Shown here piece by piece: positions 1-64,000 of a DNA stretch of 64,000 nucleotides. Made by a program: the position numbers and the translations under genes. The number at the start of each line of letters is the position of its first letter. The first letter of the stretch is position 1. The notes beneath the pieces were generated by a model, which did no database searches, had not been told where the DNA came from, and saw nothing but the letters and a program-made list of their open reading frames with translations. The stretch comes from Gammaproteobacteria bacterium (lineage in GTDB: Bacteria; Pseudomonadota; Gammaproteobacteria; SZUA-229), in the NCBI GenBank assembly GCA_026195255.1, contig JAPHSS010000026.1:15403-79402 (forward strand), in the 5' to 3' direction.

Positions 1-802
1 CAGCGACGAGCCATTTTCACAGTTATTAACTCAGGGAATGGTGTTAAAAGATGGCACCAAAATGTCCAAGTCAAAAGGAAATACGGTTGACCCCCAGGGT
101 TTAATTGAGATTTACGGTGCAGATACGGTGCGTTTATTTACCATGTTTGCCGCGCCCCCGGAGCAATCTCTTGAGTGGTCTGATGAAGGTGTGGATGGCG
201 CAGCGCGTTTTCTGAAACGGTTGTATCGATTGATTTTCAATCATCTTGATAGTGCTGATGAAAGTGCGTTTTCTGAATTAGTGATAAATAAAGCAAACTT
301 AACAGATGATCAAAAAGCGCTACGTTTCAAACTACATCAAACGATAGAGAAAGTAGGTGATGATATTGGTCGTCGTTACACGTTTAACACAGCTATCGCT
401 GCGGTCATGGAGCTGAGTAATGAGTTATCAAAATTCAAAGATGACTCGGATAATGGTCGAGCCATAGTTCAGGAAGCATTAGACGCTATGGTCTTAATGA
501 TGTCGCCCATAGTTCCGCATTTTTGCCATAAAATGTGGAAAGAGCTGGGGCATCAAAGCATGATTATTGACGAAACATGGCCAGTGGCAGATAAAGACGC
601 AATGGTTCAGGACAGTATTGAGCTAATGGTTCAGGTAAATGGAAAACTACGTAGTAAAATAACAGTGGCCGCTGATGCAAATAAAGAAAGTATAGAGGCC
701 ATGGCGCAAGAAGATGCAAATGTTAAAACACATACAGATGGAAAAACGGTGCGTAAAATTATTGTTGTGCCGGGTCGGCTTGTGAATATAGTCGCTAACT
801 GA
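1..802 (+). CDS. leuS: Leucyl-tRNA synthetase, C-terminal fragment (gene begins upstream of window)
   Basis: ORF in frame to the window edge; class-I aaRS KMSKS motif (KMSKSKGN) at start of fragment; followed by lptE-holA as in other gammaproteobacteria. Confidence 0.9.
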   Translation, partial: SDEPFSQLLTQGMVLKDGTKMSKSKGNTVDPQGLIEIYGADTVRLFTMFAAPPEQSLEWSDEGVDGAARFLKRLYRLIFNHLDSADESAFSELVINKANLTDDQKALRFKLHQTIEKVGDDIGRRYTFNTAIAAVMELSNELSKFKDDSDNGRAIVQEALDAMVLMMSPIVPHFCHKMWKELGHQSMIIDETWPVADKDAMVQDSIELMVQVNGKLRSKITVAADANKESIEAMAQEDANVKTHTDGKTVRKIIVVPGRLVNIVAN

Positions 803-1335
803 TGAATTGCCGGAGTTATAAACTGGCTGACGGAGTATCAGGCTTGCATGTGAAAAACGGTATTATTTATGTCATGTGTTTTTTATTGTTGAGTGCATGT
901 GGTTTTAAATTACGTGGCGCTTATAAGTTACCTGTAGAGATGCAGATAACCTATGTTGATGCGGCACAGAAAGACTCCACGCTAAGCCGTGCATTAATTA
1001 GAAGTCTTAAAGCAAGTAATATAAAAATTACTGAAAAGGCAGCTGATAATATCGCTGTTTTAAAGTTGTCACAGGAAAGTAAAACAAAAAGAATTGTCTC
1101 GGTTGATGCAAATGGTCGCGCAAGAGAATATACGCTTACCTATGCAATAAACTTTCAGGTGAATGTAAAAGAAAGTAAATTTGAAATTGAAAATCAAAAT
1201 ATCAGTATAGATCGAGATTTTCAGTTTGATACTGAAGATGTTTTAGGAAATAGTCGAGAAGAGTCTCAGTTGTATGAAGAAATGCAGCAGGATTTAATTC
1301 GGCTTATTTTGTTACGCTTACAGAGTAAAGCTTAA
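802..1335 (+). CDS. lptE: LPS-assembly lipoprotein LptE (RlpB)
   Basis: ATGA start/stop overlap with leuS; lipoprotein signal with lipobox LLSAC; conserved position between leuS and holA; alternative GTG start at 850 possible. Confidence 0.7.
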   Translation: MNCRSYKLADGVSGLHVKNGIIYVMCFLLLSACGFKLRGAYKLPVEMQITYVDAAQKDSTLSRALIRSLKASNIKITEKAADNIAVLKLSQESKTKRIVSVDANGRAREYTLTYAINFQVNVKESKFEIENQNISIDRDFQFDTEDVLGNSREESQLYEEMQQDLIRLILLRLQSKA

Positions 1336-1340
1336 ATAAA

Positions 1341-2333
1341 ATGAAAGTGCGACCTGATCAACTTGAACGACATTTAAATAATGATCTTGCTGCAATATAT
1401 TTTATTTGTGGAGATGAGCCTTTGCAGGTAATGGAGTCAGCTGACCGTATTCGACTAGAAGCACGTAAGCGTGACTACTCTGAGCGAGAAGTAATGGATG
1501 TGGATGCTCAGTTTGACTGGAACCAGTTACTTGATGCAGCTAATAGTTTGTCATTATTTGCAGAAAAAAGAATTTTAGAATTACGCTTGCCGACAGGTAA
1601 ACCGGGTAAGGTCGGCTCTAAAATATTACAGGAGTATGCTCAACGCCCTGCAGATGATGCTATTTTAATAATCAGTAGCGGCAAACTTGAAGGCAGCTCA
1701 AAAAATACCAAATGGTTTAAAACTCTGGATCAACAAGGGGTTGTTATACAATGTTGGCCAGTTAATGCCGATCAGCTTCCGGGCTGGATTAATCAGCGTT
1801 TACAGTCAAAAGGAATAAATGCAGACAGGCAAGCGGTGCAGTTATTATCTGATCGTGTTGAAGGTAATATGTTAGCAGCAGCTCAGGAAGTAGATAAATT
1901 ATTTTTGTTACATGGTGCGGGTAAGCTGAATTTCGAACAAACGGCATCTGCTGTGGCTGATAGTGCAAGATTCAATATTTATGATCTTGTTGATAGTGCA
2001 TTAGTTGGTGATGTAACGCGCACATCGAGGATTATTGGTGGTTTAAAAAATGAAGGTGTAGAGCCCGTGCTAATGCTCTGGGCCTTAAGTCGTGAAGTGC
2101 GCATGATTGCCAAAATATCCGAGGCTACTATTTCGGCTGATGCGGCAATGAGTAAGTTACGTGTCTGGGATAATAGAAAAGTTATAATAAGAAAAGCCCT
2201 GTCTCGTCATAGTGCAGCACGTTGGAAAATGTTTTTAAAGCGCTGTGCAAAAATAGATAAAGTAATAAAAGGTGTTGAGCAGGGGCGTGCCTGGGATGAG
2301 TTATTAATGTTAAGTACGCAAATATCACAATAG
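1341..2333 (+). CDS. holA: DNA polymerase III delta subunit
   Basis: 330 aa, typical HolA N-terminus (IYFICGDEPLQ), conserved synteny after lptE. Confidence 0.85.
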   Translation: MKVRPDQLERHLNNDLAAIYFICGDEPLQVMESADRIRLEARKRDYSEREVMDVDAQFDWNQLLDAANSLSLFAEKRILELRLPTGKPGKVGSKILQEYAQRPADDAILIISSGKLEGSSKNTKWFKTLDQQGVVIQCWPVNADQLPGWINQRLQSKGINADRQAVQLLSDRVEGNMLAAAQEVDKLFLLHGAGKLNFEQTASAVADSARFNIYDLVDSALVGDVTRTSRIIGGLKNEGVEPVLMLWALSREVRMIAKISEATISADAAMSKLRVWDNRKVIIRKALSRHSAARWKMFLKRCAKIDKVIKGVEQGRAWDELLMLSTQISQ

Positions 2334-2430
2334 ATAATTATCGTATTTAGAAATTAGAGTACATAGAGTAAAAACAATATGAAACACTCTGTGTCTACAA
2401 AGCAAAATTTTAAGGTTTATAGGAAAAAGT

Positions 2431-3423
2431 ATGAAAAAGTATCATGTATATGGCATCGGTAATGCATTGGTTGATATGGAGTTTGAAGTTGAAGATAGCT
2501 TCTTTAGTGATAATGGAATTGATAAGAGTTTAATGACGCTGGTTGATGAAGAACGTCAACATGAGTTAATGGGGCACCTGGATGCGTTTGATGGAAAGAA
2601 AGCATCAGGTGGTTCAGCCGCTAACACGATTATTGCCAACAGTTACTTTGGTGGAAAGTCGTTTTACTCCTGTAAAGTGGCAAGTGATGAGCTGGGTGAC
2701 TTTTATGTCAATGACCTGCAGCAAGCGGGAGTTGATAGTAATGTAGGTGATGGTCGTAAAGAAGGTATTACTGGCAAGTGCCTGGTAATGGTTACCCCTG
2801 ATGCCGAACGTACTATGAATACCTACCTGGGTATTACCTCAACGTTTTCGGTTGATGAATTGCATTTATCAGCAATAAAAGAATCGGAATATTTATATAT
2901 CGAAGGTTACCTTGTTTCATCAGATACCGGGCGTCACGCGGCAATTGAAGCACGCAAAGTAGCAGAAGAAAATGGTGTTAAAACAGCAATTACATTTTCT
3001 GACCCAGCCATGGTGCAGTTTTTTAAAGATGGCCTGAAAGAAATGATTGGCACTAAAGTCGATTTGATTTTCTGTAATGAAGCGGAAGCCTTAAGTTGGG
3101 CTGATACAGATGATATCGATACAGCTATTGAGTCCCTTAAGCAGGTTGCAAATACATTTGCTGTTACTTTTGGTCCTAAAGGCGCGATACTGTTTGATGG
3201 TAAGCATCTGCTTGATATTTCAGCCCATGAAGCTAAAGCGGTGGACTCTAACGGTGCAGGAGATATGTTTGCAGGCGCATTTCTGTATGCGATTACCCAC
3301 GGGCATTCATTCTATGAGGCGGGTAATATTGCCAGCCTTGCAGCGGCTAAAGTGGTTAGTCAGTTTGGTCCAAGATTGGCAGCATCCGAGCATCAAGATA
3401 TACTGGATATGGTTTTAGGTTGA
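2431..3423 (+). CDS. PfkB-family carbohydrate/nucleoside kinase (adenosine-kinase-like)
   Basis: 330 aa; C-terminal PfkB signature NGAGDMFAGAFLYA; good RBS AGGAAAAAG 5 nt upstream. Confidence 0.75.
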   Translation: MKKYHVYGIGNALVDMEFEVEDSFFSDNGIDKSLMTLVDEERQHELMGHLDAFDGKKASGGSAANTIIANSYFGGKSFYSCKVASDELGDFYVNDLQQAGVDSNVGDGRKEGITGKCLVMVTPDAERTMNTYLGITSTFSVDELHLSAIKESEYLYIEGYLVSSDTGRHAAIEARKVAEENGVKTAITFSDPAMVQFFKDGLKEMIGTKVDLIFCNEAEALSWADTDDIDTAIESLKQVANTFAVTFGPKGAILFDGKHLLDISAHEAKAVDSNGAGDMFAGAFLYAITHGHSFYEAGNIASLAAAKVVSQFGPRLAASEHQDILDMVLG

Positions 3424-3593
3424 TTATACGTGTCTTTGAATGGTGCTATAAATATAGATAAATCAGTCACGAATTAAAACATACAGGGTAAAACAATGAT
3501 TAAAATAGTTGCTCTCCAGGCATTACTATTACTTTCATTGTATGCATAAAATGCATTTCAGCGGACAAGAATGGTCGATACTGGATATATAAA

Positions 3594-3857
3594 ATGGTAC
3601 GTCAGAACTGTGATACATATTTTGAGTCGCTTATAAGGGGATTTTCTGAAATATCATATAAAAAACCGGTTTCAGGTTATGTAGCAGCCAGTAACCATTA
3701 TTCAGGTGATACTTATAATTTATCATGTGAAACTGATTTTCAAGGTGCAATGATCAGGTTAGGCATGTATTGTGGTAAGTACCCTGAAAACACTATATAT
3801 ATGGCACTGGCAAGCTTAAGTGCAAAATATTACCGAAAACGGGAAAAAATAAAGTAA
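3594..3857 (+). CDS. hypothetical small protein (87 aa)
   Basis: ORF only, in AT-rich intergenic region; no recognisable motif. Confidence 0.2.
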   Translation: MVRQNCDTYFESLIRGFSEISYKKPVSGYVAASNHYSGDTYNLSCETDFQGAMIRLGMYCGKYPENTIYMALASLSAKYYRKREKIK

Positions 3858-4033
3858 TTCAGTGGTTTATGCGGTTATCTGCTGGTAATTTAAAAAATCG
3901 TTATAATAATGTGAGTGTTTTATAGTTGGCAAAAGTTAAATAGCGACTATTATTTTAAGTTAAAGAGATAAAAATCTGCATAAGCTGTTTTATGATTTAA
4001 TAAGCATGTCAGTATGGATAAGGTGAGTATCAG

Positions 4034-4333
4034 GTGACTAAGGAACTTAGGAAACACCCTCGAAGAATAGTACATCTTGAAGTAGAACTGGGTTTTCCTT
4101 CAGGTGAAAAGAAAACGGTTAGAACACAGGATATTAGTGACGGAGGTGTTTTCCTCGTTGTTGATAAGCTGCGTCGTCCAATAATAGGTGAAGTAGTTGA
4201 AGTTAAAATAGTGAATGACGATCAAAATACCGGAATAACTTTTCCAAGTAATGATGCGGTTGTTGTTAGACAGGAAGAAGGCGGAGTTGGTGTTGCCTTT
4301 ATTGAGTTAGATTTCGGTAATGAATTCTCTTGA
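4034..4333 (+). CDS. PilZ-domain protein (putative c-di-GMP receptor)
   Basis: 99 aa; GTG start with AGGTGA RBS; PilZ-like RRxxxR (HPRRIVH) and DxSxxG (DISDGG) motifs. Confidence 0.6.
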   Translation: MTKELRKHPRRIVHLEVELGFPSGEKKTVRTQDISDGGVFLVVDKLRRPIIGEVVEVKIVNDDQNTGITFPSNDAVVVRQEEGGVGVAFIELDFGNEFS

Positions 4334-4499
4334 TTGTTCTGTTTTTCATGTATTTTATCTTGCTGTGTCAAAGACAGTTAGCTATTTCTAAAATTATAGT
4401 AATGAAAGTCATTAAAGAGTTCTAAGAGAATAATATGAGTAATTTGCCAAATGAAAACTGCGATGATGGCAGAAACATGGATAGTGAGGGAAGCTTCAG

Positions 4500-7025
4500 G
4501 TGAGTGATTCTGAAAACGAAAACCAGACTGAACAGGGTTTGGATGAGCAACCAAAATATTACACTGAGCTGGTTGATGAAATCATATCTCAGCTGGAAGA
4601 GTTTTTTGAAACTCATCTAGAAGACGTATTTAAAAAAGCTGATGATTACCTGTTCGATGCTGCAAATAGTGCAAGCAGTACGGCTGAGCAAAACGGCCTA
4701 TTTGAATGCATGAATGCAATTCGCGCTGACAAGAAGTTTATGCAACAAGGGTTTGTTGATGAATTAAGTTCATATTTGCAGCCTATGAGTGAGCTTGACG
4801 AATTACCGGCAAAAAAGAAGTCTAAAAAAACAGTTGCTCTGGGTTTGGTCGAGCAAAATGAAATGGACGAAATGGTGACCTTGACCACCATCAGCAGTAA
4901 AGCCGCGATGGATCATTCTGAATCCATCAGTAACCTGATCACTCGATTTAAAGAACTCGGTAAATATAATAACGATATTTTTCACGGTGAAGCGCTTGAG
5001 CCCAAGCGTTTGTGTGATGCTATGCATGAAGCGGTATCTCAAACCGATTTAATTGATGGTAACCGATTAGTTGTATATCGTTTTTTTAATGAGGCTTTAA
5101 TAAAAGATATTGGCAAGCTTTACGATACTTTAAATAATCTGTTAATTGACCAGGGAATATTACCTGAAATTGATTTTAGTGGAATGGCGCCTCATTACGA
5201 GGAAACAGCGCATCAGGAGGATGTTGTTGAAGATGAAGCGCCGCCACAGGATGCACCACCACCTCAGGGTAGAAGAGCCTTTGGAAGTGGTATGCAGGGT
5301 TATGCCGGGCATAGACAACAGGCGCCGCCTATGAATGCAGGTGCACCCGGCGTGCCCGGGTCTCCACCACCTATGCCTCCTCAGGCTTATCAGCAGCCTT
5401 CATCAGGCGGTTATGCTCCAGCCGCTCCCAGGCGAGCTTTCGGCAGCGGCATGCGAGGTTACGCACAGGGCGCTGGGCAGAATAATTCTCAGGCTGTGAG
5501 TTCGTCGGCCGCAGCATCTACAGGGCCAGCCGGCCAGGAGTTTTCTGCGGGTGTACCTGTTGGTCAGGTTAGACAAAGCATAGAAAACTATATGGGTGGC
5601 AGTCAAAGTGATGCTGCACCTGCTGGTGGTTCAGGTTATTACTCTCAACAACAGGTAATGACGGCGTTAACTGAATTACAGGCTCCAGCTGAGGACTTAA
5701 GTCAGACTCCATTAGTTTTTGATGCTAATCAGATCAAAAAAGCAGTGCTTTCGAGCATTGGTGAAACTGAAGGTGGTGCGGTAACAAAAGCAGTTCATCA
5801 CGTTTCTGAAAAAACAATCGATTTCATCAAACTTATATTTGATGCGATTATTGATGAAGAAAGCATTACGGATGAAATTAAGACGCTTTTATTAAGTTTG
5901 CAAATCCCGGTTATAAAAGCAGCCATGCTGGATGCAGACTTTTTCGTTGATGACCGGCATCCGGCGCGTCAATTACTCGATAAGATAGCCGAAGCCGGGG
6001 TTGGTGTGTCTGAACATCATGACCCGGTATACATAGATATTGAAAAAATAGTACGTAAGTTATTAACTGATTATAATGATGATGTTGTGGCATTTAAAGT
6101 TGCATTAGATGAGTTAAAAGAGCTTACAGAAGAGATATATCGAAAAGCTCGCGAAACAGAAGCAGCGTCACAGAAAACGATAAAAATGGCACATGCTAAA
6201 AGTATTGTGTTGCAGGAAATTCGTAAAATCACAATTGGCAAAGAGTTACCAGAGGGTGTGCGTACACTTGTATTAAAGATTTGGCCTAGCATGATGTTTA
6301 ATCATTTTTTAAAAAATGGTAAAGCAAATGATGAGTGGGTTGAATTATTAATGATTCTGCAGAAAATCATTGAAAGCGTGCAACCAATAAACTCGAAGGC
6401 AGAGCTGGAAGAGCTTGGCCTAACTAATCACGACATAGTTGAGGCGACTAGAAGTAAATTAGCGAACTGTAAAAAAGGTAAAAAAGTTGCCGATGCGGTT
6501 CTGCATGATCTGGAAGCTACCTATGAAGCACTGATGTCGGCATCTGAAGTTACAGAAGAGCTGGATGATGAGCCGCAAGTTGATGCACAATTGCTTGAGC
6601 AAACTGCTGAGACTGAGTCACCTGAAGACGCACTAGCGGAAAAAAGGTCTGGAGCAGAGGCTGATTCTGAAGAGGAGCTGGAATTAGAGCAGGAAGAGGC
6701 ACTAGCTGAAGCCGAACCTGAACCGGAAGTTGATCCGGAAATAACCGCGAAAGAAAAAATTGCCAGGTTGCCAGAAGGTGTTGCGCCAGGTGCCTGGTTT
6801 ATAGTTTATAACGGTGAAGATAAACCAGTAAGGCGACTCAAACTCGCCGTAATACTGGTACATGATGCGTCAATGGTGTTTGTTGATCATCTGGGTAATG
6901 TGGTTATTGAAAAAGAGGCGGATGTGTTTGCGGATGAAATAGAAAGAGGTTTGTCGGGCATAATTATGCAACACTCTGTATTTGACCATGCACTACATTC
7001 AGCGCTTGAGTCTATTGAGCATTAA
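4500..7025 (+). CDS. large acidic protein of unknown function (841 aa; DUF1631-like by recollection) with Pro/Gln/Gly-rich linker
   Basis: Long ORF, GTG start with GAGGGA RBS; internal duplicated motif RRAFGSGM(Q/R)GYA; acidic Glu-rich C-terminal region; immediately downstream of PilZ gene. Confidence 0.6.
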   Translation: MSDSENENQTEQGLDEQPKYYTELVDEIISQLEEFFETHLEDVFKKADDYLFDAANSASSTAEQNGLFECMNAIRADKKFMQQGFVDELSSYLQPMSELDELPAKKKSKKTVALGLVEQNEMDEMVTLTTISSKAAMDHSESISNLITRFKELGKYNNDIFHGEALEPKRLCDAMHEAVSQTDLIDGNRLVVYRFFNEALIKDIGKLYDTLNNLLIDQGILPEIDFSGMAPHYEETAHQEDVVEDEAPPQDAPPPQGRRAFGSGMQGYAGHRQQAPPMNAGAPGVPGSPPPMPPQAYQQPSSGGYAPAAPRRAFGSGMRGYAQGAGQNNSQAVSSSAAASTGPAGQEFSAGVPVGQVRQSIENYMGGSQSDAAPAGGSGYYSQQQVMTALTELQAPAEDLSQTPLVFDANQIKKAVLSSIGETEGGAVTKAVHHVSEKTIDFIKLIFDAIIDEESITDEIKTLLLSLQIPVIKAAMLDADFFVDDRHPARQLLDKIAEAGVGVSEHHDPVYIDIEKIVRKLLTDYNDDVVAFKVALDELKELTEEIYRKARETEAASQKTIKMAHAKSIVLQEIRKITIGKELPEGVRTLVLKIWPSMMFNHFLKNGKANDEWVELLMILQKIIESVQPINSKAELEELGLTNHDIVEATRSKLANCKKGKKVADAVLHDLEATYEALMSASEVTEELDDEPQVDAQLLEQTAETESPEDALAEKRSGAEADSEEELELEQEEALAEAEPEPEVDPEITAKEKIARLPEGVAPGAWFIVYNGEDKPVRRLKLAVILVHDASMVFVDHLGNVVIEKEADVFADEIERGLSGIIMQHSVFDHALHSALESIEH

Positions 7026-7050
7026 GCGAGTCTCTGAGTTAGAAAAATAT

Positions 7051-7812
7051 ATGAAAAAAATATTCTGCTCACTCTCTTTTTTTAGTTTGTTGTTATTTAC
7101 GGGTTTAACTCAGGCTTGTTGGGATTTAAAAGAAAGAAGTAATATCGAGGGTTTTGCGGAGCTTGATGATGTGCTTATTATTTCTCTTAAGGATGCGATT
7201 AGTTGCAAGCCCTTAGCAAGTGTAAATATTATGTTAGGTGAGCTTGAATATAAAACAGATTCTCGTGGTTATATTGAGTTACCTATGCAACCTTTTGCTT
7301 CTCAAATGGAAGCAAGCATGCACTTCAAAGCCAGTAAAACCGGCTACATTACCTTATCTACTGATTTGTTAGTTGAGGCGGGTACGGTTTTAAATCGTCG
7401 CATGGTGCTTAGTCCTGTTTTGCCTCCGGGTAAAACCCGTTTTGTGCTGCAGTGGGAGGATGAGCCGCAAGATCTGGATCTGCACTTGAAAGGGCCTGAC
7501 TTTCATATCTCATATCGAAATATGAAAAACGCCCCAAATCGAGCCAGGCTTGATGTAGATGAGTTAGAAGGTTATGGCCCTGAAACGATTACACTGGAGC
7601 GCATTGATGACAGGCAAACCTATGATTTGTCTGTGTACAATTATTCTAATGATGCAGATTTCAAAGGCGTTGAGTTAATTTATGTATATGCAGGTGACCG
7701 CCTTGTAAAAGAAATGCGTCTGCCAGTTAATAAAAAACGTTCAGTTCAGGTATTACAAATCAAAAACGCTAAATATAATTTTTTAAACATGCCGACAGAT
7801 CAGAAACCTTAA
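7051..7812 (+). CDS. hypothetical secreted/lipoprotein with CarboxypepD_reg-like N-terminal segment
   Basis: ATG at 7051 gives signal peptide MKKIFCSLSFFSLLLFTGLTQAC; the ORF-track start at 6982 overlaps the upstream gene. Confidence 0.55.
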   Translation: MKKIFCSLSFFSLLLFTGLTQACWDLKERSNIEGFAELDDVLIISLKDAISCKPLASVNIMLGELEYKTDSRGYIELPMQPFASQMEASMHFKASKTGYITLSTDLLVEAGTVLNRRMVLSPVLPPGKTRFVLQWEDEPQDLDLHLKGPDFHISYRNMKNAPNRARLDVDELEGYGPETITLERIDDRQTYDLSVYNYSNDADFKGVELIYVYAGDRLVKEMRLPVNKKRSVQVLQIKNAKYNFLNMPTDQKP

Positions 7813-7822
7813 TTAATAATTA

Positions 7823-7893
7823 GTCGTAAGTCGTAAGTCGTAAGTCGTAAGTCGTAAGTCGTAAGTCAGTTAAAACAGGTTAAGGCTTACGAC
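7823..7893. repeat. heptanucleotide tandem repeat (GTCGTAA)x6 plus downstream complementary arm GGCTTACGAC
   Basis: Six perfect tandem copies read directly at 7823-7864; 7884-7893 is the reverse complement of the repeat unit, so a variable-length stem can form; lies between the lipoprotein gene and proA. Confidence 0.9.
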
Positions 7894-7944
7894 TATCTAT
7901 TTTATATGTCAAAATAGCCCTTTATTTAATTATCCCTGAATACC

Positions 7945-9192
7945 ATGAAAGAATACATGTCACAATTAGGCCAGCGAGCCAGAGCGGCTTCTACTGAGAT
8001 GTCACGCGCCGAGTCTTCGGTAAAGAATCAGGCATTGTTAGCTATTGCCGATGCTATAGATAGTTCAGTAGATACTCTGAAAATTGAAAACCAGAAAGAT
8101 TTACAGGCTGGTAAAGATAATGGGCTTGATGCTGCAATGCTGGATCGGCTTGAATTAAATGATGAGCGAATTTCTGGAATGTCTGAAGGTTTAAGGCAAA
8201 TAGCCGCGCTTCAGGATCCGATTGGTGAAATATCCGATATGGCTTATCGTCCATCGGGAATTCAAATCGGTAAAATGCGAGTGCCTTTAGGCGTGATTGG
8301 AATTATTTATGAATCAAGACCTAATGTAACTGCTGATGCAGCAGGGCTTTGTTTAAAGTCGGGTAATGCGACTATCCTACGCGGTGGTTCGGAGGCAATT
8401 CACTCGAATAAGGCGGTTGCTAAATGTATTCAGCAAGGTTTAACGCAAGCGGGTTTGCCCGCCGATGCCGTGCAGGTAGTAGAAACCACAGACAGGGCTG
8501 CGGTGGGTGAGTTGATCACCTCAAGTGAAACTGTTGATGTGATTATTCCTCGAGGAGGCAAAAGCCTGATTGAGCGAATTAGTAAAGAAGCAACAGTGCC
8601 TGTTATAAAACATCTGGATGGAATTTGTCATGTTTATGTTGATGCAGAGGCAGACCTGAAAAAGGCCAGTGATATTGCGTTCAATTCTAAAACGCACCGA
8701 TATGGTGTCTGTAATGCTATGGAAACATTACTGCTGCATGAGTCAATTGCTGTGGAGTGTTTGTCTGCACTGGAAAAAAGGTTTGCTGATAAAGGTGTCG
8801 AATTAAGAGGTTGTGAAAAAACCTGTAAAATAATCGACTGTAAACCTGCAAATGATGATGACTGGGATACGGAGTATCTTGCAGCCATATTATCCATAAA
8901 GGTTGTTACTGATATTGACCAGGCAATAAGCCATATTAACAAACACGGTTCACATCACACTGACACGATTGTTTCGGAAAATTACACACTGGCCAGACGC
9001 TTCTTAAGAGAAGTAGACTCCAGCTCAGTTATGGTGAACGCTTCCACTCGATTTGCAGATGGTTTTGAGTATGGCCTGGGTGCTGAAATAGGTATTAGCA
9101 CGGATAAGTTACACGCCCGTGGACCAGTAGGCCTGGAAGGTTTAACTTCTCTTAAATATATAGTCCTGGGTGATGGTCAGATTCGAGAGTGA
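7945..9192 (+). CDS. proA: Gamma-glutamyl phosphate reductase
   Basis: 415 aa, typical ProA sequence ([18 protein letters not shown], aldehyde dehydrogenase fold). Confidence 0.9.
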
Positions 9193-9258
9193 TGTGCAGT
9201 TAAAATGAATTCACCTATACGTTTTTTTTATGGGTGTGAATGCGGCTGAGGCACTTCT

Positions 9259-9401
9259 CCCTCGGGGATGGACCGCCGCTGTTTGGTGCTCTGTCCCCTT
9301 ATTGATGCCATCAAGAGATGAGCTGAGTCGTTCATCGCCCTGCCATACTGATCGGAATTACCACAGGGGACGGAGCGCAAAAAGCGCGGTCCATCCCCGA
9401 G
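9259..9401 (+). repeat. copy 1 of a ~145-170 bp rod-like hairpin element (MITE/ERIC-like intergenic repeat or structured sRNA)
   Basis: Outer arms CTCGGGGATGGACCGC / GCGGTCCATCCCCGAG are reverse complements; shares CTGTCCCCTTA, GAGTCG and CAGGGGAC-GCGCAAAAAGCGC blocks with the 58084-58254 copy; the ORF caller finds overlapping ORFs on both strands, as is usual for structured RNA. Confidence 0.6.
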
Positions 9402-9449
9402 TAAAGCAATCAAACGATTGAGAATAACAGGTCTTCAAACTAGAAATCT

Positions 9450-10079
9450 ATGAACAAACTAATCGGCATACTGGGTGGCACCTTTGACCCAATTCATTTC
9501 GGTCATCTGCGACCTGCACTGGATATTATGCAGCAGGTGGGCTTGTCGGAAGTGCGGTTTATCCCTAATCGGCTGCCACCTCATAGGCAAGCTCCCAGGC
9601 TGAACGATTTACAAAGAGCAGAGCTGGTTCAGCTGGCTATATCTGATAGATCTGAATTTGTGTTTGATGATCGTGAGCTGCAACGTGATGGACCATCCTA
9701 TATGGTTGATACGTTGCAAAGTCTGAAGACTGATTTTCCTGATGCGACCTTATGTTTGATTATGGGTATGGATGCCTTTAACGGTTTGCCACAATGGCAT
9801 CGCTGGCAGTCTATACTTGAGTTATGTCATATTATAGTCAGCACGCGACCGGGGTCAGAATTGCCCGGTTTTGCTCTAAATGCAGCTTTTTCTCAAAATA
9901 TAAACCATGCCCCCGAAAGCCTGTTGCAAAGATCTTTTGGGCAAATTCTGTTACAATCGGTCACTCAGCTGGATATTTCAGCCAGCCAGATACGAAATTA
10001 CCTGTCCCTGGGGCAGAGCACACAATACCTGTTACCCGAAACCGTTAGAGATAAACTTGAACAAGCCTATGCCGAATAA
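9450..10079 (+). CDS. nadD: Nicotinate-nucleotide adenylyltransferase
   Basis: N-terminal [11 protein letters not shown] nucleotidyltransferase motif. Confidence 0.9.
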
Positions 10080-10440
10080 TGCAAACCCACCTACTGTAGA
10101 TTTAAAACAACTTATATTAACTACCCTGGAAGACATGAAAGCTGAAGATGTTATTGAGCTGGATGTCAATGGTAAAACCAGTGTTACTGACCTGTTAATC
10201 ATAGCCAGTGGAACATCTAGTCGTCATGTTAAATCTATCGCGTCTAATGTTGCGATAGAAGCTAAAAAACATGGCAAGAAACCTCTGGGAATTGAGGGAG
10301 AAGCACAGGGCGAATGGGTACTGGTCGATTTGGGCGATATTGTTGTGCATGTTATGCAGCCTCATGTGCGACAGTTTTATGATCTTGAAAAATTGTGGAG
10401 CTTCGACGAGCATTCCGGGACAGCAGCTGAATCAAAGTAA
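10069..10440 (+). CDS. rsfS: Ribosomal silencing factor RsfS (Iojap/YbeB)
   Basis: ATG at 10069 overlaps the nadD stop; ~123 aa; conserved nadD-rsfS-rlmH order; the ORF-track start at 9907 is an in-frame upstream extension. Confidence 0.7.
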
Positions 10441-10448
10441 GTTTATAA

Positions 10449-10919
10449 ATGCGTATACTTTTATTAGCGGTCGGGCAAAAAATGCCAACATGGGTTGAGC
10501 AAGGTTATAAAGAGTACGCTCATAGAATGCCGGCGGAAGCTAAACTGGAAATTAAAGAAATAGCCCCGGGGAAGCGGGGTAAAAATGCAGATATTAAACG
10601 CATTGTAGAAGAAGAAGGGCAACGCCTTAAAGCCGCCATTCCCAAATCAGCACATGTTGTGGTACTGGATGTGAAAGGTCGTTCACACACTACAGAGCAA
10701 TTAGCCGACAGGTTAGATGACTGGATGCACAGTGGCCAGGATATATGTTTATTAGTCGGTGGCCCGGAAGGTTTATCTGAAGAGTGCCGTAATCTGGCAA
10801 ACGAAAAATGGTCTTTATCCTCATTGACCTTTCCACATCCTCTGGTGCGCGTTATCTTAGCAGAACAATTATATCGAGCATGGTCTGTTTTGCGTAATCA
10901 TCCTTATCATCGTGCTTAA
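10449..10919 (+). CDS. rlmH: 23S rRNA (pseudouridine1915-N3)-methyltransferase RlmH
   Basis: 156 aa, SPOUT-family RlmH sequence MRILLLAVGQKMPTWV. Confidence 0.85.
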   Translation: MRILLLAVGQKMPTWVEQGYKEYAHRMPAEAKLEIKEIAPGKRGKNADIKRIVEEEGQRLKAAIPKSAHVVVLDVKGRSHTTEQLADRLDDWMHSGQDICLLVGGPEGLSEECRNLANEKWSLSSLTFPHPLVRVILAEQLYRAWSVLRNHPYHRA

Positions 10920-10964
10920 GATATCATTACAGGTGATATTTAAGTTCAGGTTGTTTAACCAAGA

Positions 10965-11561
10965 ATGACAAAAACAGACATCTCACCCAGCCCGCTTATT
11001 ACCCTGGCATCTGCTTCACCAAGAAGGCGCGAACTCCTGGAGCAGATTCAGGTCAGCTATTCAGTGTATCCTGCAAATATCGACGAGACTCATATCGAAG
11101 GAGAATCTGCGTTACAGTTTGTTCAAAGGTTAGCACTGGAAAAAGCGCGCTGTGTTTACAGAAAGTTTCCCGAGAGACCTGCGCTGGGGGCAGATACTAT
11201 CGTTGTAATTAATCAGCAGATTTTAGGAAAACCTGATAATCAGGATCATGCAAAGCGCATGTTGAAAATGTTATCGGGTCAAACGCATCAGGTTATGACA
11301 GCCGTTGCAATCTGTGATGGAGAAGCAGAACATCTGCAGGTGTGCACCAGTGAGGTAGAATTTGCGCAGTTGAATGATAAACAGGTAGAGGCTTATTGCT
11401 CCACAGGAGAGCCGATAGGTAAGGCTGGTGCATACGCAATTCAGGGTGTAGCCGCTCAGTTTATAAAAAACATTAAAGGCAGTTATTCGAGTATTATGGG
11501 GTTGCCGTTATATGAAACAGCCGAATTACTTAAGCTGTCAGGTATAAAGTTATTAAAATAG
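10965..11561 (+). CDS. maf: Maf-like nucleoside triphosphate pyrophosphatase
   Basis: LASASPRRRELL motif; precedes rng as in the E. coli yhdE-cafA arrangement. Confidence 0.85.
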   Translation: MTKTDISPSPLITLASASPRRRELLEQIQVSYSVYPANIDETHIEGESALQFVQRLALEKARCVYRKFPERPALGADTIVVINQQILGKPDNQDHAKRMLKMLSGQTHQVMTAVAICDGEAEHLQVCTSEVEFAQLNDKQVEAYCSTGEPIGKAGAYAIQGVAAQFIKNIKGSYSSIMGLPLYETAELLKLSGIKLLK

Positions 11562-11627
11562 TGGGCTAAACTATTAACAGATAATTTAAGGATCTGAATT
11601 CTCTAAAAATTAATATAAGTTATCTAG

Positions 11628-13106
11628 ATGAAAATTAATGGAATTAAAAAAGACATGAATAAAGAAATACTAATCAATGTAACCCCGCAGGAAACACGTG
11701 TCGCGATACTGGAAAACGGAGTCTTACAGGAAGTTTATATTGAGCGTATTAGAAACAAAGGCCTGGTAGGTAATATTTATAAAGGCCGTGTTTGTCGAGT
11801 GTTACCTGGAATGGAAGCAGCTTTTGTTGAGGTGGGTATGGATCGCGCGGCTTTTTTACATGTTTCTGACATTGCGCCGCAAGGTGATAATTCGAATAAA
11901 CCCACTATTTCTCATTTATTATCAGAAGGACAGGATGTTCTGGTGCAGGTAATTAAAGATCCAATGGGTACAAAAGGCGCGCGATTAACAGCGCATATAA
12001 CTATACCTTCCAGATATCTCGTGTTTATGCCAAATTCAGCCAATGTCGGTGTGTCATCGAGGATTGAAGATGAAGCAGAACGTGAACGACTTAGAGGAAT
12101 GCTGCTAGATCAGAAAGATTTATTAGGCGAATCAGGTTATATCATTCGAACGGCAGCTGAAACAGCAACACCAGAATCAATGGTGCAGGATATTTTATTT
12201 CTGAATAAATTATGGGGCTCGATTAGCGAAAAAGCCCGTGAAGAGAAAGCCGGTAACGTTATCCATGAAGACCTCTCTCTGCCGATGAGAGTGTTACGTG
12301 ACATGATAGATGAGGATCTAGAAAAAATACGTGTCGACTCCAGAGAGACGAGTCGAAAGATGCAGCTCTTTGCAGAAAAATTAATGATTGAAGCGCATAG
12401 TAAAATTGAACATTATCCTGGTGAGCGACCCATCTTTGATTTATATGGCGTTGAAGATGAAATACAAAAAGGCCTTGCTAAAAAATCTCATTTGAAATCG
12501 GGTGGTTACTTAATAATTGATCAAACTGAGGCAATGACAACAATCGATGTAAATACCGGTGCATTTGTTGGGCATAGAAACCTCGAAGAAACTATATTTA
12601 AAACCAACCTTGAAGCTGCGCAGGCAATAGCCAGACAATTACGATTAAGAAACCTCGGTGGAATCATCATAATAGATTTCATTGATATGGTTGAAGAAGA
12701 TCATCGTGCACAGGTCTTAAGAGCCCTGGAGAAAGCGTTAGATAAAGACCATGCACGTACCCAGGTATGTGAAGTCTCGTCCTTAGGGCTGGTTGAAATG
12801 ACACGAAAGCGGACACGTGAAAGCCTCGAGCATGTGTTGTGTGAAGCGTGCCCAACCTGCGAAGGTAAGGGTTATATTAAAACGGCTGAAACTGCCTGTT
12901 ATGAAATATTTAGAGAAATATTGCGAGAAGCACGTCAATTTGACGCAAAACAATTATTGGTATTAGCCGCGCAGGAAGTTATCGATTTGTTGGTAGATGA
13001 AGAGTCTAACAGTTTAGCTGAGCTAGAAGATTTCATCGGTGTTCCTATTAGATTGCAAGTTGAGTCTCTCTATACTCAAGAGCAGTTTGATGTCGTTATA
13101 ATGTGA
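11628..13106 (+). CDS. rng: Ribonuclease G
   Basis: S1 domain plus RNase E/G catalytic core; probable true start at 11655 (MNKEILINV). Confidence 0.85.
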   Translation: MKINGIKKDMNKEILINVTPQETRVAILENGVLQEVYIERIRNKGLVGNIYKGRVCRVLPGMEAAFVEVGMDRAAFLHVSDIAPQGDNSNKPTISHLLSEGQDVLVQVIKDPMGTKGARLTAHITIPSRYLVFMPNSANVGVSSRIEDEAERERLRGMLLDQKDLLGESGYIIRTAAETATPESMVQDILFLNKLWGSISEKAREEKAGNVIHEDLSLPMRVLRDMIDEDLEKIRVDSRETSRKMQLFAEKLMIEAHSKIEHYPGERPIFDLYGVEDEIQKGLAKKSHLKSGGYLIIDQTEAMTTIDVNTGAFVGHRNLEETIFKTNLEAAQAIARQLRLRNLGGIIIIDFIDMVEEDHRAQVLRALEKALDKDHARTQVCEVSSLGLVEMTRKRTRESLEHVLCEACPTCEGKGYIKTAETACYEIFREILREARQFDAKQLLVLAAQEVIDLLVDEESNSLAELEDFIGVPIRLQVESLYTQEQFDVVIM

Positions 13107-13129
13107 TAAGTGTTTATTTGAGTTAATAA

Positions 13130-16100
13130 ATGTCTGATCATTTTTCAAAAGAAACAAGAAAGAAGAAGGCTTTTAATTTAAGAAAATTAAAAAACTGGAT
13201 TTTAAGTATTGTTGCCCTAATGGTAATTATTCTCGCTATAAGTTTTACTCTTATACGTGTAGCAATAAAATCAATACCAGATTATTCAATGGCCATACAA
13301 AAAGCTGTGTCCGAACAAATGGGCTTAAAGCTGGAAGTGGGTTTTCTGGATGCTGAGATATACTGGTTAGTCCCCCGCCTTAATTTAATAGATGTTAACG
13401 TATCCGATAAAGAGGGAAAGCATCACTTATTACATCTTCAGGAAATTGATCTGAGTTTAGACTGGGCTGAAAGTATAAAAAGCATGACGCCGGTAATAGG
13501 TGAAATAACTTTGATCGGCTTGAATGTTCAGCTCGGTATTAACAAAAAATCACAACTTCTTATTCAAAATTATATTATTGATGAGAATATTGACGAAACT
13601 CTTAAAACTTCAACAGAAGGTGATGTGCAGAAAAGATTTGAAGTAAGTGAAGCAGTTAAGCACAATTTAAATAATCTTGACTTTAAAATATTAAATAGTC
13701 AGTTTAGTTATTATGATGAAAGGCATCAAAGTCATAATAAAACATTATCCAATGTGAATCTTCATTTGATTAACAGTGGTGAATCGCATGTGGTTGAGGT
13801 TAAGGCTAGTTTTCCTAAGGGCTACGGAAACAATGCTCACTTTATAATTGATTTGCAGGGCGATTTATTTGATTATAAAAATCTTGACGGTAAATTATAT
13901 CTTGCGATTGCAAGTTTTAATGCTGAATCCTGGTTAGATGATTACTGGAATGAACTGAAGGTCACAGCGAATGCAAAGGTTAACGGTAAAGTCTGGTTAG
14001 AGTGGAGTAAGCAGGAAATTGTCGAGGTTAATAGTCAGCTTAGCTTTACAAATCTTGCCGTACATTATCTTGGTGACTCAGTTAATACATGGAGCATTGA
14101 TCACCTTGATGCTTTGTTTCGCTGGAGTAAGACGGATAGTGGGTGGAAACTCGATGTTAGAGACCTGTTTGTTGAGCGTGAAGGTTTTGACTGGCTAAAA
14201 CCTGCAGCCGCAACCCTCGAAATGCGAAATTCTCAGAATGAAATTAAACTTCAAGCTGATTTTTTACGGGTAGAGGGCTTTGTATATCTCGCCGGTATGT
14301 TAAATAGTGTGACTGATGTAGATATATCCTGGCTGAAATTGCTTGAAAAGTATAAACCATCAGGAGCATTAAAAAATCTTGACGTGAGTTTACCTATCGA
14401 TGAACCTCAGGATATTAAAGTTAATGCTGAATTCAGTCAGCTGGGATTTTTATTGCCTGACATTGATCCCGCAGCAATAGTAAATCTGAAGGGCTCTATT
14501 GCATATCTTGATAATAAAACATGGTTATTATTAAACTCGAAAAACTCAGAAATAAAGTTCAGAAAATTATTCAGAAACCCTATTAAGTTAAATGTGCTGC
14601 AGGGTGCGCTAGAATTATCTCATCAAAATAATCTGTGGGAGTTATCTAGTCAATCACTGGTAGTAGATACACCGCATATAGAAACAGAAGTTCGACTTGA
14701 TTTTAATATGCCAGATAATGGTAAACCTTTCCTTGATTTAACGGCTAATTTTCAGAAAGGTGATGTTAATGCGGTGAGTTTGTATTTGCCTGCGGGTGTG
14801 ATGGGGCCCCAGGTGGTCAAATGGCTGGATAACGCATTGTACGCCGGCTTAATTACCCAGGGTGGATATCAGTTTTATGGTTATCTGGGTGATGCCCCTT
14901 TTAGGCTGAATGAAGGTATTTCATTAGCTGATTTTGATGTGACAGGGGTTGATCTGAATTATTTAGATAACTGGCCCGATGTAAATAATATTTCTGCTAA
15001 TCTCAGGTTTCAAAATGACAGCATGCTTTTGAAATCGAATAAAGCTGAGTTGTTTGATTCTAAAATTGAAAAAACAGTTGTATATATAGATAACTTTATT
15101 TCTCCAACTTTAGATGTGAAAGGCAGGGTTAATACCCAGTTAAAAGATTTGAAGAGATTTATTGGCGAAAGCGACTTGCGTGATGATGTGAGTAATTATC
15201 TGGATAATTTACAGTTTGAAGGAGCGGGTGATCTTGATCTGGAATTATTTTTGCCATTATATGGTAATTATCATACTGAAGTTGGCGGTAAGTTATTAAT
15301 CAAAGATGGCGAAATTGAATTTAGCAAGGAAAATTATGAGCTAAAAAATATTAACGGTTTAGTCCGTTTTGCAGGTGATACGGTTGAGTCTACTAATTTA
15401 AAAGCAAAGTTTACGGATAGTTTGCCTGAGCAGGTTTTAGATGTAAATATAAAAACACAGAAGAAACCAGCTGAGAGATTGTATCAAATAGATGTAAGTG
15501 GGAATATTCTTGCATCTTCCTTGTTGGCGCCTATCCCTGATATTCAACATCGTGTTGATGGAAGTTCGGATTGGGATATAACAATAGGTATAAATAATAT
15601 AATTGATAATGGAACATCGGTTACCGCAAAACTTAACTCGGATTTACAGGGAGTGACGACAAACTTGCCAGGTCCGTTAGCCAAGCTAACTGAAAAAAAG
15701 AAACCTGTTGAAATAAATATCAATGTGAAATCAGATGGAGCCAGGTATTTTAATATTAATTTAAATAATGGCGATAAGATTGAAGTTAATGATCTTAAAG
15801 ATAAAGTGGTAGTTAACGCAGATACAAAGAGCGTAAAAGGTGTGCTTGAAATGAATACGCAGGTTGATGTTGATCTTCCAATTGACATTAAACTTGAGTA
15901 CCTTGATTTGAATAAGTTTTTATTGACCGAAGAAACTGAAATTTTGGATTCTAATTTATCTGCGACTGATAGATTGGCTCAAAAGGAAAAGGATTTTATA
16001 TCACCACGTGACCTGCCTTCATTTGATTTGCATGCAGATAAATTAATATGGAAAAATTCTGTATTCACAGACAGTACATTAAATACGCAAAAAACAAAGT

Positions 16101-16840
16101 TAGGAGCAGTGATAAAAGAATATAAGTTAACCAGTGAAAATAATACTGTGTCGGGAAAAGGCAGCTGGTTTACAGGTAAAAATAATGAAAGCACCACAAA
16201 GCTAGATGTAAATATTGAAGTCGCTGATCTAGGTAAGGCGTTTAAGGATTTTGAAATATCTGACAGCTTGTTTTCTACTTCTGGGAATATAAATTTACGT
16301 TGGCAGTGGAAGGCTGCACCTTATGAATTTGACTGGAAAATATTAAATGGAGATGGTCAGTTGAGGTTAAGAGATGGAACCTTAAAAGATCTCGACGCAG
16401 GTGCGGGACGATTATTGGGGTTGTTTAATTTTGAAACCTTACTGTCACTGGATTTTGGTAGTCAGATGAAAGAAGGTTTTAATTTTGATAAGGTTAGTGC
16501 AAGTGTCACATTTTCAGATGAAAATATTTACTCAGATGATTTTGAAATTGAAAGTAAGGTTGCAGATATTTTTATGAAAGGCCGTTTAAGTATTGCAAAT
16601 AACTCCATTGATCAGACTATTACTGTTAAACCACATGTTGGAGCCACCGTTACTTTGGGTACCACTGTTGTCGCGGGGCCTGCTATTGGTGGTCTGGTTT
16701 ATTTGTTTCAGAAAATCTTTAATACTGACAGGTTGTCCGAGTATCAATATTCTATGAAGGGTAGTATTGACTCCCCCGTGGTTGAGCTAATATCGGTACC
16801 CGTAATAGTAGATGAACAGGATGAAGATAGTGATTTTTAA
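13130..16840 (+). CDS. yhdP: YhdP/AsmA2-family large envelope protein (TamB-like)
   Basis: 1236 aa, N-terminal TM anchor, conserved position downstream of maf-rng. Confidence 0.75.
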   Translation: MSDHFSKETRKKKAFNLRKLKNWILSIVALMVIILAISFTLIRVAIKSIPDYSMAIQKAVSEQMGLKLEVGFLDAEIYWLVPRLNLIDVNVSDKEGKHHLLHLQEIDLSLDWAESIKSMTPVIGEITLIGLNVQLGINKKSQLLIQNYIIDENIDETLKTSTEGDVQKRFEVSEAVKHNLNNLDFKILNSQFSYYDERHQSHNKTLSNVNLHLINSGESHVVEVKASFPKGYGNNAHFIIDLQGDLFDYKNLDGKLYLAIASFNAESWLDDYWNELKVTANAKVNGKVWLEWSKQEIVEVNSQLSFTNLAVHYLGDSVNTWSIDHLDALFRWSKTDSGWKLDVRDLFVEREGFDWLKPAAATLEMRNSQNEIKLQADFLRVEGFVYLAGMLNSVTDVDISWLKLLEKYKPSGALKNLDVSLPIDEPQDIKVNAEFSQLGFLLPDIDPAAIVNLKGSIAYLDNKTWLLLNSKNSEIKFRKLFRNPIKLNVLQGALELSHQNNLWELSSQSLVVDTPHIETEVRLDFNMPDNGKPFLDLTANFQKGDVNAVSLYLPAGVMGPQVVKWLDNALYAGLITQGGYQFYGYLGDAPFRLNEGISLADFDVTGVDLNYLDNWPDVNNISANLRFQNDSMLLKSNKAELFDSKIEKTVVYIDNFISPTLDVKGRVNTQLKDLKRFIGESDLRDDVSNYLDNLQFEGAGDLDLELFLPLYGNYHTEVGGKLLIKDGEIEFSKENYELKNINGLVRFAGDTVESTNLKAKFTDSLPEQVLDVNIKTQKKPAERLYQIDVSGNILASSLLAPIPDIQHRVDGSSDWDITIGINNIIDNGTSVTAKLNSDLQGVTTNLPGPLAKLTEKKKPVEININVKSDGARYFNINLNNGDKIEVNDLKDKVVVNADTKSVKGVLEMNTQVDVDLPIDIKLEYLDLNKFLLTEETEILDSNLSATDRLAQKEKDFISPRDLPSFDLHADKLIWKNSVFTDSTLNTQKTKLGAVIKEYKLTSENNTVSGKGSWFTGKNNESTTKLDVNIEVADLGKAFKDFEISDSLFSTSGNINLRWQWKAAPYEFDWKILNGDGQLRLRDGTLKDLDAGAGRLLGLFNFETLLSLDFGSQMKEGFNFDKVSASVTFSDENIYSDDFEIESKVADIFMKGRLSIANNSIDQTITVKPHVGATVTLGTTVVAGPAIGGLVYLFQKIFNTDRLSEYQYSMKGSIDSPVVELISVPVIVDEQDEDSDF

Positions 16841-17180
16841 GATTATTTTTGGTTGTTTGATATTGAGCCTGTTAATATCAACTAATGTGTTTGCACAAGG
16901 TGTTAATATAGAGCTGCGCGCAGAAACATGGGATATACCTCGGCATGGAGAAGCCTTATTAACGGTTCCCGAGCTCTCAAAGGTCATGCAGATGTGGATG
17001 GATGATCCATCCAGAAAAATTGAGCTGCGTTATCCGGGTGGAGAAGAGGGTGAACTCTGGGTTGAAGAGTTAAAAGACTGGTTTGTTTCGTTGGGTGTGC
17101 CTTCGAGTGTTATTCAGCTTACCCCCGGTAGTCACGCGGAAGATATTATCAATATAGTTATAATTAAGGCGGAAAAGTAA
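16812..17180 (+). CDS. hypothetical small secreted protein (122 aa)
   Basis: Signal-peptide-like N-terminus; overlaps the yhdP 3' end by 29 nt. Confidence 0.35.
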   Translation: MNRMKIVIFKIIFGCLILSLLISTNVFAQGVNIELRAETWDIPRHGEALLTVPELSKVMQMWMDDPSRKIELRYPGGEEGELWVEELKDWFVSLGVPSSVIQLTPGSHAEDIINIVIIKAEK

Positions 17181-17183
17181 AAG

Positions 17184-18008
17184 ATGAGTAAGCTTGCAGC
17201 AATTCAAATGTCCTCGGGCTCTAATATTCAGGCTAATTTAGATGAGGCAGTCAAATTAATTGATCAGGCAGCCTCTCAGGGTGCTGAGCTTATAGTGCTG
17301 CCTGAAAATTTCTCGCAAATGCCTATGAGTGATGATGAGCGTGTTGCAAATGCAGAAGATATTGGTGATGGTCGAGTACAGTCTTTTCTTGGTGTGCAGG
17401 CTAAAAAACATAATACCTGGATTGTTGGCGGAACAATCCCCATAACGAGTGATGAAGCAGGTAAAGCCTATTCCAGTAGTCTGCTTTATAACAATCTGGG
17501 TGAGCAGGTGGCTCGATATGACAAAATTCATATGTTTGACGTATTGATAGAGGCGAATAACGAAACCTATAATGAATCAGCAACAACCGTTGCAGGCGAT
17601 AAGGCAGTCGTTGTTGATACGCCCCTTGGTAAGCTGGGTTTAAGCGTGTGTTATGACCTCAGGTTTCCAGAGTTATATCGAACAATGATTGACCAGGGTA
17701 TGGAAATTTGTGCAATACCGTCGGCTTTTACAGCTTTTACGGGGCAATCTCACTGGGAGCCTTTAATCAGGGCCAGGGCAATTGAAAATCAGTGTTATGT
17801 CATTGCTTCTGCTCAAGGTGGTTATCATGTTAATAATCGCCAAACCTATGGCCATAGTATGATTGTAAATCCCTGGGGAAATATTCTGGGGAGTGTCGGC
17901 ACAGGGCCGGGCGTTGTTATTACAGAGTTTGATCGTAGAGTACTAGAAACTACCCGTAGTAAGTTTCAGGTATTGAGTCATAGAAAATTGAATTGCAAGA
18001 TTAGCTAA
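17184..18008 (+). CDS. Carbon-nitrogen hydrolase family protein (nitrilase superfamily)
   Basis: 274 aa; ELIVLPE and catalytic-Cys region GLSVCYDLRFPE. Confidence 0.8.
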   Translation: MSKLAAIQMSSGSNIQANLDEAVKLIDQAASQGAELIVLPENFSQMPMSDDERVANAEDIGDGRVQSFLGVQAKKHNTWIVGGTIPITSDEAGKAYSSSLLYNNLGEQVARYDKIHMFDVLIEANNETYNESATTVAGDKAVVVDTPLGKLGLSVCYDLRFPELYRTMIDQGMEICAIPSAFTAFTGQSHWEPLIRARAIENQCYVIASAQGGYHVNNRQTYGHSMIVNPWGNILGSVGTGPGVVITEFDRRVLETTRSKFQVLSHRKLNCKIS

Positions 18009-18271
18009 TCTACAAATTATCAGGAATAAACACCCAGGTATTTTGCTGAAGTGTGAAATGTTTGGGTTTAAGTATTACATATCTATAATAAACTTTGCGC
18101 AAAGCAATCATGGAAATTCTGAATTAACCACCCCTTGCATATCAAGCTAGAGAGGTTTCAGGACATTAAGGATGATTCTTTGGGGGCAGGAGCTCAATCA
18201 GGCGTGTTTTAATAAATCAATAAGAGCAGTAACGTCTCTAAACATAAAACATAATTCACGACAAAATAATC

Positions 18272-19270
18272 ATGAAAAAGAAAGTTTTCCATTTTGGCAT
18301 TTTATTCTCCATGCTTGGCCTGTTATTCGCGTGTGCTCCCTCAGTTAAGGATAAACCTGTAGTAATAAAAGCGCCGCCTGTAATAACGCCAGTTATAGTG
18401 GATAAAGTTATACCTGTTCCGCCTGAGTCTGAGCAGCCTGAACAACAGCAAGTGCTGGTTTTATTAAGTAGTTCCGCCAGTGCATTTCAGCAGATAGGCA
18501 AATATATAACAAAAGAGCTGGGTGATAATGCGGTACAAATTACATTGTCGGGCTTGCCTGCTCAGGATCAAGCTGTAATCAGGGATATACAAAACTCCAC
18601 TACGACTCAAGTTGTTGCTGTGGGGTCGAAGGCGCTTGATGCGGTTAAAAGTTTTAAGGACAAACAAATAATATATACGCAGATTCTTCATCATGACAAA
18701 GCATTAACTAAAAACATTAAAGGCGTGAGTTCATTGCCATCGCCGGAAAAGCTGTTTAAAGACTGGAAGAAACTATCACCCACACTAACAAAAGTTGCTG
18801 TTGTGGCGGGTAGGGATCTGGATCTGTATTTGAAACGAGCAAAAAAAGCAGCCAGGTCGCAGGGAATTGAGTTGATTGTAGGGCGAGTTAATTCAGATAA
18901 AGGCTTTATCTATAAAAGTAAAAAGCTCAAGTCTGATGTAGGGGGGCAGTGGATTTTGCCGGATAATCGTATACTGAGTGGAAAAGCACTTAAGGAAGTC
19001 ATGGCCTATGCATCAAGGCGTGGTAGACAAATAGTGGTATTTAGTCCTAATTTATTGTCATTTGGTGGTTTCTTCTATGTGACGCCCGATTTAGATGCCA
19101 TCGCGAAAGGTGTATTAAAGCGATTAGCTGAGTCTGCAGGTAAAAGCACAATTCCGGGTGATAACGTTTTACCCATAATGAGCCACACTATTGGAATAAA
19201 TCAGAATATAGCGAAGCAACTTAATCTGGTTATACCTCAAGAGTATCGGAAATACGTTAATGGAAAGTAG
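18272..19270 (+). CDS. periplasmic substrate-binding lipoprotein (ABC_sub_bind/PF04392-like) partnered with the downstream c-di-GMP sensor
   Basis: Lipobox LLFAC; 11-nt overlap with the downstream GGDEF-EAL gene. Confidence 0.5.
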   Translation: MKKKVFHFGILFSMLGLLFACAPSVKDKPVVIKAPPVITPVIVDKVIPVPPESEQPEQQQVLVLLSSSASAFQQIGKYITKELGDNAVQITLSGLPAQDQAVIRDIQNSTTTQVVAVGSKALDAVKSFKDKQIIYTQILHHDKALTKNIKGVSSLPSPEKLFKDWKKLSPTLTKVAVVAGRDLDLYLKRAKKAARSQGIELIVGRVNSDKGFIYKSKKLKSDVGGQWILPDNRILSGKALKEVMAYASRRGRQIVVFSPNLLSFGGFFYVTPDLDAIAKGVLKRLAESAGKSTIPGDNVLPIMSHTIGINQNIAKQLNLVIPQEYRKYVNGK

Positions 19271-21557
19271 GGCCGATTATAATCAAACAACACTCGAACA
19301 AGGGTGGCAAAATGCTCAGTCATTAAGAAGCAGTCTGAAATCAGGGCTCAGGGATGATGATGTAGAGCATAGTCATACGCCGTTAGTAAAAAGCGTATTG
19401 CGTCGTTCACCTTTGTTCTCACGTCGCAAAAACACGAGTTTAGTCAATCGCATTATCTGGCTCTTATTGGTCTGGAGTGTCGTAGTTTATATTTTGGGTG
19501 TGGCTGGTTTATGGTGGAGCACTAATAAAGTTATCAAAGATAATTTTTCTCAACAGGCGACAGACTGGGTTTCCAAACTCGATGAATTAGGTACGCCGTT
19601 ATATGCAGCAAATGATGAGTTTTTATTTCAGTCAATAGAAGAACAGGTTAGTCGCTTTCCCGAGGTATCTTATTTAAGGTATTACGAGGCAGAGAAAAAT
19701 TCAATTATCGCCCAGTATTCAGCTGATAATATGACGGATAAAAAAATACCTGAGTTAAACTCTGCGACAATAGAAAGGTTACGACTTAATATTGATTCTG
19801 CTAAACCCGTACTTATTCAAACTGCTGATGATAGCTCATCACTATTTCAGGTCGCCTCTTCTATAGTGACACGATCAATTCGCTCTGAGAGCATGCTTGA
19901 TTTTGATATTGAAGAAGATTCTAAAGAAAATTATAAAATAATAGGTTACCTGGAACTGGGATTAGACTTTAGTCATTACCAGGATAAATTAAAAAAGAAT
20001 ATATTTATAGGTAGTGTAGCCGTTGCGGTGCTTTTTCTAATAGCAGCATTTTTTGGGCGAATACTCATTAAACGTTCACTTCGACCATTAACCAGGATGC
20101 AAAAACCTTTAGAACAATTAGCAAACGGCAAAATTGATGTGCATGTTGATGGTGAAGGTGATGAAGAAATAGTTGCAATAGCAAATGCCTTAAACACAAC
20201 AATCAAGGCACTTAAAAGTAGAGATGAAGAGTTAAGAAAACTTGCAAATTATGATGCGTTAACTGGTTTATTAAATAAACATAACTTTAATATTCAGTTA
20301 AAACAGGAGATACAGCGGACGATTGATGAAGGTGATAGTAGTGCATTGCTGTTTATTGATCTGGATCAGTTTAAACATGTAAATGATAATCTTGGGCATG
20401 CGGCAGGTGACAGGTTATTAAAGCAGGTGGCTAACCTTCTAAAAATTAGAATAAGAACAGAAGATGTTATTTCGCGATTTGGTGGTGACGAATTTACTAT
20501 TATTGCTAAATCTATAGAAGAAAGCGATGCCCGAGTTATTGCCGAATCGATACTAAAGTCGATGCAGGAATTTGTTTTTGTAGAAGGTGGGCAGGCCTTT
20601 AATATCTATTGTTCAATTGGCGTGGTAATAATAAACGGAGATGACTTTACGGCTGAGGAGGTATTCTCTCAGGCAGACATGTCATGTTTTCATGCGAAAT
20701 CTGAAGGTCGTAATCGTTATCATATGTTTGATTTGCCAGAGCAGGAAGAACTTCGTAAAAGTGCAGATATAAGTTGGTCAAAAAGAATTAGTGATGCAAT
20801 TCAGAATGATTATTTTACACTTTTTTATCAGCCCATAGTTAGCCTGAATGGTGATAAGCACGAGCATTATGAAGTTTTGTTAAGAATGGTTATGGGTAAA
20901 GATGAAATTATTCACCCCAATGCTTTTTTGCCGGCAGCTGAACGACTAGGTGTAGCAATTGATATAGACTATTGGGTTGTACGAAATGCGCTTAGAAAGT
21001 TATCAGAGTTTAAAGCAGATGGACGGGATGTACATTTGTCTATTAACTTATCAGGCAGAATTTTTGAAGCAGCAGATTTAATTGACAAAATTAAACGTTA
21101 TATAACCCAGTATGATGTTGATACAGATCATGTTGTATTTGAAATCACTGAGCAAACAGCGGTGCATCATATTGAAAAAGCCTGCGAAACAATTCAGCAG
21201 TTATCTGCTTTGGGCTGTCAGTTTGCATTAGATGATTTTGGTGTAGGTTTCAGTTCATTTAACTATTTGAAACGATTGCCGGTTGATATTCTTAAAATTG
21301 ATGGGGAATTTATTACAGATATGGCAAAAGACCCTGTAGATCAGGCAATGGTGCAGTCAATGATTCAGATTGCAAAAACTTTAAATAAAAAAACCACTGC
21401 TGAATATGTTCAGGATGCTGCAACACTGGAGATGCTTAAACGTTTTGGTGCTGATTATGTTCAGGGGTATTACCTGGGTAAACCGATTCGAGACATTACC
21501 AGGCAGAACTATGATGATGCCCTGGTGCGTGTTGAAACAAATATTCTAACGTTCTGA
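19260..21557 (+). CDS. membrane sensor diguanylate cyclase/phosphodiesterase (2TM periplasmic domain-HAMP-GGDEF-EAL)
   Basis: Two TM segments; GGDEF motif RFGGDEF; EAL-domain motifs EVLLR and DDFGVG. Confidence 0.85.
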   Translation: MESRADYNQTTLEQGWQNAQSLRSSLKSGLRDDDVEHSHTPLVKSVLRRSPLFSRRKNTSLVNRIIWLLLVWSVVVYILGVAGLWWSTNKVIKDNFSQQATDWVSKLDELGTPLYAANDEFLFQSIEEQVSRFPEVSYLRYYEAEKNSIIAQYSADNMTDKKIPELNSATIERLRLNIDSAKPVLIQTADDSSSLFQVASSIVTRSIRSESMLDFDIEEDSKENYKIIGYLELGLDFSHYQDKLKKNIFIGSVAVAVLFLIAAFFGRILIKRSLRPLTRMQKPLEQLANGKIDVHVDGEGDEEIVAIANALNTTIKALKSRDEELRKLANYDALTGLLNKHNFNIQLKQEIQRTIDEGDSSALLFIDLDQFKHVNDNLGHAAGDRLLKQVANLLKIRIRTEDVISRFGGDEFTIIAKSIEESDARVIAESILKSMQEFVFVEGGQAFNIYCSIGVVIINGDDFTAEEVFSQADMSCFHAKSEGRNRYHMFDLPEQEELRKSADISWSKRISDAIQNDYFTLFYQPIVSLNGDKHEHYEVLLRMVMGKDEIIHPNAFLPAAERLGVAIDIDYWVVRNALRKLSEFKADGRDVHLSINLSGRIFEAADLIDKIKRYITQYDVDTDHVVFEITEQTAVHHIEKACETIQQLSALGCQFALDDFGVGFSSFNYLKRLPVDILKIDGEFITDMAKDPVDQAMVQSMIQIAKTLNKKTTAEYVQDAATLEMLKRFGADYVQGYYLGKPIRDITRQNYDDALVRVETNILTF

Positions 21558-21664
21558 TTTAACGTGAAAACAGTGAATCACTCTATGCAGCTACAGTCGC
21601 AATTTTCTCTGCTGTAACGCGACAACAAATTTCATCCTTGCTGGTGCTCTTGTAAATATAACTT

Positions 21665-21855
21665 GTTCCCACGCTCCTGCGTGGGAGTGTATATACAACT
21701 GACAGTATTTCGTTTATTTAAAACAGGCCATAAATATCATGCGGTCATAAATAAAGCTTTTATAAAAAACTACCGTGTCTCTATTTGTGTGGGTTAATTT
21801 GAGTTAGATAGACAACCGATACCTGTATGCATTCCCACGCGGGAGCATGGGAACG
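21665..21855. repeat. REP/BIME-like pair of inverted 23-bp hairpin repeats flanking ~145 bp
   Basis: GTTCCCACGCTCCTGCGTGGGAG (21665-21687) matches the reverse complement of 21831-21855 at 20 of 23 positions; each copy is itself a hairpin (CCCACGC/GCGTGGG). Confidence 0.6.
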
Positions 21856-21905
21856 AGTCAAAAAAATAGCATCCTTACGTGTATTTTTACAAACATAACG
21901 GCATT

Positions 21906-22790
21906 TTAACGTTTTCCTCCACCACCAGCTGCGATGAGGAATTTGTCCATCATTCTTGTGCTTAAAATTCGTTTCAGGAAACCCATAATGTATGTTGGTT
22001 TAGTGACATAATATCTCGCCCGAGGTCGTTTAGCTTGCAGCGCATGAATAACTTTTTCACATACGGCTTCAGGCCCTAGAGTAAAAGGAGCTGCAGCTCC
22101 CTCTTTTTGTAATCGTTCTATCATTGATTTATATTGAGATGCGTGGCAGCTTTTATCTACATCAATATATTTATTAAAAGCCGTGAGTGCGTTAGCTCTG
22201 AATTCACTAATGATAGGGCCTGGCTCAATTAGGCTAATATGTATATTGGTGCCGATTAACTCTTGTCTTAGGGTGTCACTTATACCTTCGAGTGCAAATT
22301 TGCTTGCGTTATAGGCCCCTCTATATGGCATAGCCGCAAAACCTAAAACAGAGCTATTTTGAATAATTCGCCCATGCCCCTGTTTTCTCATTATTGGTAA
22401 AATAAGATTAGTTAATTCAACGGTTCCAAATAAATTGGTTTCAAACTGGGCCCTTAATGCATCACGGCTCAAATCTTCAACGGCTCCAGCTAGACCGTAT
22501 GCGCCATTATTGAAAAGGGCATACAATTCTCCATTAGTTTGATTAAGGACTTTTATTAATGCGTTTTTAATGGAAAGTGAGTCATTAAGATCTAATTGTA
22601 GTGAATTTAAGCCAAGTTGTTTAAGGTGCAGGACATCATCAGCTTTTCTGGCGCTTGCAAAAACCTGATATCCTCGTTTTTGTAATTCCTGGGCGGTAAA
22701 AAGCCCTATACCAGTTGAGCAGCCAGTGATTAATATCGATTTTTGAGTGTTCAAATTACGCCTTTTTGTAATTATTATTAGCAAACCCAT
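21906..22790 (-). CDS. short-chain dehydrogenase/reductase (SDR) family oxidoreductase
   Basis: N-terminal TGCSTGIG Rossmann motif. Confidence 0.8.
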   Translation of the reverse strand: MGLLIIITKRRNLNTQKSILITGCSTGIGLFTAQELQKRGYQVFASARKADDVLHLKQLGLNSLQLDLNDSLSIKNALIKVLNQTNGELYALFNNGAYGLAGAVEDLSRDALRAQFETNLFGTVELTNLILPIMRKQGHGRIIQNSSVLGFAAMPYRGAYNASKFALEGISDTLRQELIGTNIHISLIEPGPIISEFRANALTAFNKYIDVDKSCHASQYKSMIERLQKEGAAAPFTLGPEAVCEKVIHALQAKRPRARYYVTKPTYIMGFLKRILSTRMMDKFLIAAGGGGKR

Positions 22791-22901
22791 GAAATATTCA
22801 GCTTATCGCATTATAATACCGAGCCTTTCGCCTTGCTGCAGTATTAATTTATCGTTTGCGGTATGAGGCATTGAAACAAATTTACTAAGCTGGAATAAAT
22901 T

Positions 22902-24677
22902 ATGCGCAGTCATTACTGTGGTCAGGTCGATGAAAACCTGGTCGATCAGGAAATAGAATTATGTGGATGGGTGAACCGTCGTCGAGACCACGGAGGCGTG
23001 ATTTTTGTTGACTTACGTGACCGTGAAGGCCTTGTGCAGGTGGTTTTCGACCCTGATAAACCTGAGATGTTTGCGTTGGCTGAACGTGTTCGTAACGAGT
23101 ATGTGCTGAAAGTAAAAGGCCGTGTGCGTCTACGTGATGAGGCAGCTGTTAATGCGAATTTAAAGTCAGGCAAAGTCGAAGTCTTAGGGCTTGAGTTAGA
23201 AGTGCTTAACGCGGCAGAAACACCTCCCTTTCAGTTAGATGATCAGGGCGTGCACGAAGATAACCGTCTTAAATATCGATATATAGATCTGCGACGTGAT
23301 GAAATGCAGCAGAGAATACGCCTGCGCTCACAGGTTACCGGGTTTATCCGTCGTCATATGGAGGACAACGGTTTTCTTGATATTGAAACACCCATGCTGA
23401 CCAAAGCAACACCTGAAGGTGCTCGCGACTATTTAGTGCCGAGTCGTACACATCAGGGTGAGTTTTTTGCGCTACCTCAGTCACCGCAAATATTTAAACA
23501 ATTATTAATGATGTCTGGTATGGATCGTTATTACCAGATTGTGCGTTGTTTCCGTGATGAGGATTTACGTGCAGATCGTCAGCCTGAATTCACCCAGATT
23601 GATATCGAAACATCCTTTATGTCAGAAGACCAGGTAATGGACGTAACTGAGCAGATGATTCGTGAGTTATTTGCTCACGTTCTGGAAGTTCCGTTACCTA
23701 ATCCATTTCCACGAATGACATATGCAGAAGCCATGAATCGTTTTGGTTCTGATAAGCCTGATTTACGAATAGATATGGAGCTGGTTGATATTGGCGACCT
23801 GATGGAAGACGTCGAATTTAAAGTATTTTCAGGCCCGGCAAAAGATCCTAAGGGGCGTTTGATTGTGTTACGTGTGCCGCAAGGTGCAAAACTGAGTCGT
23901 AAAGAAATTGACGGTTATACTGAATTTGTCGGTCGTTACGGTGCAAAAGGTCTGGCGTGGATCAAAGTTAATGATGTAGAAGCAGGTCGAGAAGGTCTGC
24001 AGTCTCCTATTGTTAAGTTCTTACCCGATGAAGCTCTGCATGAAATCATTAAACGTAGCGGCACACAGACCGGAGACCTGCTCTTCTTTGGTGCCGGTAA
24101 TGCGAATGTGGTTAATGAGTCGATGGGCGCCTTGCGAGTCCAGTTAGGCCATGACCTTGAACTGGTTACTCGCGAGTGGAAGCCGTTGTGGGTTGTTGAT
24201 TTTCCGATGTTTGAGTGGAATGAGCGAGATGAACGCTGGAATGCATTACATCACCCGTTTACTGCGCCCTCTGGCAGCATTGAAGAGCTGCAGGCTAACC
24301 CCGGTGAATGCCTGTCTCGTGCTTATGATATGGTATTAAATGGCTGTGAGCTGGGTGGAGGCTCTGTGCGTATCCATGATACGGCTATGCAGCATAAAGT
24401 GTTTGAGATACTCGGCATTAGTGATGAAGAAGCCAATGAAAAATTTGGTTTCTTATTAGAAGCATTAAAATACGGCTGTCCACCGCATGCAGGTTTGGCT
24501 TTTGGTCTTGATCGAATGATTATGTTAATGACCGGTGCGAGTTCTATTCGTGATGTAATGGCATTCCCCAAAACGCAAACAGCGGCATGCCTGTTAACCG
24601 ATGCGCCATCAGGTGTTTCAGCTGAGCAGTTGAAAGAACTGAATATCCGTATTCGCAAGCCGGTAACAGAGTCATAA
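22902..24677 (+). CDS. aspS: Aspartyl-tRNA synthetase
   Basis: 591 aa, class-II aaRS with typical AspS N-terminus. Confidence 0.95.
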
Positions 24678-24712
24678 AGATCAGTCTGATGTGGTAAGAC
24701 AGAAACTTAATA

Positions 24713-24746
24713 AAGAGCTTTCCTCTGGAGAGCTCTTTTTTTAACT
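24713..24746 (+). terminator. Rho-independent terminator after aspS
   Basis: Stem AAGAGCT / AGCTCTT followed by a T7 run. Confidence 0.6.
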
Positions 24747-24840
24747 TGTGATTTTTGCTCTGTCTCTTAAGAGATAGTTGAAATTTAACCCTTAGCCCTG
24801 ATAGTCTGTAGTAATTAATTAATCCTCAAAGAAGATAAAA

Positions 24841-25935
24841 ATGAGTGCAGTCGCAATTCAATCCTATGCTTTACTCGATGAAGAAGAATGTGAACAGCGT
24901 ATTCTGGCGGCTAAGGAAGCATTAGGCGAGCGGCTGGTTATACTAGGCCATCATTATCAGCGTGATGAGGTTTTTCGACATGCTGATTTTTCCGGTGATT
25001 CTCTTAAGTTATCCCGTGCTGCAGCTGAGTCTAAAGCGCAGTACATTGTGTTTTGCGGGGTTCACTTTATGGCAGAGGTGGCGGATATATTGTCTCGCCC
25101 CGATCAGGTGTCTATTATTCCCGATATGGCGGCTGGCTGCTCCATGGCGGATATGGCAAACCTTGCGAAGGTAGAGAAAGCCTGGGCAGAATTATCCAGT
25201 GTTCTAGACCCGGATGAGTGTGTTACACCTGTAACCTATATTAATTCGGCTGCTGACCTTAAAGGGTTCTGTGGTGCTCATGGTGGTATAGTCTGTACTT
25301 CAACCAATGCACGCAATGTGCTCGAATGGTCATTTAAACAGCGCGAAAAAATTCTATTTTTCCCTGATCAGCACCTGGGAAGAAATACCGCAGCAAGCAT
25401 GGGTATAGCCATGGATGAAATGGTGGTATGGGACTATGATCAGGCGTTTGGTGGCCTGACAGAAGAGCAGATTAAAAAAGCTAAAATGATTTTATGGAAA
25501 GGCTTCTGCTCAGTGCACCAGATGTTTACCCCCGAACAGATTGATAATTTCAAAGCAAAACACCCGGAAACCAAAATAATTTCACACCCTGAAAGTTCAT
25601 ATGAGGTGTGTCAGAAGTCAGATTATGTCGGTTCTACAGAATATATAATAAATACCATTCGCGATGCAGAGCCAGATACCCGGTGGCTGGTTGCTACAGA
25701 GTTGAACCTGGTGAATCGCCTGAAAGACCAGTATGCAGCAGAGGGTAAAAAAGTGCACTTTATGTCACCCACGGTATGCATGTGTTCGACAATGTTTCGT
25801 ATAGACCCTCAACACCTGGCCTGGACCCTGGAAAATCTGCTGGAGGGTAATGTGGTTAACCAGATTTCCGTGCCGCATGATGTGGCCGTCAATGCCCGAT
25901 TAGCACTGGACCGAATGTTAGAGGTTTCTCCTTAA
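24841..25935 (+). CDS. nadA: Quinolinate synthase A
   Basis: 364 aa, NadA-like sequence including conserved Cys residues. Confidence 0.85.
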   Translation: MSAVAIQSYALLDEEECEQRILAAKEALGERLVILGHHYQRDEVFRHADFSGDSLKLSRAAAESKAQYIVFCGVHFMAEVADILSRPDQVSIIPDMAAGCSMADMANLAKVEKAWAELSSVLDPDECVTPVTYINSAADLKGFCGAHGGIVCTSTNARNVLEWSFKQREKILFFPDQHLGRNTAASMGIAMDEMVVWDYDQAFGGLTEEQIKKAKMILWKGFCSVHQMFTPEQIDNFKAKHPETKIISHPESSYEVCQKSDYVGSTEYIINTIRDAEPDTRWLVATELNLVNRLKDQYAAEGKKVHFMSPTVCMCSTMFRIDPQHLAWTLENLLEGNVVNQISVPHDVAVNARLALDRMLEVSP

Positions 25936-26200
25936 AGGTTCTCTTAGTTATACTGCCAATTTCTTATAAAGGCCTGATGTAGAGGCGCAGAGAAATAAAG
26001 TTGTATTTTTAGTGGTTTAATAAATGCTTTTCTCTGTGGCCCTGTGCCACTACGTCAAATCTATTTAGCAATTAATTTCAATGGTTATCAATAATAGAGG
26101 AGACAGTTAGCGTATAAAAGGTATAGGTTATAACTATCAGTGCGTTAAATAATCCTTTAAAAAGCTTTAAACTTTTGTTTCTTTTAGGTATTTTGTATTT

Positions 26201-26857
26201 ATGAAAGAGGCAGTGGTGCTTATACATGGTATTTGGATGAATGGTGCAGAAATGTTTCGTTTGCGCCAACGATTAACTGATGCCGGTTATGAATGTCATT
26301 TGTATCGATATCCATCGTTAAAGAATAGTCCCCGGGATAATGCTGAGGGACTGCATAAATTTGTGCACACGATTGACGCACATGTGGTTCATTATGTCTG
26401 CCACTCTCTCGGCGGGCTGGTTTTATTACATCTATTTGATAAACATATTGTTGAAAAGAAGGGCAGAGTTGTCTTTCTCGGTGTGCCAGTCAATGGTAGT
26501 CAGGTTGCTCGGCGACTTTCAGGTTCATTTTTAACACGATGGGCAGTGGGGCAAAGTATAAATCATGGCTTATTGGGTGATCGGCCGGTATGGAAAAAAT
26601 GGCGAGATATCGGCATTATATCAGGTGATTTACCATTAGGTATTGGATTATTGGTCGGTGGGCCAGTAACGCCTCATGACGGCACAGTCTCTGTAGAAGA
26701 AACATATCTCGGTGGCGCTACAGATTATATAACCTTACCTGTAACACATTTTGGCTTGTTATTTTCTGAAACAGTGTCAGTACAGGTGATTACATTTTTA
26801 CGTGCTGGAAAATTTGGCGATGAAGCTAGCAACCTGTTATTTGATGCAACTGGATAA
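26201..26857 (+). CDS. alpha/beta hydrolase (lipase/esterase-like)
   Basis: GxSxG nucleophile elbow HSLGG; N-terminal oxyanion region LIHGIW. Confidence 0.65.
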   Translation: MKEAVVLIHGIWMNGAEMFRLRQRLTDAGYECHLYRYPSLKNSPRDNAEGLHKFVHTIDAHVVHYVCHSLGGLVLLHLFDKHIVEKKGRVVFLGVPVNGSQVARRLSGSFLTRWAVGQSINHGLLGDRPVWKKWRDIGIISGDLPLGIGLLVGGPVTPHDGTVSVEETYLGGATDYITLPVTHFGLLFSETVSVQVITFLRAGKFGDEASNLLFDATG

Positions 26858-26862
26858 ATCAT

Positions 26863-27420
26863 ATGAAGATAATTATTAGAATATTAATTATTACGCTCTG
26901 TGTGATATCAAGTGCGCAGGCAAATTCCAGACTATATCAGTCTAAAGGTGATTTGCCGTTTGTTGAAATGATGCTCGGCATGATGACCGCAATGGGCATG
27001 ATAGATGAGGTTCCAGCGTATTTAACCAATCAGGGCAATTACAATAATTCAGATTTTTCTCAAGGTTACATTTATCAACCGGGTTTTAATGCTCCACTCG
27101 TATATCCCGGTCAAAATCCTGGCTCAGTTAATTATCCACAAAACATTAATAAACGTATTAGACTTGATGGCGTCTGGATTACCCAACATGGAGAAATGCT
27201 GGGTATTAAAGGTCGGCAGTTCCTGTGGAGTGATGGGAAAAGTCGTTATTTAACAGGCGAGTTCGTAAGGAGGCCGAAAGATTTCTCTTTAAAAGTAAGT
27301 CAAAGTGGATATATTGCAAGTTATCAATATCTGCTCGATGGTAATTACATGCAAACTCGAGACACAAATGGAGTTGTTAGAAGTTTTGTAAGAGCACCTT
27401 ATAATTCAGTTAAAAGATAA
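26863..27420 (+). CDS. hypothetical secreted protein (185 aa)
   Basis: N-terminal signal peptide; no recognisable domain. Confidence 0.45.
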   Translation: MKIIIRILIITLCVISSAQANSRLYQSKGDLPFVEMMLGMMTAMGMIDEVPAYLTNQGNYNNSDFSQGYIYQPGFNAPLVYPGQNPGSVNYPQNINKRIRLDGVWITQHGEMLGIKGRQFLWSDGKSRYLTGEFVRRPKDFSLKVSQSGYIASYQYLLDGNYMQTRDTNGVVRSFVRAPYNSVKR

Positions 27421-27936
27421 CGCTCGGTTAACGATGCTTATTTTTGTGAAAAACACAGATAATTCAATGTATTAATCAGGCGTTATTCAGCTCCTGTTCT
27501 CAGCTTAAAAGTAAATAATTGAAGTGGCCAGCCACTTAAGTAAATTTTAATGTTACTTTTAAGGTCCGAAGTTTTGTAAGGAAAAAAGCATGTACTCGTA
27601 TTGATGCGATAATTATTTTTACCATGAAGATGAGTGACGAAGTGAATGCCTTAGCAAGATATTATTTATAAGTTATTGAATTTATTGATTTTATAAGATA
27701 GTGGGTTAAATGATCGGTGTCATGTTTAATTGCATGACATGATCGAGATACAAGATAGGGAAAAAAGCCTATATAGTATTAACCACGATAGATCTATAAC
27801 ATCATTCATGACTTAAATTTATATAATTAGTCAGGCATAACTGACTATATTTTGATGTTTTCAATATGAGCATTTGAATATCGATTAAATTATATAAAAA
27901 TATTTATGCTGAATCTTGACATGGTGGTAGTAATAG

Positions 27937-28770
27937 ATGGCTGACACAAGAGAATTTAAAGTGTTTCCTATAGGAATATCTGAGAATGATATTCAGATAC
28001 TTAAAAGGATACTCAGAGTGTCAACTGGTTCAGTTAGAAATTATGTTTTGACTGATGAAGAAAAATCAGTTCCAAATAAATTATATCTGGTTAATTCAGA
28101 TAACGACAAGGCAGTTTCTTACTGGGTTAAGAAATATCTGGGGTCTGATAAATTACCAACCGTAGCAACCGTTTTCGCCGGCAAGAGAAAGATTAATGGT
28201 GCAAGACTATATAATCTTAAAATGCCATTTTTAGCATCCCAGGTAATTAGTACTTTTGATACTGTCACTATAAAGGAAATGAATTTTATTCCAGAATTAA
28301 CGATTGGTGAGGTAATGGATGAGACCGCTTTATCTCATAGTTTTCTGGAAAACATAATTGATCGAAATTCAAATGGGAAAAATTTATTCAAAGCACTGGT
28401 AGTTGATGATAGTCAGCCAGTTAGAAAACAGCTTGAAATCGAACTAAAATTATTAGGTGCAGAAGTGGAGGCAGCATTTGATGGTAAAAAAGCAATAGAA
28501 TTATGTAGAGATAATGATTACGACATTATATTTTTAGATGTTGTGATGCCAGGAATGGATGGTTATAAAGTGTGTAAGTTTTTGAAAAAAAACACACAGA
28601 CCAAACATACCCCGGTAATAATGTTAACAGGTAAGTCATCACCATTTGACAAAGTTAAAGGCACCTTGTCAGGTTGTGATAGTTATTTAATAAAACCATT
28701 AAAAAGAGAGCAGTTTGAAAATATTGCAAGAAAATATATTCCTGATTTGAATGAAACGCAAAGAATGTGA
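27937..28770 (+). CDS. chemosensory response regulator with degenerate N-terminal pseudo-receiver plus canonical C-terminal receiver (FrzZ-like dual REC)
   Basis: C-terminal REC has all hallmark residues (VVDDS, FLDVVMPGMDG, LTG, IKP); the N-terminal ~140 aa has a receiver-like hydrophobic periodicity without a canonical acid pocket. Confidence 0.7.
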   Translation: MADTREFKVFPIGISENDIQILKRILRVSTGSVRNYVLTDEEKSVPNKLYLVNSDNDKAVSYWVKKYLGSDKLPTVATVFAGKRKINGARLYNLKMPFLASQVISTFDTVTIKEMNFIPELTIGEVMDETALSHSFLENIIDRNSNGKNLFKALVVDDSQPVRKQLEIELKLLGAEVEAAFDGKKAIELCRDNDYDIIFLDVVMPGMDGYKVCKFLKKNTQTKHTPVIMLTGKSSPFDKVKGTLSGCDSYLIKPLKREQFENIARKYIPDLNETQRM

Positions 28771-28865
28771 AAAAAACCTATTTATAAAAAATGGAAAGTA
28801 AACTAATTTATAACTGTAAGGGCTAGATAATAAATATTTAAGTTATAGACCGAGGAGAAAGTATC

Positions 28866-29231
28866 ATGGCAATTAATAAAGTATTACTAGTAGATGACTC
28901 ACCAATGGATTTGGCAAACATAAGGTGTATAGTTTCTGATGCTGGGTATTCTGTAGTAACAGCAACAACAGGAATTGAGGCAATTGAAGTCGCGAAAAAT
29001 GAAATGCCCGATTTAATATTTATGGATATAGTTATGGAAGGTGCAGATGGTTATGATGCATGTAGAGAAATAACACAAAATGGAGATACAAAAACTATAC
29101 CCGTGGTATTTGTATCAAGTAAAAATCAGAAGGCTGATAAGGTATGGGCAGAGCTACAGGGTGGCAAAGCTTTTATTACAAAGCCATATACGCCTGAACA
29201 GATTTTAGACCAGATAACAGCGCTTAATTAA
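28866..29231 (+). CDS. single-domain CheY-like response regulator (PilH-like)
   Basis: 121 aa, LLVDDSP...FMDIVM...TKP receiver signature. Confidence 0.8.
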   Translation: MAINKVLLVDDSPMDLANIRCIVSDAGYSVVTATTGIEAIEVAKNEMPDLIFMDIVMEGADGYDACREITQNGDTKTIPVVFVSSKNQKADKVWAELQGGKAFITKPYTPEQILDQITALN

Positions 29232-29263
29232 TTAAAACCATAAACCCATATACTAGTGAGACT

Positions 29264-29803
29264 ATGATTAATACAGAAAATAATTGCCTTGACCCTGAAA
29301 GCGCATTAAGTAGATTTAAAAAACCTGAGAATCTACTTATTAATGATCACGCAGAAGGCAAAAAAACTGCAATCAACAGGTATGGGTTTGTTGTTGAAAA
29401 CATGGGTTTATTGATATCAGAAAATACGCTAAGTGAAGTTGTTCGAAATAAAAATATCTGTCCTTTACCAAATACCAGAAAGTGGATGAAGGGCTTAATA
29501 AATATTCGTGGAAATCTGGTTCCAGTATATGATTTATCATTATTACTGGGTTTAACGTCAGTAAGCAGCAACTACAATAATGTACTGGTTTTGGGTAAAG
29601 GGGTTCGTTCAGTTGCAGTTGTAATTGAAGGCTTGCCACGACAGTGTAATGTAAGTGACTGGCATAAGATGGTTGACTTCCCCTGTGATATACCTGGTTT
29701 GAAAGATCACATAATTGAAGTTTATATGTCTGATAAAATTGTCTGGATGGATTTCAATCAGCATAGTTTTTTTGAATCAGTAAAAAGAAATGTGGTTATG
29801 TGA
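29264..29803 (+). CDS. CheW-like coupling protein (PilI-like)
   Basis: 179 aa, CheW core INIRGNLVPVYDL. Confidence 0.7.
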   Translation: MINTENNCLDPESALSRFKKPENLLINDHAEGKKTAINRYGFVVENMGLLISENTLSEVVRNKNICPLPNTRKWMKGLINIRGNLVPVYDLSLLLGLTSVSSNYNNVLVLGKGVRSVAVVIEGLPRQCNVSDWHKMVDFPCDIPGLKDHIIEVYMSDKIVWMDFNQHSFFESVKRNVVM

Positions 29804-29909
29804 TTAATTTAAATATAACTATAAATGTAATATGTTTTTAATGATAAGAGTGTTTTTTTATACATAAATCATTGTGTTTTTTTTAAAGCATTATCTGGAG
29901 AAGTTTAAT

Positions 29910-32075
29910 ATGAAATATTCAAATATTAACAAACTTGGCAAATTAGCTAATATAAAGATCACGCAAAAACTAATAGGCGTTGTTGTTGGTCTTTTAATTG
30001 GTTTTGTTATTATTGGTTTGGCTTACCAGAGGGTGCTACAGGCAGAAAGAGAGGCCGTTGAGGTTTCTGAAAAGATGGTGACATTTGAACGAGGTATCCA
30101 TGAGGTTCAGCTGGATCTTCTGAATGCCAGACAAAGTGAAACTGAATTTTATCTTAAAAAATATCCAATATTTTTAGGTAAATTTGATACGCGTATTATC
30201 GTTGCAAGTCAAAACCTGAAAGGTTTGACTAATCTGGTAAAAGGTGAGGATAAGTTAGATGTAATCACTGAATTAGGCGAGGCCTTCGAAAACTATCGAG
30301 ATAAGTTTATACAAGCCGCGGATTCGCAGATAGAAATTGGGCTAGATGAAAATACAGGCATGAATTCAAGCCTGGCTAATGCGTCTAAAGTTATTGAAAC
30401 TGTTCTTAAAAAACATAATGTGCCTGTTCTAGATAGATCGTTACTTAGAATGCGTCAACATTTAAGTGATTATATTAATTTTGAAGAACCCAGGTACAGT
30501 GAATTACTTATTAAAGAAATACAATCATTTAGAGCCGCAACTGAAAATTCTAAATTGTCTGCGCCAGTTAAATTAGAAATACGTAAAGCGCTTGCAAATT
30601 ATAAAAGTATATTTCTAACAATGTCTGAAACCGTTTCTATGTTAGCAGAGCAGAAAAAAGCAGTAAAACAATCGGTTAAGACAATCGAGCCCCTGTTTTC
30701 AAAAATGGTCAGCATTAGTAATGAGATAATTTCTACAACAAGAGAAGAAGCATCGGCAAAACGTAATCAGATTACAACGTTCTTTATATCTACACTTGTA
30801 CTTATTGCTGTAGCTGCATCCTTAGGTCTATTTTTTCTGGCGAGAAGTATTATTAAACCGATGAAAGTATTACAGGATACGGTTTTAAAGGTGAATGAAG
30901 GCGATTTAAACGTCAGGGCAGGGCTTGATCGTAAAGATGAGCTGGGAGATTTATCAAATGCACTTGATAAACTACTCGATGAAAAACTCGCCTCTATGGC
31001 GCAGTCTGAAAAAGAAAATGACAAGTTGAACGAGTCAGTAATTTCATTGATCAGGGCAGTTAGTCAGCTTGCACAGCAGAAAGACCTGGCAGTAAAAATT
31101 CCAGTTTCAGAGGATATTACCGGGGCGATAAGTGACTCATTAAATCTATTGGCCAAAGAAACTGCGAAAATAATGAAGGAAGCGCAGGTGACGTCATCTG
31201 AAGTTGCCAGTGTGTCATCGCTGGTTAAGAAACAATCAGATACGGTAATATCGGTTGCTAATACAGAAAGAAAAGAAGTTGAAAGTACTGCCCTGATGCT
31301 GGAAAGCTCAGTTAAGGCTATGAATGAAATTGCACTTAATTCTGAAGAAGCAAACAAGAAAGCTGAAATAACGAGTGTAAATACACAACAGGCACTGGAT
31401 GCTGTTATGTCATCTGCTGATGGTATCAAGTCGATACGTGACACTATTAGTGAGACAGAGAAACGAATTAAACGTCTGGGTGAGCGTTCACAGGAAATTT
31501 CAGGTATTGTAAGTTTGATTAACAGTATTGCAGAACGAACACATATACTGGCCTTGAATGCGAGTATGCATGCTGCATCTGCAGGTGAGGCGGGTCGAGG
31601 GTTTGCCGTGGTTGCCGATGAGGTGCAAAGGCTTGCGGAGAATGCGCGTGAAGCAACCTCAGAAATCTCAACGGTAGTTAACAATATAAGGGTTGAGACG
31701 GCTGATACTGTGGCTATTATGAATACTGTAATTACACAGGTGGCCGAGGGAACCCAGCTGGCTAATCAGGCTAGTCAGAGCATGAAACATACACAGCAAG
31801 CAACTAATGATCTGATCGGTTCGGTTAGGCATATAGCGAAAAGTTCTGAACAACAGGTCGATATTAGTAAGCAGTTATTAGTTCGAGCAAGAAGAATTAA
31901 AGAGAGCACAGAAGAGACCGGGCGAGAGTTATTAGAGCAGACAAAGAGTGCTGATAAGTTAGTGCGTTATTCTGAAGACCTGGTTGCAATCGTGGGCATA
32001 TTCAAACTACCGGCTATTAATAGCGAACAGGACGAAGAGGCGTATAAAACAAGCGAAATAAAGCAGGCAGTGTAA
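29910..32075 (+). CDS. methyl-accepting chemotaxis protein (PilJ-like, ~270-aa periplasmic domain, HAMP)
   Basis: ATG at 29910 with GGAG RBS; two TM helices; highly conserved MCP signalling domain [31 protein letters not shown]. Confidence 0.9.
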
Positions 32076-32105
32076 TATAAATAAAAGGCATGGCGCCTTA
32101 TTGGC

Positions 32106-35100
32106 TTGAATTATACAGGTATCGAGATGATTGATTCTGACATTGAAGGTAGTGAGTTAGGTACAGAGCAATTTGATGCGTTTTTTGCAGTAGCATCAAG
32201 ACTATCTGTAGATGCAGAGTGCGCTCATCTGGATTTAATGGATTATGATAAATATTTTTCTTCAATATGTGAGTTGTTGTTACCTTATAATCATGCGGTA
32301 TTTCAGGACCTGGCAAGCATTCTGTCAGAGGGGTTGAATAAAATAATTAATGAAAACAGACCCTTGATCGATAGTGAGTGTGTTTTTCTAAAAAGAATAC
32401 CTGAAATATTATCCGAATATGCCTTTATACCTGAAAGTAAAATTCCTGACTTACATCTTTTAAATCACTTTAAAAATGAATCATGGGTGCGTCCTGTCAA
32501 TACGGATGAAGAAAAAGTTTTGTTACATCACTTGCTTGATAAAACTAAAAAAGCCGTCGATTCGGAAGTGCAGGTGGATGAAGAAATATCTGAAGTATTA
32601 GAAGTCTCAAATCAGCAATATAATGATAAGTGTGAAATAGATATATCGGATATAGGCGCCGAGTTAGATGTTTCTATCAGTGATTTTGAAACTTCGGTAA
32701 ATAAGCCTGATGATAATCATAAAACCGATGATTGCGGTGCTCGTGCGGATGAGGAAGAGCCTGAAGTATCTGAGGTCTCAAATCAGCAATACAATGATCC
32801 ATCTGATATAGATATATCGGAGATAAGCGCTGAGTTAGATGTTTCTATCAGTAATTTTGAAGCCTCGGTAAATAAACTTGATGATAATCATAAAACCGAT
32901 GACTGCGGCGTTCAGGAGGGTGAAGCAGCATATGAAATATTAGAAGTCTCAAATCAGCAATACAGTGATCAATCCGATATAGATATATCAGAGTTAGGGG
33001 TTGAGTTAGATGCTTCCATTGGTGATTTAGCAGCGGTGATAAATAAGGATGTTAATGATTTTAAAATCGGTCTTGCAGAGTCACCGGAAGAGTTGAGTGA
33101 ATCAGACGACGCCGAAGGTGAGTTTAATATTGAAGATGCACTTGAGGTTTCCCGGTTTTATGAAGAAGATTCTGAATTAGAGACAAATGATTTTGAATCT
33201 GAATTATCACTAGATGATCTCGTTGCGGATGATGTTGGCTCATTTAAGGATGAAAATATAGTTAACATTGGTGATCTGGCGGAAGAGTATGAAAGTGACG
33301 ATCAACAAACAATAGAAATTAACCCAGAACAGAAAGAATTAATTGCTTTAATTGCAGAAGAGTTAATAGAGTTTAATCAGGATAAAGAATCGATTCTGGT
33401 TGATGCTGAGAAAAACACTGTAGACTTTAAAAACAATCTCTTATCCATAGCAGATCAAACTGAAAACATAAGAAATGCCATAGGTATTATTGGTTTGGAA
33501 GGTCTGTCAAATGTGACTGATTTTGTGTCAAAAAACATTCATGCCCTAGCTACAAACGATACAGTCCTGACGAGAGATCAGGTGGCTATGTTAGGTCAGT
33601 GGGCTGATTATATTCTTTCATATTTAAATGATATAGGTAATAAGCAGGTATGTGCTGACATTCTTCAGTTCATCAAAAAACCATTCTGGCCAGAGCTCAT
33701 GGAAGATGGTATTTCTGAATCTCTGGAGCAGTTATTGGTCAGTCCTCAGCTAAAAGAAGAAGAAAGGGAAGTTAGAAAAAATATTGCCTCACCTGAAGAC
33801 ATGTCATTAGTTTTGCCCGATGATGTTAATCCCGAGTTATTAGAAGGCTTGCTTCAAGATCTGCCAATACAAACCGGTGAGTTTTCTGTTGCGATTCATA
33901 ATTTATACGACCAGCATAATATTGAATATTTAGAAATAGCACAACGCATAGCACATACTCTTAAAGGTGCTGGTAATGTTGTCGGAGTGAAAGGCATTGC
34001 CAATCTGACGCATAATTTAGAAGATATACTAGAAATTCAGTTTAAAGCTAAGAAGTTGCCAGCTGGCGAGTTATTAGAGGCGTTAATAGATGCGGCGGAT
34101 TGCCTGGAAACAATGTCCGAAGCATTATTGGGTATTGATGAACCGCCCGATAATGCGCAATCAGTTTATCAGTCGGTATTAGACTGGGCTAATAAGCTAG
34201 ATGCGGATGGAGCCACATGCCTGGATCTAGCGGTTGCAAAGCGCAGTGATATTAAATTAGTTGAAGCTGAAGAAAAAAACGTTGCTAAAGAAGTAAGCTC
34301 GGCTGTTAAAAGTCCGCTTAATATTGAAAACATGTTGAGGGTGCCTGCTAAGCTCGCCGATGACTTACTAAGACTGGCTGGTGAGAATTTAATATCTACT
34401 TCTCAGATTCAGGAATACATTAAAATCATTCAAGCCAGATATAAAAATTTAAAACTGCAAGATCAGAGTTTACAGAAATTTTCCTACGATCTGGAGCATA
34501 TAGTTGATGTTCAGGGTATTTCAAATAGTGGCCCTATCAATAATGTAAGCAATGATGGTTTTGATTCGCTTGAACTTGATCAGTTTCATGAGTTGCACTC
34601 GATGAGCCGAAGGCTGGTTGAACTAGCGGCAGACTCAATTGAGTTAACTCAAATTCTTGAAAAAGACTTTTTAGAATTACAAAATCTAGTGGTAAATCAG
34701 GGTCAGCTACAAAAAGAAAATGAGCAGTTAGTTCTACGAACACGAATGGTACCTATCAGTACTATTGTGCCAAGATTAAAAAGAGGGGTTAAACAGGCAT
34801 CCAGGCTAACCGGAAAATCTGTTGATTTACATGTTGAAGATAATGATACATATATGGATAGCGAAGTTTTAAATAGCTTGATTGAGCCGTTAATGCATAT
34901 CCTTAGAAACTCGGTAGGTCATGGAATTGAAGATACCCAGGAAAGGCAGGAAAGAGGTAAAGTTAATCACGGTCAAATTAATCTGATTTTTTTACAAAGA
35001 GGAGATCAGATAGTTATCAAAATAACAGACGATGGAAGGGGTTTGAGTTTATCTGAAATAAAAAATAAGGCCATTTCACTGGGTTTGGTGAAATCTGAAA

Positions 35101-36137
35101 ATGAAGTTACAGAGCTTAATCTGCAAAACTTTATTCTTCAGCCCGGCTTTTCTACGCGTACTGAAGTTAACCAGATGTCAGGGCGAGGTATTGGTCTGGA
35201 TGTGGTTAATAGTAAAATTCGAGAATTAAAAGGTAGTATTGAAATACAGTCAGCGGAAGGCCAGGGTTGTCAGTTTCTTCTTACTTTACCCATATCTTCA
35301 TTTTCTGTTCATTCATTGTTGGTGCGAGTAAGAGAAAATATATATGCATTTTCAAACAGAGGTATTGAAGAGATTTTATACTCTGGATTAGGCGAACTAC
35401 AGAAGGTTGGTCATGAGACAATGTTTAAACTGGAGGATCAGTATTATAATATTTCAATGATCGAGTCTCTACTGAGTCTGCCAGAAGATAGAAGAGAAGG
35501 TGATCGTGATAATCGTCCGGTTATACTGGTTAAAGATGATACTGCATCACATACCGCTATCCTGGTACAGGATGTTATAGATAGTCGGGATGTTGTTGTT
35601 AAGTCAATGGGGGAATATATACCCAAAATACCAGGAATTATTGGGGCTACCGTTTTAGGTGACGGAAGTGTTGTTCCTGTAATTGATTTACCTGAATTGA
35701 TGCAATCCAGACAGATTATTGATAATACCTATACTGAAGAACATATTGTATTACATGAAGAAAAGAAACTGCCATATGTTTTAGTCGTTGATGACTCATT
35801 AAGTGCGAGAAAATCTCTGGCTCAGTTTGTAGAAGATCTCGGCCTTCAGGTGAGAACGGCTAGAGACGGAATGGAAGCGGTTTCATTAATTGAAGCTCGT
35901 AAACCTGATTTAATTCTGGTTGATATGGAAATGCCACGTATGAATGGTCTTGAGTTAACGGGGCATATCAGAGCATCTTCCATTACTCAAAATATGCCAG
36001 TTATCATGATTACTTCGCGATCAACAGATAAACACCGTAAAGCTGCAATGGATAAAGGTGTTGATCATTATATGGTCAAACCATTTGCTGAAGATGAGCT
36101 GGCCATTCAAATTAACTCTGCTTTAAAAACTGCATGA
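32106..36137 (+). CDS. hybrid CheA-type histidine kinase (acidic repeat region-Hpt-HATPase-CheW-REC; ChpA/WspE-like)
   Basis: Hpt HTLKGAG; N box HILRNSVGHGIE; G1 DDGRGL; G2 GRGIGLD; CheW-like domain; C-terminal receiver VLVVDDS...LVDMEMP; three 57-aa tandem repeats in the N-terminal region; the ORF starts on TTG, with an alternative ATG at 32127. Confidence 0.9.
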   Translation: MNYTGIEMIDSDIEGSELGTEQFDAFFAVASRLSVDAECAHLDLMDYDKYFSSICELLLPYNHAVFQDLASILSEGLNKIINENRPLIDSECVFLKRIPEILSEYAFIPESKIPDLHLLNHFKNESWVRPVNTDEEKVLLHHLLDKTKKAVDSEVQVDEEISEVLEVSNQQYNDKCEIDISDIGAELDVSISDFETSVNKPDDNHKTDDCGARADEEEPEVSEVSNQQYNDPSDIDISEISAELDVSISNFEASVNKLDDNHKTDDCGVQEGEAAYEILEVSNQQYSDQSDIDISELGVELDASIGDLAAVINKDVNDFKIGLAESPEELSESDDAEGEFNIEDALEVSRFYEEDSELETNDFESELSLDDLVADDVGSFKDENIVNIGDLAEEYESDDQQTIEINPEQKELIALIAEELIEFNQDKESILVDAEKNTVDFKNNLLSIADQTENIRNAIGIIGLEGLSNVTDFVSKNIHALATNDTVLTRDQVAMLGQWADYILSYLNDIGNKQVCADILQFIKKPFWPELMEDGISESLEQLLVSPQLKEEEREVRKNIASPEDMSLVLPDDVNPELLEGLLQDLPIQTGEFSVAIHNLYDQHNIEYLEIAQRIAHTLKGAGNVVGVKGIANLTHNLEDILEIQFKAKKLPAGELLEALIDAADCLETMSEALLGIDEPPDNAQSVYQSVLDWANKLDADGATCLDLAVAKRSDIKLVEAEEKNVAKEVSSAVKSPLNIENMLRVPAKLADDLLRLAGENLISTSQIQEYIKIIQARYKNLKLQDQSLQKFSYDLEHIVDVQGISNSGPINNVSNDGFDSLELDQFHELHSMSRRLVELAADSIELTQILEKDFLELQNLVVNQGQLQKENEQLVLRTRMVPISTIVPRLKRGVKQASRLTGKSVDLHVEDNDTYMDSEVLNSLIEPLMHILRNSVGHGIEDTQERQERGKVNHGQINLIFLQRGDQIVIKITDDGRGLSLSEIKNKAISLGLVKSENEVTELNLQNFILQPGFSTRTEVNQMSGRGIGLDVVNSKIRELKGSIEIQSAEGQGCQFLLTLPISSFSVHSLLVRVRENIYAFSNRGIEEILYSGLGELQKVGHETMFKLEDQYYNISMIESLLSLPEDRREGDRDNRPVILVKDDTASHTAILVQDVIDSRDVVVKSMGEYIPKIPGIIGATVLGDGSVVPVIDLPELMQSRQIIDNTYTEEHIVLHEEKKLPYVLVVDDSLSARKSLAQFVEDLGLQVRTARDGMEAVSLIEARKPDLILVDMEMPRMNGLELTGHIRASSITQNMPVIMITSRSTDKHRKAAMDKGVDHYMVKPFAEDELAIQINSALKTA

Positions 36138-36138
36138 T

Positions 36139-36642
36139 ATGACAGATTTACAATTTAAAAATAAATTACTAAGAGATGATGCTAAATATCATGTTTCGAT
36201 ATTGTCTTTTGCGGGTATTAAGTTAATTGTTCCGCAAAGTGAAATCCTCTCTATTGAGAGTATTTACGAATTAGAAAGTAATGAAGATAATGACAATAAT
36301 TACATAGGTGTGATTTATAAACAGGGAATCAAACTTCCCGTATATTGCTTTTCAAAATCTATGGATATATATAAATCCTTACCTGAAGACCGCTTTCAAT
36401 GTGTGGTACTTCAGCATGAAAATATTATGTTTTCATTGCTTTGTTATGAAATTAGCAATGCAGTTATTAGTGAAATTGAATTTCATAACTTACCAGTATG
36501 CATGAATAATAAGCGTATTCCATTAACCCACTTATGTTTATATAAAGATGCAGAAAATATAAATAAGTTAGGAATGGTGACCAGCGCTGTTTGTTTAAAC
36601 GAGTATATTAATAAACTAAAACGTCACTCCATGAAGCTTTAA
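36139..36642 (+). CDS. degenerate CheW-like small protein
   Basis: 167 aa; the hydrophobic pattern matches the CheW fold (GVIYKQGIKLPVYCF resembles GvxNLRGxxxPVxDL); call is tentative. Confidence 0.4.
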   Translation: MTDLQFKNKLLRDDAKYHVSILSFAGIKLIVPQSEILSIESIYELESNEDNDNNYIGVIYKQGIKLPVYCFSKSMDIYKSLPEDRFQCVVLQHENIMFSLLCYEISNAVISEIEFHNLPVCMNNKRIPLTHLCLYKDAENINKLGMVTSAVCLNEYINKLKRHSMKL

Positions 36643-36644
36643 TT

Positions 36645-37112
36645 ATGAAAACAGATAATAATGATAGTGGTGTCGCTGCCTGGTTGCTACAGGTAGACAG
36701 GCTTGTTAATGTGGCCATTGGGCAGTTTGAACTTATCCATATAATCGATGAACCAGACTATATGGGGATACCTCAAGCCCCTGATTACTGTAAGGATGTT
36801 GTTTTATGGAACAACAATATAGTACCGGTAATGAGTTTGGCGTCATGGTTAACCTCTTGCTTACAGGTCGATAACACAGGCGTGGTTGCTATCGTTGTAT
36901 ATGAAGATGAGCAGGGTAAACATAAGTTTGGTGGAATAAAGCTTAGCAGCCCACCAGTTCAGGCCAAAGTGAAGAATAGCCAGCAATGCCAGCTAACAGA
37001 CGATTTTGATAAGTGGCGAAAAGTGTCGCTCTCGAGCTTTAAGTCTAAAACTGGCGATATTGTGCCTATAATTGATGTCAGTAAACTGTTTTCACATGTA
37101 TTATTGAGTTAA
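36645..37112 (+). CDS. degenerate CheW-like small protein
   Basis: 155 aa; VVLWNNNIVPVMSLASWL and IVPIIDVSKLF match the CheW core signature. Confidence 0.5.
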   Translation: MKTDNNDSGVAAWLLQVDRLVNVAIGQFELIHIIDEPDYMGIPQAPDYCKDVVLWNNNIVPVMSLASWLTSCLQVDNTGVVAIVVYEDEQGKHKFGGIKLSSPPVQAKVKNSQQCQLTDDFDKWRKVSLSSFKSKTGDIVPIIDVSKLFSHVLLS

Positions 37113-37230
37113 CAACCGTTATGTCGATAGAAGAATGTCGATAGTAACCTAAATGATAAAAGATAGATAAATCTGAAATGTCTCTAACATAAGAGAGTAA
37201 TGGCGTAAAACCTGCTCTCAGGAGTTATGT

Positions 37231-37878
37231 ATGAAGTTGAATACAGAGAAAACTAGACTTTTATTAGTAGATGATCACGCAATAGTCAGGGCGGGATTTA
37301 GATATTTACTTGAAAGTGACGCTGATTATGACATTCTTGAAGCCGATTCGGCTGAAGAGGCGTGTAAAGTCTATGGTGATTATAAGCCAGATGCGGTAAT
37401 AATGGATTTAATGATGCCAGGAATGGGGGGGCTGGAAGGTTTAAGGCATTTAAATGCAAAAGATAGAAATGCCAAAATACTCGTTCTAAGTATGCGGGAT
37501 GATCTTGCATATGTGACCAGAGCTACTCTTGCAGGGGCTACCGGATATTTAACTAAACGCAGTGCAGCTGAAGAGCTTGTTAAAGCAGTAAATGTGGTAA
37601 TAAAAGGTCAGCATTATCTGAGTGCTGATATATGCGAATCAAATCGTAATGAACCTTATGTATCTGAAGAAGATAAAATTAAAGGCTTAACAGAGCGTGA
37701 GTTTGAAATATTTTGTTTACTTGCTGAAGGTAAAACAGTAACAACAATATCAGTAGATCTACACTTGAGCCCAAAGACGGTTAGTAATCATAGAACACGC
37801 ATTATGCATAAACTCAAAACATCAAACATTGTTGAGTTAACGCATTTAGCTATTCGTAATGGTTTAGTCGAAGCGTAA
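37231..37878 (+). CDS. NarL/FixJ (LuxR)-family response regulator, putative pathway output
   Basis: REC (LLVDDHAIV...IMDLMMPGMGG) plus C-terminal LuxR HTH (LTEREFEIF...TVSNHR). Confidence 0.85.
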   Translation: MKLNTEKTRLLLVDDHAIVRAGFRYLLESDADYDILEADSAEEACKVYGDYKPDAVIMDLMMPGMGGLEGLRHLNAKDRNAKILVLSMRDDLAYVTRATLAGATGYLTKRSAAEELVKAVNVVIKGQHYLSADICESNRNEPYVSEEDKIKGLTEREFEIFCLLAEGKTVTTISVDLHLSPKTVSNHRTRIMHKLKTSNIVELTHLAIRNGLVEA

Positions 37879-37890
37879 TCGTTTTAAATA

Positions 37891-38586
37891 TTATATCGTT
37901 TCATTACTGGTGGTTAAGCGGTTTAGTAATAACTGAGTGAATCTTTGTCTTCTATTAATAACTAAATAAGCATTTTTTATTAGATAATTAATAATAGCAT
38001 CAACAGATTCATCAATAGTTAAAAGTGAAGTGTCAATGATTATTTCGGCTGATTCTGGTGCTTCGTAAGGCGAATCAATACCTGTGAAGTGTTTTATCTC
38101 GCCGGCCCGTGCTTTCTTATATAAACCTTTTACGTCTCGATTTTCACATAAGTCTAAAGGGCATTTTATATATATCTCAATAAACTCTGTTTCATTAACA
38201 ATATTTCTGACGCATTTTCTATCTTTAAGAAATGGAGATATAAATGTTGCAAGAACCATTACACCTGCATCGATAAAGAGTTTAGAGACTTCACCAATAC
38301 GGCGTATATTCTCAGTCCGGTCATTATCACTAAAGCCAAGGTCATTACTTAGACCGTGTCGAACATTATCACCATCCAGCAGATAAGTTCGAAAGGCCTC
38401 CTTATGGAGTCGCTGCTCTAGCGCATTGGCTATTGTGGTCTTTCCTGAGCCTGACAGGCCGGTAAACCAGATTATGGCAGATCTTTGTTTGTTCAGGTTG
38501 TCTCTACGGTCTTTGGTTACGTTAACTTCACTCCAAACCACATCACTTGATTTCTTTTGTTCAATGTTTACTGACTCATTCTTCAT
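37891..38586 (-). CDS. cysC: Adenylylsulfate (APS) kinase
   Basis: P-loop GLSGSGKTT and typical APS-kinase sequence. Confidence 0.85.
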
Positions 38587-38924
38587 AACTCACCTGCACC
38601 TGCGTTGCGTCTATAGACAAATGTTATAAGTTAAGAGCTTATAAAAATGTCTTATAAAAAGAATATATTAAATATTTAATTTTGGCATAGGAAAAACTCC
38701 TTATCTTAATGGTTTCGTTAAAATAACCCGGATTAGGCAACCGAGAGACTAGCTTGCGGTGAGCGCGTAGGAAAAATTCCCTTTCTTGGAAAATAGTGTA
38801 TGTTTTATAGGAGTAATGCCTATACTGTTAATCACGATGAAATATGTTTTGTAATTTCGTTATATAAATACTTTATGAGGATTCAGTGTTTTCTGGGTGT
38901 TTATATAGAGCTGTAGGTTGATTT

Positions 38925-40157
38925 ATGAGTGTTAATGCCAATGAATGCCTTGCACAGGGGCGGCCATCATTATTGTCTTTATTCTGGATTTTTCTAAAAA
39001 TAGGTAGTACCGCTTTTGGTGGTTTCATGGCCCTCATATCGGTTGTACAAAACTATCTGGTCAATAGAAAAAAACTATTGTCAGATGAAGAAATGCTTGA
39101 CGGGATTTCTTTAGCAACCATCTTACCTGGCCCGGTTGCTGTCAATGTGGTTGCTTATGCAGGTTATAAAATTCGTGGCATTTCTGGCGCCATTGTATGT
39201 GCTGTCGCAGTAATATTACCTTCTTTTTTCCTTATTTTATTTCTAAGTTATGCCTATTTTTCCTGGGGTGATATGCCTGCAGTGGATAGTGTATTTAAAG
39301 GTTTTTTACCTGCAGTCGCCGCAGTTATAGTCGCAACAGTAATCAATATGGGGAAAAAATCCTTAACTGGATTTAAAGAAACAACAATTGCTGCAATAGC
39401 TGTAGCTGTTCTCGTGCTGATTGGTGGTTTTTTCAGCACCCTGGCAATTATATTATGTGCAGGGCTGGCAGGCTTGTTATTATTTAAAAATCATAAAGAT
39501 GTGGTTCAGGTAGATAATATTAAAGCTTCACCAAAAGAAGAGAAATCACATCTTAAACAGTTTCCAATACTCATACTGGCATTTATTGCAGTATGTGCAT
39601 TACTTCTAACAGCGCCATATATCATCAGTTCCAGTACTTTTATGGCGGCTAAACTATTAGCTACATTTTCCGGTATGAGTTTGCTTTTATTTGGTGGGGG
39701 GTTTGTTTTTATACCCTTAATGCAGGAGTCAGTAGTTGAAACCTATCACTGGATAACACATCAGGAATTTATTGATGCTATTGCTATGGGGCAGATAACA
39801 CCAGGGCCAATATTAATAAGTGCGACATTCATTGGTTATAAAGTAGCAGGCGTATTTGGCGCGGCAACGGCAACAATCGGAATATTCACGCCACCTGCAA
39901 TGTTAATGCTTGTGTGTACGCATTATTTACAGTTATTAAAAGAATCAATTTATTTGAAGGCAATATTAAAGGGTATTCGGTGTGCTGTGATAGGCATGAT
40001 TTTAGCGGCGGCTTATTTTGTAGCCATGTCTTCGGAAATAAATGTGGTAACTAGCGGAATATTTATTCTGTCAATGATTGCTCTCCTTAAATTTAAACTT
40101 GAAGTGGTATGGATTATACCTGCGTCAGGTTTAATTGGGCTTATAGCCTTTTCCTGA
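38925..40157 (+). CDS. chrA: ChrA-family (chromate/sulfate-like anion) transporter
   Basis: 410 aa, ~12 TM, duplicated CHR-domain pattern. Confidence 0.7.
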   Translation: MSVNANECLAQGRPSLLSLFWIFLKIGSTAFGGFMALISVVQNYLVNRKKLLSDEEMLDGISLATILPGPVAVNVVAYAGYKIRGISGAIVCAVAVILPSFFLILFLSYAYFSWGDMPAVDSVFKGFLPAVAAVIVATVINMGKKSLTGFKETTIAAIAVAVLVLIGGFFSTLAIILCAGLAGLLLFKNHKDVVQVDNIKASPKEEKSHLKQFPILILAFIAVCALLLTAPYIISSSTFMAAKLLATFSGMSLLLFGGGFVFIPLMQESVVETYHWITHQEFIDAIAMGQITPGPILISATFIGYKVAGVFGAATATIGIFTPPAMLMLVCTHYLQLLKESIYLKAILKGIRCAVIGMILAAAYFVAMSSEINVVTSGIFILSMIALLKFKLEVVWIIPASGLIGLIAFS

Positions 40158-40232
40158 GTTTTTAATGTTCTCGCCTAACTAGTGAGATGGTAGTTTTATT
40201 TTAATAACAATAACTTATATTTGGAGTAAAAA

Positions 40233-41240
40233 ATGGAACCTGTTTTTATGATTGGTACGCAACGATCTGGTTCAAACCTGCTGAGATTAATGTTAAATCA
40301 ACTTACCGATATTGCTTCACCCCATCCACCGCATATTCTAGAACGCATGATGCCTTTAATGAGTTCTTATGGAAGTCTTGAGAACGACGCCAGTTTCAAA
40401 ATGTTAGTTGATGATGTGTGCAGGCTGGTTGAATTAAACCCGGTTGAGTGGAGTGGTGTTAAGTTTGATAGAGAAAGCATAATTTCGAAGTCTTCAGAAA
40501 GAAGTTTAATGGCTGTTTACCATGCAGTATATGATGCGTATGCTGAAGCCCAGAATGCTAAAACATGGTGCTGTAAGAGTCTGGCTAATATTAAATATAG
40601 AAATGAAATTAAAGATTATTTCAAGCACCCTAAATTTATTTATTTATACCGTGATGGCCGTGATGTCGCTCTGTCATTTCAGAAAGCCGTTGTTGGTGAA
40701 AAGCATATCTATAACATCGCAAAAGACTGGGCTGATACACAAGCCATGGCTTTGAATTTAAAATCATCTGTGGATGAGAAATATTTTCATTCTATTAGTT
40801 ATGAGCAGTTAACGCAGAACCCGGAAGAGTCAGCCAAAGCGCTTTGCAAATTTTTAGGCGCAAAATATGTACCTGAAATGCTTGATTTTCATAAAACAAA
40901 TGAAGCTAAAAATGCTGCCCAGTCGAGTGAGCTGTGGGGTAATGTAACAAGTCCAATTTTGAAAAATAATAGTAAGAAATATAAAAATGAAATGTCTGAA
41001 AAGGATGTTCGAATATTTGAGTCAGTAGCGGGTCCAATGCTTGATTGTTTAGGTTATGAGCGAGATTTTATTCCCATAGGTGAAGAGCAGGTGTTTGCAA
41101 AAGGTGATATTGATAGCTTTAACAAACAGAATAAAAAACAGAAAATAGAAAACATGTCAAAAGTAGATGAAAACGATAAAAAAAGAAGAGAAAGGCAGGC
41201 TAAACTGTTAGAAGAAATAAAATCAAGATCTGCTGCTTAA
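40233..41240 (+). CDS. PAPS-dependent sulfotransferase family protein
   Basis: N-terminal 5'-PSB-loop IGTQRSGSN typical of bacterial sulfotransferases (Stf0/Sulfotransfer_3-like). Confidence 0.7.
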   Translation: MEPVFMIGTQRSGSNLLRLMLNQLTDIASPHPPHILERMMPLMSSYGSLENDASFKMLVDDVCRLVELNPVEWSGVKFDRESIISKSSERSLMAVYHAVYDAYAEAQNAKTWCCKSLANIKYRNEIKDYFKHPKFIYLYRDGRDVALSFQKAVVGEKHIYNIAKDWADTQAMALNLKSSVDEKYFHSISYEQLTQNPEESAKALCKFLGAKYVPEMLDFHKTNEAKNAAQSSELWGNVTSPILKNNSKKYKNEMSEKDVRIFESVAGPMLDCLGYERDFIPIGEEQVFAKGDIDSFNKQNKKQKIENMSKVDENDKKRRERQAKLLEEIKSRSAA

Positions 41241-41277
41241 GTCTACAATGTTTACCGGTTAAACGGGAGAATTAGTA

Positions 41278-42105
41278 ATGTTAAAGATGAATTTTAAACG
41301 GATTTCAGTGTTGTTATTAGTGTTAATTTATCCGCTGGAGGCGCTGTCTGATTATCTGTTTACAGCGCCACCAAGAGAGAGCCCTGAACGGGGCGCTGAA
41401 ATATATAAACCGATTGCTGATTTTCTAACTAAATCTACAGGTGAGCGGTTTATATATAAGCAGCCTTCGAGTTGGGCTGAATATAGTCAGGCTATGCAAA
41501 ATAAAGAATATGACCTGGTTTTTGACGGGCCACATTTTGTTAGCTGGCGAATTGAATATATTCAACATGATGTGCTGGCAAAATTACCTCAGCTGCATAT
41601 ATGGCGCGTTATCGTAAGAGCTGACGCGCCGGGCATTAATAACCTGGATGATTTAGTTGGCAAAAAAGTCTGTGCTCCCAAGTCGCCCAATTTCGGCATG
41701 TTGACGATGATGAGTCATTATACTAACCCGGAAAAAGAACCGATTCATATTATTACAAAGGGCTGGAAAGGCGCGTTTAACGCGGTTGTCGAAGGCAAGT
41801 GTGTTGCAGCCGTGATACCCAAAACAAATCATCGCAAGTTTGACCCGGATCTGAAAAAAACAAAAGCGCTACACACCCATCTGCCCTATCCAAACCAGGC
41901 TTTTACGGCGGGAGCGGGCATAACACCTAACTTGAAATCTAAAATAGCTAAAGAGCTGTTGTCTCCGGAAGGTCAGAGCGCATTATCACACTTACGTGAT
42001 AGGTTTACCCGTGGTGCCTTGTTGGTAAGTGCCGATAATGAAGAGTATGAGGGTATTAGTATGGTCTTAAAAAGAGCTGATAATTTCAGAAGTGCAGCAA
42101 AGTAA
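41278..42105 (+). CDS. orphan PhnD/SsuA-like periplasmic substrate-binding protein
   Basis: Signal peptide; periplasmic-binding-protein-like sequence; no adjacent permease or ATPase. Confidence 0.45.
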   Translation: MLKMNFKRISVLLLVLIYPLEALSDYLFTAPPRESPERGAEIYKPIADFLTKSTGERFIYKQPSSWAEYSQAMQNKEYDLVFDGPHFVSWRIEYIQHDVLAKLPQLHIWRVIVRADAPGINNLDDLVGKKVCAPKSPNFGMLTMMSHYTNPEKEPIHIITKGWKGAFNAVVEGKCVAAVIPKTNHRKFDPDLKKTKALHTHLPYPNQAFTAGAGITPNLKSKIAKELLSPEGQSALSHLRDRFTRGALLVSADNEEYEGISMVLKRADNFRSAAK

Positions 42106-42383
42106 ATACATATTAAAACCCCGTAATTTTCATATGTAACTGATTGTGAGTTAGAGGCCTGATGCGCTGACTCACGATTCATATCATCTTGAGCTAACCC
42201 ATAACAATATTTCTGCTTTGAATTGTGGTTATCTCGTCTCAAGTGTATTAAAAAACCATTAATTACATAATTTCATCGCGTATTCTTAGCCTGTGCCTGT
42301 CACGAGTGTTAAACTCTTCTCAAATTTAATATGCATTACATAGTAGAGGGTAATATGGTCGGGTTTGGCAAACGGATATATTT

Positions 42384-42920
42384 GTGACTGTTCGTATTCT
42401 CGGCATAGACCCCGGCTCGAGGCAAACGGGTTATGGCATCATAGACTCTGATAAAAACCATTCCACGCATATTGATAGTGGTTGTATTTATGTTAAGGGT
42501 GAAACTTTTGCTGATCGTTTAGGGGATATTTTTCAGAAAATAAGCATCATTATTTCTGAATATGAACCAGTCGAACTCTCTATTGAACAGGTTTTTGTGA
42601 ATAAAAATGTCGATTCTGCATTAAAGCTGGGTCAGGCACGGGCGGCAGCCATTTGTGCAGCAGTGAATGCGGGTTTAAAGGTTAGCGAATATACACCAAA
42701 AGCCGTTAAAAGCGCTGTGGTAGGCTCTGGAAATGCCAGCAAAGAGCAAGTACAGCACATGATGTCAATGTTATTGAAGCTGGAAAAAGGCCTTCAGGCG
42801 GATCAGGCAGATGCTTTGGGTATTGCTTTATGCCATGCTCACAACCGGAGTTTGACGGGTAAAATAGCATTGCCGGGGCGTAAGCGCTCATCAACACGCT
42901 GGACATCGGTGCCTAAATAA
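42384..42920 (+). CDS. ruvC: Holliday junction resolvase RuvC
   Basis: GTG start; ILGIDPGSR motif. Confidence 0.9.
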   Translation: MTVRILGIDPGSRQTGYGIIDSDKNHSTHIDSGCIYVKGETFADRLGDIFQKISIIISEYEPVELSIEQVFVNKNVDSALKLGQARAAAICAAVNAGLKVSEYTPKAVKSAVVGSGNASKEQVQHMMSMLLKLEKGLQADQADALGIALCHAHNRSLTGKIALPGRKRSSTRWTSVPK

Positions 42921-42961
42921 TAAGTTATAAATAACATAACTACGAAATATAAAGAAAAAAT

Positions 42962-43570
42962 ATGATTGGCAGAATTCACGGCAAAATAATTGAAAAACAG
43001 CCCCCACAACTATTAATAGATGTGCAGGGTGTGGGTTATGAAATTGACTCACCCATGTCGACTTTTTATCAATTACCAAATCTGGGTGAGTTAGTTACTT
43101 TGCATACCCATATGGTTGTGCGTGAAGATGCGCAATTGCTCTACGGTTTTGCATCCATAGTTGAACGCAGTTTATTTAGAATATTAATAAAAATTAGTGG
43201 TGTGGGGCCTAAACTTGCATTAACCATATTATCAGGCATGAATGCCAATGAGTTTATCGCCTGTGTGCAGGACAATGACGCTGCGGCCTTAGTTCGTTTG
43301 CCCGGTGTTGGTAAAAAAACAGCAGAACGCTTAATTATAGAATTAAGAGATAAGTTAAAAGACCAGCAGGTTGAAGCAAATTCGGCTGCAAACAAGGGAG
43401 TAGAGTCCCAATCTGTTGCCACTTCGTCAGTTTCTGATGCGGTAAGTGCATTAGTTGCATTAGGTTATAAAGGGCCTGAAGCCAGTCGTATGGTACGTCT
43501 GATAGATAGTAATGATCTGGGGACAGAAGAAATAATACGTCTGAGTTTACAGGCTGCGGTGAAGAAATAG
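42962..43570 (+). CDS. ruvA: Holliday junction branch-migration protein RuvA
   Basis: MIGRIHGKI N-terminus; HhH GVG motifs. Confidence 0.9.
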   Translation: MIGRIHGKIIEKQPPQLLIDVQGVGYEIDSPMSTFYQLPNLGELVTLHTHMVVREDAQLLYGFASIVERSLFRILIKISGVGPKLALTILSGMNANEFIACVQDNDAAALVRLPGVGKKTAERLIIELRDKLKDQQVEANSAANKGVESQSVATSSVSDAVSALVALGYKGPEASRMVRLIDSNDLGTEEIIRLSLQAAVKK

Positions 43571-43573
43571 AAA

Positions 43574-44608
43574 ATGAATGAACGCATCATAACAGCAGAG
43601 CTTTCTAATGACGAAGAGGGTATAGATCATGCCATTCGCCCAAAGTTACTAAAAGATTACGCCGGGCAGCCGACCGCATCTGAGCAACTGGATATATTTA
43701 TTCCAGCGGCGCGTAATCGTGCCGAGGCGCTTGATCATTTACTTATATTCGGCCCCCCGGGTCTGGGTAAAACCACACTGGCACATATTGTAGCCAATGA
43801 AATGGGGGTTAATCTCCGACAGACATCGGGTCCTGTGTTAGAAAAGCAGGGAGATCTCGCCGCCCTATTAACTAATCTTGAACCCCATGATGTTTTATTT
43901 ATTGATGAAATTCATCGATTGAGTCCGGTTGTTGAAGAGGTGTTATATCCGGCTATGGAAGATTACCAGCTGGATATTATGATTGGAGAGGGCCCCGCCG
44001 CCAGATCGATAAAATTAGATTTACCGCCTTTCACATTAATTGGTGCAACGACCAGGGCGGGTTCACTGACCTCTCCTTTACGAGATCGGTTTGGCATAGT
44101 TTTACGCCTTGAATTTTATAAAATTAGTGATCTAAGCCGTATTGTGGCGCGTTCTGCGTTAATACTGGGGGTTGAGCTGGACGCTGAAGGTGCTGCTGAA
44201 ATAGCCCGAAGAGCACGTGGCACTCCAAGAATAGCCAACCGCCTGTTACGCAGGGTTCGTGATTATGCTGAAATTAAAGCAGATGGAAAAATAGATAAAA
44301 ATGTCGCATCAAAAGCACTGGATATGCTGAAAGTTGATTCCTATGGTTTTGATAATATGGATCGAAATTTACTCACCACTATCATTGATAAGTTTTCTGG
44401 CGGACCAGTCGGTGTTGAAAATCTGGCTGCGGCAATTGGTGAAGAGCGTGATACGATTGAGGATGTAATAGAGCCCTATCTAATACAGCAGGGTTTTTTG
44501 ATGAGAACACCCCGTGGCAGGGTGGCTACACCGAATGCTTATCGGCATTTAGGTTTAAGGCCGCCAGCCAGTTCAGTTGAATTATTCGTTGATGATGAAA
44601 CTATTTAG
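43574..44608 (+). CDS. ruvB: Holliday junction ATP-dependent DNA helicase RuvB
   Basis: Walker [10 protein letters not shown]; AAA+ fold. Confidence 0.95.
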
Positions 44609-44714
44609 AGAAAGATTTAACCCCCTTTTTTATGTTGTGACGTTTATATGAAATAATCTACCTGGGTCACAACAGAGAAAGATAAAATTATTAAAATGAG
44701 CAAACACTTTCAAA

Positions 44715-45134
44715 GTGGAAACAAAAATGAACTTTAACTGGCCGGTACGCGTCTATTACGAGGATACGGATTCCGGTGGTGTTGTATATTACGCTAATTA
44801 TTTAAAGTTTATGGAAAGGGCGAGAACAGAGTTTTTACGTCATCTCGGATTTGAGCAGGATCAATTGATTAAACAGCTAAATATTATTTTCGCAGTGCGC
44901 ACTGTACACTGCGATTATATGAGCCCTGCAATTTTTAACGATGACTTAACCGTAACCGCAGATTTAGTAGAGCTTAAAAAAGCCAGTATGTTATTTGAGC
45001 AAAAAATAGTTAGAAAAAATCAACAGGATAAAATTCTTTGTCAGGGGAAAATACGTATTGCCTGTCTAAAAGCAGATACATTTAAACCCTGCGCTATACC
45101 CAAATCAATAATGGAGGTCGCAAGTGTCGACTGA
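44715..45134 (+). CDS. ybgC: Tol-Pal-associated acyl-CoA thioesterase YbgC
   Basis: Hotdog-fold motif YYEDTDSGGVVY; position before tolQ. Confidence 0.8.
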   Translation: METKMNFNWPVRVYYEDTDSGGVVYYANYLKFMERARTEFLRHLGFEQDQLIKQLNIIFAVRTVHCDYMSPAIFNDDLTVTADLVELKKASMLFEQKIVRKNQQDKILCQGKIRIACLKADTFKPCAIPKSIMEVASVD

Positions 45135-45867
45135 TTTATCTCTTATTACACTTGTCCTGGAAGCCAGTTTACTGGTGCAGTTTGTGATGCTGGTATTGCT
45201 GGCAGCTTCGGTTATATCCTGGTTTGTTATATTTCAGAAAAATAAATTATTAAAATCAGTCTCAAAAGATGCCAAGCGGTTTGAAGATGAGTTTTGGTCA
45301 GGAGGCGATTTAAGCGAATTATATACCCAGCTAAGCCGTCGAAGGATAGAACGTGAAGGCATGGAAAAGGTTTTTGAAACCGGCTTTGCCGAGTTTGCAC
45401 GAGCTTACAAAACAACAACCGACCCTGCATTTATGATGGCAAGTATTCAGCGTAGTATGAAAGTTGTACTGTCACGTGAAGAAGAAAAACTGGAGTCTAA
45501 TTTATCATTGTTAGCGACTATTGGTTCAACCAGCCCCTATGTAGGTTTGTTTGGAACGGTATGGGGAATTATGAATTCGTTTACCGCATTAGGCGCTGTG
45601 CAGAATGCGTCTTTAAATATGGTGGCACCGGGCATCGCCGAGGCATTAATAGCCACAGCGATGGGTTTGTTTGCCGCGATACCTGCTGTGGTTGCCTATA
45701 ATCGATATTCAGATCAGGTTGAGAGACTGGTTGTTCGTTATGAAAACTTTATGGAAGAGTTTACGACGGTTTTACAGCGCCAGTCGCAAAGAAAACCTAA
45801 ACCACCTAAAAGCAATGACAATGTAGAAACAGCAAATCAACAGGCTGATACGGCAGAGGCAGAATAA
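45124..45867 (+). CDS. tolQ: Tol-Pal system protein TolQ
   Basis: MotA/TolQ/ExbB-family sequence; GTG start overlapping the ybgC end. Confidence 0.9.
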   Translation: MSTDLSLITLVLEASLLVQFVMLVLLAASVISWFVIFQKNKLLKSVSKDAKRFEDEFWSGGDLSELYTQLSRRRIEREGMEKVFETGFAEFARAYKTTTDPAFMMASIQRSMKVVLSREEEKLESNLSLLATIGSTSPYVGLFGTVWGIMNSFTALGAVQNASLNMVAPGIAEALIATAMGLFAAIPAVVAYNRYSDQVERLVVRYENFMEEFTTVLQRQSQRKPKPPKSNDNVETANQQADTAEAE

Positions 45868-45869
45868 GT

Positions 45870-46289
45870 ATGGGCTCTAAGAAAAGGCGCCCGATGTCGG
45901 AAATTAATGTGGTGCCCTATATTGATGTGATGCTGGTGTTGCTTGTTATTTTTATGATAACCGCGCCTATTGTTCAGCAAGGGGTAGAGATTGATCTACC
46001 TCAGGCAGCAGCAAAAACGATGTCACCGGATGAGTCAGAGCCTGTTGTTGTTTCGGTAGACAGAAAAGGTGATTTTTACCTTGATATAGGTGATGAGCCT
46101 GATAAACCTATTGATGCTATGTTAATGGTTAACCGAGTTGCTGCTGTACGACAGCTTAAGCCTGATATACCAGTGTTAGTAAGGGGTGATCGTAATGTAG
46201 GTTATGGAAAAGTGATTGATGCCATGGTGTTACTGCAAAAAGCCGGTGTTGAAAAAGTGGGATTAATGACAGATCAGCCGGATAACTAA
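45870..46289 (+). CDS. tolR: Tol-Pal system protein TolR
   Basis: 139 aa, ExbD/TolR family. Confidence 0.85.
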   Translation: MGSKKRRPMSEINVVPYIDVMLVLLVIFMITAPIVQQGVEIDLPQAAAKTMSPDESEPVVVSVDRKGDFYLDIGDEPDKPIDAMLMVNRVAAVRQLKPDIPVLVRGDRNVGYGKVIDAMVLLQKAGVEKVGLMTDQPDN

Positions 46290-46290
46290 T

Positions 46291-47187
46291 ATGCATAACA
46301 GCATATTTTCACAGATTAAAAACCATCCTTTTATATTTGCTCTGGCATTAGGCCTGCATGTGTTGCTGGTTGTTATACTCACCTTTAGCATGAGTCATAC
46401 TACTGCGCCGAAAATGCCAGCAGCTAAGAAAGTAGATACAGTCAAAGCTGTTATTATTGATGCAAGTATTGTTGAAAAAGAAAAACAAAAACTAATACGC
46501 GCAGAGGAAAGCAAAAAAAATAAACAGCTAGCACAGAAAAATAAATTAGATCGTGAAGCAAAAAAAGCACGCGATAAACGTAAAAAAGAAGAAAAGCGCC
46601 TGGCTAACTTAAAAGCGGAAGAAAAAAAGCGTAAACAAAAGCTGGCGTTAAAAGAAAAAGCTGAACGTGAAAAGAAAAACAAAGAACTGGAAAAGCTCAA
46701 GCAGGAACAGAAAGAGTTAGAGCAAAAGCGTAGAGATGAACAGCAAAAACTGGCGGCTATCGAAGAAAAACGTAAAGCTGAAGAAATTGCTGTGCGTAAG
46801 AAAAAAGAAGCTGCAGAAGCAGAGCTAAGACGTAAAGCCCAGGAGGCCGAAATGCGTCAGCAAATGCTTGAGGAAGAGCGGCGTCTTGCAAAAAGAAGTG
46901 CAGAGAACCAGAAATTGTTAAGTCAGTATATTTATCAGATACAGAAGAAAGTAGAAATGAACTGGAATGCACCTGCGAGCATGACGGCTGGCTGGTCATG
47001 TGAAATAATGGTCGAGCAAAATCGTTTTGGTGAAGTTCTAAATGTACGTATCAAACAATGCTCTGGTAGTGAAGCTTTTAAAAGCACGGTTGAACGTGCC
47101 GTACGAAAAGCATCGCCATTGCCAGAGGCGCCTAATAATGATGTCTTTGAGAAGAAACTGAATTTTATTTTCAGGCCTGATGTATGA
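46291..47187 (+). CDS. tolA: Tol-Pal system protein TolA
   Basis: N-terminal TM, Lys/Glu/Ala-rich helical domain, C-terminal TolA domain. Confidence 0.8.
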   Translation: MHNSIFSQIKNHPFIFALALGLHVLLVVILTFSMSHTTAPKMPAAKKVDTVKAVIIDASIVEKEKQKLIRAEESKKNKQLAQKNKLDREAKKARDKRKKEEKRLANLKAEEKKRKQKLALKEKAEREKKNKELEKLKQEQKELEQKRRDEQQKLAAIEEKRKAEEIAVRKKKEAAEAELRRKAQEAEMRQQMLEEERRLAKRSAENQKLLSQYIYQIQKKVEMNWNAPASMTAGWSCEIMVEQNRFGEVLNVRIKQCSGSEAFKSTVERAVRKASPLPEAPNNDVFEKKLNFIFRPDV

Positions 47188-48482
47188 AAAAAATACTTAT
47201 TAAATTATCCATGATGTTCCTGCTTTTTACACTTTTTAATGCTCAAGCGGCATTACGTGTGGAAATTACCAAGGGCGCCGACGGCGCAGTTCCAGTTGCA
47301 GTGGTTCCATTTGAGCTTATTGGGCAGGCCGCTGGCCTGACTAATGTTTCAGATATTGTGGCCGCAGATTTGAAACGAAGTGGTAAATTTTCACCCATTG
47401 AAAAGAGCAAATTAATCGCCTATCCAAAGGACCTTGAAGAGGTTAATTATAAGTTATGGAGAGTGGCTGGAATTGATCATCTGGTGATTGGAAAATTAAA
47501 TGTCATTAAACCAGGTCAGTATGAAATTAGTTTCCGCCTGGTTGATGTTTTTAAAGGGGTGCAGGTTTTAGGTTATCAGTTCGCTGCAAACGACCATAGC
47601 TTACGAAGTATCAGTCACCATATTAGTGACCTGATTTATGAAAAAATAACCGGTCAAAAAGGCGCTTTTGATACAAAAATTGCCTATGTAACCGCTGAGC
47701 GTAAACAGGGCATGCAGCCTTCATATAAATTGCAGGTGGCGGATACAGATGGTTTCAACTCACAGACTGTCTTAAATTCTACACAGCCAATTATGTCGCC
47801 TTCATGGTCACCAGATGGTAATAAGCTGGCGTATGTTAGTTTTGAAAAGCGTAAATCTGAAATATATGTACAAAACCTGTTTAGTCAGAAACGAGAAAAA
47901 GTCAGCACATTCAAAGGTATTAATGGTGCACCAGTGTGGTCTCCAGATGGTAAAAAGTTAGCCTTAACTTTATCTAAAGGTGGCAACCCTGACATTTATA
48001 TTTTAACGTTAGAAACAAAAAAATTAAAACAAATAACCAAACACTGGGGTATAGATACGGAGCCAGCCTGGACGCCCGATGGCAGTGAGGTTGTTTTTAC
48101 CTCCAGCCGTAGTGGAAAACCACAGATTTACAGAGTACCTGCCAAAGGTGGTTTGGCAAAACGTATTACTTTTGATGGAAAGTATAATGCCAGCCCTGAA
48201 GTATCGAGTGACGGGCGTACATTAATATATGTTCAGGGAGAAGGAAATATCTTCAAAATCTCAAGTATGGATTTACAGTCAGGTTTTGTGCAGGTCTTAA
48301 CCGATGGTCCATTGGATGAATCACCCAGCTTTGCACCGAATGGCAGCATGATATTATATGCTTCAACTGATAAGTTTAAGGGTGTGTTAGCTGCGGTTTC
48401 AACGGATGGTCGATTTAAACAAAAGTTAGTATTGTCTGAAGGTGACGTGCGAGAGCCAACCTGGGGTCCGTTCAGGAAATAA
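47184..48482 (+). CDS. tolB: Tol-Pal system beta-propeller protein TolB
   Basis: ATGA overlap with tolA; WD-like repeated SPDG motifs. Confidence 0.9.
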   Translation: MKKILIKLSMMFLLFTLFNAQAALRVEITKGADGAVPVAVVPFELIGQAAGLTNVSDIVAADLKRSGKFSPIEKSKLIAYPKDLEEVNYKLWRVAGIDHLVIGKLNVIKPGQYEISFRLVDVFKGVQVLGYQFAANDHSLRSISHHISDLIYEKITGQKGAFDTKIAYVTAERKQGMQPSYKLQVADTDGFNSQTVLNSTQPIMSPSWSPDGNKLAYVSFEKRKSEIYVQNLFSQKREKVSTFKGINGAPVWSPDGKKLALTLSKGGNPDIYILTLETKKLKQITKHWGIDTEPAWTPDGSEVVFTSSRSGKPQIYRVPAKGGLAKRITFDGKYNASPEVSSDGRTLIYVQGEGNIFKISSMDLQSGFVQVLTDGPLDESPSFAPNGSMILYASTDKFKGVLAAVSTDGRFKQKLVLSEGDVREPTWGPFRK

Positions 48483-48520
48483 CAGTTTTAAGAATGATGA
48501 ATTTAATTCAAGGGGAAATA

Positions 48521-49093
48521 ATGAAATTTACTAAATTAGTTTCAGCTCTAATGTTGTCGGGTTTATTAGCCGCCTGTTCACCGGATAACGTAAAAGATAA
48601 TCAGGCGGGCATGGATGATAATCAGCAGGATTCAAGTCAAACAGCTGATGGCGCACAAACAAGCGGCATAGATGGCGGGGGCACTGAAGGTGGCACGGCA
48701 TTAAATGGCGCTACCGTGTCTTATGATAAAGCGGCTATTAATGATGCGGGTAATGTGCTCGCTGAGAAAGTGGTTTATTTTGAATATGATAGTGATCAAA
48801 TTAGTCAGGATTATCAGGAGCTGATCGCCCATCACGGAAAATACCTTGCTGCGAATTCAGATATGAGCGTGCGCCTGGAAGGTCATGCTGATGAAAGAGG
48901 CAGTCGTGAATACAATGTTGCACTCGCTAATCGCCGTGCCCTGTCAGTTCGTAGACTTATATTGTTTCAAGGTGTAAATGCTGATCAGGTAAGCGTCATA
49001 AGTTACGGTGAAGAAAAACCTGTGGCACTTGGTCATGATGATGAGTCGTGGCGTTTAAATAGACGAGTAGAACTCGTATACGAAGCACGTTAA
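48521..49093 (+). CDS. pal: Peptidoglycan-associated lipoprotein Pal
   Basis: ATG at 48521 with AAGGGGA RBS; lipobox LLAAC; OmpA-like C-terminus NRRVEL. Confidence 0.9.
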   Translation: MKFTKLVSALMLSGLLAACSPDNVKDNQAGMDDNQQDSSQTADGAQTSGIDGGGTEGGTALNGATVSYDKAAINDAGNVLAEKVVYFEYDSDQISQDYQELIAHHGKYLAANSDMSVRLEGHADERGSREYNVALANRRALSVRRLILFQGVNADQVSVISYGEEKPVALGHDDESWRLNRRVELVYEAR

Positions 49094-49238
49094 TATACGG
49101 CTTATTATTTTAAGGTATTGTGGATTAAGTTGTCTGAAGATTTCGTTTGAGCGTATTGTTTTAGGCGGAATTTTCAGTTTATAAGACGAATCTGTAATTG
49201 TTTACCTTATTCAGTTTAACCTGCTAACAGGCGAAATT

Positions 49239-50060
49239 ATGTTATCAAAAACTGCCCGTTTTTTTGTAAAACCCGTATCACTTTCGTTATTGTTGATTTC
49301 ATTCAGTCCGCTAGTAATAGCTAACAACCTGAGTGTAGAGCAACGTCTGGGACGTCTGGAAAATCTGCTGCAGAATCAGATTTTGGTAGAGCAAACTCAG
49401 CGTATGGAGCAAATTCAGCAAGAATTAACCGAGATACGTGCCTTAGTTGAAAGTCAGGAACATCAGTTAGGCCTGATTAAACAGCGTCAGCGAAACCTTT
49501 ATCAGGATATGGATCGCCGTCTGAATGACCTGGAAATTAAGGGAGGAGGGCAATCGTCATCTTCCACTTCTGGTCAATCTTCTGCAGCGCTCGCCGGGCC
49601 ATCTTCTTCAGTGCCACCACCTGGTGCAGCCGGGGTAGCTACTGTAGCGGTTGCAGCGCCTGTCTCAGGTGATAAAAACGGTAAATCGGTATATGCCCAG
49701 GCTTTTAATACATTAAAGGAAGGTAAATATCAGCAGGCTATACTGGAATTTAATAATTTTCAGCAAAGTTACCCGGAAAGTGTCTATGGTGCTAATGCGC
49801 AATACTGGTTAGGAGAAGCTTATTCTGTTTCACGTGATTATAAAACAGCCCTTAACGAGTTTCAGAAAGTTGTAAACCAGTATCCGCAAAGTAATAAAGT
49901 TGAAGGTGCGATGCTGAAAATAGGTTATACCTACTATGAAATGGGTGACTGGGCATCGGCTAAAAGTGCTTTAGAGGCTGTGACAGTTAAGTTTCCTGGT
50001 ACTACAGTAGCTCGTAAAGCAAAAGAACGTTTACAGCGGATGAAACGTGAAGGTCATTAA
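49239..50060 (+). CDS. cpoB: Cell-division coordinator CpoB (YbgF)
   Basis: Signal peptide, coiled-coil, C-terminal TPR repeats; position after pal. Confidence 0.8.
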   Translation: MLSKTARFFVKPVSLSLLLISFSPLVIANNLSVEQRLGRLENLLQNQILVEQTQRMEQIQQELTEIRALVESQEHQLGLIKQRQRNLYQDMDRRLNDLEIKGGGQSSSSTSGQSSAALAGPSSSVPPPGAAGVATVAVAAPVSGDKNGKSVYAQAFNTLKEGKYQQAILEFNNFQQSYPESVYGANAQYWLGEAYSVSRDYKTALNEFQKVVNQYPQSNKVEGAMLKIGYTYYEMGDWASAKSALEAVTVKFPGTTVARKAKERLQRMKREGH

Positions 50061-50157
50061 TTACCGACCAGCTAATAACAATACTTTTTCTGATGTTTGT
50101 TTATTATGCTCTGAGAGTATGCTATCTGCAGATTTTTTAAGTTAAGGGTCAGTCGCA

Positions 50158-50844
50158 GTGTCATCTGATAGTTTGATTGAAATAAAAAATGATAGCGATA
50201 AAGAATCACGCCTGCGGATTAGTGAAATATTTTATTCCTTGCAGGGTGAGTCATCTTTTGTTGGTTTACCCACGGTATTTATCCGCCTGACGGGTTGTCC
50301 TTTACGCTGTGGTTACTGTGATACCGCATACGCCTTTACTGGCGGGCAGTGGATGCAGATCTCTGATATTCTTCAGCAAATAAAACAATACAATGCAAGA
50401 ACCGTGTGTGTTACAGGTGGTGAGCCTTTAGCGCAACGAGGCTGTGGCGAGTTGCTTAAACAATTGTCTGATGCAGATTATCAGGTATCTATTGAAACAT
50501 CGGGTTCCCTGGATATCTCGCAGGTGGATTCTCGTGTCAGTCGAATTATGGATATAAAAACACCAGGATCAGGTGAAGAGTCAAAAAATAAATATGCAAA
50601 TATTCAGTATTTAAATCAAGGTGATGAAGTTAAATTTGTTCTTTGTGACCGCCATGACTATGACTGGTCTAAAGAAATCATTAATAAATATAATTTGCTG
50701 GAAAAAACACAGGTACTTTTTTCACCAGTTCATGAAGGGGTTTCCCCGGCAGATTTGGCAGACTGGATTCTTACGGATCAGTTAAACGTAAGGTTCCAGT
50801 TTCAACTACATAAATTCTTATGGAATGATGAGCCCGGTCGCTAA
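50158..50844 (+). CDS. queE: 7-carboxy-7-deazaguanine synthase (radical SAM)
   Basis: CPLRCGYCDT CxxxCxxC cluster; GTG start. Confidence 0.85.
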   Translation: MSSDSLIEIKNDSDKESRLRISEIFYSLQGESSFVGLPTVFIRLTGCPLRCGYCDTAYAFTGGQWMQISDILQQIKQYNARTVCVTGGEPLAQRGCGELLKQLSDADYQVSIETSGSLDISQVDSRVSRIMDIKTPGSGEESKNKYANIQYLNQGDEVKFVLCDRHDYDWSKEIINKYNLLEKTQVLFSPVHEGVSPADLADWILTDQLNVRFQFQLHKFLWNDEPGR

Positions 50845-50891
50845 AAAATTGAAAGCCGATGCCAGAGAGAAGCAGGGTAAATATATAGTTT

Positions 50892-51581
50892 ATGAGTAAA
50901 AAAAAGAAAAAAGCAGTGTTACTGGTATCAGGTGGTTTAGATTCTGCTACCGTGTTAGCTATGGCTAAGGCACAGGGTTATGAGTGTTATGCATTGAGTT
51001 TTGATTATGGTCAAAAACATAATGCTGAGCTGAATGCGGCAAAAAAAATAACCCGGTTGTTTGGTGCTGTGCAACATCAAACCATGAAACTTGATTTAAA
51101 TGTATTTGGTGGTTCAGCTCTTACAGATGATGATATTGAAGTGCCCGTTGCGCAGACTGATGACACGGGTGGTATCCCCGTTACATATGTTCCCGCAAGA
51201 AATACAATATTTTTATCGATGGCACTAGCCTGGGCTGAAGTACTAAATTCAGATGATATATTCATTGGTGTAAACGCGGTGGATTATTCCGGTTACCCTG
51301 ATTGTCGGCCTGAATTTATTCATGCATTCGAAAGCATGGCAAACCTCGCTACTAAGGTAGGGGTTGAGGGGCATCACCTCAAAATACATACACCGTTAAT
51401 AAATATGAGCAAGGCGCAGATTATACAGGCAGGTTTAGAGCATGCAGTGGACTATTCATTAACGGTTTCCTGTTATTCTGCTGATCAGCAAGGCAGAGCA
51501 TGCGGTGTATGTGATTCATGTCAGCTAAGGCGTAAGGGCTTTGAGGAAGCGGGAGTAGCGGACCCAACTTTATATTCATAA
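50892..51581 (+). CDS. queC: 7-cyano-7-deazaguanine synthase
   Basis: PP-loop LLVSGGLDS and C-terminal Zn-binding Cys cluster. Confidence 0.9.
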
Positions 51582-52126
51582 TTATTGCTGTAGCGTTAAC
51601 CTAAGGCTTTGTTATAGCCGAATGAATGTCTCAAGACCCCCAAATAACGGGTAGCATTTAAACGCGCTCTACGCGGCCGTTATTTAAACAGAAGAGTGCC
51701 TAAGTGTTGCAGGATGCACTAATAACCCGGTGGCTTTGGGTCTGCTTCTAAGATCACTATCTTCGCTGCAAGCATTTAAGAAGACAATTTTTTCGTTTAT
51801 TATTTTCTCGTCTAATTTAGTTAAGTGTACGTTTATAGCCTGCTGTATCAATTCGACAAATAATCTGACAACCGATTGACAGAAGACTAGTGATTTATAA
51901 TGTAGAAATTAAACGATTTATTGACTTGTAATTTTGAGTGATTGAGGTAATATACGCGCCTTCTTGAGGAGCCAGGCTTCTTAAAAGAGCATTCCCAGTT
52001 TATGGGTTGTTAGCCCAGTTGGGTAAATAGCGAATGAGCTATTTACGCGTAACAGGAAGTTTCGCAGGTTATGCGCAGTGAGGACAGGAGTCCGAACGCC
52101 AGTAAAGATTGTTAAATATAGAATAT

Positions 52127-52202
52127 GGGCCGTTAGCTCAGTTGGTAGAGCAGTGGACTTTTAATCCATTGGTCCCGCGTTCGAGTCGCGGACGGCCCAC
52201 CA
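52127..52202 (+). tRNA. tRNA-Lys (anticodon UUU)
   Basis: 76 nt; cloverleaf with anticodon loop CUUUUAA and encoded CCA; near-identical to E. coli lysT; follows the tol-pal-cpoB region as in E. coli. Confidence 0.95.
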
Positions 52203-52210
52203 TATAAAAC

Positions 52211-52250
52211 AAAGACCTAGCTAATAAATAGCTAGGTCTTTGTCGTTTAT
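52211..52250 (+). terminator. Rho-independent terminator after tRNA-Lys
   Basis: 12-bp perfect stem AAAGACCTAGCT / AGCTAGGTCTTT followed by a T-rich tract. Confidence 0.7.
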
Positions 52251-52390
52251 AAAGGTGTTTCTTTACATCTTTATGTTGCAGGCTGAGTCTGATTTTATTA
52301 ATTTTTGATAACAACAGGTTAATGTCTGGCTTGAGACGCTCTACAAGAGTCACCGTGTAAAATTTAAGAAAGAATAATTAGGAAAATCAA

Positions 52391-52576
52391 ATGATAAAAG
52401 TCGTTTTAGCTAATGTGATGGCATTATGTGTTTATTTGTTCGTATTAACTAATTTATGGGATGTTATGCCCTCTGATATCGGGCTATTGGCCCGCTTGTT
52501 TGGTTTTGGTTTGATACTACTATCACCATTTATAACATACAGCTTATATAGAAGAAATTTAGCCTATTGGAATTAG
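52391..52576 (+). CDS. hypothetical small two-helix membrane protein (61 aa)
   Basis: AGGAAAA RBS; two hydrophobic helices. Confidence 0.3.
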   Translation: MIKVVLANVMALCVYLFVLTNLWDVMPSDIGLLARLFGFGLILLSPFITYSLYRRNLAYWN

Positions 52577-52611
52577 TAAAATAGTTATCAGTAAAGCTGA
52601 TACCAATAAAC

Positions 52612-52642
52612 AGACAAAAAAAAGCCCGATTCAAAAGAGTCG
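52612..52642. terminator. bidirectional hairpin terminator between the convergent small ORF and soxA
   Basis: GCCCGAUUC / GAGUCGGGC stem flanked by A-run and T-run. Confidence 0.55.
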
Positions 52643-52670
52643 GGCTTTTTTATTTGAGGCGTAAACTAAA

Positions 52671-53564
52671 TTACTTACGCACACCAGGGCCGTTCATAGT
52701 CAGGCCATTGCTCATATAAGTATGGAAATACTCAAGTGCACGGTACTCTGCGCTTTGAGCCTTAAATGGCTTAGCACGTACCTGCTTGTTACAACCGCCA
52801 TAACGACGGTGTAATGTACCCATACCATCACCCGAAGAGTTCGCCAGTGACCATTTGTTACGGTAAACAGGGAAGTGTGATGTCTGGCCTATAGCAGGGC
52901 TAAGGATATCAGCACGAACTTTACCGCCGGCATTATAGTAGTGACAATCAGCACATGACATATTTAACTGGCCACGTTTCGCATAAAAATGCTTCTTGCC
53001 GCGCTCATATTCCGCCATCGATTCAGGAGAATCAACAATTTGAACATTGCCTTTATGGCCACGTGATTTGTAAGCAAGGTAAGCAGTTAAATGAGCCATT
53101 TTACCTGTTTTATATTTCAGTGGTTTCTCGCCATTCTTTTCACGGCATTCGTTAATGGCTACTTCTAGCGTTACAACTTCACCACGTTTCTCACTGAAAT
53201 AAGGGAAGTTTTGCTTGATACCTTTTTCAGCCTGAGGGAAACAGCTAGAGTAGGTTTTGCCATTCTTGAATGGTGTGTTGAAAATATCTTCACCTTTATC
53301 AACATAGATTTCATACGGAGGGAAGTCTTCAAAAGCCTCCCATTGCTCACGTGATGCCTTATCTACTGAATAAACACCATTTGTGAAGTCCTGTAACGGG
53401 ACTGATGGAAACTTTTTAGTAAAGTGGTCTCTGAAATCTTTCAGATCCTGGTCCGGGTTTGCAGCTATACCAGCAAGTGGTGCAATTAGCATGCAAAGCG
53501 CAGAGACAATAACTGCAACTTTCTTCATAATTTTTACCTTTTGTGTGTCCGAGGTTTGATTCAA
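52671..53564 (-). CDS. soxA: SoxA cytochrome c (L-cysteine S-thiosulfotransferase subunit)
   Basis: Heme motif CADCH and SoxA-type GGCNKQ region; signal peptide; true start probably at the internal MKKVAV. Confidence 0.85.
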   Translation of the reverse strand: MNQTSDTQKVKIMKKVAVIVSALCMLIAPLAGIAANPDQDLKDFRDHFTKKFPSVPLQDFTNGVYSVDKASREQWEAFEDFPPYEIYVDKGEDIFNTPFKNGKTYSSCFPQAEKGIKQNFPYFSEKRGEVVTLEVAINECREKNGEKPLKYKTGKMAHLTAYLAYKSRGHKGNVQIVDSPESMAEYERGKKHFYAKRGQLNMSCADCHYYNAGGKVRADILSPAIGQTSHFPVYRNKWSLANSSGDGMGTLHRRYGGCNKQVRAKPFKAQSAEYRALEYFHTYMSNGLTMNGPGVRK

Positions 53565-53585
53565 AACTTATAATAGTTACAAAGC

Positions 53586-53900
53586 CTACTTAATTTTGGC
53601 TTCTACTGAATCGCTTTCACCTTTATTGTCCACCCAGCTCATTTTCAAGGTGTCGCCTTTTTTAGCGCCATTGAATTTAAATGACAAGTATGGGTTTTTA
53701 GAGATAGCAGTACCCCAGTCAGCATTCAATACATCATTGCCGTTATGGCTACATGTAACTTCCTGAATGAAGTGGGCAGGTATCATTTTGCCGGTTTTTT
53801 TGTTTTTACGTTGGCCGGTTTCCATAGCGTGACTAATCAGTGCTTTAACAACTGTTGTCTCACCTTTAACCTTAGCGCGTACTTTTATTGATTTAGCCAT
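53586..53900 (-). CDS. soxZ: SoxZ sulfur-compound chelating protein
   Basis: 104 aa, SoxZ-like sequence, adjacent to soxY. Confidence 0.85.
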   Translation of the reverse strand: MAKSIKVRAKVKGETTVVKALISHAMETGQRKNKKTGKMIPAHFIQEVTCSHNGNDVLNADWGTAISKNPYLSFKFNGAKKGDTLKMSWVDNKGESDSVEAKIK

Positions 53901-53955
53901 TATTTTAATTCCTCTAAGATATTTTTACCTAATCAGCGATATTTCCTGATAGGTG

Positions 53956-54426
53956 TTAGCCGCCGCAGCCGCCTATAGTAACTTTAACTTCTTTTTTAGC
54001 GCTATATAGTTTGCCGTTAGCTTTAACAACAACTACCAGGTCAGATGTTGTACTCATTTTTACACGAGTAGAAACAAAACCTTCAGCGCCTTTGCCCATT
54101 TTGAATGTGGCAGTTAAAGGTGTAGGGTTCTTAGAAATAAGCAGGCTAATTGATTCAGTGCCAGCAATTTTACTAGTTACTGTAATAGGTACTACAGCAC
54201 CATTTTCTGCGATTTCAGGCGCTTTTAAAGCAATATCTGAACTCTCAGTTGTCGCGCTGCTACCAAATGCATTATTAATAGCGGTGTCAACATCAGTTGC
54301 AGCAAATGCTGCTTTAGGCCATGCAGCCATAACTGCGCGGGGAGTGATAAGACCTGCACTTACAGCAACGCCAAATGCGCCTGCTGCGGCAGAGCTCTTA
54401 ATAAAAGATCTACGTTTAGTGTTCAT
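53956..54426 (-). CDS. soxY: SoxY sulfur carrier protein
   Basis: Tat signal RRSFIK; C-terminal GGCGG swinging-arm motif. Confidence 0.9.
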   Translation of the reverse strand: MNTKRRSFIKSSAAAGAFGVAVSAGLITPRAVMAAWPKAAFAATDVDTAINNAFGSSATTESSDIALKAPEIAENGAVVPITVTSKIAGTESISLLISKNPTPLTATFKMGKGAEGFVSTRVKMSTTSDLVVVVKANGKLYSAKKEVKVTIGGCGG

Positions 54427-54447
54427 TATTTTTACCTTAAATATTTT

Positions 54448-54834
54448 TTATAATGAGTATACAAACTCAACAACTTTGTCTATTTCAGCATCACTTAATA
54501 TTTCGTGACTGCCAAATGGAGGCATCATAGTGTTGGGATTAGCCGTACGGGAATCATATATCTGTGCCCGAAGTTTACTCTTGTCAGGGAACCTGTCTTT
54601 CATTGCTACCCCTTCGATAGACAATGCGGGACCGATGTTACCGGCTAGTTTGCCACCTTTAATAACGTGGCATGACAGGCAATTACCTTTCTTTCTATTG
54701 AAGGCAATTTTCTTGCCTTCAGCAATTGCCGAAGCGTCCTCTGCAATAGAGATGCTCGGCAATGAGAAAGCTAGTGTACCCAGCAATGCAGCAACAGATG
54801 TTGCTGTAGAAATGGTTTTAGCGGTGTACCGCAT
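54448..54834 (-). CDS. soxX: SoxX monoheme cytochrome c
   Basis: CLSCH heme-binding motif; first gene of the soxXYZA operon. Confidence 0.8.
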   Translation of the reverse strand: MRYTAKTISTATSVAALLGTLAFSLPSISIAEDASAIAEGKKIAFNRKKGNCLSCHVIKGGKLAGNIGPALSIEGVAMKDRFPDKSKLRAQIYDSRTANPNTMMPPFGSHEILSDAEIDKVVEFVYSL

Positions 54835-55106
54835 AATTCACTCCTCAGTGTTTTTGATTACGTGGAAAAAAGACTCAGTTTATAGATAGCAGTCAGTTTA
54901 TATTTATTCCATTATTTTCTGAAGATTATTAATTAAAAGCCCGGTTTCTTTATTTGCGGCCTGGTTTCTGATTAATATCTTTATGCTAACTTATAATTAT
55001 TATGTATTAAACTGAAGTTGTTAGCATACTGAAAACACGGTCGATAGCAAGAAAAATGTATGCCTATCAATATGTTATATATATCTAATATTAGAAATAA
55101 CTAATG

Positions 55107-56558
55107 TTACCCCCTGCTTTCTTTTCTTTGTTTTTGAATTTGTAAATGTAACTCCTGTTTTCTTGATTCAAGTCTTTGAATAGTAAGCTTATTTAATTCT
55201 GGTTGACGCAGGGCATTATTAATTTGCTGAATAGCCAGGTTAGTATAACCTTCGAGTTCATACTCATAACTCGTTGCTTCAAGTGCCAGAGAGGTTTGTC
55301 CTTTTGAGAAATAAGCTTTTGCAAGGGTGTTATAAACAATCGGTTGTTTTTTAGTCCGTAGTTGCAGATTAAGTAATGAGATGGCTTCTTCACTTTGCTT
55401 TGCACTGATAAGACTTTCTGCGTATCGAATTGATACCGGCAGGTAATTTGGAAATAAGGTGTTCAGTTTCTTTAATGTAGTTAATGCCAAGCTGTCTTTT
55501 TCAGCTGCGCGATATGCATCAGCAAGCGCTAATTCTATCCAGGGATGAGAGTTGCTCTGGCTTATTTCTGATAGAAGTCTAATCGCTTTATCAGTCTGCT
55601 TGTTTTTAATATATGCGATGCCCAGAGTATATTGAGATACGAGATTTACTTTATCCGCGTTAAATTGTTCAATCTGGTTTATCAGTTGTTGCGCGGAGTT
55701 GCTCATTTCCACAAGTATGCGAGCACGCATTAATTGAAAATCGAGGCTGTCATCAGGTAAATGTCTATCTTTAGGTGTAATACGGTTTCGCGCCTCTGCT
55801 ATTCGAGTAGTGCTCAGTGGGTGAGTGCGTAAATATTCCATCTTGGCGATAATATTATCTGTTTCGGATTTTTGTAAAAGGGTTTCAAAAAAACCAGCCA
55901 TGCCTTCCGGGTTTATACCAGCATCTGTAAGTACAGCTATGCCAATGCGATCCGCTTCATGCTCATTGGCGCGGGTAAAATTGATCTGTGATTGCATAAG
56001 CGCAGCAGATCCACCGTAAATAATGGCGGCCCCCGCTTCAGGATTTTGAGACGCAACCAGAATGCCGGCAAGAATGGTTGCAAACATGGTGGCAGGGTTA
56101 ACATTAGATTCCGTCATTGCCCGGGCAAGGTGTCTTTGAGTAACATGAGATATTTCATGTGCCATTACACCAGCTAGTTCACTTTCGTTCTTTGCAGAAA
56201 TAATTAAGCCTGTATGAAAGCCTATATTGGCATCAGGACCGGCAAAAGCATTTATATTTGCAACTTTTATTACAAATATACGAATTTTTTTATCAGGTTG
56301 GCTACTATGAGAAATTAACTTTTGACCCAGGTTGGTCATATAGTCATTTACTTCCAGGTCGGTAACAAAAGGCACGCTGGCTTTTATTGTGCGATAAAAC
56401 TGGTTACCCATTAAATGTTCACGATAAGGCGTGAGCTCCTGTTGGGTCGGGTCACCCAGTACGGGTAATTCTGCCTTGCTATATGGAGAAACGTTTAACA
56501 GTAAAATTGAAATAAAGGTGCGTAAATAAGTTTTTGGGTGCATCTGAGCATTATACAA
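55107..56558 (-). CDS. bepA: M48 metalloprotease with TPR domain (BepA/YfgC-like)
   Basis: HEISH zinc motif, signal peptide, C-terminal TPR repeats. Confidence 0.8.
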   Translation of the reverse strand: MYNAQMHPKTYLRTFISILLLNVSPYSKAELPVLGDPTQQELTPYREHLMGNQFYRTIKASVPFVTDLEVNDYMTNLGQKLISHSSQPDKKIRIFVIKVANINAFAGPDANIGFHTGLIISAKNESELAGVMAHEISHVTQRHLARAMTESNVNPATMFATILAGILVASQNPEAGAAIIYGGSAALMQSQINFTRANEHEADRIGIAVLTDAGINPEGMAGFFETLLQKSETDNIIAKMEYLRTHPLSTTRIAEARNRITPKDRHLPDDSLDFQLMRARILVEMSNSAQQLINQIEQFNADKVNLVSQYTLGIAYIKNKQTDKAIRLLSEISQSNSHPWIELALADAYRAAEKDSLALTTLKKLNTLFPNYLPVSIRYAESLISAKQSEEAISLLNLQLRTKKQPIVYNTLAKAYFSKGQTSLALEATSYEYELEGYTNLAIQQINNALRQPELNKLTIQRLESRKQELHLQIQKQRKESRG

Positions 56559-56692
56559 AAAAGTGTACTTTTATGACCACAGGTTTTAAATAAAGTGCAA
56601 ATTTGTTTAAGAATTAAATAAACAGACTGCCTGTATGAGGTTATATTTTCGTCAGGGTGATGATGCCTAAACGTTTTACTAAAATTAAGCAA

Positions 56693-56722
56693 AAAAAAGC
56701 ACCCGTCCGGGTGCTTTTTCTT
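56693..56722 (-). terminator. hairpin terminator downstream of the dsrE-like gene
   Basis: AGCACCCG / CGGGTGCT stem followed by a T-run. Confidence 0.5.
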
Positions 56723-56741
56723 AATCTCAATTAGTCTATTA

Positions 56742-57254
56742 TTAGATAAATAGTGATTGTGTCGCGTCTGAAGCTTCTTCAAAGTAAGTTGCAGCACCTA
56801 CGTATTCAACACCATCGATAAATACATCAGTGTTATAACCGAATAGTTCAACTGTCATCTGGCAAGCAAGGAATTTAACTTCTGCTTCCTGGCAAAGTTC
56901 ACGTAACTCAGCGATAGATGCAACACCGCAATTAGCGATAGTCTTTTTCATTAATGTAGTAGCAATGCTGTCCATAAAAGGGATATTCCACATTACATTA
57001 GGAATTTTAGGGCCAAAATCGATCTTTCTTAACCATTGGGGGCCCATAGGCATTTTCATTGGCATAGAAGGGTTACCCGTTGGGGTCACTTTTAGTGTGC
57101 TTGTGTCTTTTAACAGCAGGTTAAGTCCGTAGAATGTATAAAATACAGAAACTGTCATACCAAGTGCAGCTGCAGTACTGGCTAGAATGAAGGGAGGGTA
57201 CGCCCAGTCTAGTGTGCCTTTGGTTGCGATAATGGTTAGCTTTGGGTCGCTCAT
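56742..57254 (-). CDS. DsrE/DsrF-like (DsrE2-type) sulfur-relay family protein
   Basis: 170 aa; TKGTLDWAYPPFILASTAAA and VKFLACQMTV conserved-Cys region typical of DsrE2 proteins in sulfur oxidisers. Confidence 0.7.
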   Translation of the reverse strand: MSDPKLTIIATKGTLDWAYPPFILASTAAALGMTVSVFYTFYGLNLLLKDTSTLKVTPTGNPSMPMKMPMGPQWLRKIDFGPKIPNVMWNIPFMDSIATTLMKKTIANCGVASIAELRELCQEAEVKFLACQMTVELFGYNTDVFIDGVEYVGAATYFEEASDATQSLFI

Positions 57255-57674
57255 GTGAAATCTCTCCTCAATTAAAGATCCTGGTTAATGGCTCATGGCT
57301 GGGTATTCGCTGATGCTAATTGACGCCAGATTATCGCCGAAAAACCATACATATAAAAAAATTAGTCGATCGTATTAGTTTTCAAAGTCTAACCTTACAA
57401 TTGAATGTCAATAAAAGGCAAGTATTACGATAATATTTTTTTAGTCAAGCAGATAAAAGGTTGATGATAAAAAAGCAGATTATCTCCACGCAATGTCATA
57501 ACATATTGATAAATATAATTATTTGTTTCTTGCATGGTAAATGGGCAACGACCAGATACTGTGTATTAGTATTTGCTAATTTTTCGAGGGTGCTTTAAGT
57601 CTTGCCTAAGGGATTAAATTAATGAGAGAATAGCCCAGTTATATTAATATATTATAATATTAGGTTAATACATT

Positions 57675-57995
57675 ATGTTTGGTGTTAAAGAATTAGATGT
57701 TGATACACTTCAGTCGTATATCGATGAAGGTAAAAAGATCCGTTTACTGGATGTGCGGGGCTTAGGTGAAATGGCGCAAGGCATGATTCCTAATGCTGAA
57801 AAATTACCCTTACATACATTACCTGCTCGCCTGAATGAAATAGGCACGGATGAAATCACGGTTCTTTATTGTCGAAGTGGTGCGCGCTCTGCACAGGGTG
57901 TTGGTTATATGGCACAGCAAGGCTTCGATAATGTTTATAACTTGCGTGGTGGTATTATTGCCTGGGCACGAAATGGTATGCCGTTAATGTCGTAA
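57675..57995 (+). CDS. single-domain rhodanese (thiosulfate sulfurtransferase-like)
   Basis: 106 aa, active-site loop YCRSGARS. Confidence 0.8.
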   Translation: MFGVKELDVDTLQSYIDEGKKIRLLDVRGLGEMAQGMIPNAEKLPLHTLPARLNEIGTDEITVLYCRSGARSAQGVGYMAQQGFDNVYNLRGGIIAWARNGMPLMS

Positions 57996-58020
57996 TTAAT
58001 ACTTTAAGATATATTGTAAA

Positions 58021-58048
58021 AAGCGCTCCTTGTGAGCGCTTTTTTATT
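58021..58048 (+). terminator. Rho-independent terminator after the rhodanese gene
   Basis: AAGCGCTC / GAGCGCTT stem followed by a T-run. Confidence 0.7.
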
Positions 58049-58083
58049 GTCTGGCTTTTTACTTATGGACCTTCTTTATGGAC

Positions 58084-58254
58084 CGTCTCCATCGGGGAAA
58101 GGTTGACGTTTTTTGGCACCCTGAGCTTCACCCTGTCCCCTTAATCTATACCACCAAGAGCTGAAAGTGTAGTGAGTCGATTCCGTAAAACTCTTGATGG
58201 CATCACAACAGGGGACAGGGCGCAAAAAGCGCGACCTTTCCCCGATGGAGACGT
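58084..58254 (+). repeat. copy 2 of the rod-like hairpin element (MITE/ERIC-like)
   Basis: Outer arms CGTCTCCATCGGGGAAAGGT / ACCTTTCCCCGATGGAGACG are reverse complements; same conserved internal blocks as the copy at 9259-9401; same orientation. Confidence 0.6.
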
Positions 58255-58696
58255 TCAATGACAGCAGAATACAATGATTTAATCTTGTCGACGGTAATTT
58301 ACAGAGTTAAGCGATTCTGCTATCAAATCAGTTCTGCTGATTAATTTTTAAATAAAAATAAAATTTTAATCATTTTTATATTAAACATTTAACGCACAAC
58401 TGAGATGAAATTAGAGTAGTAAAAGTGTTTTTTAATAAATCATATATTATTATATTTAAATATTCTTATTTAATAACTTAACTAAAGAATATTGATCATT
58501 TATTGATTAATTACAATTTTTCTACTAAAACACTTTAAAAGAACTACATTTCTCTTTTATTTTATTGACTTTAAACAGGTGTTTTGAGATCGTTCCGCAC
58601 CAGCAAGGGCTCGCTTTTTAAGTTGTCAGGATACAGCATCAAAAAAATAAATTTAGCGCAGTAAAGCGCACAACTCTCAATTTGAGGATTACAATT

Positions 58697-60022
58697 ATGT
58701 CACGTGGTATTAAGAAGTCCTTAATCGCCCTTTCAGTTTCAGGCGTTTTATTCGCCCCATCAGCATTTGCTACAAATGGTTATTTTTCACATGGTTACAG
58801 TACATCAGAAAAAGGTTTGGCTGGTGCAGGTGTTGCACACTCTTCTGATTCACTAGCTTCAGCAACTAACCCCGCAGGTTTAGTTAAAGTAGGTAGTCGC
58901 ATGGATGTAGGTGCGGCGCTCTTTAACCCAAATCGTCAATACACAATTGAAGGTGCTCCGAATCCTCCACCTGCATTTGGTTTGGCTCCAGGAACTTACG
59001 AAAGTGACCACTCTTTATTTCTAATACCGCATATTGGTTATAACTCAATGATAGATGACTCCAGTTCATGGGGAATTGCCGCTTATGGTAATGGTGGTAT
59101 GAATTCAAGTTATAGTGGTGCCGATGTGCCGCCGGCAGGAACGTTTTATGGTGGTACAGCCGGTGTAAATCTGTCTCAGTTATTCATTAATTTATCTTAC
59201 TCAAAGCAGCTCAATGACAAACACTCTGTTGGTGCAAGTGCTATTTTTGCTTACCAGATGTTTAAAGCTGATGGTTTAGGTGCTTTTGGAGCTCAGGGTT
59301 ATTCAAATGATGATACCAAGCTGACGAATAAAGGCGATGACACATCTATGGGGTTTGGTGTAAAGCTGGGTTGGCAGGGTGAGATTACTCAAGCAATTAC
59401 TTTAGGTGTGTCTTATCAATCTGAAATGGCAATGAGTGAATTTGACGATTACGCGGGTTTGTTTGCAGAACAGGGTGATTTTGATATTCCTGCATCAGCA
59501 ACACTTGGCCTGGCCTGGAAAACCAGTAAGTCATCTACTTTAGTTTTTGATATCCAGCAAATCTATTATAGTGATGTAGCATCGATAGGTAATGGTATTG
59601 AAAATTTATTTGCATGTGCGGCTGCGGGTAGTGCGCCTCAACCGACATGTTTAGGTGGTTCGAACGGTGCTGGTTTTGGCTGGGATGATATGACTGTATT
59701 CAAACTGGGTTATGAATGGGGTGACGATATTACCTGGCGTGTAGGTGTTAGTACAACAGATCAGCCAATACAGGGCGGCGGCGAAACCACACCTCCACCT
59801 AATGGTAGTCAGGTACTTTTCAATATATTAGCACCTGGTGTAGTTGAAACTCATATCACGGCGGGTATGACCATGCCTTTAGGTTCAAATTCAGAAATTT
59901 CATTTGCTGCTATGTATGCACCGAGTACTTCTGTGAAAGGTAGTACGCAGTTTGATGCGCAGACAGCTGAGTTAGAAATGGATCAGTTTGAGCTTCAGGG
60001 TACTTACACAATGAAGTTCTAA
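58697..60022 (+). CDS. OMPP1/FadL/TodX-family outer-membrane hydrophobic-compound channel
   Basis: ATG at 58697 with GAGGA RBS; signal peptide; FadL-like N-terminal GLAGAGVA...NPAGL; C-terminal Phe. Confidence 0.6.
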   Translation: MSRGIKKSLIALSVSGVLFAPSAFATNGYFSHGYSTSEKGLAGAGVAHSSDSLASATNPAGLVKVGSRMDVGAALFNPNRQYTIEGAPNPPPAFGLAPGTYESDHSLFLIPHIGYNSMIDDSSSWGIAAYGNGGMNSSYSGADVPPAGTFYGGTAGVNLSQLFINLSYSKQLNDKHSVGASAIFAYQMFKADGLGAFGAQGYSNDDTKLTNKGDDTSMGFGVKLGWQGEITQAITLGVSYQSEMAMSEFDDYAGLFAEQGDFDIPASATLGLAWKTSKSSTLVFDIQQIYYSDVASIGNGIENLFACAAAGSAPQPTCLGGSNGAGFGWDDMTVFKLGYEWGDDITWRVGVSTTDQPIQGGGETTPPPNGSQVLFNILAPGVVETHITAGMTMPLGSNSEISFAAMYAPSTSVKGSTQFDAQTAELEMDQFELQGTYTMKF

Positions 60023-60052
60023 AATAGCCTATAAAAATATTTATATGCTAAA

Positions 60053-60082
60053 AAGCCGCGCATTACAGCGCGGCTTTTTTTA
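60053..60082 (+). terminator. Rho-independent terminator after the porin gene
   Basis: AAAGCCGCGC / GCGCGGCTTT stem followed by T7. Confidence 0.7.
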
Positions 60083-60263
60083 TGTCAAAAATTATTAAAC
60101 GCAAAACATTGAAAATAAGAAAATAACCAATTACTTAAATACAATTGAGATTAATTTTTCCGTTGACAAGTACTAGGTCAGACGTATATTTTGATCGCAC
60201 GTTGTTAATGCGTGATCCTACATAAAACACACCTTATCGACATAAGGGAACGGAGTTATAAAA

Positions 60264-61190
60264 ATGAAGATGAAATTACTAACAAAAGTTGCACTAGCAA
60301 TGTTAGTTGGCGTGGTTATTACTACTGCTCAAGCAGCTCAAACTTATTTACCTTTTGCGCTTGCATCAAATGATGCTGGAACAGTTGCAGATAAAATTGA
60401 AGCTACAAAAAAATCACTATCCGATAATGGTTTTGAAATTGCCGGTGAGTACTCGCCTTATAAAGGCGCTCATATAATTGTTGTTACAAATGCTGAGCTT
60501 AAAAAAGCAGCTGCTTCTAAACCACGTGGTGGTTATGTTGCTGCACAGCGTATTTCTTTAACTGAATTAGGCGGCAAGGTTCAGGTTTCTTATACAAACC
60601 CGGTTTATATGTCATATGCATACCGCGTTAATAATAAACTACCTCAAACATCAGCCGCTTTGAAAAAAGCACTGGGCCATATTCAGGATTTTGGTCCTGC
60701 TGAAGCAATGGATTCAGAAGATCTAAATGAATATCACTATACATTCGGTATGGAGTATTTTGATGAGCCTTTAGAGTTAAATTCAAAGGGTAGTCATGAC
60801 GCAATGGTTGCTGAAATTGAAAAGAACCTGAATGCCAAAAGAAATGGTGCTGCTCAAGTTTATAAAATTAACATCCCTGGAACTTCACAAACTTTATTCG
60901 GTGTAGCTATGAAAGCGCCAAACGAAGGTAAGAAGTATATGGATGATAGTTTTATTATGAGTGAAATCGACTTTAAACCATTACGCTCAACTGCTCACCT
61001 GCCTTATGAAATTCTGGTAAATGGTAAGCAGGCTGAAGCATTACATGCGCGTTTCCGTATTGCTATTAACTTTCCTGACCTGGCCATGATGGGTGACAAT
61101 AGCTTTATGAACATTATGGCAACACCTGATGCAATTCGTGATGTGTTATCAGCTGTAGCTGGTGGTGAAATAGAAGATGAAGACTTCTAA
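60264..61190 (+). CDS. hypothetical secreted protein (308 aa)
   Basis: GGAG RBS; signal peptide ending AQA; no recognisable domain. Confidence 0.45.
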   Translation: MKMKLLTKVALAMLVGVVITTAQAAQTYLPFALASNDAGTVADKIEATKKSLSDNGFEIAGEYSPYKGAHIIVVTNAELKKAAASKPRGGYVAAQRISLTELGGKVQVSYTNPVYMSYAYRVNNKLPQTSAALKKALGHIQDFGPAEAMDSEDLNEYHYTFGMEYFDEPLELNSKGSHDAMVAEIEKNLNAKRNGAAQVYKINIPGTSQTLFGVAMKAPNEGKKYMDDSFIMSEIDFKPLRSTAHLPYEILVNGKQAEALHARFRIAINFPDLAMMGDNSFMNIMATPDAIRDVLSAVAGGEIEDEDF

Positions 61191-61585
61191 TTAATTTAGT
61201 TGTTGATATCTATTAATGAGAGAGCCCGGTTTACCGGGCTTTCTCTATTTAGGCCAGTATGAATGATGAGTCAAAAGTAGCAAACAGCACTTTTAAGTGG
61301 CAGCAATTTACTAAAGTCTAAGAAAACCAGTGTCAAAAACACTAAGAGGGGTAATGAGTTCCTGAGCTGTGTTAATTGAGGGGTAAAATTGAAACTGGAA
61401 GCCCCGATACCCATAGATAAAGTGGCGTGACCTGAGTATTAATCTAGGTTAAACTACGCGGCTTGCATATTCTTAAGTACAGATAAAAGTATATGATTTA
61501 TAAGGTTTTTCAAGGTTATACTGTTAAATTCGGTAACCCTGGGAGGCCAATAATATAACAATTAATAATTTTGGAGACATTTAAG

Positions 61586-63283
61586 GTGGAATTGACCGGT
61601 GCTGAAATTGTTGTTCAAAGCCTTATAGAAGAGGGTGTTGAGCATCTGTTTGGTTACCCTGGTGGTGCTGTTTTGCATATTTATGATGCAATTCACCAGC
61701 AGGAACAACTACAGCATATACTCGTTCGTCATGAGCAAGCGGCAACGCATGCGGCGGATGGTTATGCCCGTAGTACAGGCAAACCCGGCGTCGTCCTGGT
61801 TACCTCCGGCCCCGGTGCTACCAATGCGGTAACCGGTATTGCGACAGCTTATATGGATTCGATTCCCATGGTTGTTCTGACAGGCCAGGTGCCTCGCCCC
61901 TTAATTGGTAATGATGCTTTTCAGGAAGTTGATTCTGTAGGTATTACTCGCCCTGTCGTTAAACATAACTTCCTTGTTGAAGATGTTAAAGATCTGGCGA
62001 CAATCATTAAAAAAGCATTTTATGTGGCAACTACCGGTCGCCCTGGTCCTGTTGTGGTGGATATACCAAAAGATATTACGGCGCATAAAACAGAATTTTC
62101 TTATCCACGCGATATCAAAATTCGCTCATATCATCCAACAACAAAAGGCCATTCAGGGCAGATTAAAAAGGCATATGAGTTAATTCTTGAAGCTAAGAAG
62201 CCCATGATATACACCGGTGGCGGAGTTATTTTAAGTAATGCCAGTGAAGAATTAATTAAGTTCACCAAATTACTGGGTGCGCCAATAACCAATACGCTAA
62301 TGGGCTTAGGGGCATACCCTGCAAATGATAAACAGTTTGTGGGTATGCTGGGTATGCACGGTACCTATGAAGCCAATATGGCGATGCATAACTCTGATGT
62401 GCTGATAGCAATCGGTGCACGATTTGATGACCGTGTAACCGGTAACCTTGAAAAGTTTTGCCCGGATGCGCGAATAGTACATGTGGATATTGACCCGGCG
62501 TCTATTTCAAAAAATGTAACTGTTGATGTGCCTATTGTAGGTGATGTTAAAGGCGTTGTTATTGAGCTTAATAAATTAATAGAAGCGTCTGATCAGCGAC
62601 TAGAGGCTGCCGCATTATCAACATGGTGGCAGCAAATAGAAGAATGGCGTGCTCAGGACTGTTTAAAATTCAATCGTGATACAGGCACAATCAAACCTCA
62701 GTTTGTTGTTGAGCAATTACATGCAGTAACTGAAGGTAATGCCTTTGTGACATCAGATGTGGGGCAGCACCAAATGTTTGCCGCACAATATTATGGTTTT
62801 AATAAACCCCGCCGCTGGATTAATTCTGGTGGCCTGGGCACTATGGGTTTTGGGTTGCCAGCAGCAATTGGTGTGCAAATTGCGCACCCGGGTGAGCAGG
62901 TTGCCTGCATAACAGGTGAAGGCAGTATACAAATGTGTATTCAGGAGTTATCAACCTGTTTGCAATACAGTACGCCTGTTAAAATCATCAACCTGAATAA
63001 CGGTTTTCTGGGTATGGTTCGCCAGTGGCAAGAATTCTTTTATGATCGTCGCTACGCGAGTTCTTATGTTGATGCATTGCCTGACTTTGTTGCGCTTGCT
63101 GAAGCATATGGCCACATTGGTATCCGAATTGAAAAACCGGAAGATGTGCGTCAGGCCATTGAAGATGCTTTTGGTAAATATAAAGATCGTACGGTATTTC
63201 TCGATTTCATTATAGATAAAGAAGAAAACGTATACCCCATGATTCCTGCAGGTGCAGGTTTAAATGAAATGATCCTGGTTTAA
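61586..63283 (+). CDS. ilvI: Acetolactate synthase large subunit
   Basis: Probable GTG start at 61586 (MELTGAEIVV) with GGAGA RBS; TPP-enzyme motifs; followed by ilvH and ilvC. Confidence 0.9.
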   Translation: MELTGAEIVVQSLIEEGVEHLFGYPGGAVLHIYDAIHQQEQLQHILVRHEQAATHAADGYARSTGKPGVVLVTSGPGATNAVTGIATAYMDSIPMVVLTGQVPRPLIGNDAFQEVDSVGITRPVVKHNFLVEDVKDLATIIKKAFYVATTGRPGPVVVDIPKDITAHKTEFSYPRDIKIRSYHPTTKGHSGQIKKAYELILEAKKPMIYTGGGVILSNASEELIKFTKLLGAPITNTLMGLGAYPANDKQFVGMLGMHGTYEANMAMHNSDVLIAIGARFDDRVTGNLEKFCPDARIVHVDIDPASISKNVTVDVPIVGDVKGVVIELNKLIEASDQRLEAAALSTWWQQIEEWRAQDCLKFNRDTGTIKPQFVVEQLHAVTEGNAFVTSDVGQHQMFAAQYYGFNKPRRWINSGGLGTMGFGLPAAIGVQIAHPGEQVACITGEGSIQMCIQELSTCLQYSTPVKIINLNNGFLGMVRQWQEFFYDRRYASSYVDALPDFVALAEAYGHIGIRIEKPEDVRQAIEDAFGKYKDRTVFLDFIIDKEENVYPMIPAGAGLNEMILV

Positions 63284-63295
63284 CTGGGCTAAGTT

Positions 63296-63790
63296 ATGAA
63301 TAAACATATAATATCTTTATTATTAGAAAATGAGTCCGGTGCATTATCACGTGTAGCCGGTTTGTTTTCAGCACGTGCTTACAATATTGAGTCATTATCT
63401 GTAGCGCCTACAGATGACGCTACTTTATCTCGAATGACAATTGTTACTTCAGGTACAGATCAAATTGTTGAGCAAATACAAAAACAGCTTAATAAGTTAG
63501 TTGATGTAGTAAAACTGGTTGATTTAACCGAATCAGAACATATTGCGCGAGAACTAATGTTAGCAAAAGTAGAAGCTATTGGTGATGCGCGTGATGAAGT
63601 CAAGCGTCTGGTCGATATCTTTAACGGCAAGGTCGTTGATGTAACAGATACGACATATACAGTAGAAATTACGGATACACGTGAAAAGCTAGATTCTTTT
63701 ATAACGTCATTATCCAGTATAAAAATTCACGAAGTGGTGCGCTCAGGCGCAATTGGCATTTCCAGTGGCGAAAATATACTCGCCGTTTAA
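63296..63790 (+). CDS. ilvH: Acetolactate synthase small (regulatory) subunit
   Basis: 164 aa, ACT domain LLENESGALSRV. Confidence 0.9.
   Translation: MNKHIISLLLENESGALSRVAGLFSARAYNIESLSVAPTDDATLSRMTIVTSGTDQIVEQIQKQLNKLVDVVKLVDLTESEHIARELMLAKVEAIGDARDEVKRLVDIFNGKVVDVTDTTYTVEITDTREKLDSFITSLSSIKIHEVVRSGAIGISSGENILAV

Positions 63791-64000
<210 letters not shown>

Follow-up and report, generated by a model that had tools for sequence, protein, structure and literature searches.

A seven-gene, probably methylation-independent relative of the Pil-Chp system and an adjoining orphan response regulator in a gammaproteobacterial genome

Eight co-directional open reading frames lie at the centre of a 64,000-nucleotide stretch of a gammaproteobacterial contig (JAPHSS010000026.1; hereafter the window), and their products look like the parts of a chemosensory system. 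An earlier sequence-only reading, which set the same boundaries for the block, took the eight genes for a single pathway ending in a DNA-binding regulator. The question raised by the locus is which of these genes belong together and what they control. We judge it reasonably probable (roughly 0.62) that genes 1 to 7 are a methylation-independent paralog of Pil-Chp with a likely pilus output, and that gene 8 is a separate item.

Gene content of the locus

The features of the locus are as follows.

27421..27936, + strand: AT-rich intergenic region of 516 bp upstream of gene 1, the longest gap in or beside the block; presumed operon promoter region
27937..37878, + strand: block of eight co-directional open reading frames
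27937..28770, + strand: gene 1, response regulator in the PilG position, 277 aa, with a predicted N-terminal pseudo-receiver (residues ~5-115), a linker and a canonical REC (residues 152-265)
28866..29231, + strand: gene 2, single-domain CheY-like regulator in the PilH position (Pfam REC, E 1.5e-24)
29264..29803, + strand: gene 3, CheW adaptor in the PilI position (Pfam CheW, E 1.9e-15)
29874..32075, + strand: gene 4, transmembrane chemoreceptor (Pfam HAMP and MCPsignal)
32106..36137, + strand: gene 5, hybrid CheA-type kinase, 1343 aa (Pfam Hpt with His617, HATPase_c, CheW (P5) and REC)
32571..33016, + strand: tandem repeat within gene 5, 171-bp unit x 2.6 copies, coding for an acidic linker (Tandem Repeats Finder score 598)
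36139..36642, + strand: gene 6 (W2), divergent cysteine-rich CheW-fold protein, 167 aa (AlphaFold model compared with the PDB)
36645..37112, + strand: gene 7 (W3), divergent CheW-like protein, 155 aa (Pfam CheW 34 bits, cut-off 23.5)
37231..37878, + strand: gene 8, NarL/FixJ-type response regulator (Pfam REC and GerE HTH; D14, D15, D59, S87 and K109)

All eight genes are real, and a Pfam search of each protein agreed with the domains first listed for them, with small corrections to the size of the CheW-like proteins and to the number of Hpt modules. A consensus promoter scan of the upstream region returned sites no more numerous than in shuffled sequence, so only its position points to a promoter role.

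The first gene had been described as a degenerate receiver followed by a canonical one, and this description holds. Pfam matches the true receiver at residues 154-262, with the catalytic set D157, D158, D201, T231 and K253. The N-terminal ~115 residues gave no Pfam match, and a structure search returned matches to the true receiver and none to this domain; a family profile of the domain nevertheless aligned over its whole length with a profile of PilH-type receivers (hhalign probability 93.8%, E 1.8e-7), and the AF2 model (pLDDT 78.6) displays a beta-alpha pattern there. Because its acidic pair is missing and Asn53 stands at the acceptor position, profile alignment and predicted fold together identify it as a putative pseudo-receiver. 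Gene 1 has more than 800 homologs, some of which carry the JGI name PilG. Gene 2, read directly from its sequence, has the full set of catalytic residues, and the position of gene 3 is kept in related loci.

The receptor encoded by gene 4, whose true start is probably ATG 29910 as judged from close homologs that begin there, has two TM segments, an unassigned periplasmic domain of ~250 aa, a HAMP domain and a signalling domain of the 40-heptad type. In alignment its length equals that of the 40H receptors CtpM and PcaY and exceeds that of the E. coli 36H receptors by ~28 residues, which fits the 40H type. No methylation-site consensus was found in its cytoplasmic domain.

Gene 5 probably starts at ATG 32127. 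Its product comprises, in order, an Hpt-like module (residues ~32-135), acidic 57-aa repeats, a second Hpt-like module (residues ~433-537), a true Hpt (His617), a dimerisation region, HATPase, P5/CheW and REC. The repeat region noted in the sequence-only reading is thus real; aspartate and glutamate make up 31% of residues 140-400, and kinase length among close homologs ranges from 1220 to 1343 aa. The same reading spoke of a single-Hpt CheA, which is correct for the one His-bearing domain but overlooked a His-less Hpt-like module that is present twice. The copies match each other with an hhalign probability of 99.4% (E 1.5e-21), and the second matches the true Hpt at 66%. Similarly, the two proteins encoded downstream are CheW-like and divergent as described but are not tiny, being of ordinary CheW size. 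Pfam finds nothing above threshold in W2 (CheW E 0.022), and the top 18 PDB matches of its AF2 model (pLDDT 75) are all CheA-P5 or CheW. The W2 family numbers 379 clusters of 150-170 aa proteins, with Cys102 present in 141 of 144 sequences, and its placement beside the kinase gene, with W3 directly after it, is conserved in related loci.

Neither CheR nor CheB was found in the window, where most open reading frames of at least 100 aa, including every one in the size range of either enzyme, were checked by Pfam, by annotated counterparts in near-identical contigs or by PDB sequences (TolA, CpoB). Nor do they appear among the families common to 200 neighbouring open reading frames from related loci. 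The pathway formed by genes 1 to 7 is probably methylation-independent. The absence itself, counted among the atypical traits of the block in the sequence-only reading, has precedents: Acinetobacter Pil-Chp lacks pilK and chpB (PMC9596432, PMC8088505), and cyanobacterial Tax systems are without both CheR and CheB (bioRxiv 10.1101/2021.06.11.447907).

A conserved seven-gene unit and its relation to Pil-Chp

Genes 1 to 7 (27937-37112) were found in the same order in ~40 of the 80 related genome loci compared, the carriers being Gammaproteobacteria and a few Betaproteobacteria (Competibacteraceae, Chromatiaceae, Methyloprofundus, Thiotrichaceae, Ectothiorhodospiraceae, Rhodocyclales and many unnamed Gammaproteobacteria). 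One distant locus, L005, keeps this order though its kinase is only 39% identical, and its W3 counterpart shares 29% identity with gene 7 (E 4e-23). Genes 1 to 7 are one operon, a real chemosensory operon, and the conserved unit leaves gene 8 out. The signatures of this family are the PilG-like regulator fused to a putative pseudo-receiver, the one true Hpt accompanied by two His-less modules, the two extra divergent CheW-fold proteins and the lack of CheR and CheB.

The resemblance to Pil-Chp suspected from gene order extends to the proteins, since the nearest characterised relative of each core protein is its Pil-Chp counterpart. Outside its own family, gene 5 best matches proteins named ChpA (E 1e-108 to 1e-78), ahead of the Helicobacter CheAY type. 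Conversely, the canonical PilG (134 aa), PilH (128 aa), PilI, PilJ and ChpA of two contigs (L043 and L055) each find their best-scoring counterpart in the gene of matching position in this block, PilG in gene 1 and PilH in gene 2. As in P. aeruginosa (pilG-pilH-pilI-pilJ-pilK-chpA-chpB-chpC-chpD-chpE), two CheY-like regulators, a CheW, a 40H-type receptor, a hybrid CheA with a C-terminal receiver and without a P2 domain, and further CheW-like adaptors follow one another in that order. Unlike in P. aeruginosa, the PilG-like protein bears its additional N-terminal domain, PilK and ChpB are absent, the periplasmic domain of the receptor has no PilJ-domain match, and two extra CheW-fold proteins take the place of one ChpC, the ChpC of L043 matching neither.

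That the locus is an ordinary Pil-Chp ortholog which has lost only pilK and chpB, as in Acinetobacter, is suggested by the identical gene order, by the JGI names PilG or ChpA of some homologs and by the existence of such reduced clusters (PMC9596432), but we consider it very unlikely. In a neighbour-joining tree of the kinase core, the gene 5 family forms a clade apart from canonical ChpA, including the canonical copies on the same contigs, and four contigs (L043, L055, L056 and L058) carry both systems side by side; these two observations contradict simple orthology. Also against it are the extra domain on the PilG-like protein, the additional CheW-fold genes and the single His-bearing Hpt, of which canonical ChpA has four or more. 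The sequence-only view that canonical Pil-Chp, Wsp and Frz are not its orthologs is supported. Because both systems stand together on four contigs, we conclude that the seven-gene unit is a little-studied sister, or ancient paralog, of Pil-Chp. Its kinase may be called Tfp-like provisionally, on the strength of best matches and of a neighbour-joining tree that does not represent all chemosensory classes.

Three described systems share further features with it. In A. baylyi and A. baumannii, Pil-Chp is functional in pilus control although it has neither a methyltransferase nor a methylesterase gene (PMC9596432, PMC8088505); it differs in having a canonical single-domain PilG and no chpC, adaptors and a pseudo-receiver being added here. 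The cyanobacterial Tax/Pix/Pil loci consist of a PatA-type PATAN-REC regulator, CheY, CheW, MCP and CheA-REC, and thus also combine a two-domain regulator in first position, a plain CheY in second, a hybrid CheA and a lack of both CheR and CheB; the output module of these regulators, which act on the pilus motor, is their non-phosphorylatable N-terminal domain (bioRxiv 10.1101/2021.06.11.447907). The N-terminal domain of gene 1, without a Pfam match, appears to be receiver-derived rather than PATAN, the receptor has no photosensory domain, and the two extra CheW-fold genes are peculiar to the present system. Finally, DrdR (XC_3845) of Xanthomonas campestris, a tandem-receiver orphan that binds and stimulates PilB and PilT, is by its description similarly built (~280 aa, an inactive N-terminal pseudo-receiver, a functional C-terminal receiver and no further output domain; PMC13507683). 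Thr231 and Lys253 carry the same numbering in gene 1. The acidic residues are spaced differently, by 3-7 positions, and DrdR, unlike gene 1, is not encoded in a chemosensory cluster.

The NarL-type regulator and its lost kinase

Comparison with related loci did not sustain the proposal of an eight-gene pathway with a LuxR-type output. A NarL-type regulator follows the seven-gene unit in only one marine-sediment lineage and is missing from the cluster in most lineages. In two earlier-branching contigs of that lineage (L088 and L089), W3, a PAS-HisKA_3 kinase and the regulator (72% identical to gene 8) succeed one another across gaps of just 18 and 41 bp, with cysC coming next, and the same kinase lies directly after W3 in seven more loci. 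The kinase-less loci form one clade (neighbour-joining bootstrap 99/100), and a search of the whole window turned up no remnant of the kinase. The loss was a single event in the subclade to which the window belongs. Because this kinase precedes its ortholog in L088 and L089, we conclude that gene 8 is an orphan, the response-regulator half of a neighbouring PAS-HisKA_3/NarL-type two-component system. Like regulators of NarL/FixJ-family systems, it is complete in its domains and catalytic residues, and its best PDB matches are VraR, NarL and EvgA; unlike in those systems, no kinase gene accompanies it in the window. Assignment as a GacA/UvrY equivalog was rejected (NCBIfam UvrY/GacA 168 bits, under the 280 cut-off).

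Might the hybrid kinase nonetheless phosphorylate gene 8, by original design or by adoption after the kinase was lost, and so control cysC, the transporter and sulfotransferase genes or other targets? Across the kinase-less clade gene 8 retains 64-97% identity, so that selection must still act on it and some phosphodonor must serve it, and Hpt domains are as a rule permissive donors. In the window it shares the strand of gene 7 and begins 118 bp beyond it, no terminator being predicted. Every contig of its lineage has it beside the cluster, whereas the genes downstream of it differ. In two or three unrelated lineages, too, the cluster is flanked by LuxR-type regulators, and chpD, a regulator gene within a Pil-Chp cluster, is a precedent for a DNA-binding regulator at a cluster's end in P. 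aeruginosa (PMC9596432). The constant adjacency and the flanking regulators make some functional tie possible, and gene 8 may be linked to the cluster in some way. A pathway through gene 8 is, however, improbable in our view, given its absence from most lineages and the dedicated HisKA_3 kinase of its orthologs. The alpha-1 helix of a response regulator carries partner-specificity residues, and that of gene 8 is identical in loci with and without the kinase, which argues against a change of partner. In addition, one contig (L087) has lost W2 and W3 but keeps the regulator, behind a 578-bp spacer that follows the kinase, and the flanking LuxR proteins of unrelated lineages lie upstream of the cluster and have different architectures.

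As an orphan, gene 8 would receive its phosphoryl group from a donor encoded elsewhere in the genome. Its probable targets are genes close by, which may be the cysC/transporter/sulfotransferase group or the operon itself. The cysC, chromate-transporter-family, sulfotransferase and PhnD-like genes adjoin it in this lineage only, and not all in every contig; it may well control them, and nothing links such control to the chemosensory kinase. The suggestion of signalling to a sulfated surface product was based on adjacency alone, and nothing tested supports a pathway from chemosensing to sulfation.

Proposed mechanism and output of the seven-gene system

By analogy with these relatives, the 40H receptor would bind a periplasmic signal and, acting with the PilI-like CheW and both divergent CheW-fold proteins, control the hybrid kinase, which would autophosphorylate on His617. 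The phosphoryl group may then pass to three receivers: the PilG-like protein, the PilH-like protein and the kinase's own C-terminal receiver. Output probably runs through the PilG-like protein, whose pseudo-receiver would change its binding once the true receiver is phosphorylated; the most likely target, in parallel with PilG, the cyanobacterial regulators and DrdR, would be the type IV pilus motor. In a system without CheR and CheB, the PilH-like protein and the kinase's receiver could serve as phosphate sinks for signal termination and adaptation.

The output of genes 1 to 7 is thus probably type IV pilus control. The chief competing explanation is that the system serves an alternative cellular function unrelated to pili, its tandem-receiver regulator acting, for example, on c-di-GMP turnover, exopolysaccharide production or cell-cell behaviour, and that its likeness to Pil-Chp reflects common descent. 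The presence of both systems on one contig suggests that the two are not redundant; the window contains no pilus genes, and pilus genes are not enriched next to related clusters, some of which adjoin PilZ-domain, rhodopsin-like or solute-binding genes; and the window has a GGDEF-EAL gene 6 kb upstream of the cluster. We still regard this explanation as rather unlikely, since Pil-Chp provides the closest characterised relative of every core component, and the first-position two-domain regulators of cyanobacteria and the tandem-receiver DrdR act on the pilus motor (bioRxiv 10.1101/2021.06.11.447907; PMC13507683). Pointing the same way, the cluster of L005 lies directly after pilC-pilD, the only related cluster to do so. 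The placement of the cluster beside canonical Pil-Chp on four contigs could equally mean that the second system has a different job.

The seven-gene unit and its distribution

The interval 27937–37878 holds eight ORFs, all on the plus strand, and their domains, seen by Pfam or by fold, match the positions and gene list of an earlier reading made from the sequence alone (the sequence-only reading). In the following list, Pil names give the equivalent position in a Pil-Chp cluster.

Features of the block and its surroundings
Upstream flank: housekeeping genes aspS and nadA
Gene 1, + strand: REC (Pfam), PilG position
Gene 2, + strand: REC (Pfam), CheY at the PilH position
Gene 3, + strand: CheW (Pfam), PilI position
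Gene 4, + strand: HAMP and MCPsignal (Pfam), receptor at the PilJ position
Gene 5, + strand: Hpt, HATPase_c, CheW and REC (Pfam), hybrid CheA-type kinase
Gene 6 (W2), 36139–36642, + strand: predicted divergent CheW-fold protein
Gene 7 (W3), + strand: CheW (Pfam)
Gene 8, 37231–37878, + strand: REC (E 4.9e-27) and GerE (E 3e-18) (Pfam)
37891–42105: cysC (APS kinase, − strand), a chromate-transporter-family gene, a sulfotransferase gene and a gene for a PhnD-like binding protein
Downstream flank: housekeeping genes ruvCAB and tol-pal

Genes 1–7 are separated by gaps of 1 to 95 bp, with an AT-rich 516-bp region lying 5′ of gene 1; gene 8 follows after 118 bp, and the convergent cysC, on the minus strand, lies 12 bp beyond it. 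Judging from close homologs, translation of the receptor and the kinase probably starts at later codons (ATG 29910 and ATG 32127, respectively). A scan for promoter-like and terminator-like sites gave no excess over shuffled sequence, and an Rfam scan returned nothing but tRNA-Lys.

Scanning a genome collection with the gene 1 family alignment as query yielded 80 loci, whose ORFs were labelled with the window proteins. The order of pseudoREC-REC regulator, CheY, CheW, receptor, hybrid kinase, W2 and W3 recurs in about 40 of them, carried by unnamed Gammaproteobacteria MAGs, Thiotrichaceae, Competibacteraceae, Chromatiaceae, Ectothiorhodospiraceae, Methyloprofundus, Rhodocyclales and a betaproteobacterial MAG, and the first five genes occur in further loci of Cellvibrionaceae, Saccharophagus, Thiocystis, Chromatium, Undibacterium and HTCC5015. 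This recurrence, together with the size of the families (379 clusters at 50% identity for gene 6, all of 150–170 aa, and more than 800 members for gene 1), establishes the seven-gene unit as a widespread system that is not peculiar to this genome. A plasmid search with gene 1 gave only distant matches, to response regulators at 24–25% identity. The closest genome in the scan was the MAG JAPHRB01 'N1D-Bin_4', with a gene 1 97% identical to that of the window. A SoxA/TsdA-type cytochrome c gene (52671–53564, − strand), a GC content of ∼39% and the sediment or hydrothermal origin of related contigs suggest that the source is an uncultured sulfur-oxidising marine gammaproteobacterium.

A lineage beside Pil-Chp

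The resemblance to Pil-Chp proposed in the sequence-only reading was upheld: among the window genes, each canonical Pil-Chp protein has its highest score against its positional counterpart, and the kinase's best matches outside its own family are long proteins that JGI names ChpA. In four loci (L043, L055, L056 and L058), a canonical Pil-Chp cluster (134-aa PilG, 128-aa PilH, PilI, PilJ, a ChpA of ∼1535 aa and a ChpC-like CheW) stands immediately upstream of the pseudoREC-type cluster on the same contig. In a neighbor-joining tree of kinase cores, the phylogeny proposed with that reading and drawn here without ACF and most F classes, the pseudoREC-type kinases are monophyletic and stand apart from canonical ChpA, with which the same-contig canonical copies group; the family lies nearer ChpA than the Helicobacter type, yet forms a separate clade. 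A canonical ChpA ortholog, present as one copy per genome and falling inside the ChpA clade, was thus rejected on both the tree and the co-occurrence, and the kinase does not take the place within a Pil-Chp orthologous group that the sequence-only reading had associated with an ordinary system. Because the kinase clade is separate and both systems occur on single contigs, we regard the system, as judged from these comparisons, as an ancient paralog of Pil-Chp and not an ortholog. Multiple operons of the Tfp class (in the Wuichet and Zhulin classification as used by MiST) have been described in some basal Gammaproteobacteria (PMC13599512).

The kinase had been described as a single-Hpt CheA with a C-terminal receiver, and this stands only in part. 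The receiver is present, there is no P2 match in Pfam, and one Hpt carries a histidine (His617); strictly, however, the Hpt is not single, as residues ∼32–135 and ∼433–537 are two copies of one Hpt-like module (hhalign probability 99.4%, E 1.5e-21) devoid of that histidine. The second copy aligns weakly with the true Hpt (hhalign probability 66%) and has no histidine at the phosphorylation position. The predominant CheA of the Tfp class is a hybrid with a C-terminal receiver, no P2 and multiple Hpt domains, and both the Tfp and the ACF class commonly have receiver-bearing hybrids that lack P2 (PMC10782961). The repeat region pointed out in the sequence-only reading is a 171-bp tandem repeat of 2.6 copies at 32571–33016 inside the kinase gene; it encodes an acidic linker (Asp plus Glu make up 31% of kinase residues 140–400) and is the probable source of much of the difference in length between close homologs, which range from 1220 to 1343 aa.

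The N-terminal half of gene 1 was correctly foreseen as a degenerate REC preceding a canonical one. A profile built from close homologs only showed no similarity to REC (hhalign probability 0.1%), and a profile from 81 diverse family members aligned over its full length with the PilH-type REC profile (hhalign probability 93.8%, E 1.8e-7); the predicted fold alternates strands and helices. Because this domain is homologous to REC but lacks the acidic pair, has Asn53 at the acceptor position and does not conserve the Lys position, it is predicted to be a pseudo-receiver. A PATAN domain was rejected, as residues 1–155 gave no match to PATAN/DUF4388 or any other Pfam family at E up to 5.

The receptor matches 40H receptors in aligned length (308 vs 309 positions for CtpM, 247 vs 247 for PcaY) and exceeds the E. 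coli 36H receptors Tsr and Tar by 21–28 residues, or about four heptads, and so probably belongs to the 40-heptad class, an assignment made from length and not from class-specific models. No match to the methylation-site consensus was found in its cytoplasmic domain. In many other lineages (L024, L027, L032, L033, L041, L043, L045, L052, L071 and others), genes for periplasmic solute-binding proteins lie inside the operon between the PilI-like and receptor genes (Peripla_BP_6 in 11 of 100 neighbours, SBP_bac_3 in 3, and NMT1_2 in L005), sometimes alongside short dCache fragments, which suggests ligand sensing via binding proteins; the window's operon has no such gene.

Gene 6 has no significant Pfam match (14.8 bits against CheW PF01584, E 0.022, below the 23.5 cut-off), and direct BLASTP does not detect paralogy between genes 6 and 7 (E 0.16). 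Because all top 18 Foldseek matches in the PDB to its AlphaFold model (AF2, pLDDT 75) are CheA P5 or CheW (probability 1.00, E down to 1.7e-5), gene 6 is predicted to have the double SH3-like fold of CheW and CheA P5. Across 144 cluster representatives of its family, Cys102 is kept in 141, Cys88 in 124 and Cys121 in 102, with Pro119 and Met122 each above 94%; members average ∼5 cysteines per protein vs ∼2 in PilI-like CheW. These conserved cysteines hint that a chemosensory adaptor holds a redox or metal site.

As had been claimed, CheR and CheB domains are lacking in the window, where most ORFs of at least 100 aa, among them all that are similar in size to CheR or CheB, were checked against Pfam, annotated counterparts in near-identical contigs or PDB sequences (the last identifying TolA and CpoB), and neither enzyme appears among the shared families of 200 ORFs neighbouring related loci (100 upstream, 100 in-cluster or downstream). 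A canonical Pil-Chp cluster containing PilK (CheR) and ChpB (CheB) was likewise rejected on the absence of both domains from the window. The lack of adaptation enzymes does not set the system apart as the sequence-only reading supposed, since the Acinetobacter Pil-Chp is already known without CheR and CheB (PMC9596432, PMC8088505), as are cyanobacterial loci (bioRxiv 10.1101/2021.06.11.447907). CheR and CheB are probably encoded at another site in the genomes of the window's lineage, because three related loci with a 60–65% identical gene 1 (L014:2–3557, likewise L008 and L015) have the end of a flagellar-type che cluster 6–8 kb upstream of their pseudoREC cluster, made up of genes for a MotB-like protein, a ParA-like ATPase, a ParP-like CheW, a CheW and DUF2802.

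The regulator gene at the end of the block

Gene 8 is, by sequence, a NarL/FixJ response regulator with a complete REC active site (D14, D15, D59, S87 and K109) and a GerE-type HTH, its best PDB matches being VraR and NarL; a UvrY/GacA equivalog was rejected (NCBIfam NF007018, 168 bits vs a cut-off of 280). The DNA-binding output that had been counted as a feature of the pathway did not survive comparison, since, of the 80 loci, only those of the window's own lineage have gene 8 after the cluster, and its orthologs in sister lineages stand behind a different kinase. A metagenome scan with the gene 8 ortholog alignment gave two loci, L088 and L089, with the order W2, W3, a 689–691-aa kinase, a regulator sharing 72% identity with gene 8, an oppositely oriented cysC and a chromate-transporter-family gene; the gaps around the kinase are 18 and 41 bp, and its domains (PAS, HisKA_3 and HATPase) are those of the kinase type that partners NarL-family regulators. 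The same kinase directly follows W3 in 7 more loci (L009, L011, L012, L017, L021, L022 and L034). In a bootstrapped tree, the loci associated with this kinase and regulator form one group (100/100), within which the loci without the kinase, the window among them, fall into a single nested clade (99/100), and tblastn found no HisKA_3 kinase or remnant in the window or its kinase-less relatives. The simplest history is that a two-component pair settled beside the operon in one lineage and that the kinase gene was later deleted once. We thus conclude that gene 8 is probably a neighbour of the pathway and not its designed output, and an end-of-block regulator gene should not be counted as a pathway output before its conservation is checked. 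Downstream of the regulator, related contigs keep different subsets of genes (cysC in L013, the transporter in L014 and L015, and nothing but the PhnD-like gene in L090).

Two or three unrelated lineages (L063, L066, L071, L072, L074; L059:6424–9541) have LuxR-type (GerE) regulators of other architectures on the upstream side of the cluster. One such group has a Ser/Thr kinase with a cNMP-binding domain and a GerE-only protein directly upstream, and Undibacterium has a CHASE-PAS-HisKA kinase and a REC-GerE regulator there. These recurring flanking regulators may control expression of the operon.

Proposed mechanism and alternatives

On the model of Pil-Chp and of cyanobacterial Tax systems, the receptor would control the kinase via the adaptors, and His617 would donate phosphate to both the PilG-like and PilH-like regulators and to the receiver of the kinase itself. 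The PilG-like regulator would then act by protein–protein contact through its pseudo-receiver, while the other two receivers might serve as phosphate sinks in place of methylation-based adaptation. Two precedents are known. Cyanobacterial PATAN-REC regulators are encoded by the first genes of loci lacking CheR and CheB, and their N-terminal domain binds PilB and PilC (bioRxiv 10.1101/2021.06.11.447907); the Xanthomonas protein DrdR, a pseudoREC-REC protein of ∼280 aa, binds and stimulates PilB and PilT (PMC13507683) and is likened to gene 1 by description and not by sequence.

We put the probability of this overall explanation, a pilus-type chemosensory system with a pilus target, at about 0.6. 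No pilus genes lie in the window, and because the neighbour censuses (100 upstream and 100 in-cluster or downstream ORFs of related loci) show no enrichment of them, we infer the target by analogy; in one related locus, L005, the cluster adjoins pilC-pilD. A non-pilus output of the seven-gene system, with which this lack of enrichment is in line, appears unlikely. Less probable still, and in our judgment improbable, is that gene 8 was taken over by the adjoining chemosensory kinase after its dedicated PAS-HisKA_3 kinase was deleted, so that a Pil-Chp-like array drives transcription directly, with targets that could include the cysC, transporter and sulfotransferase genes. Some functional tie between gene 8 and the cluster is conceivable because the two are never separated within the lineage, though downstream neighbours change, and because LuxR-type regulators flank the cluster elsewhere. 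The regulator itself is conserved at 64–97% identity, and its alpha-1 helix, which in this superfamily holds residues that set partner specificity, does not differ between loci that have the kinase and loci that lack it, and thus provides no hint that the partner changed. Moreover, in the close relative L087, where W2 and W3 are deleted, a very AT-rich spacer of 578 bp (8920–9496) separates the chemosensory kinase from the regulator, so the latter can stand as its own transcription unit. Were the takeover true, it would be a natural, datable rewiring of a two-component regulator onto a chemosensory pathway; the loss of the kinase in any case offers a clean comparative setting for the fate of a regulator left without its partner beside a promiscuous Hpt donor.

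A more modest reading than the takeover is that the seven-gene family could be an uncharacterised second pilus-control system with the pseudo-receiver as output domain and a cysteine-rich CheW in the baseplate sensing redox state. In the literature searched, we did not find this combination of features described for a conserved family: a PilG-like regulator fused to a pseudo-receiver, two His-less Hpt-like modules, and two extra divergent CheW-fold proteins, one of them cysteine-rich. Knowledge of pilus-type chemosensory systems comes mostly from the Pseudomonas Pil-Chp and cyanobacterial Tax loci, and the family, a sister lineage with members in sulfur oxidisers, Competibacter, methanotrophs, Cellvibrionaceae and others, is widespread and apparently unstudied. 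Its differences lie in the very parts under debate, namely the route of the PilG-type regulator to its target (here a fused pseudo-receiver), the role of extra CheW paralogs in the array (here three adaptors, one cysteine-rich) and adaptation without methylation; cultured carriers (Thiobaca and Thiorhodococcus) make these questions testable.

In the branch of the family that has neither W2 nor W3, from Chromatiaceae (Thiorhodococcus, Chromatium okenii and Thiocystis), a gene for a seven-helix rhodopsin-like protein of 252–254 aa lies immediately after the ChpA-like kinase gene or one gene further on (L077:13350–14114, L078:17942–18706, L082:7911–8669, and also L084). The protein matches Bac_rhodopsin (Pfam) and has a Lys in a last-helix 'DIVNK' motif, and it may provide a light input to a pilus-type chemosensory system of purple sulfur bacteria. 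A gene for a HAMP-GGDEF-EAL protein lies 6 kb upstream of the window's operon (19260–21557), and L014 has a REC-PAS-GGDEF-EAL gene on the upstream side of its cluster.

Follow-up and report, generated by a model that had tools for sequence, protein, structure and literature searches.

The question raised by this locus is whether an APS kinase, a ChrA-family carrier, a sulfotransferase and a periplasmic binding protein that are encoded side by side in a Gammaproteobacteria bacterium (GCA_026195255.1) form a single unit, and what such a unit would do. The stretch of DNA analysed (JAPHSS010000026.1:15403-79402, 64,000 nucleotides, hereafter the window) carries cysC for the APS kinase (37891-38586, minus strand, 231 aa), followed on the plus strand by genes for the carrier (38925-40157, 410 aa), a PAPS-dependent sulfotransferase (40233-41240, 335 aa) and a PhnD-like binding protein (41278-42105, 275 aa), with ruvC as the next gene. 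cysC and chrA are divergent with a spacer of 338 bp, and the sulfotransferase gene is situated two genes from cysC. All four ORFs were confirmed at the exact positions given in a first-pass annotation of the window, and chance ORFs were excluded because all Pfam scores were far over the curated cut-offs. The chemosensory cluster (27937-37112) and LuxR-type regulator (37231-37878) that the same annotation placed beside the module are likewise real by their Pfam domains. No description of the module was found in the literature. At a probability of about 0.5 for the picture as a whole, we consider an accessory island for sulfation and sensing, mobile by lateral transfer, to have its enzymatic core in this segment.

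CysC was identified with both Pfam (PF01583, 233 bits) and NCBI family models (NF003013 and TIGR00455, 307 and 279 bits against cut-offs of 163 and 138.7, respectively), with the P-loop GLSGSGKT visible in its translation, and it is the only APS kinase of the genome. Neither a PAPS/APS reductase nor cysD was found in this genome, which is 99.9% complete by marker genes; a single weak match to PF01507 (31 bits) was rejected as a reductase, the protein being a 450-aa TilS. cysC therefore cannot serve assimilatory reduction together with cysH, a role named beforehand as one that would undo a sulfation reading, and PAPS would be made for sulfation. The proposal that a dedicated PAPS supply and a sulfotransferase together imply sulfation is thus supported by the presence of one APS kinase and one sulfotransferase with no reductase or cysD, and dedication of the PAPS supply to this sulfotransferase is highly probable. 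An autotrophic, sulfur-oxidising way of life, assumed beforehand, also fits, as a profile search of the genome identified AprA (860 bits), one Sat, two RuBisCO large subunits and two neighbouring ORFs of the NIR_SIR family that would fit DsrAB, the model being a general family one rather than Dsr-specific. Seven SulP-family carriers and a CysQ homologue (45% identity) were also found. APS thus has a cytoplasmic source in Sat, and possibly in the dissimilatory AprAB as well, from which CysC would form PAPS solely for a cytoplasmic sulfotransferase, with the PAP released being recycled by the CysQ homologue.

The sulfotransferase, the sole Sulfotransfer_3 gene product of the genome (PF13469, 100.1 bits; PF00685, 50.6 bits), was assigned to the TPST/CurM-ST branch, with the Stf0 family model scoring under its cut-off (PF09037, 17.3 bits against 22). 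Its N-terminus reads MEPVFMIGTQRSGSN, and the TQRSGSN loop quoted previously is present. The 5'-phosphosulfate-binding loop GTQRSGSNLLR, following strand 1, was invariant in 22 of 22 homologues and aligns with SSPRSGSTLLR of the CurM sulfotransferase (ST). Loss of the 3'-PB motif, which would likewise have undone a sulfation reading, was not seen on alignment; YLYRDGRDVxxSF (Y137-L-Y-R-D-G-R-D-V ... S148-F149) was conserved in all 22 aligned homologues and corresponds to YIYLVRHPYSVIESF of CurM ST. H31 and H34 (PHPPH), also invariant and candidates for the catalytic base, fall at the position of the CurM ST ELH. The predicted model (pLDDT 91.1) has the sulfotransferase fold, with Foldseek returning 43 PDB matches at E ≤ 0.001, and all those listed were sulfotransferases or of sulfotransferase fold, led by TPST1/2 (E 1e-9, TM 0.58-0.70) and followed by the CurM and OLS sulfotransferases. 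Profile matches gave E values of 4.5e-17 for CurM ST, 2.8e-11 for OLS ST and approximately 1e-8 for TPST. With both PAPS motifs invariant, a confident model and sulfotransferases as nearest folds, the protein looks to be a competent enzyme.

Fold and PAPS-binding motifs are shared with TPST1/2 and with the 'activating' domains of CurM and OLS at an identity of only 18-22%. In contrast to these, the enzyme of the window is free-standing and predicted to be cytoplasmic, being neither a Golgi membrane protein nor a polyketide synthase domain, and it possesses an additional conserved C-terminal helical hairpin (residues ~290-330). No genes for an ACP, a thioesterase, a peptide precursor or type I secretion were found near it. 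Dedicated sulfate activation is placed with a sulfotransferase at the NodPQ-NodH, mycobacterial Stf0 and RaxST loci also. Those loci carry genes for the acceptor or its export, whereas the cassette of the window carries none and is kept across phyla at over 50% identity. Identities within the sulfotransferase family were 53-98%. As the cassette brings no gene for acceptor biosynthesis with it, the enzyme would sulfate a small molecule that very different bacteria have in common.

A pattern scan of species genomes gave 478 confirmed sulfotransferase matches, spread over Gammaproteobacteria, Betaproteobacteria, Nitrospirota, Cyanobacteria and others. Gene neighbourhoods were counted for the best 80 of these 478, and the counts overstate independent events because the loci are the best matches and include close kin. 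Among these 80 loci, a gene of the ChrA clade was found near the sulfotransferase in 73 (36 of the 38 with at least 5 kb of both flanks), always on the same strand and with a median of 92 bp between the two, while nearby CysC and Sat were found in 30 and 23 loci, respectively, with CysC in none of the 21 cyanobacterial loci; CysQ also recurs. Pairwise identities of sulfotransferase and ChrA correlate (r = 0.85, 67 loci), and among 60 relatives the genomes with a sulfotransferase orthologue and those with a ChrA orthologue are an identical set of 12, the ChrA orthologue being found in none of the other 48. Fused Sat/CysC lies beside ChrA in Betaproteobacteria and Nitrospirota, in the orders ChrA-Sat/CysC-sulfotransferase and Sat/CysC-ChrA-sulfotransferase. 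On a conjugative Serratia plasmid, a cassette of Sat/CysC, TauE, sulfotransferase (51% identical), CysQ and ChrA is situated between IS30 and Tn3 elements, and from this copy the cassette is autonomous. The first-pass annotation had thus recognised the module and underrated the breadth of conservation of the sulfotransferase and ChrA pair.

The carrier has two Chromate_transp halves (PF02417, 285.7 bits) and passes TIGR00937 (268.9 bits, cut-off 171.7), as do the classical ChrA pumps of pMOL28 and Acinetobacter plasmids. Unlike these, both of which have chrB next door, it has no chrB beside it in the window and belongs to a separate, sulfotransferase-linked clade of the CHR superfamily. Identity is at least 41% inside this clade and falls to 23-31% against the ChrA proteins of pMOL28 and Acinetobacter and the second ChrA of the same genome. 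Neither orthology nor context therefore ties it to a proven chromate pump, and the view that the carrier is not such a pump is supported.

Upstream of the segment, and all on the plus strand, lie the genes of an accessory chemosensory cluster. A response regulator (27937..28770), the first gene of this cluster, has a C-terminal REC domain (PF00072, 87.8 bits, residues 154-262) and an N-terminal 150 aa with no family match. The other genes encode a CheY/PilH-like single-domain response regulator (28866..29231; PF00072, 86.8 bits), a CheW/PilI-like coupling protein (29264..29803; PF01584, 57.1 bits), a methyl-accepting chemoreceptor (MCP; 29874..32075; MCPsignal, 115.9 bits, plus HAMP) with a periplasmic domain of approximately 250 aa (~residues 52-303), a ChpA-like hybrid CheA with Pfam Hpt, HATPase, CheW and REC domains (32106..36137), and two CheW-like proteins, a and b. 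The small protein a (36139..36642) has no Pfam match and is recognised by its conserved position directly 3' of ChpA, and CheW-like protein b (36645..37112; PF01584, 34.1 bits) is conserved with it. ChpA homologues also adjoin ChrA and the sulfotransferase in gammaproteobacterial and betaproteobacterial loci, with protein a directly after ChpA there. Among 40 relatives searched, full-length orthologues of this MCP were found in nine of the nine that are sulfotransferase-positive and otherwise only in one genome, which retains a sulfotransferase remnant with a stop codon. An MCP or CheA was found near the sulfotransferase in 38 of the best 80 of 478 loci (25 of the 38 fully flanked ones) and in five clades, against a background in which 5.7% of the window's genome lies within 8 kb of an MCP or CheA gene.

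The regulator between this cluster and cysC (37231..37878, plus strand) is a NarL/LuxR-type response regulator with REC (PF00072, 94.7 bits) and GerE (PF00196, 65.6 bits) domains, found in 11 of the best 80 of 478 loci, 10 of these in the Gammaproteobacteria group. Identity as UvrY/GacA was rejected (NF007018, 168 bits, under the cut-off of 280), leaving only the NarL/LuxR class. Two operator-like palindromes, ATAGGAAAAACTCCTTA (38687..38703) and GTAGGAAAAATTCCCTT (38767..38783), are located in the cysC-chrA intergenic region. A site of the type ATRGGRAAnnTTCCYnA is retained in this spacer in all eight relatives scanned with the pattern (one of ten was missed in the first pass), most relatives having two sites, and the palindrome model gives approximately 45 further matches elsewhere in the AT-rich genome. 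The regulator would act on both palindromes.

The binding protein carries the PF12974 domain (77.7 bits), an N-terminal hydrophobic leader and a type II periplasmic binding-protein fold (model pLDDT 88). The earlier description of a PhnD/SsuA-like protein lacking a cognate permease or ATPase holds, as its neighbours are the sulfotransferase and ruvC and no ABC permease or ATPase gene is adjacent to it in the window. Phosphonate-subfamily models score under their cut-offs (TIGR01098, 20.7 bits against 112; TIGR04553, 24.4 bits against 250), so that neither subfamily nor ABC context indicates phosphonate or phosphite uptake. By structure the binding protein comes closest to PtxB, HtxB and PhnD, which bind small oxyanions, and to the sensor proteins ArrX and AioX, with an ArrX mutant crystallised with sulfate among its fold neighbours. 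AioX is described as a member of PF12974 that functions in signalling, binding As(III) and passing the signal to a kinase (PMC8050422). The likeness to AioX and ArrX, oxyanion sensors for histidine kinases, extends to fold group, absence of ABC genes and signalling neighbourhood at 17-18% identity, and the putative partner here differs in being a chemoreceptor rather than a kinase. In Pseudomonas aeruginosa, indirect phosphate chemotaxis is reported to work through PstS-CtpL, with a periplasmic oxyanion-binding protein handing its ligand over to a chemoreceptor (PMC4926252). PstS differs in having a second role with an ABC importer, in its family (PF12849) and in having no enzyme cassette attached.

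A PhnD-like protein was found in 45 of the best 80 of 478 loci, and 34 of these 45 have it no more than 700 bp away from the sulfotransferase/ChrA block. Where a locus holds both this protein and an MCP, the two are directly adjacent in 14 of 19 cases, and in a cyanobacterial locus (Waterburya) a single protein combines an MCP with a PF12974 domain (147.5 bits), which together give a genomic association with a receptor. In the window, 9 kb separate the binding protein from the MCP, but both belong to one co-inherited island. The link is not universal, since the two are split in Acidiferrobacterales (binding protein in 10 of 11 loci, MCP or CheA in 2 of 11) and Betaproteobacteria (Che cluster in 7 of 10, binding protein in 1 of 10), and the Nitrospirota binding proteins are only approximately 20% identical to that of the window. 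The odds are somewhat in favour of a sensor role, in which the protein would not be a transport component and would act as a periplasmic oxyanion or organosulfate sensor feeding the chemoreceptor/ChpA pathway. The 'orphan' protein and the chemosensory neighbourhood look to belong to one unit with the cassette, which the first-pass annotation had likewise underrated.

An account of the locus closer to the first-pass annotation is that the carrier imports sulfate, Sat and CysC activate it and the sulfotransferase transfers it to an acceptor inside the cell or in the envelope, such as a lipid, glycan or metabolite, with the binding protein sensing sulfate outside the cell or a related oxyanion, or being unrelated. 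This is a possible account that we regard as somewhat unlikely. The gene orders of Betaproteobacteria and Nitrospirota, which put ChrA, Sat/CysC and sulfotransferase together, read naturally as a sulfate supply chain and count against export by the carrier, as does the additional TauE/SafE-type carrier of Serratia, which could itself be the exporter; the sulfate-bound ArrX mutant fits as well. In addition, chrA (slr1457) of Synechocystis is listed among transcripts co-regulated with sbpA and cysT, which belong to the sulfate ABC system (PMC6508509). However, sulfate and APS are generated internally and the seven SulP carriers are present, yet the ChrA orthologue exactly tracks the sulfotransferase; linkage of ChrA to the sulfotransferase is far tighter than that of CysC or Sat, and co-divergence with one enzyme would be unexpected of a generic sulfate importer. 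To our knowledge, only small inorganic oxyanions have been characterised as CHR substrates, as database annotations also indicate, and this fits sulfate better than an organic ester. Having been inherited together with the sulfotransferase, the carrier would move an enzyme-specific anion across the inner membrane. Of the earlier suggestion of a sulfate importer rather than a chromate exporter, the second half is supported, while export of the product is at least as likely as import of sulfate. Export of a sulfated product is favoured for the direction of transport, at a little under even odds, with sulfate uptake ranking next and uptake of the acceptor being the least likely.

It is also conceivable, and in our view quite improbable, that the PhnD-like protein feeds the carrier in the manner of TRAP or TTT systems while signalling to the chemoreceptor like maltose-binding protein. 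Its closeness to the sulfotransferase/ChrA block, the lack of an adjacent ABC partner and the presence in Acidiferrobacterales of two or three binding-protein genes in tandem next to ChrA, with Che genes absent nearby, would agree with this. Against it, in 9 of 10 betaproteobacterial and most cyanobacterial loci no PhnD-like neighbour of ChrA was detected, so the carrier does not need a binding protein, and we know of no CHR member that uses one. Coincidence of a housekeeping cysC, a chromate-resistance ChrA, a stray phosphonate-uptake gene and an ordinary Pil-Chp cluster is suggested only by the labels that TIGR00937 ('chromate efflux transporter') and PF12974 ('phosphonate ABC binding protein') carry in databases, and is extremely improbable given the absence of cysH and cysD, the divergence from ChrB-linked ChrA, the low TIGR01098 score, the linkage across phyla and the all-or-none presence among relatives. 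Furthermore, a separate PilJ-like receptor and CheA set, common to most relatives searched, is encoded elsewhere in the genome.

For the preferred reading of a mobile sulfation and sensing island, the recurrence of the enzyme/transporter pair beside sensor and chemotaxis-type genes suggests a previously undescribed link between sulfation and sensing. A more tentative extension, which we hold to be unlikely as it stands, is that a universal metabolite is sulfated to give a self-made chemoeffector, exported by the ChrA-clade carrier and read back in the periplasm by the PhnD-like protein and chemoreceptor, thereby steering a type-IV-pilus-class or other pathway. If this were true, such a self-produced sulfated chemoeffector, occurring in many phyla and carried between hosts on plasmids, would represent a bacterial signal of a new class and the first organic substrate of a CHR-family carrier.

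Open reading frame listing and family scans of the window confirmed the four genes that the first-pass annotation had read as a PAPS-dependent sulfation module. These are cysC on the minus strand (37891-38586, PF01583, 233 bits) and, on the plus strand, a carrier of the CHR superfamily (38925-40157) with two Chromate_transp halves (TIGR00937, 268.9 bits against a cut-off of 171.7), a Sulfotransfer_3 protein (40233-41240, 100.1 bits) and a PF12974 periplasmic binding protein with a leader peptide (41278-42105, 77.7 bits). Upstream of this block are a response regulator of the NarL/LuxR type (37231-37878) and, before it, a chemosensory cluster (27937-37112). The cluster encodes two response regulators, CheW, a chemoreceptor (MCP, 29874-32075) whose periplasmic domain spans about residues 52-303, a hybrid CheA of the ChpA type and a pair of small CheW-like proteins. 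The genes ruvCAB were found downstream of the block. The response regulator heading the cluster (27937-28770) has no Pfam match at E ≤ 1e-4 over its first 150 residues. The translation of the ChpA-like protein (32106-36137) displays three tandem acidic units of about 50 aa each between approximately residues 150 and 330 (…EVSNQQYND.SDIDISE..AELDVSI..FE.SVNK.DDNHKTDDCG…), a stretch over which the ChpA-like proteins of relatives align poorly.

The genome (3.56 Mb, 99.9% complete by marker genes) was found to encode one APS kinase, one Sulfotransfer_3 protein and a single stand-alone Sat-type ATP sulfurylase, the last on another contig than the window. The premise that the organism is an autotrophic sulfur oxidiser holds, given the presence of AprA (860 bits, exceeding the cut-off), an adjacent pair of NIR_SIR ORFs (437 and 367 aa) consistent with DsrAB while assigned at the level of the NIR_SIR family, Sat, and two RuBisCO large subunits. 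Seven SulP-family carriers and a homologue of CysQ, 45% identical to that of a Serratia plasmid, were also identified. A search of the genome for the PAPS_reduct family returned a 450-aa TilS as its sole match, and thus neither cysH nor cysD. With both genes missing, cysC cannot belong to assimilatory sulfate reduction. The neighbouring sulfotransferase is the only visible consumer of PAPS in the genome, and a dedicated route from PAPS to this enzyme is well supported.

A word-indexed search identified 3077 homologues of the sulfotransferase at E ≤ 1e-3, the best 120 of which had 59-92% identity over the full length. An alignment of 22 homologues showed the 5'-PSB loop GTQRSGSNLLR to be invariant, along with PHPPH and CCKS stretches and the 3'-PB motif YLYRDGRDV..SF, the absence of which would have spoken against a sulfotransferase. 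Profile searching against PDB sequences matched the CurM sulfotransferase first (E 4.5e-17), followed by the OLS sulfotransferase and then TPST1/2. Foldseek with the AlphaFold model (pLDDT 91) placed TPSTs best (TM 0.58-0.70), followed by the CurM and OLS enzymes, and the ESM Atlas returned only clusters of 'sulfotransferase family protein'. The enzyme is predicted to be cytoplasmic, as strand 1 stands directly at the start of the protein. Acceptors are known for only a small number of bacterial sulfotransferases, most of them confined to a single lineage, as with those acting on Nod factors, mycobacterial sulfolipids, RaxX and some natural products.

A pattern scan using one genome per species gave 512 stretches, of which 478 were confirmed, and the best 80 loci (53-98% identity) were retained for comparison. 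By the titles of their records, these 80 belong to unclassified Gammaproteobacteria, Acidiferrobacterales, Gallionellaceae and other Betaproteobacteria, Nitrospirota, Cyanobacteria (Moorena, Waterburya, Leptolyngbya, Xenococcus and others), one Methylomirabilis and one Bacteroidota MAG. The sulfotransferase family is more than 50% identical between Gammaproteobacteria, Betaproteobacteria, Nitrospirota, Cyanobacteria and a Serratia plasmid. A ChrA homologue was identified in 73 of the 80 loci (36 of the 38 flanked by 5 kb or more on either side), always on the strand of the sulfotransferase (73/73), with a median gap of 92 bp and with 59 of the 73 separated by 300 bp or less. Three of the seven loci without ChrA have a contig end beside the sulfotransferase. 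Pairwise identities of the two proteins were correlated (r = 0.85; 2211 pairs from 67 loci), to which shared ancestry contributes.

The linked ChrA proteins are at least 41% identical to one another (median 53%) and, by the identity ranges that define this clade against three non-linked sequences, only 23-31% identical to ChrA of pMOL28, ChrA of an Acinetobacter plasmid and the second ChrA of the genome. Both plasmid genes are adjoined by chrB, whereas the carrier gene of the window has no chrB neighbour. It is well supported that the carrier belongs to a clade bound to the sulfotransferase and not to chromate resistance, in agreement with the earlier suggestion that it is something other than a chromate exporter. 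The second CHR-family gene (G000:C22:134261-135610, on contig C22 of the genome) encodes 449 aa approximately 30% identical to the carrier and adjoins genes for an RDD-family protein, a pseudouridine synthase and gshA, with no chrB. ChrA proteins of similar length and 28-35% identity were found in many, not all, of the relatives searched.

Sulfate activation genes are frequent neighbours of the pair, with CysC at 30 and Sat at 23 of the best 80 loci (often as fused Sat/CysC), CysQ at 7 and a LuxR-type regulator at 11. An MCP or CheA was found nearby in 38 of the 80 loci, and in 25 of the 38 with full flanks, against a rough baseline, taken from the genome of the window alone with similar criteria, of 5.7% of sequence within 8 kb of such a gene. 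By group, these loci comprise 11 of 21 in Gammaproteobacteria, 7 of 14 in Nitrospirota, 7 of 10 in Betaproteobacteria, 11 of 21 in Cyanobacteria and 2 of 11 in Acidiferrobacterales. An HMM built from 17 binding proteins detected a PhnD-like protein in 45 of the 80 loci (BLAST under-counted these at 31), within 700 bp of the sulfotransferase/ChrA block in 34 of the 45. Nineteen loci possess both this protein and an MCP, the two genes being directly adjacent in 14 (Nitrospirota 7/7, Cyanobacteria 5/6, Gammaproteobacteria 2/5).

Gene arrangements were read from the Pfam annotation of six loci. One Nitrospirota locus carries Sat/CysC, ChrA, sulfotransferase, PhnD-like protein, MCP, STAS, CheA, CheR, CheD and CheB on the same strand, while in another MCP and PhnD-like genes are divergent from CysQ, Sat/CysC, ChrA and sulfotransferase. 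Moorena bouillonii has sulfotransferase and ChrA followed by a PhnD-like protein next to an MCP that contains a GAF domain, and an Acidiferrobacteraceae locus has ChrA, sulfotransferase and PhnD-like protein followed by PilG, PilH, PilI, PilJ and ChpA homologues. In a Waterburya MAG, an MCP with a fused PF12974 sensor domain (L061:13027-15324, 147.5 bits) lies 2.7 kb downstream of the pair. An expanded island of one relative (L153, G020:C15:6000-24000) consists of two CheW-like genes, a PAS-HisKA_3 kinase and a LuxR regulator, a divergent cysC, then ChrA, sulfotransferase and binding protein, followed by a second binding protein, a second sulfotransferase (31% identity) and an MMPL, LolA-like and thioesterase group. 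As gene orders and Che classes vary by phylum, the association of sulfation with Che genes arose or was kept several times. ChpA and two small CheW-like genes are common to the loci of Gammaproteobacteria and Betaproteobacteria, whose versions probably have a single origin.

Of 60 relatives, 12 possess a sulfotransferase orthologue (56-98% identity, in some truncated by a contig end), and ChrA orthologues (57-95%) were present in exactly the same 12, the remaining matches being paralogues of 28-35%. A thirteenth relative, G016, retains a sulfotransferase remnant of 109 aa that contains a TAA stop codon. Orthologues of the binding protein (57-80%) were found in G016 and 10 of the 12, the sulfotransferase lying at a contig edge in both exceptions. 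The chemoreceptor of the window was searched for in 40 of the 60 relatives, and orthologues (57-97%, full-length or contig-cut) were identified in all nine sulfotransferase-positive genomes among them and in G016, with weaker matches (36-45%) in three further genomes. Most relatives searched, and the genome of the window, encode another PilJ-like receptor of about 705 aa, with CheA near the copy in the latter. The window's chemosensory cluster thus constitutes an additional, accessory system that is gained and lost with the sulfation genes. It is well supported that the block as a whole, with the binding protein and this second chemosensory system included, behaves like a single accessory unit. 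In G016, the binding protein (72%) and the orthologue of the receptor (63%) are still present (C20:22908-24100 and C81:5554-7677) but no ChrA orthologue was found, as if the island had recently begun to lose its enzymatic half.

The model of the binding protein (pLDDT 88) gave structural matches (E 1e-17 to 1e-13) to PtxB, HtxB, ArrX, PhnD and AioX, including one ArrX entry with sulfate bound; by sequence, HtxB alone was detectable (E 1.6e-4). PtxB and HtxB bind phosphite and hypophosphite, while ArrX is a sensor of arsenate and AioX of arsenite. In a review table, AioX appears as an As(III)-binding member of PF12974 whose signalling target is the kinase AioS (PMC8050422). Gene adjacency and one fusion in other lineages support a role of the binding protein as partner of the receptor; in the lineage of the window the support for such a role is limited to co-inheritance.

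Five good PF12974 proteins were identified in the genome. One of these (119 bits) is encoded immediately upstream of, and in the same orientation as, another MCP (G000:C22:202397-205166), with a divergent PAS-MCP and a GGDEF-EAL protein before it, and a palindrome, TCGGGAATTTTTCCCTA, approximately 105 bp upstream of the gene resembles those between cysC and chrA. A paralogue 52% identical to the binding protein, on contig C1 (L152, G000:C1:27000-39104), is near Tox-PAAR-like and MipA-like outer-membrane proteins, with no sulfotransferase or carrier beside it. In two relatives, a paralogous binding protein adjoins a paralogous sulfotransferase (31-32% identity).

The divergent cysC and carrier genes are separated by a 338-bp spacer containing two near-palindromes, ATAGGRAAnnTTCCYnA, at 38687-38703 and 38767-38783. 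At least one site, usually two, is kept in the spacer of all eight relatives compared with the final pattern, amid diverged surrounding sequence; a stricter first pattern had missed one of ten relatives. The 7-2-7-like layout resembles NarL-type operators, and we infer that these predicted operator sites belong to the adjacent LuxR-type regulator. Genome-wide regular-expression scans were too loose to interpret, and matches to a weight matrix, which included off-by-one duplicate sites, serve as leads only. One relative has a PAS-HisKA_3 kinase between the CheW-like genes and the LuxR-type regulator; the window has no kinase there. An Rfam scan of 37000-42500 gave no match at E ≤ 1, and promoter-like counts did not exceed those of shuffled sequence (15 versus 19.0 ± 4.3). 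A weak hairpin in the chrA-sulfotransferase gap (40169-40187) does not count as evidence for a terminator, since terminator-like counts were likewise no higher than in shuffles (3 versus 3.9 ± 2.3). A look-up of sequencing runs listed two DNA runs with small word shares (0.14 and 0.07) and no RNA run, an outcome that bears on neither expression nor habitat. No convincing peptide-precursor candidate was found among small ORFs of the spacer.

Among plasmid records, a close ChrA (50%) or sulfotransferase (51%, full length) was found only on two Serratia plasmids from river water. The one inspected, NZ_CP074141 of Serratia sp. JSRIV004, is typed as conjugative and carries (L135, 95213-101254) Sat/CysC, TauE/SafE, sulfotransferase, CysQ and ChrA flanked by IS30 and Tn3 transposases. 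Judged from gene content, this cassette constitutes a complete set for sulfate activation, transfer and PAP recycling with two anion carriers. As it has no gene for acceptor biosynthesis, the acceptor should be made or taken up by the host.

With regard to what the carrier moves, we lean towards export of the sulfated product, as the carrier tracks the sulfotransferase far more tightly than it tracks Sat or CysC, has been kept although the cell produces its own sulfate and APS and possesses seven SulP carriers, and belongs to a pair next to which a periplasmic sensor protein recurs. Import of sulfate, as first proposed for this protein, is a serious alternative. The carrier adjoins Sat/CysC in Betaproteobacteria and Nitrospirota, a separate TauE-type carrier is present in the plasmid cassette, and known CHR substrates are small inorganic oxyanions.

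A full-text literature search found no paper on a sulfotransferase-CHR carrier module or its chemosensory coupling. The enzymology of the sulfotransferase is of a known kind; what appears to be undescribed is its conserved pairing with a CHR carrier and the recurrent coupling of this pair to a sensor protein and chemosensory genes. The repeated pairing of a sensor-type binding protein with a chemoreceptor, including one gene fusion, raises the testable question of whether sulfation or a sulfated compound serves as a chemosensory input. The module is compact (four to six genes) and also occurs on a conjugative plasmid of an environmental Serratia isolate, so that heterologous expression is practical. 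Naming the acceptor would provide an annotation for hundreds of genomes and would reveal a large branch of the CHR superfamily to be unrelated to chromate.
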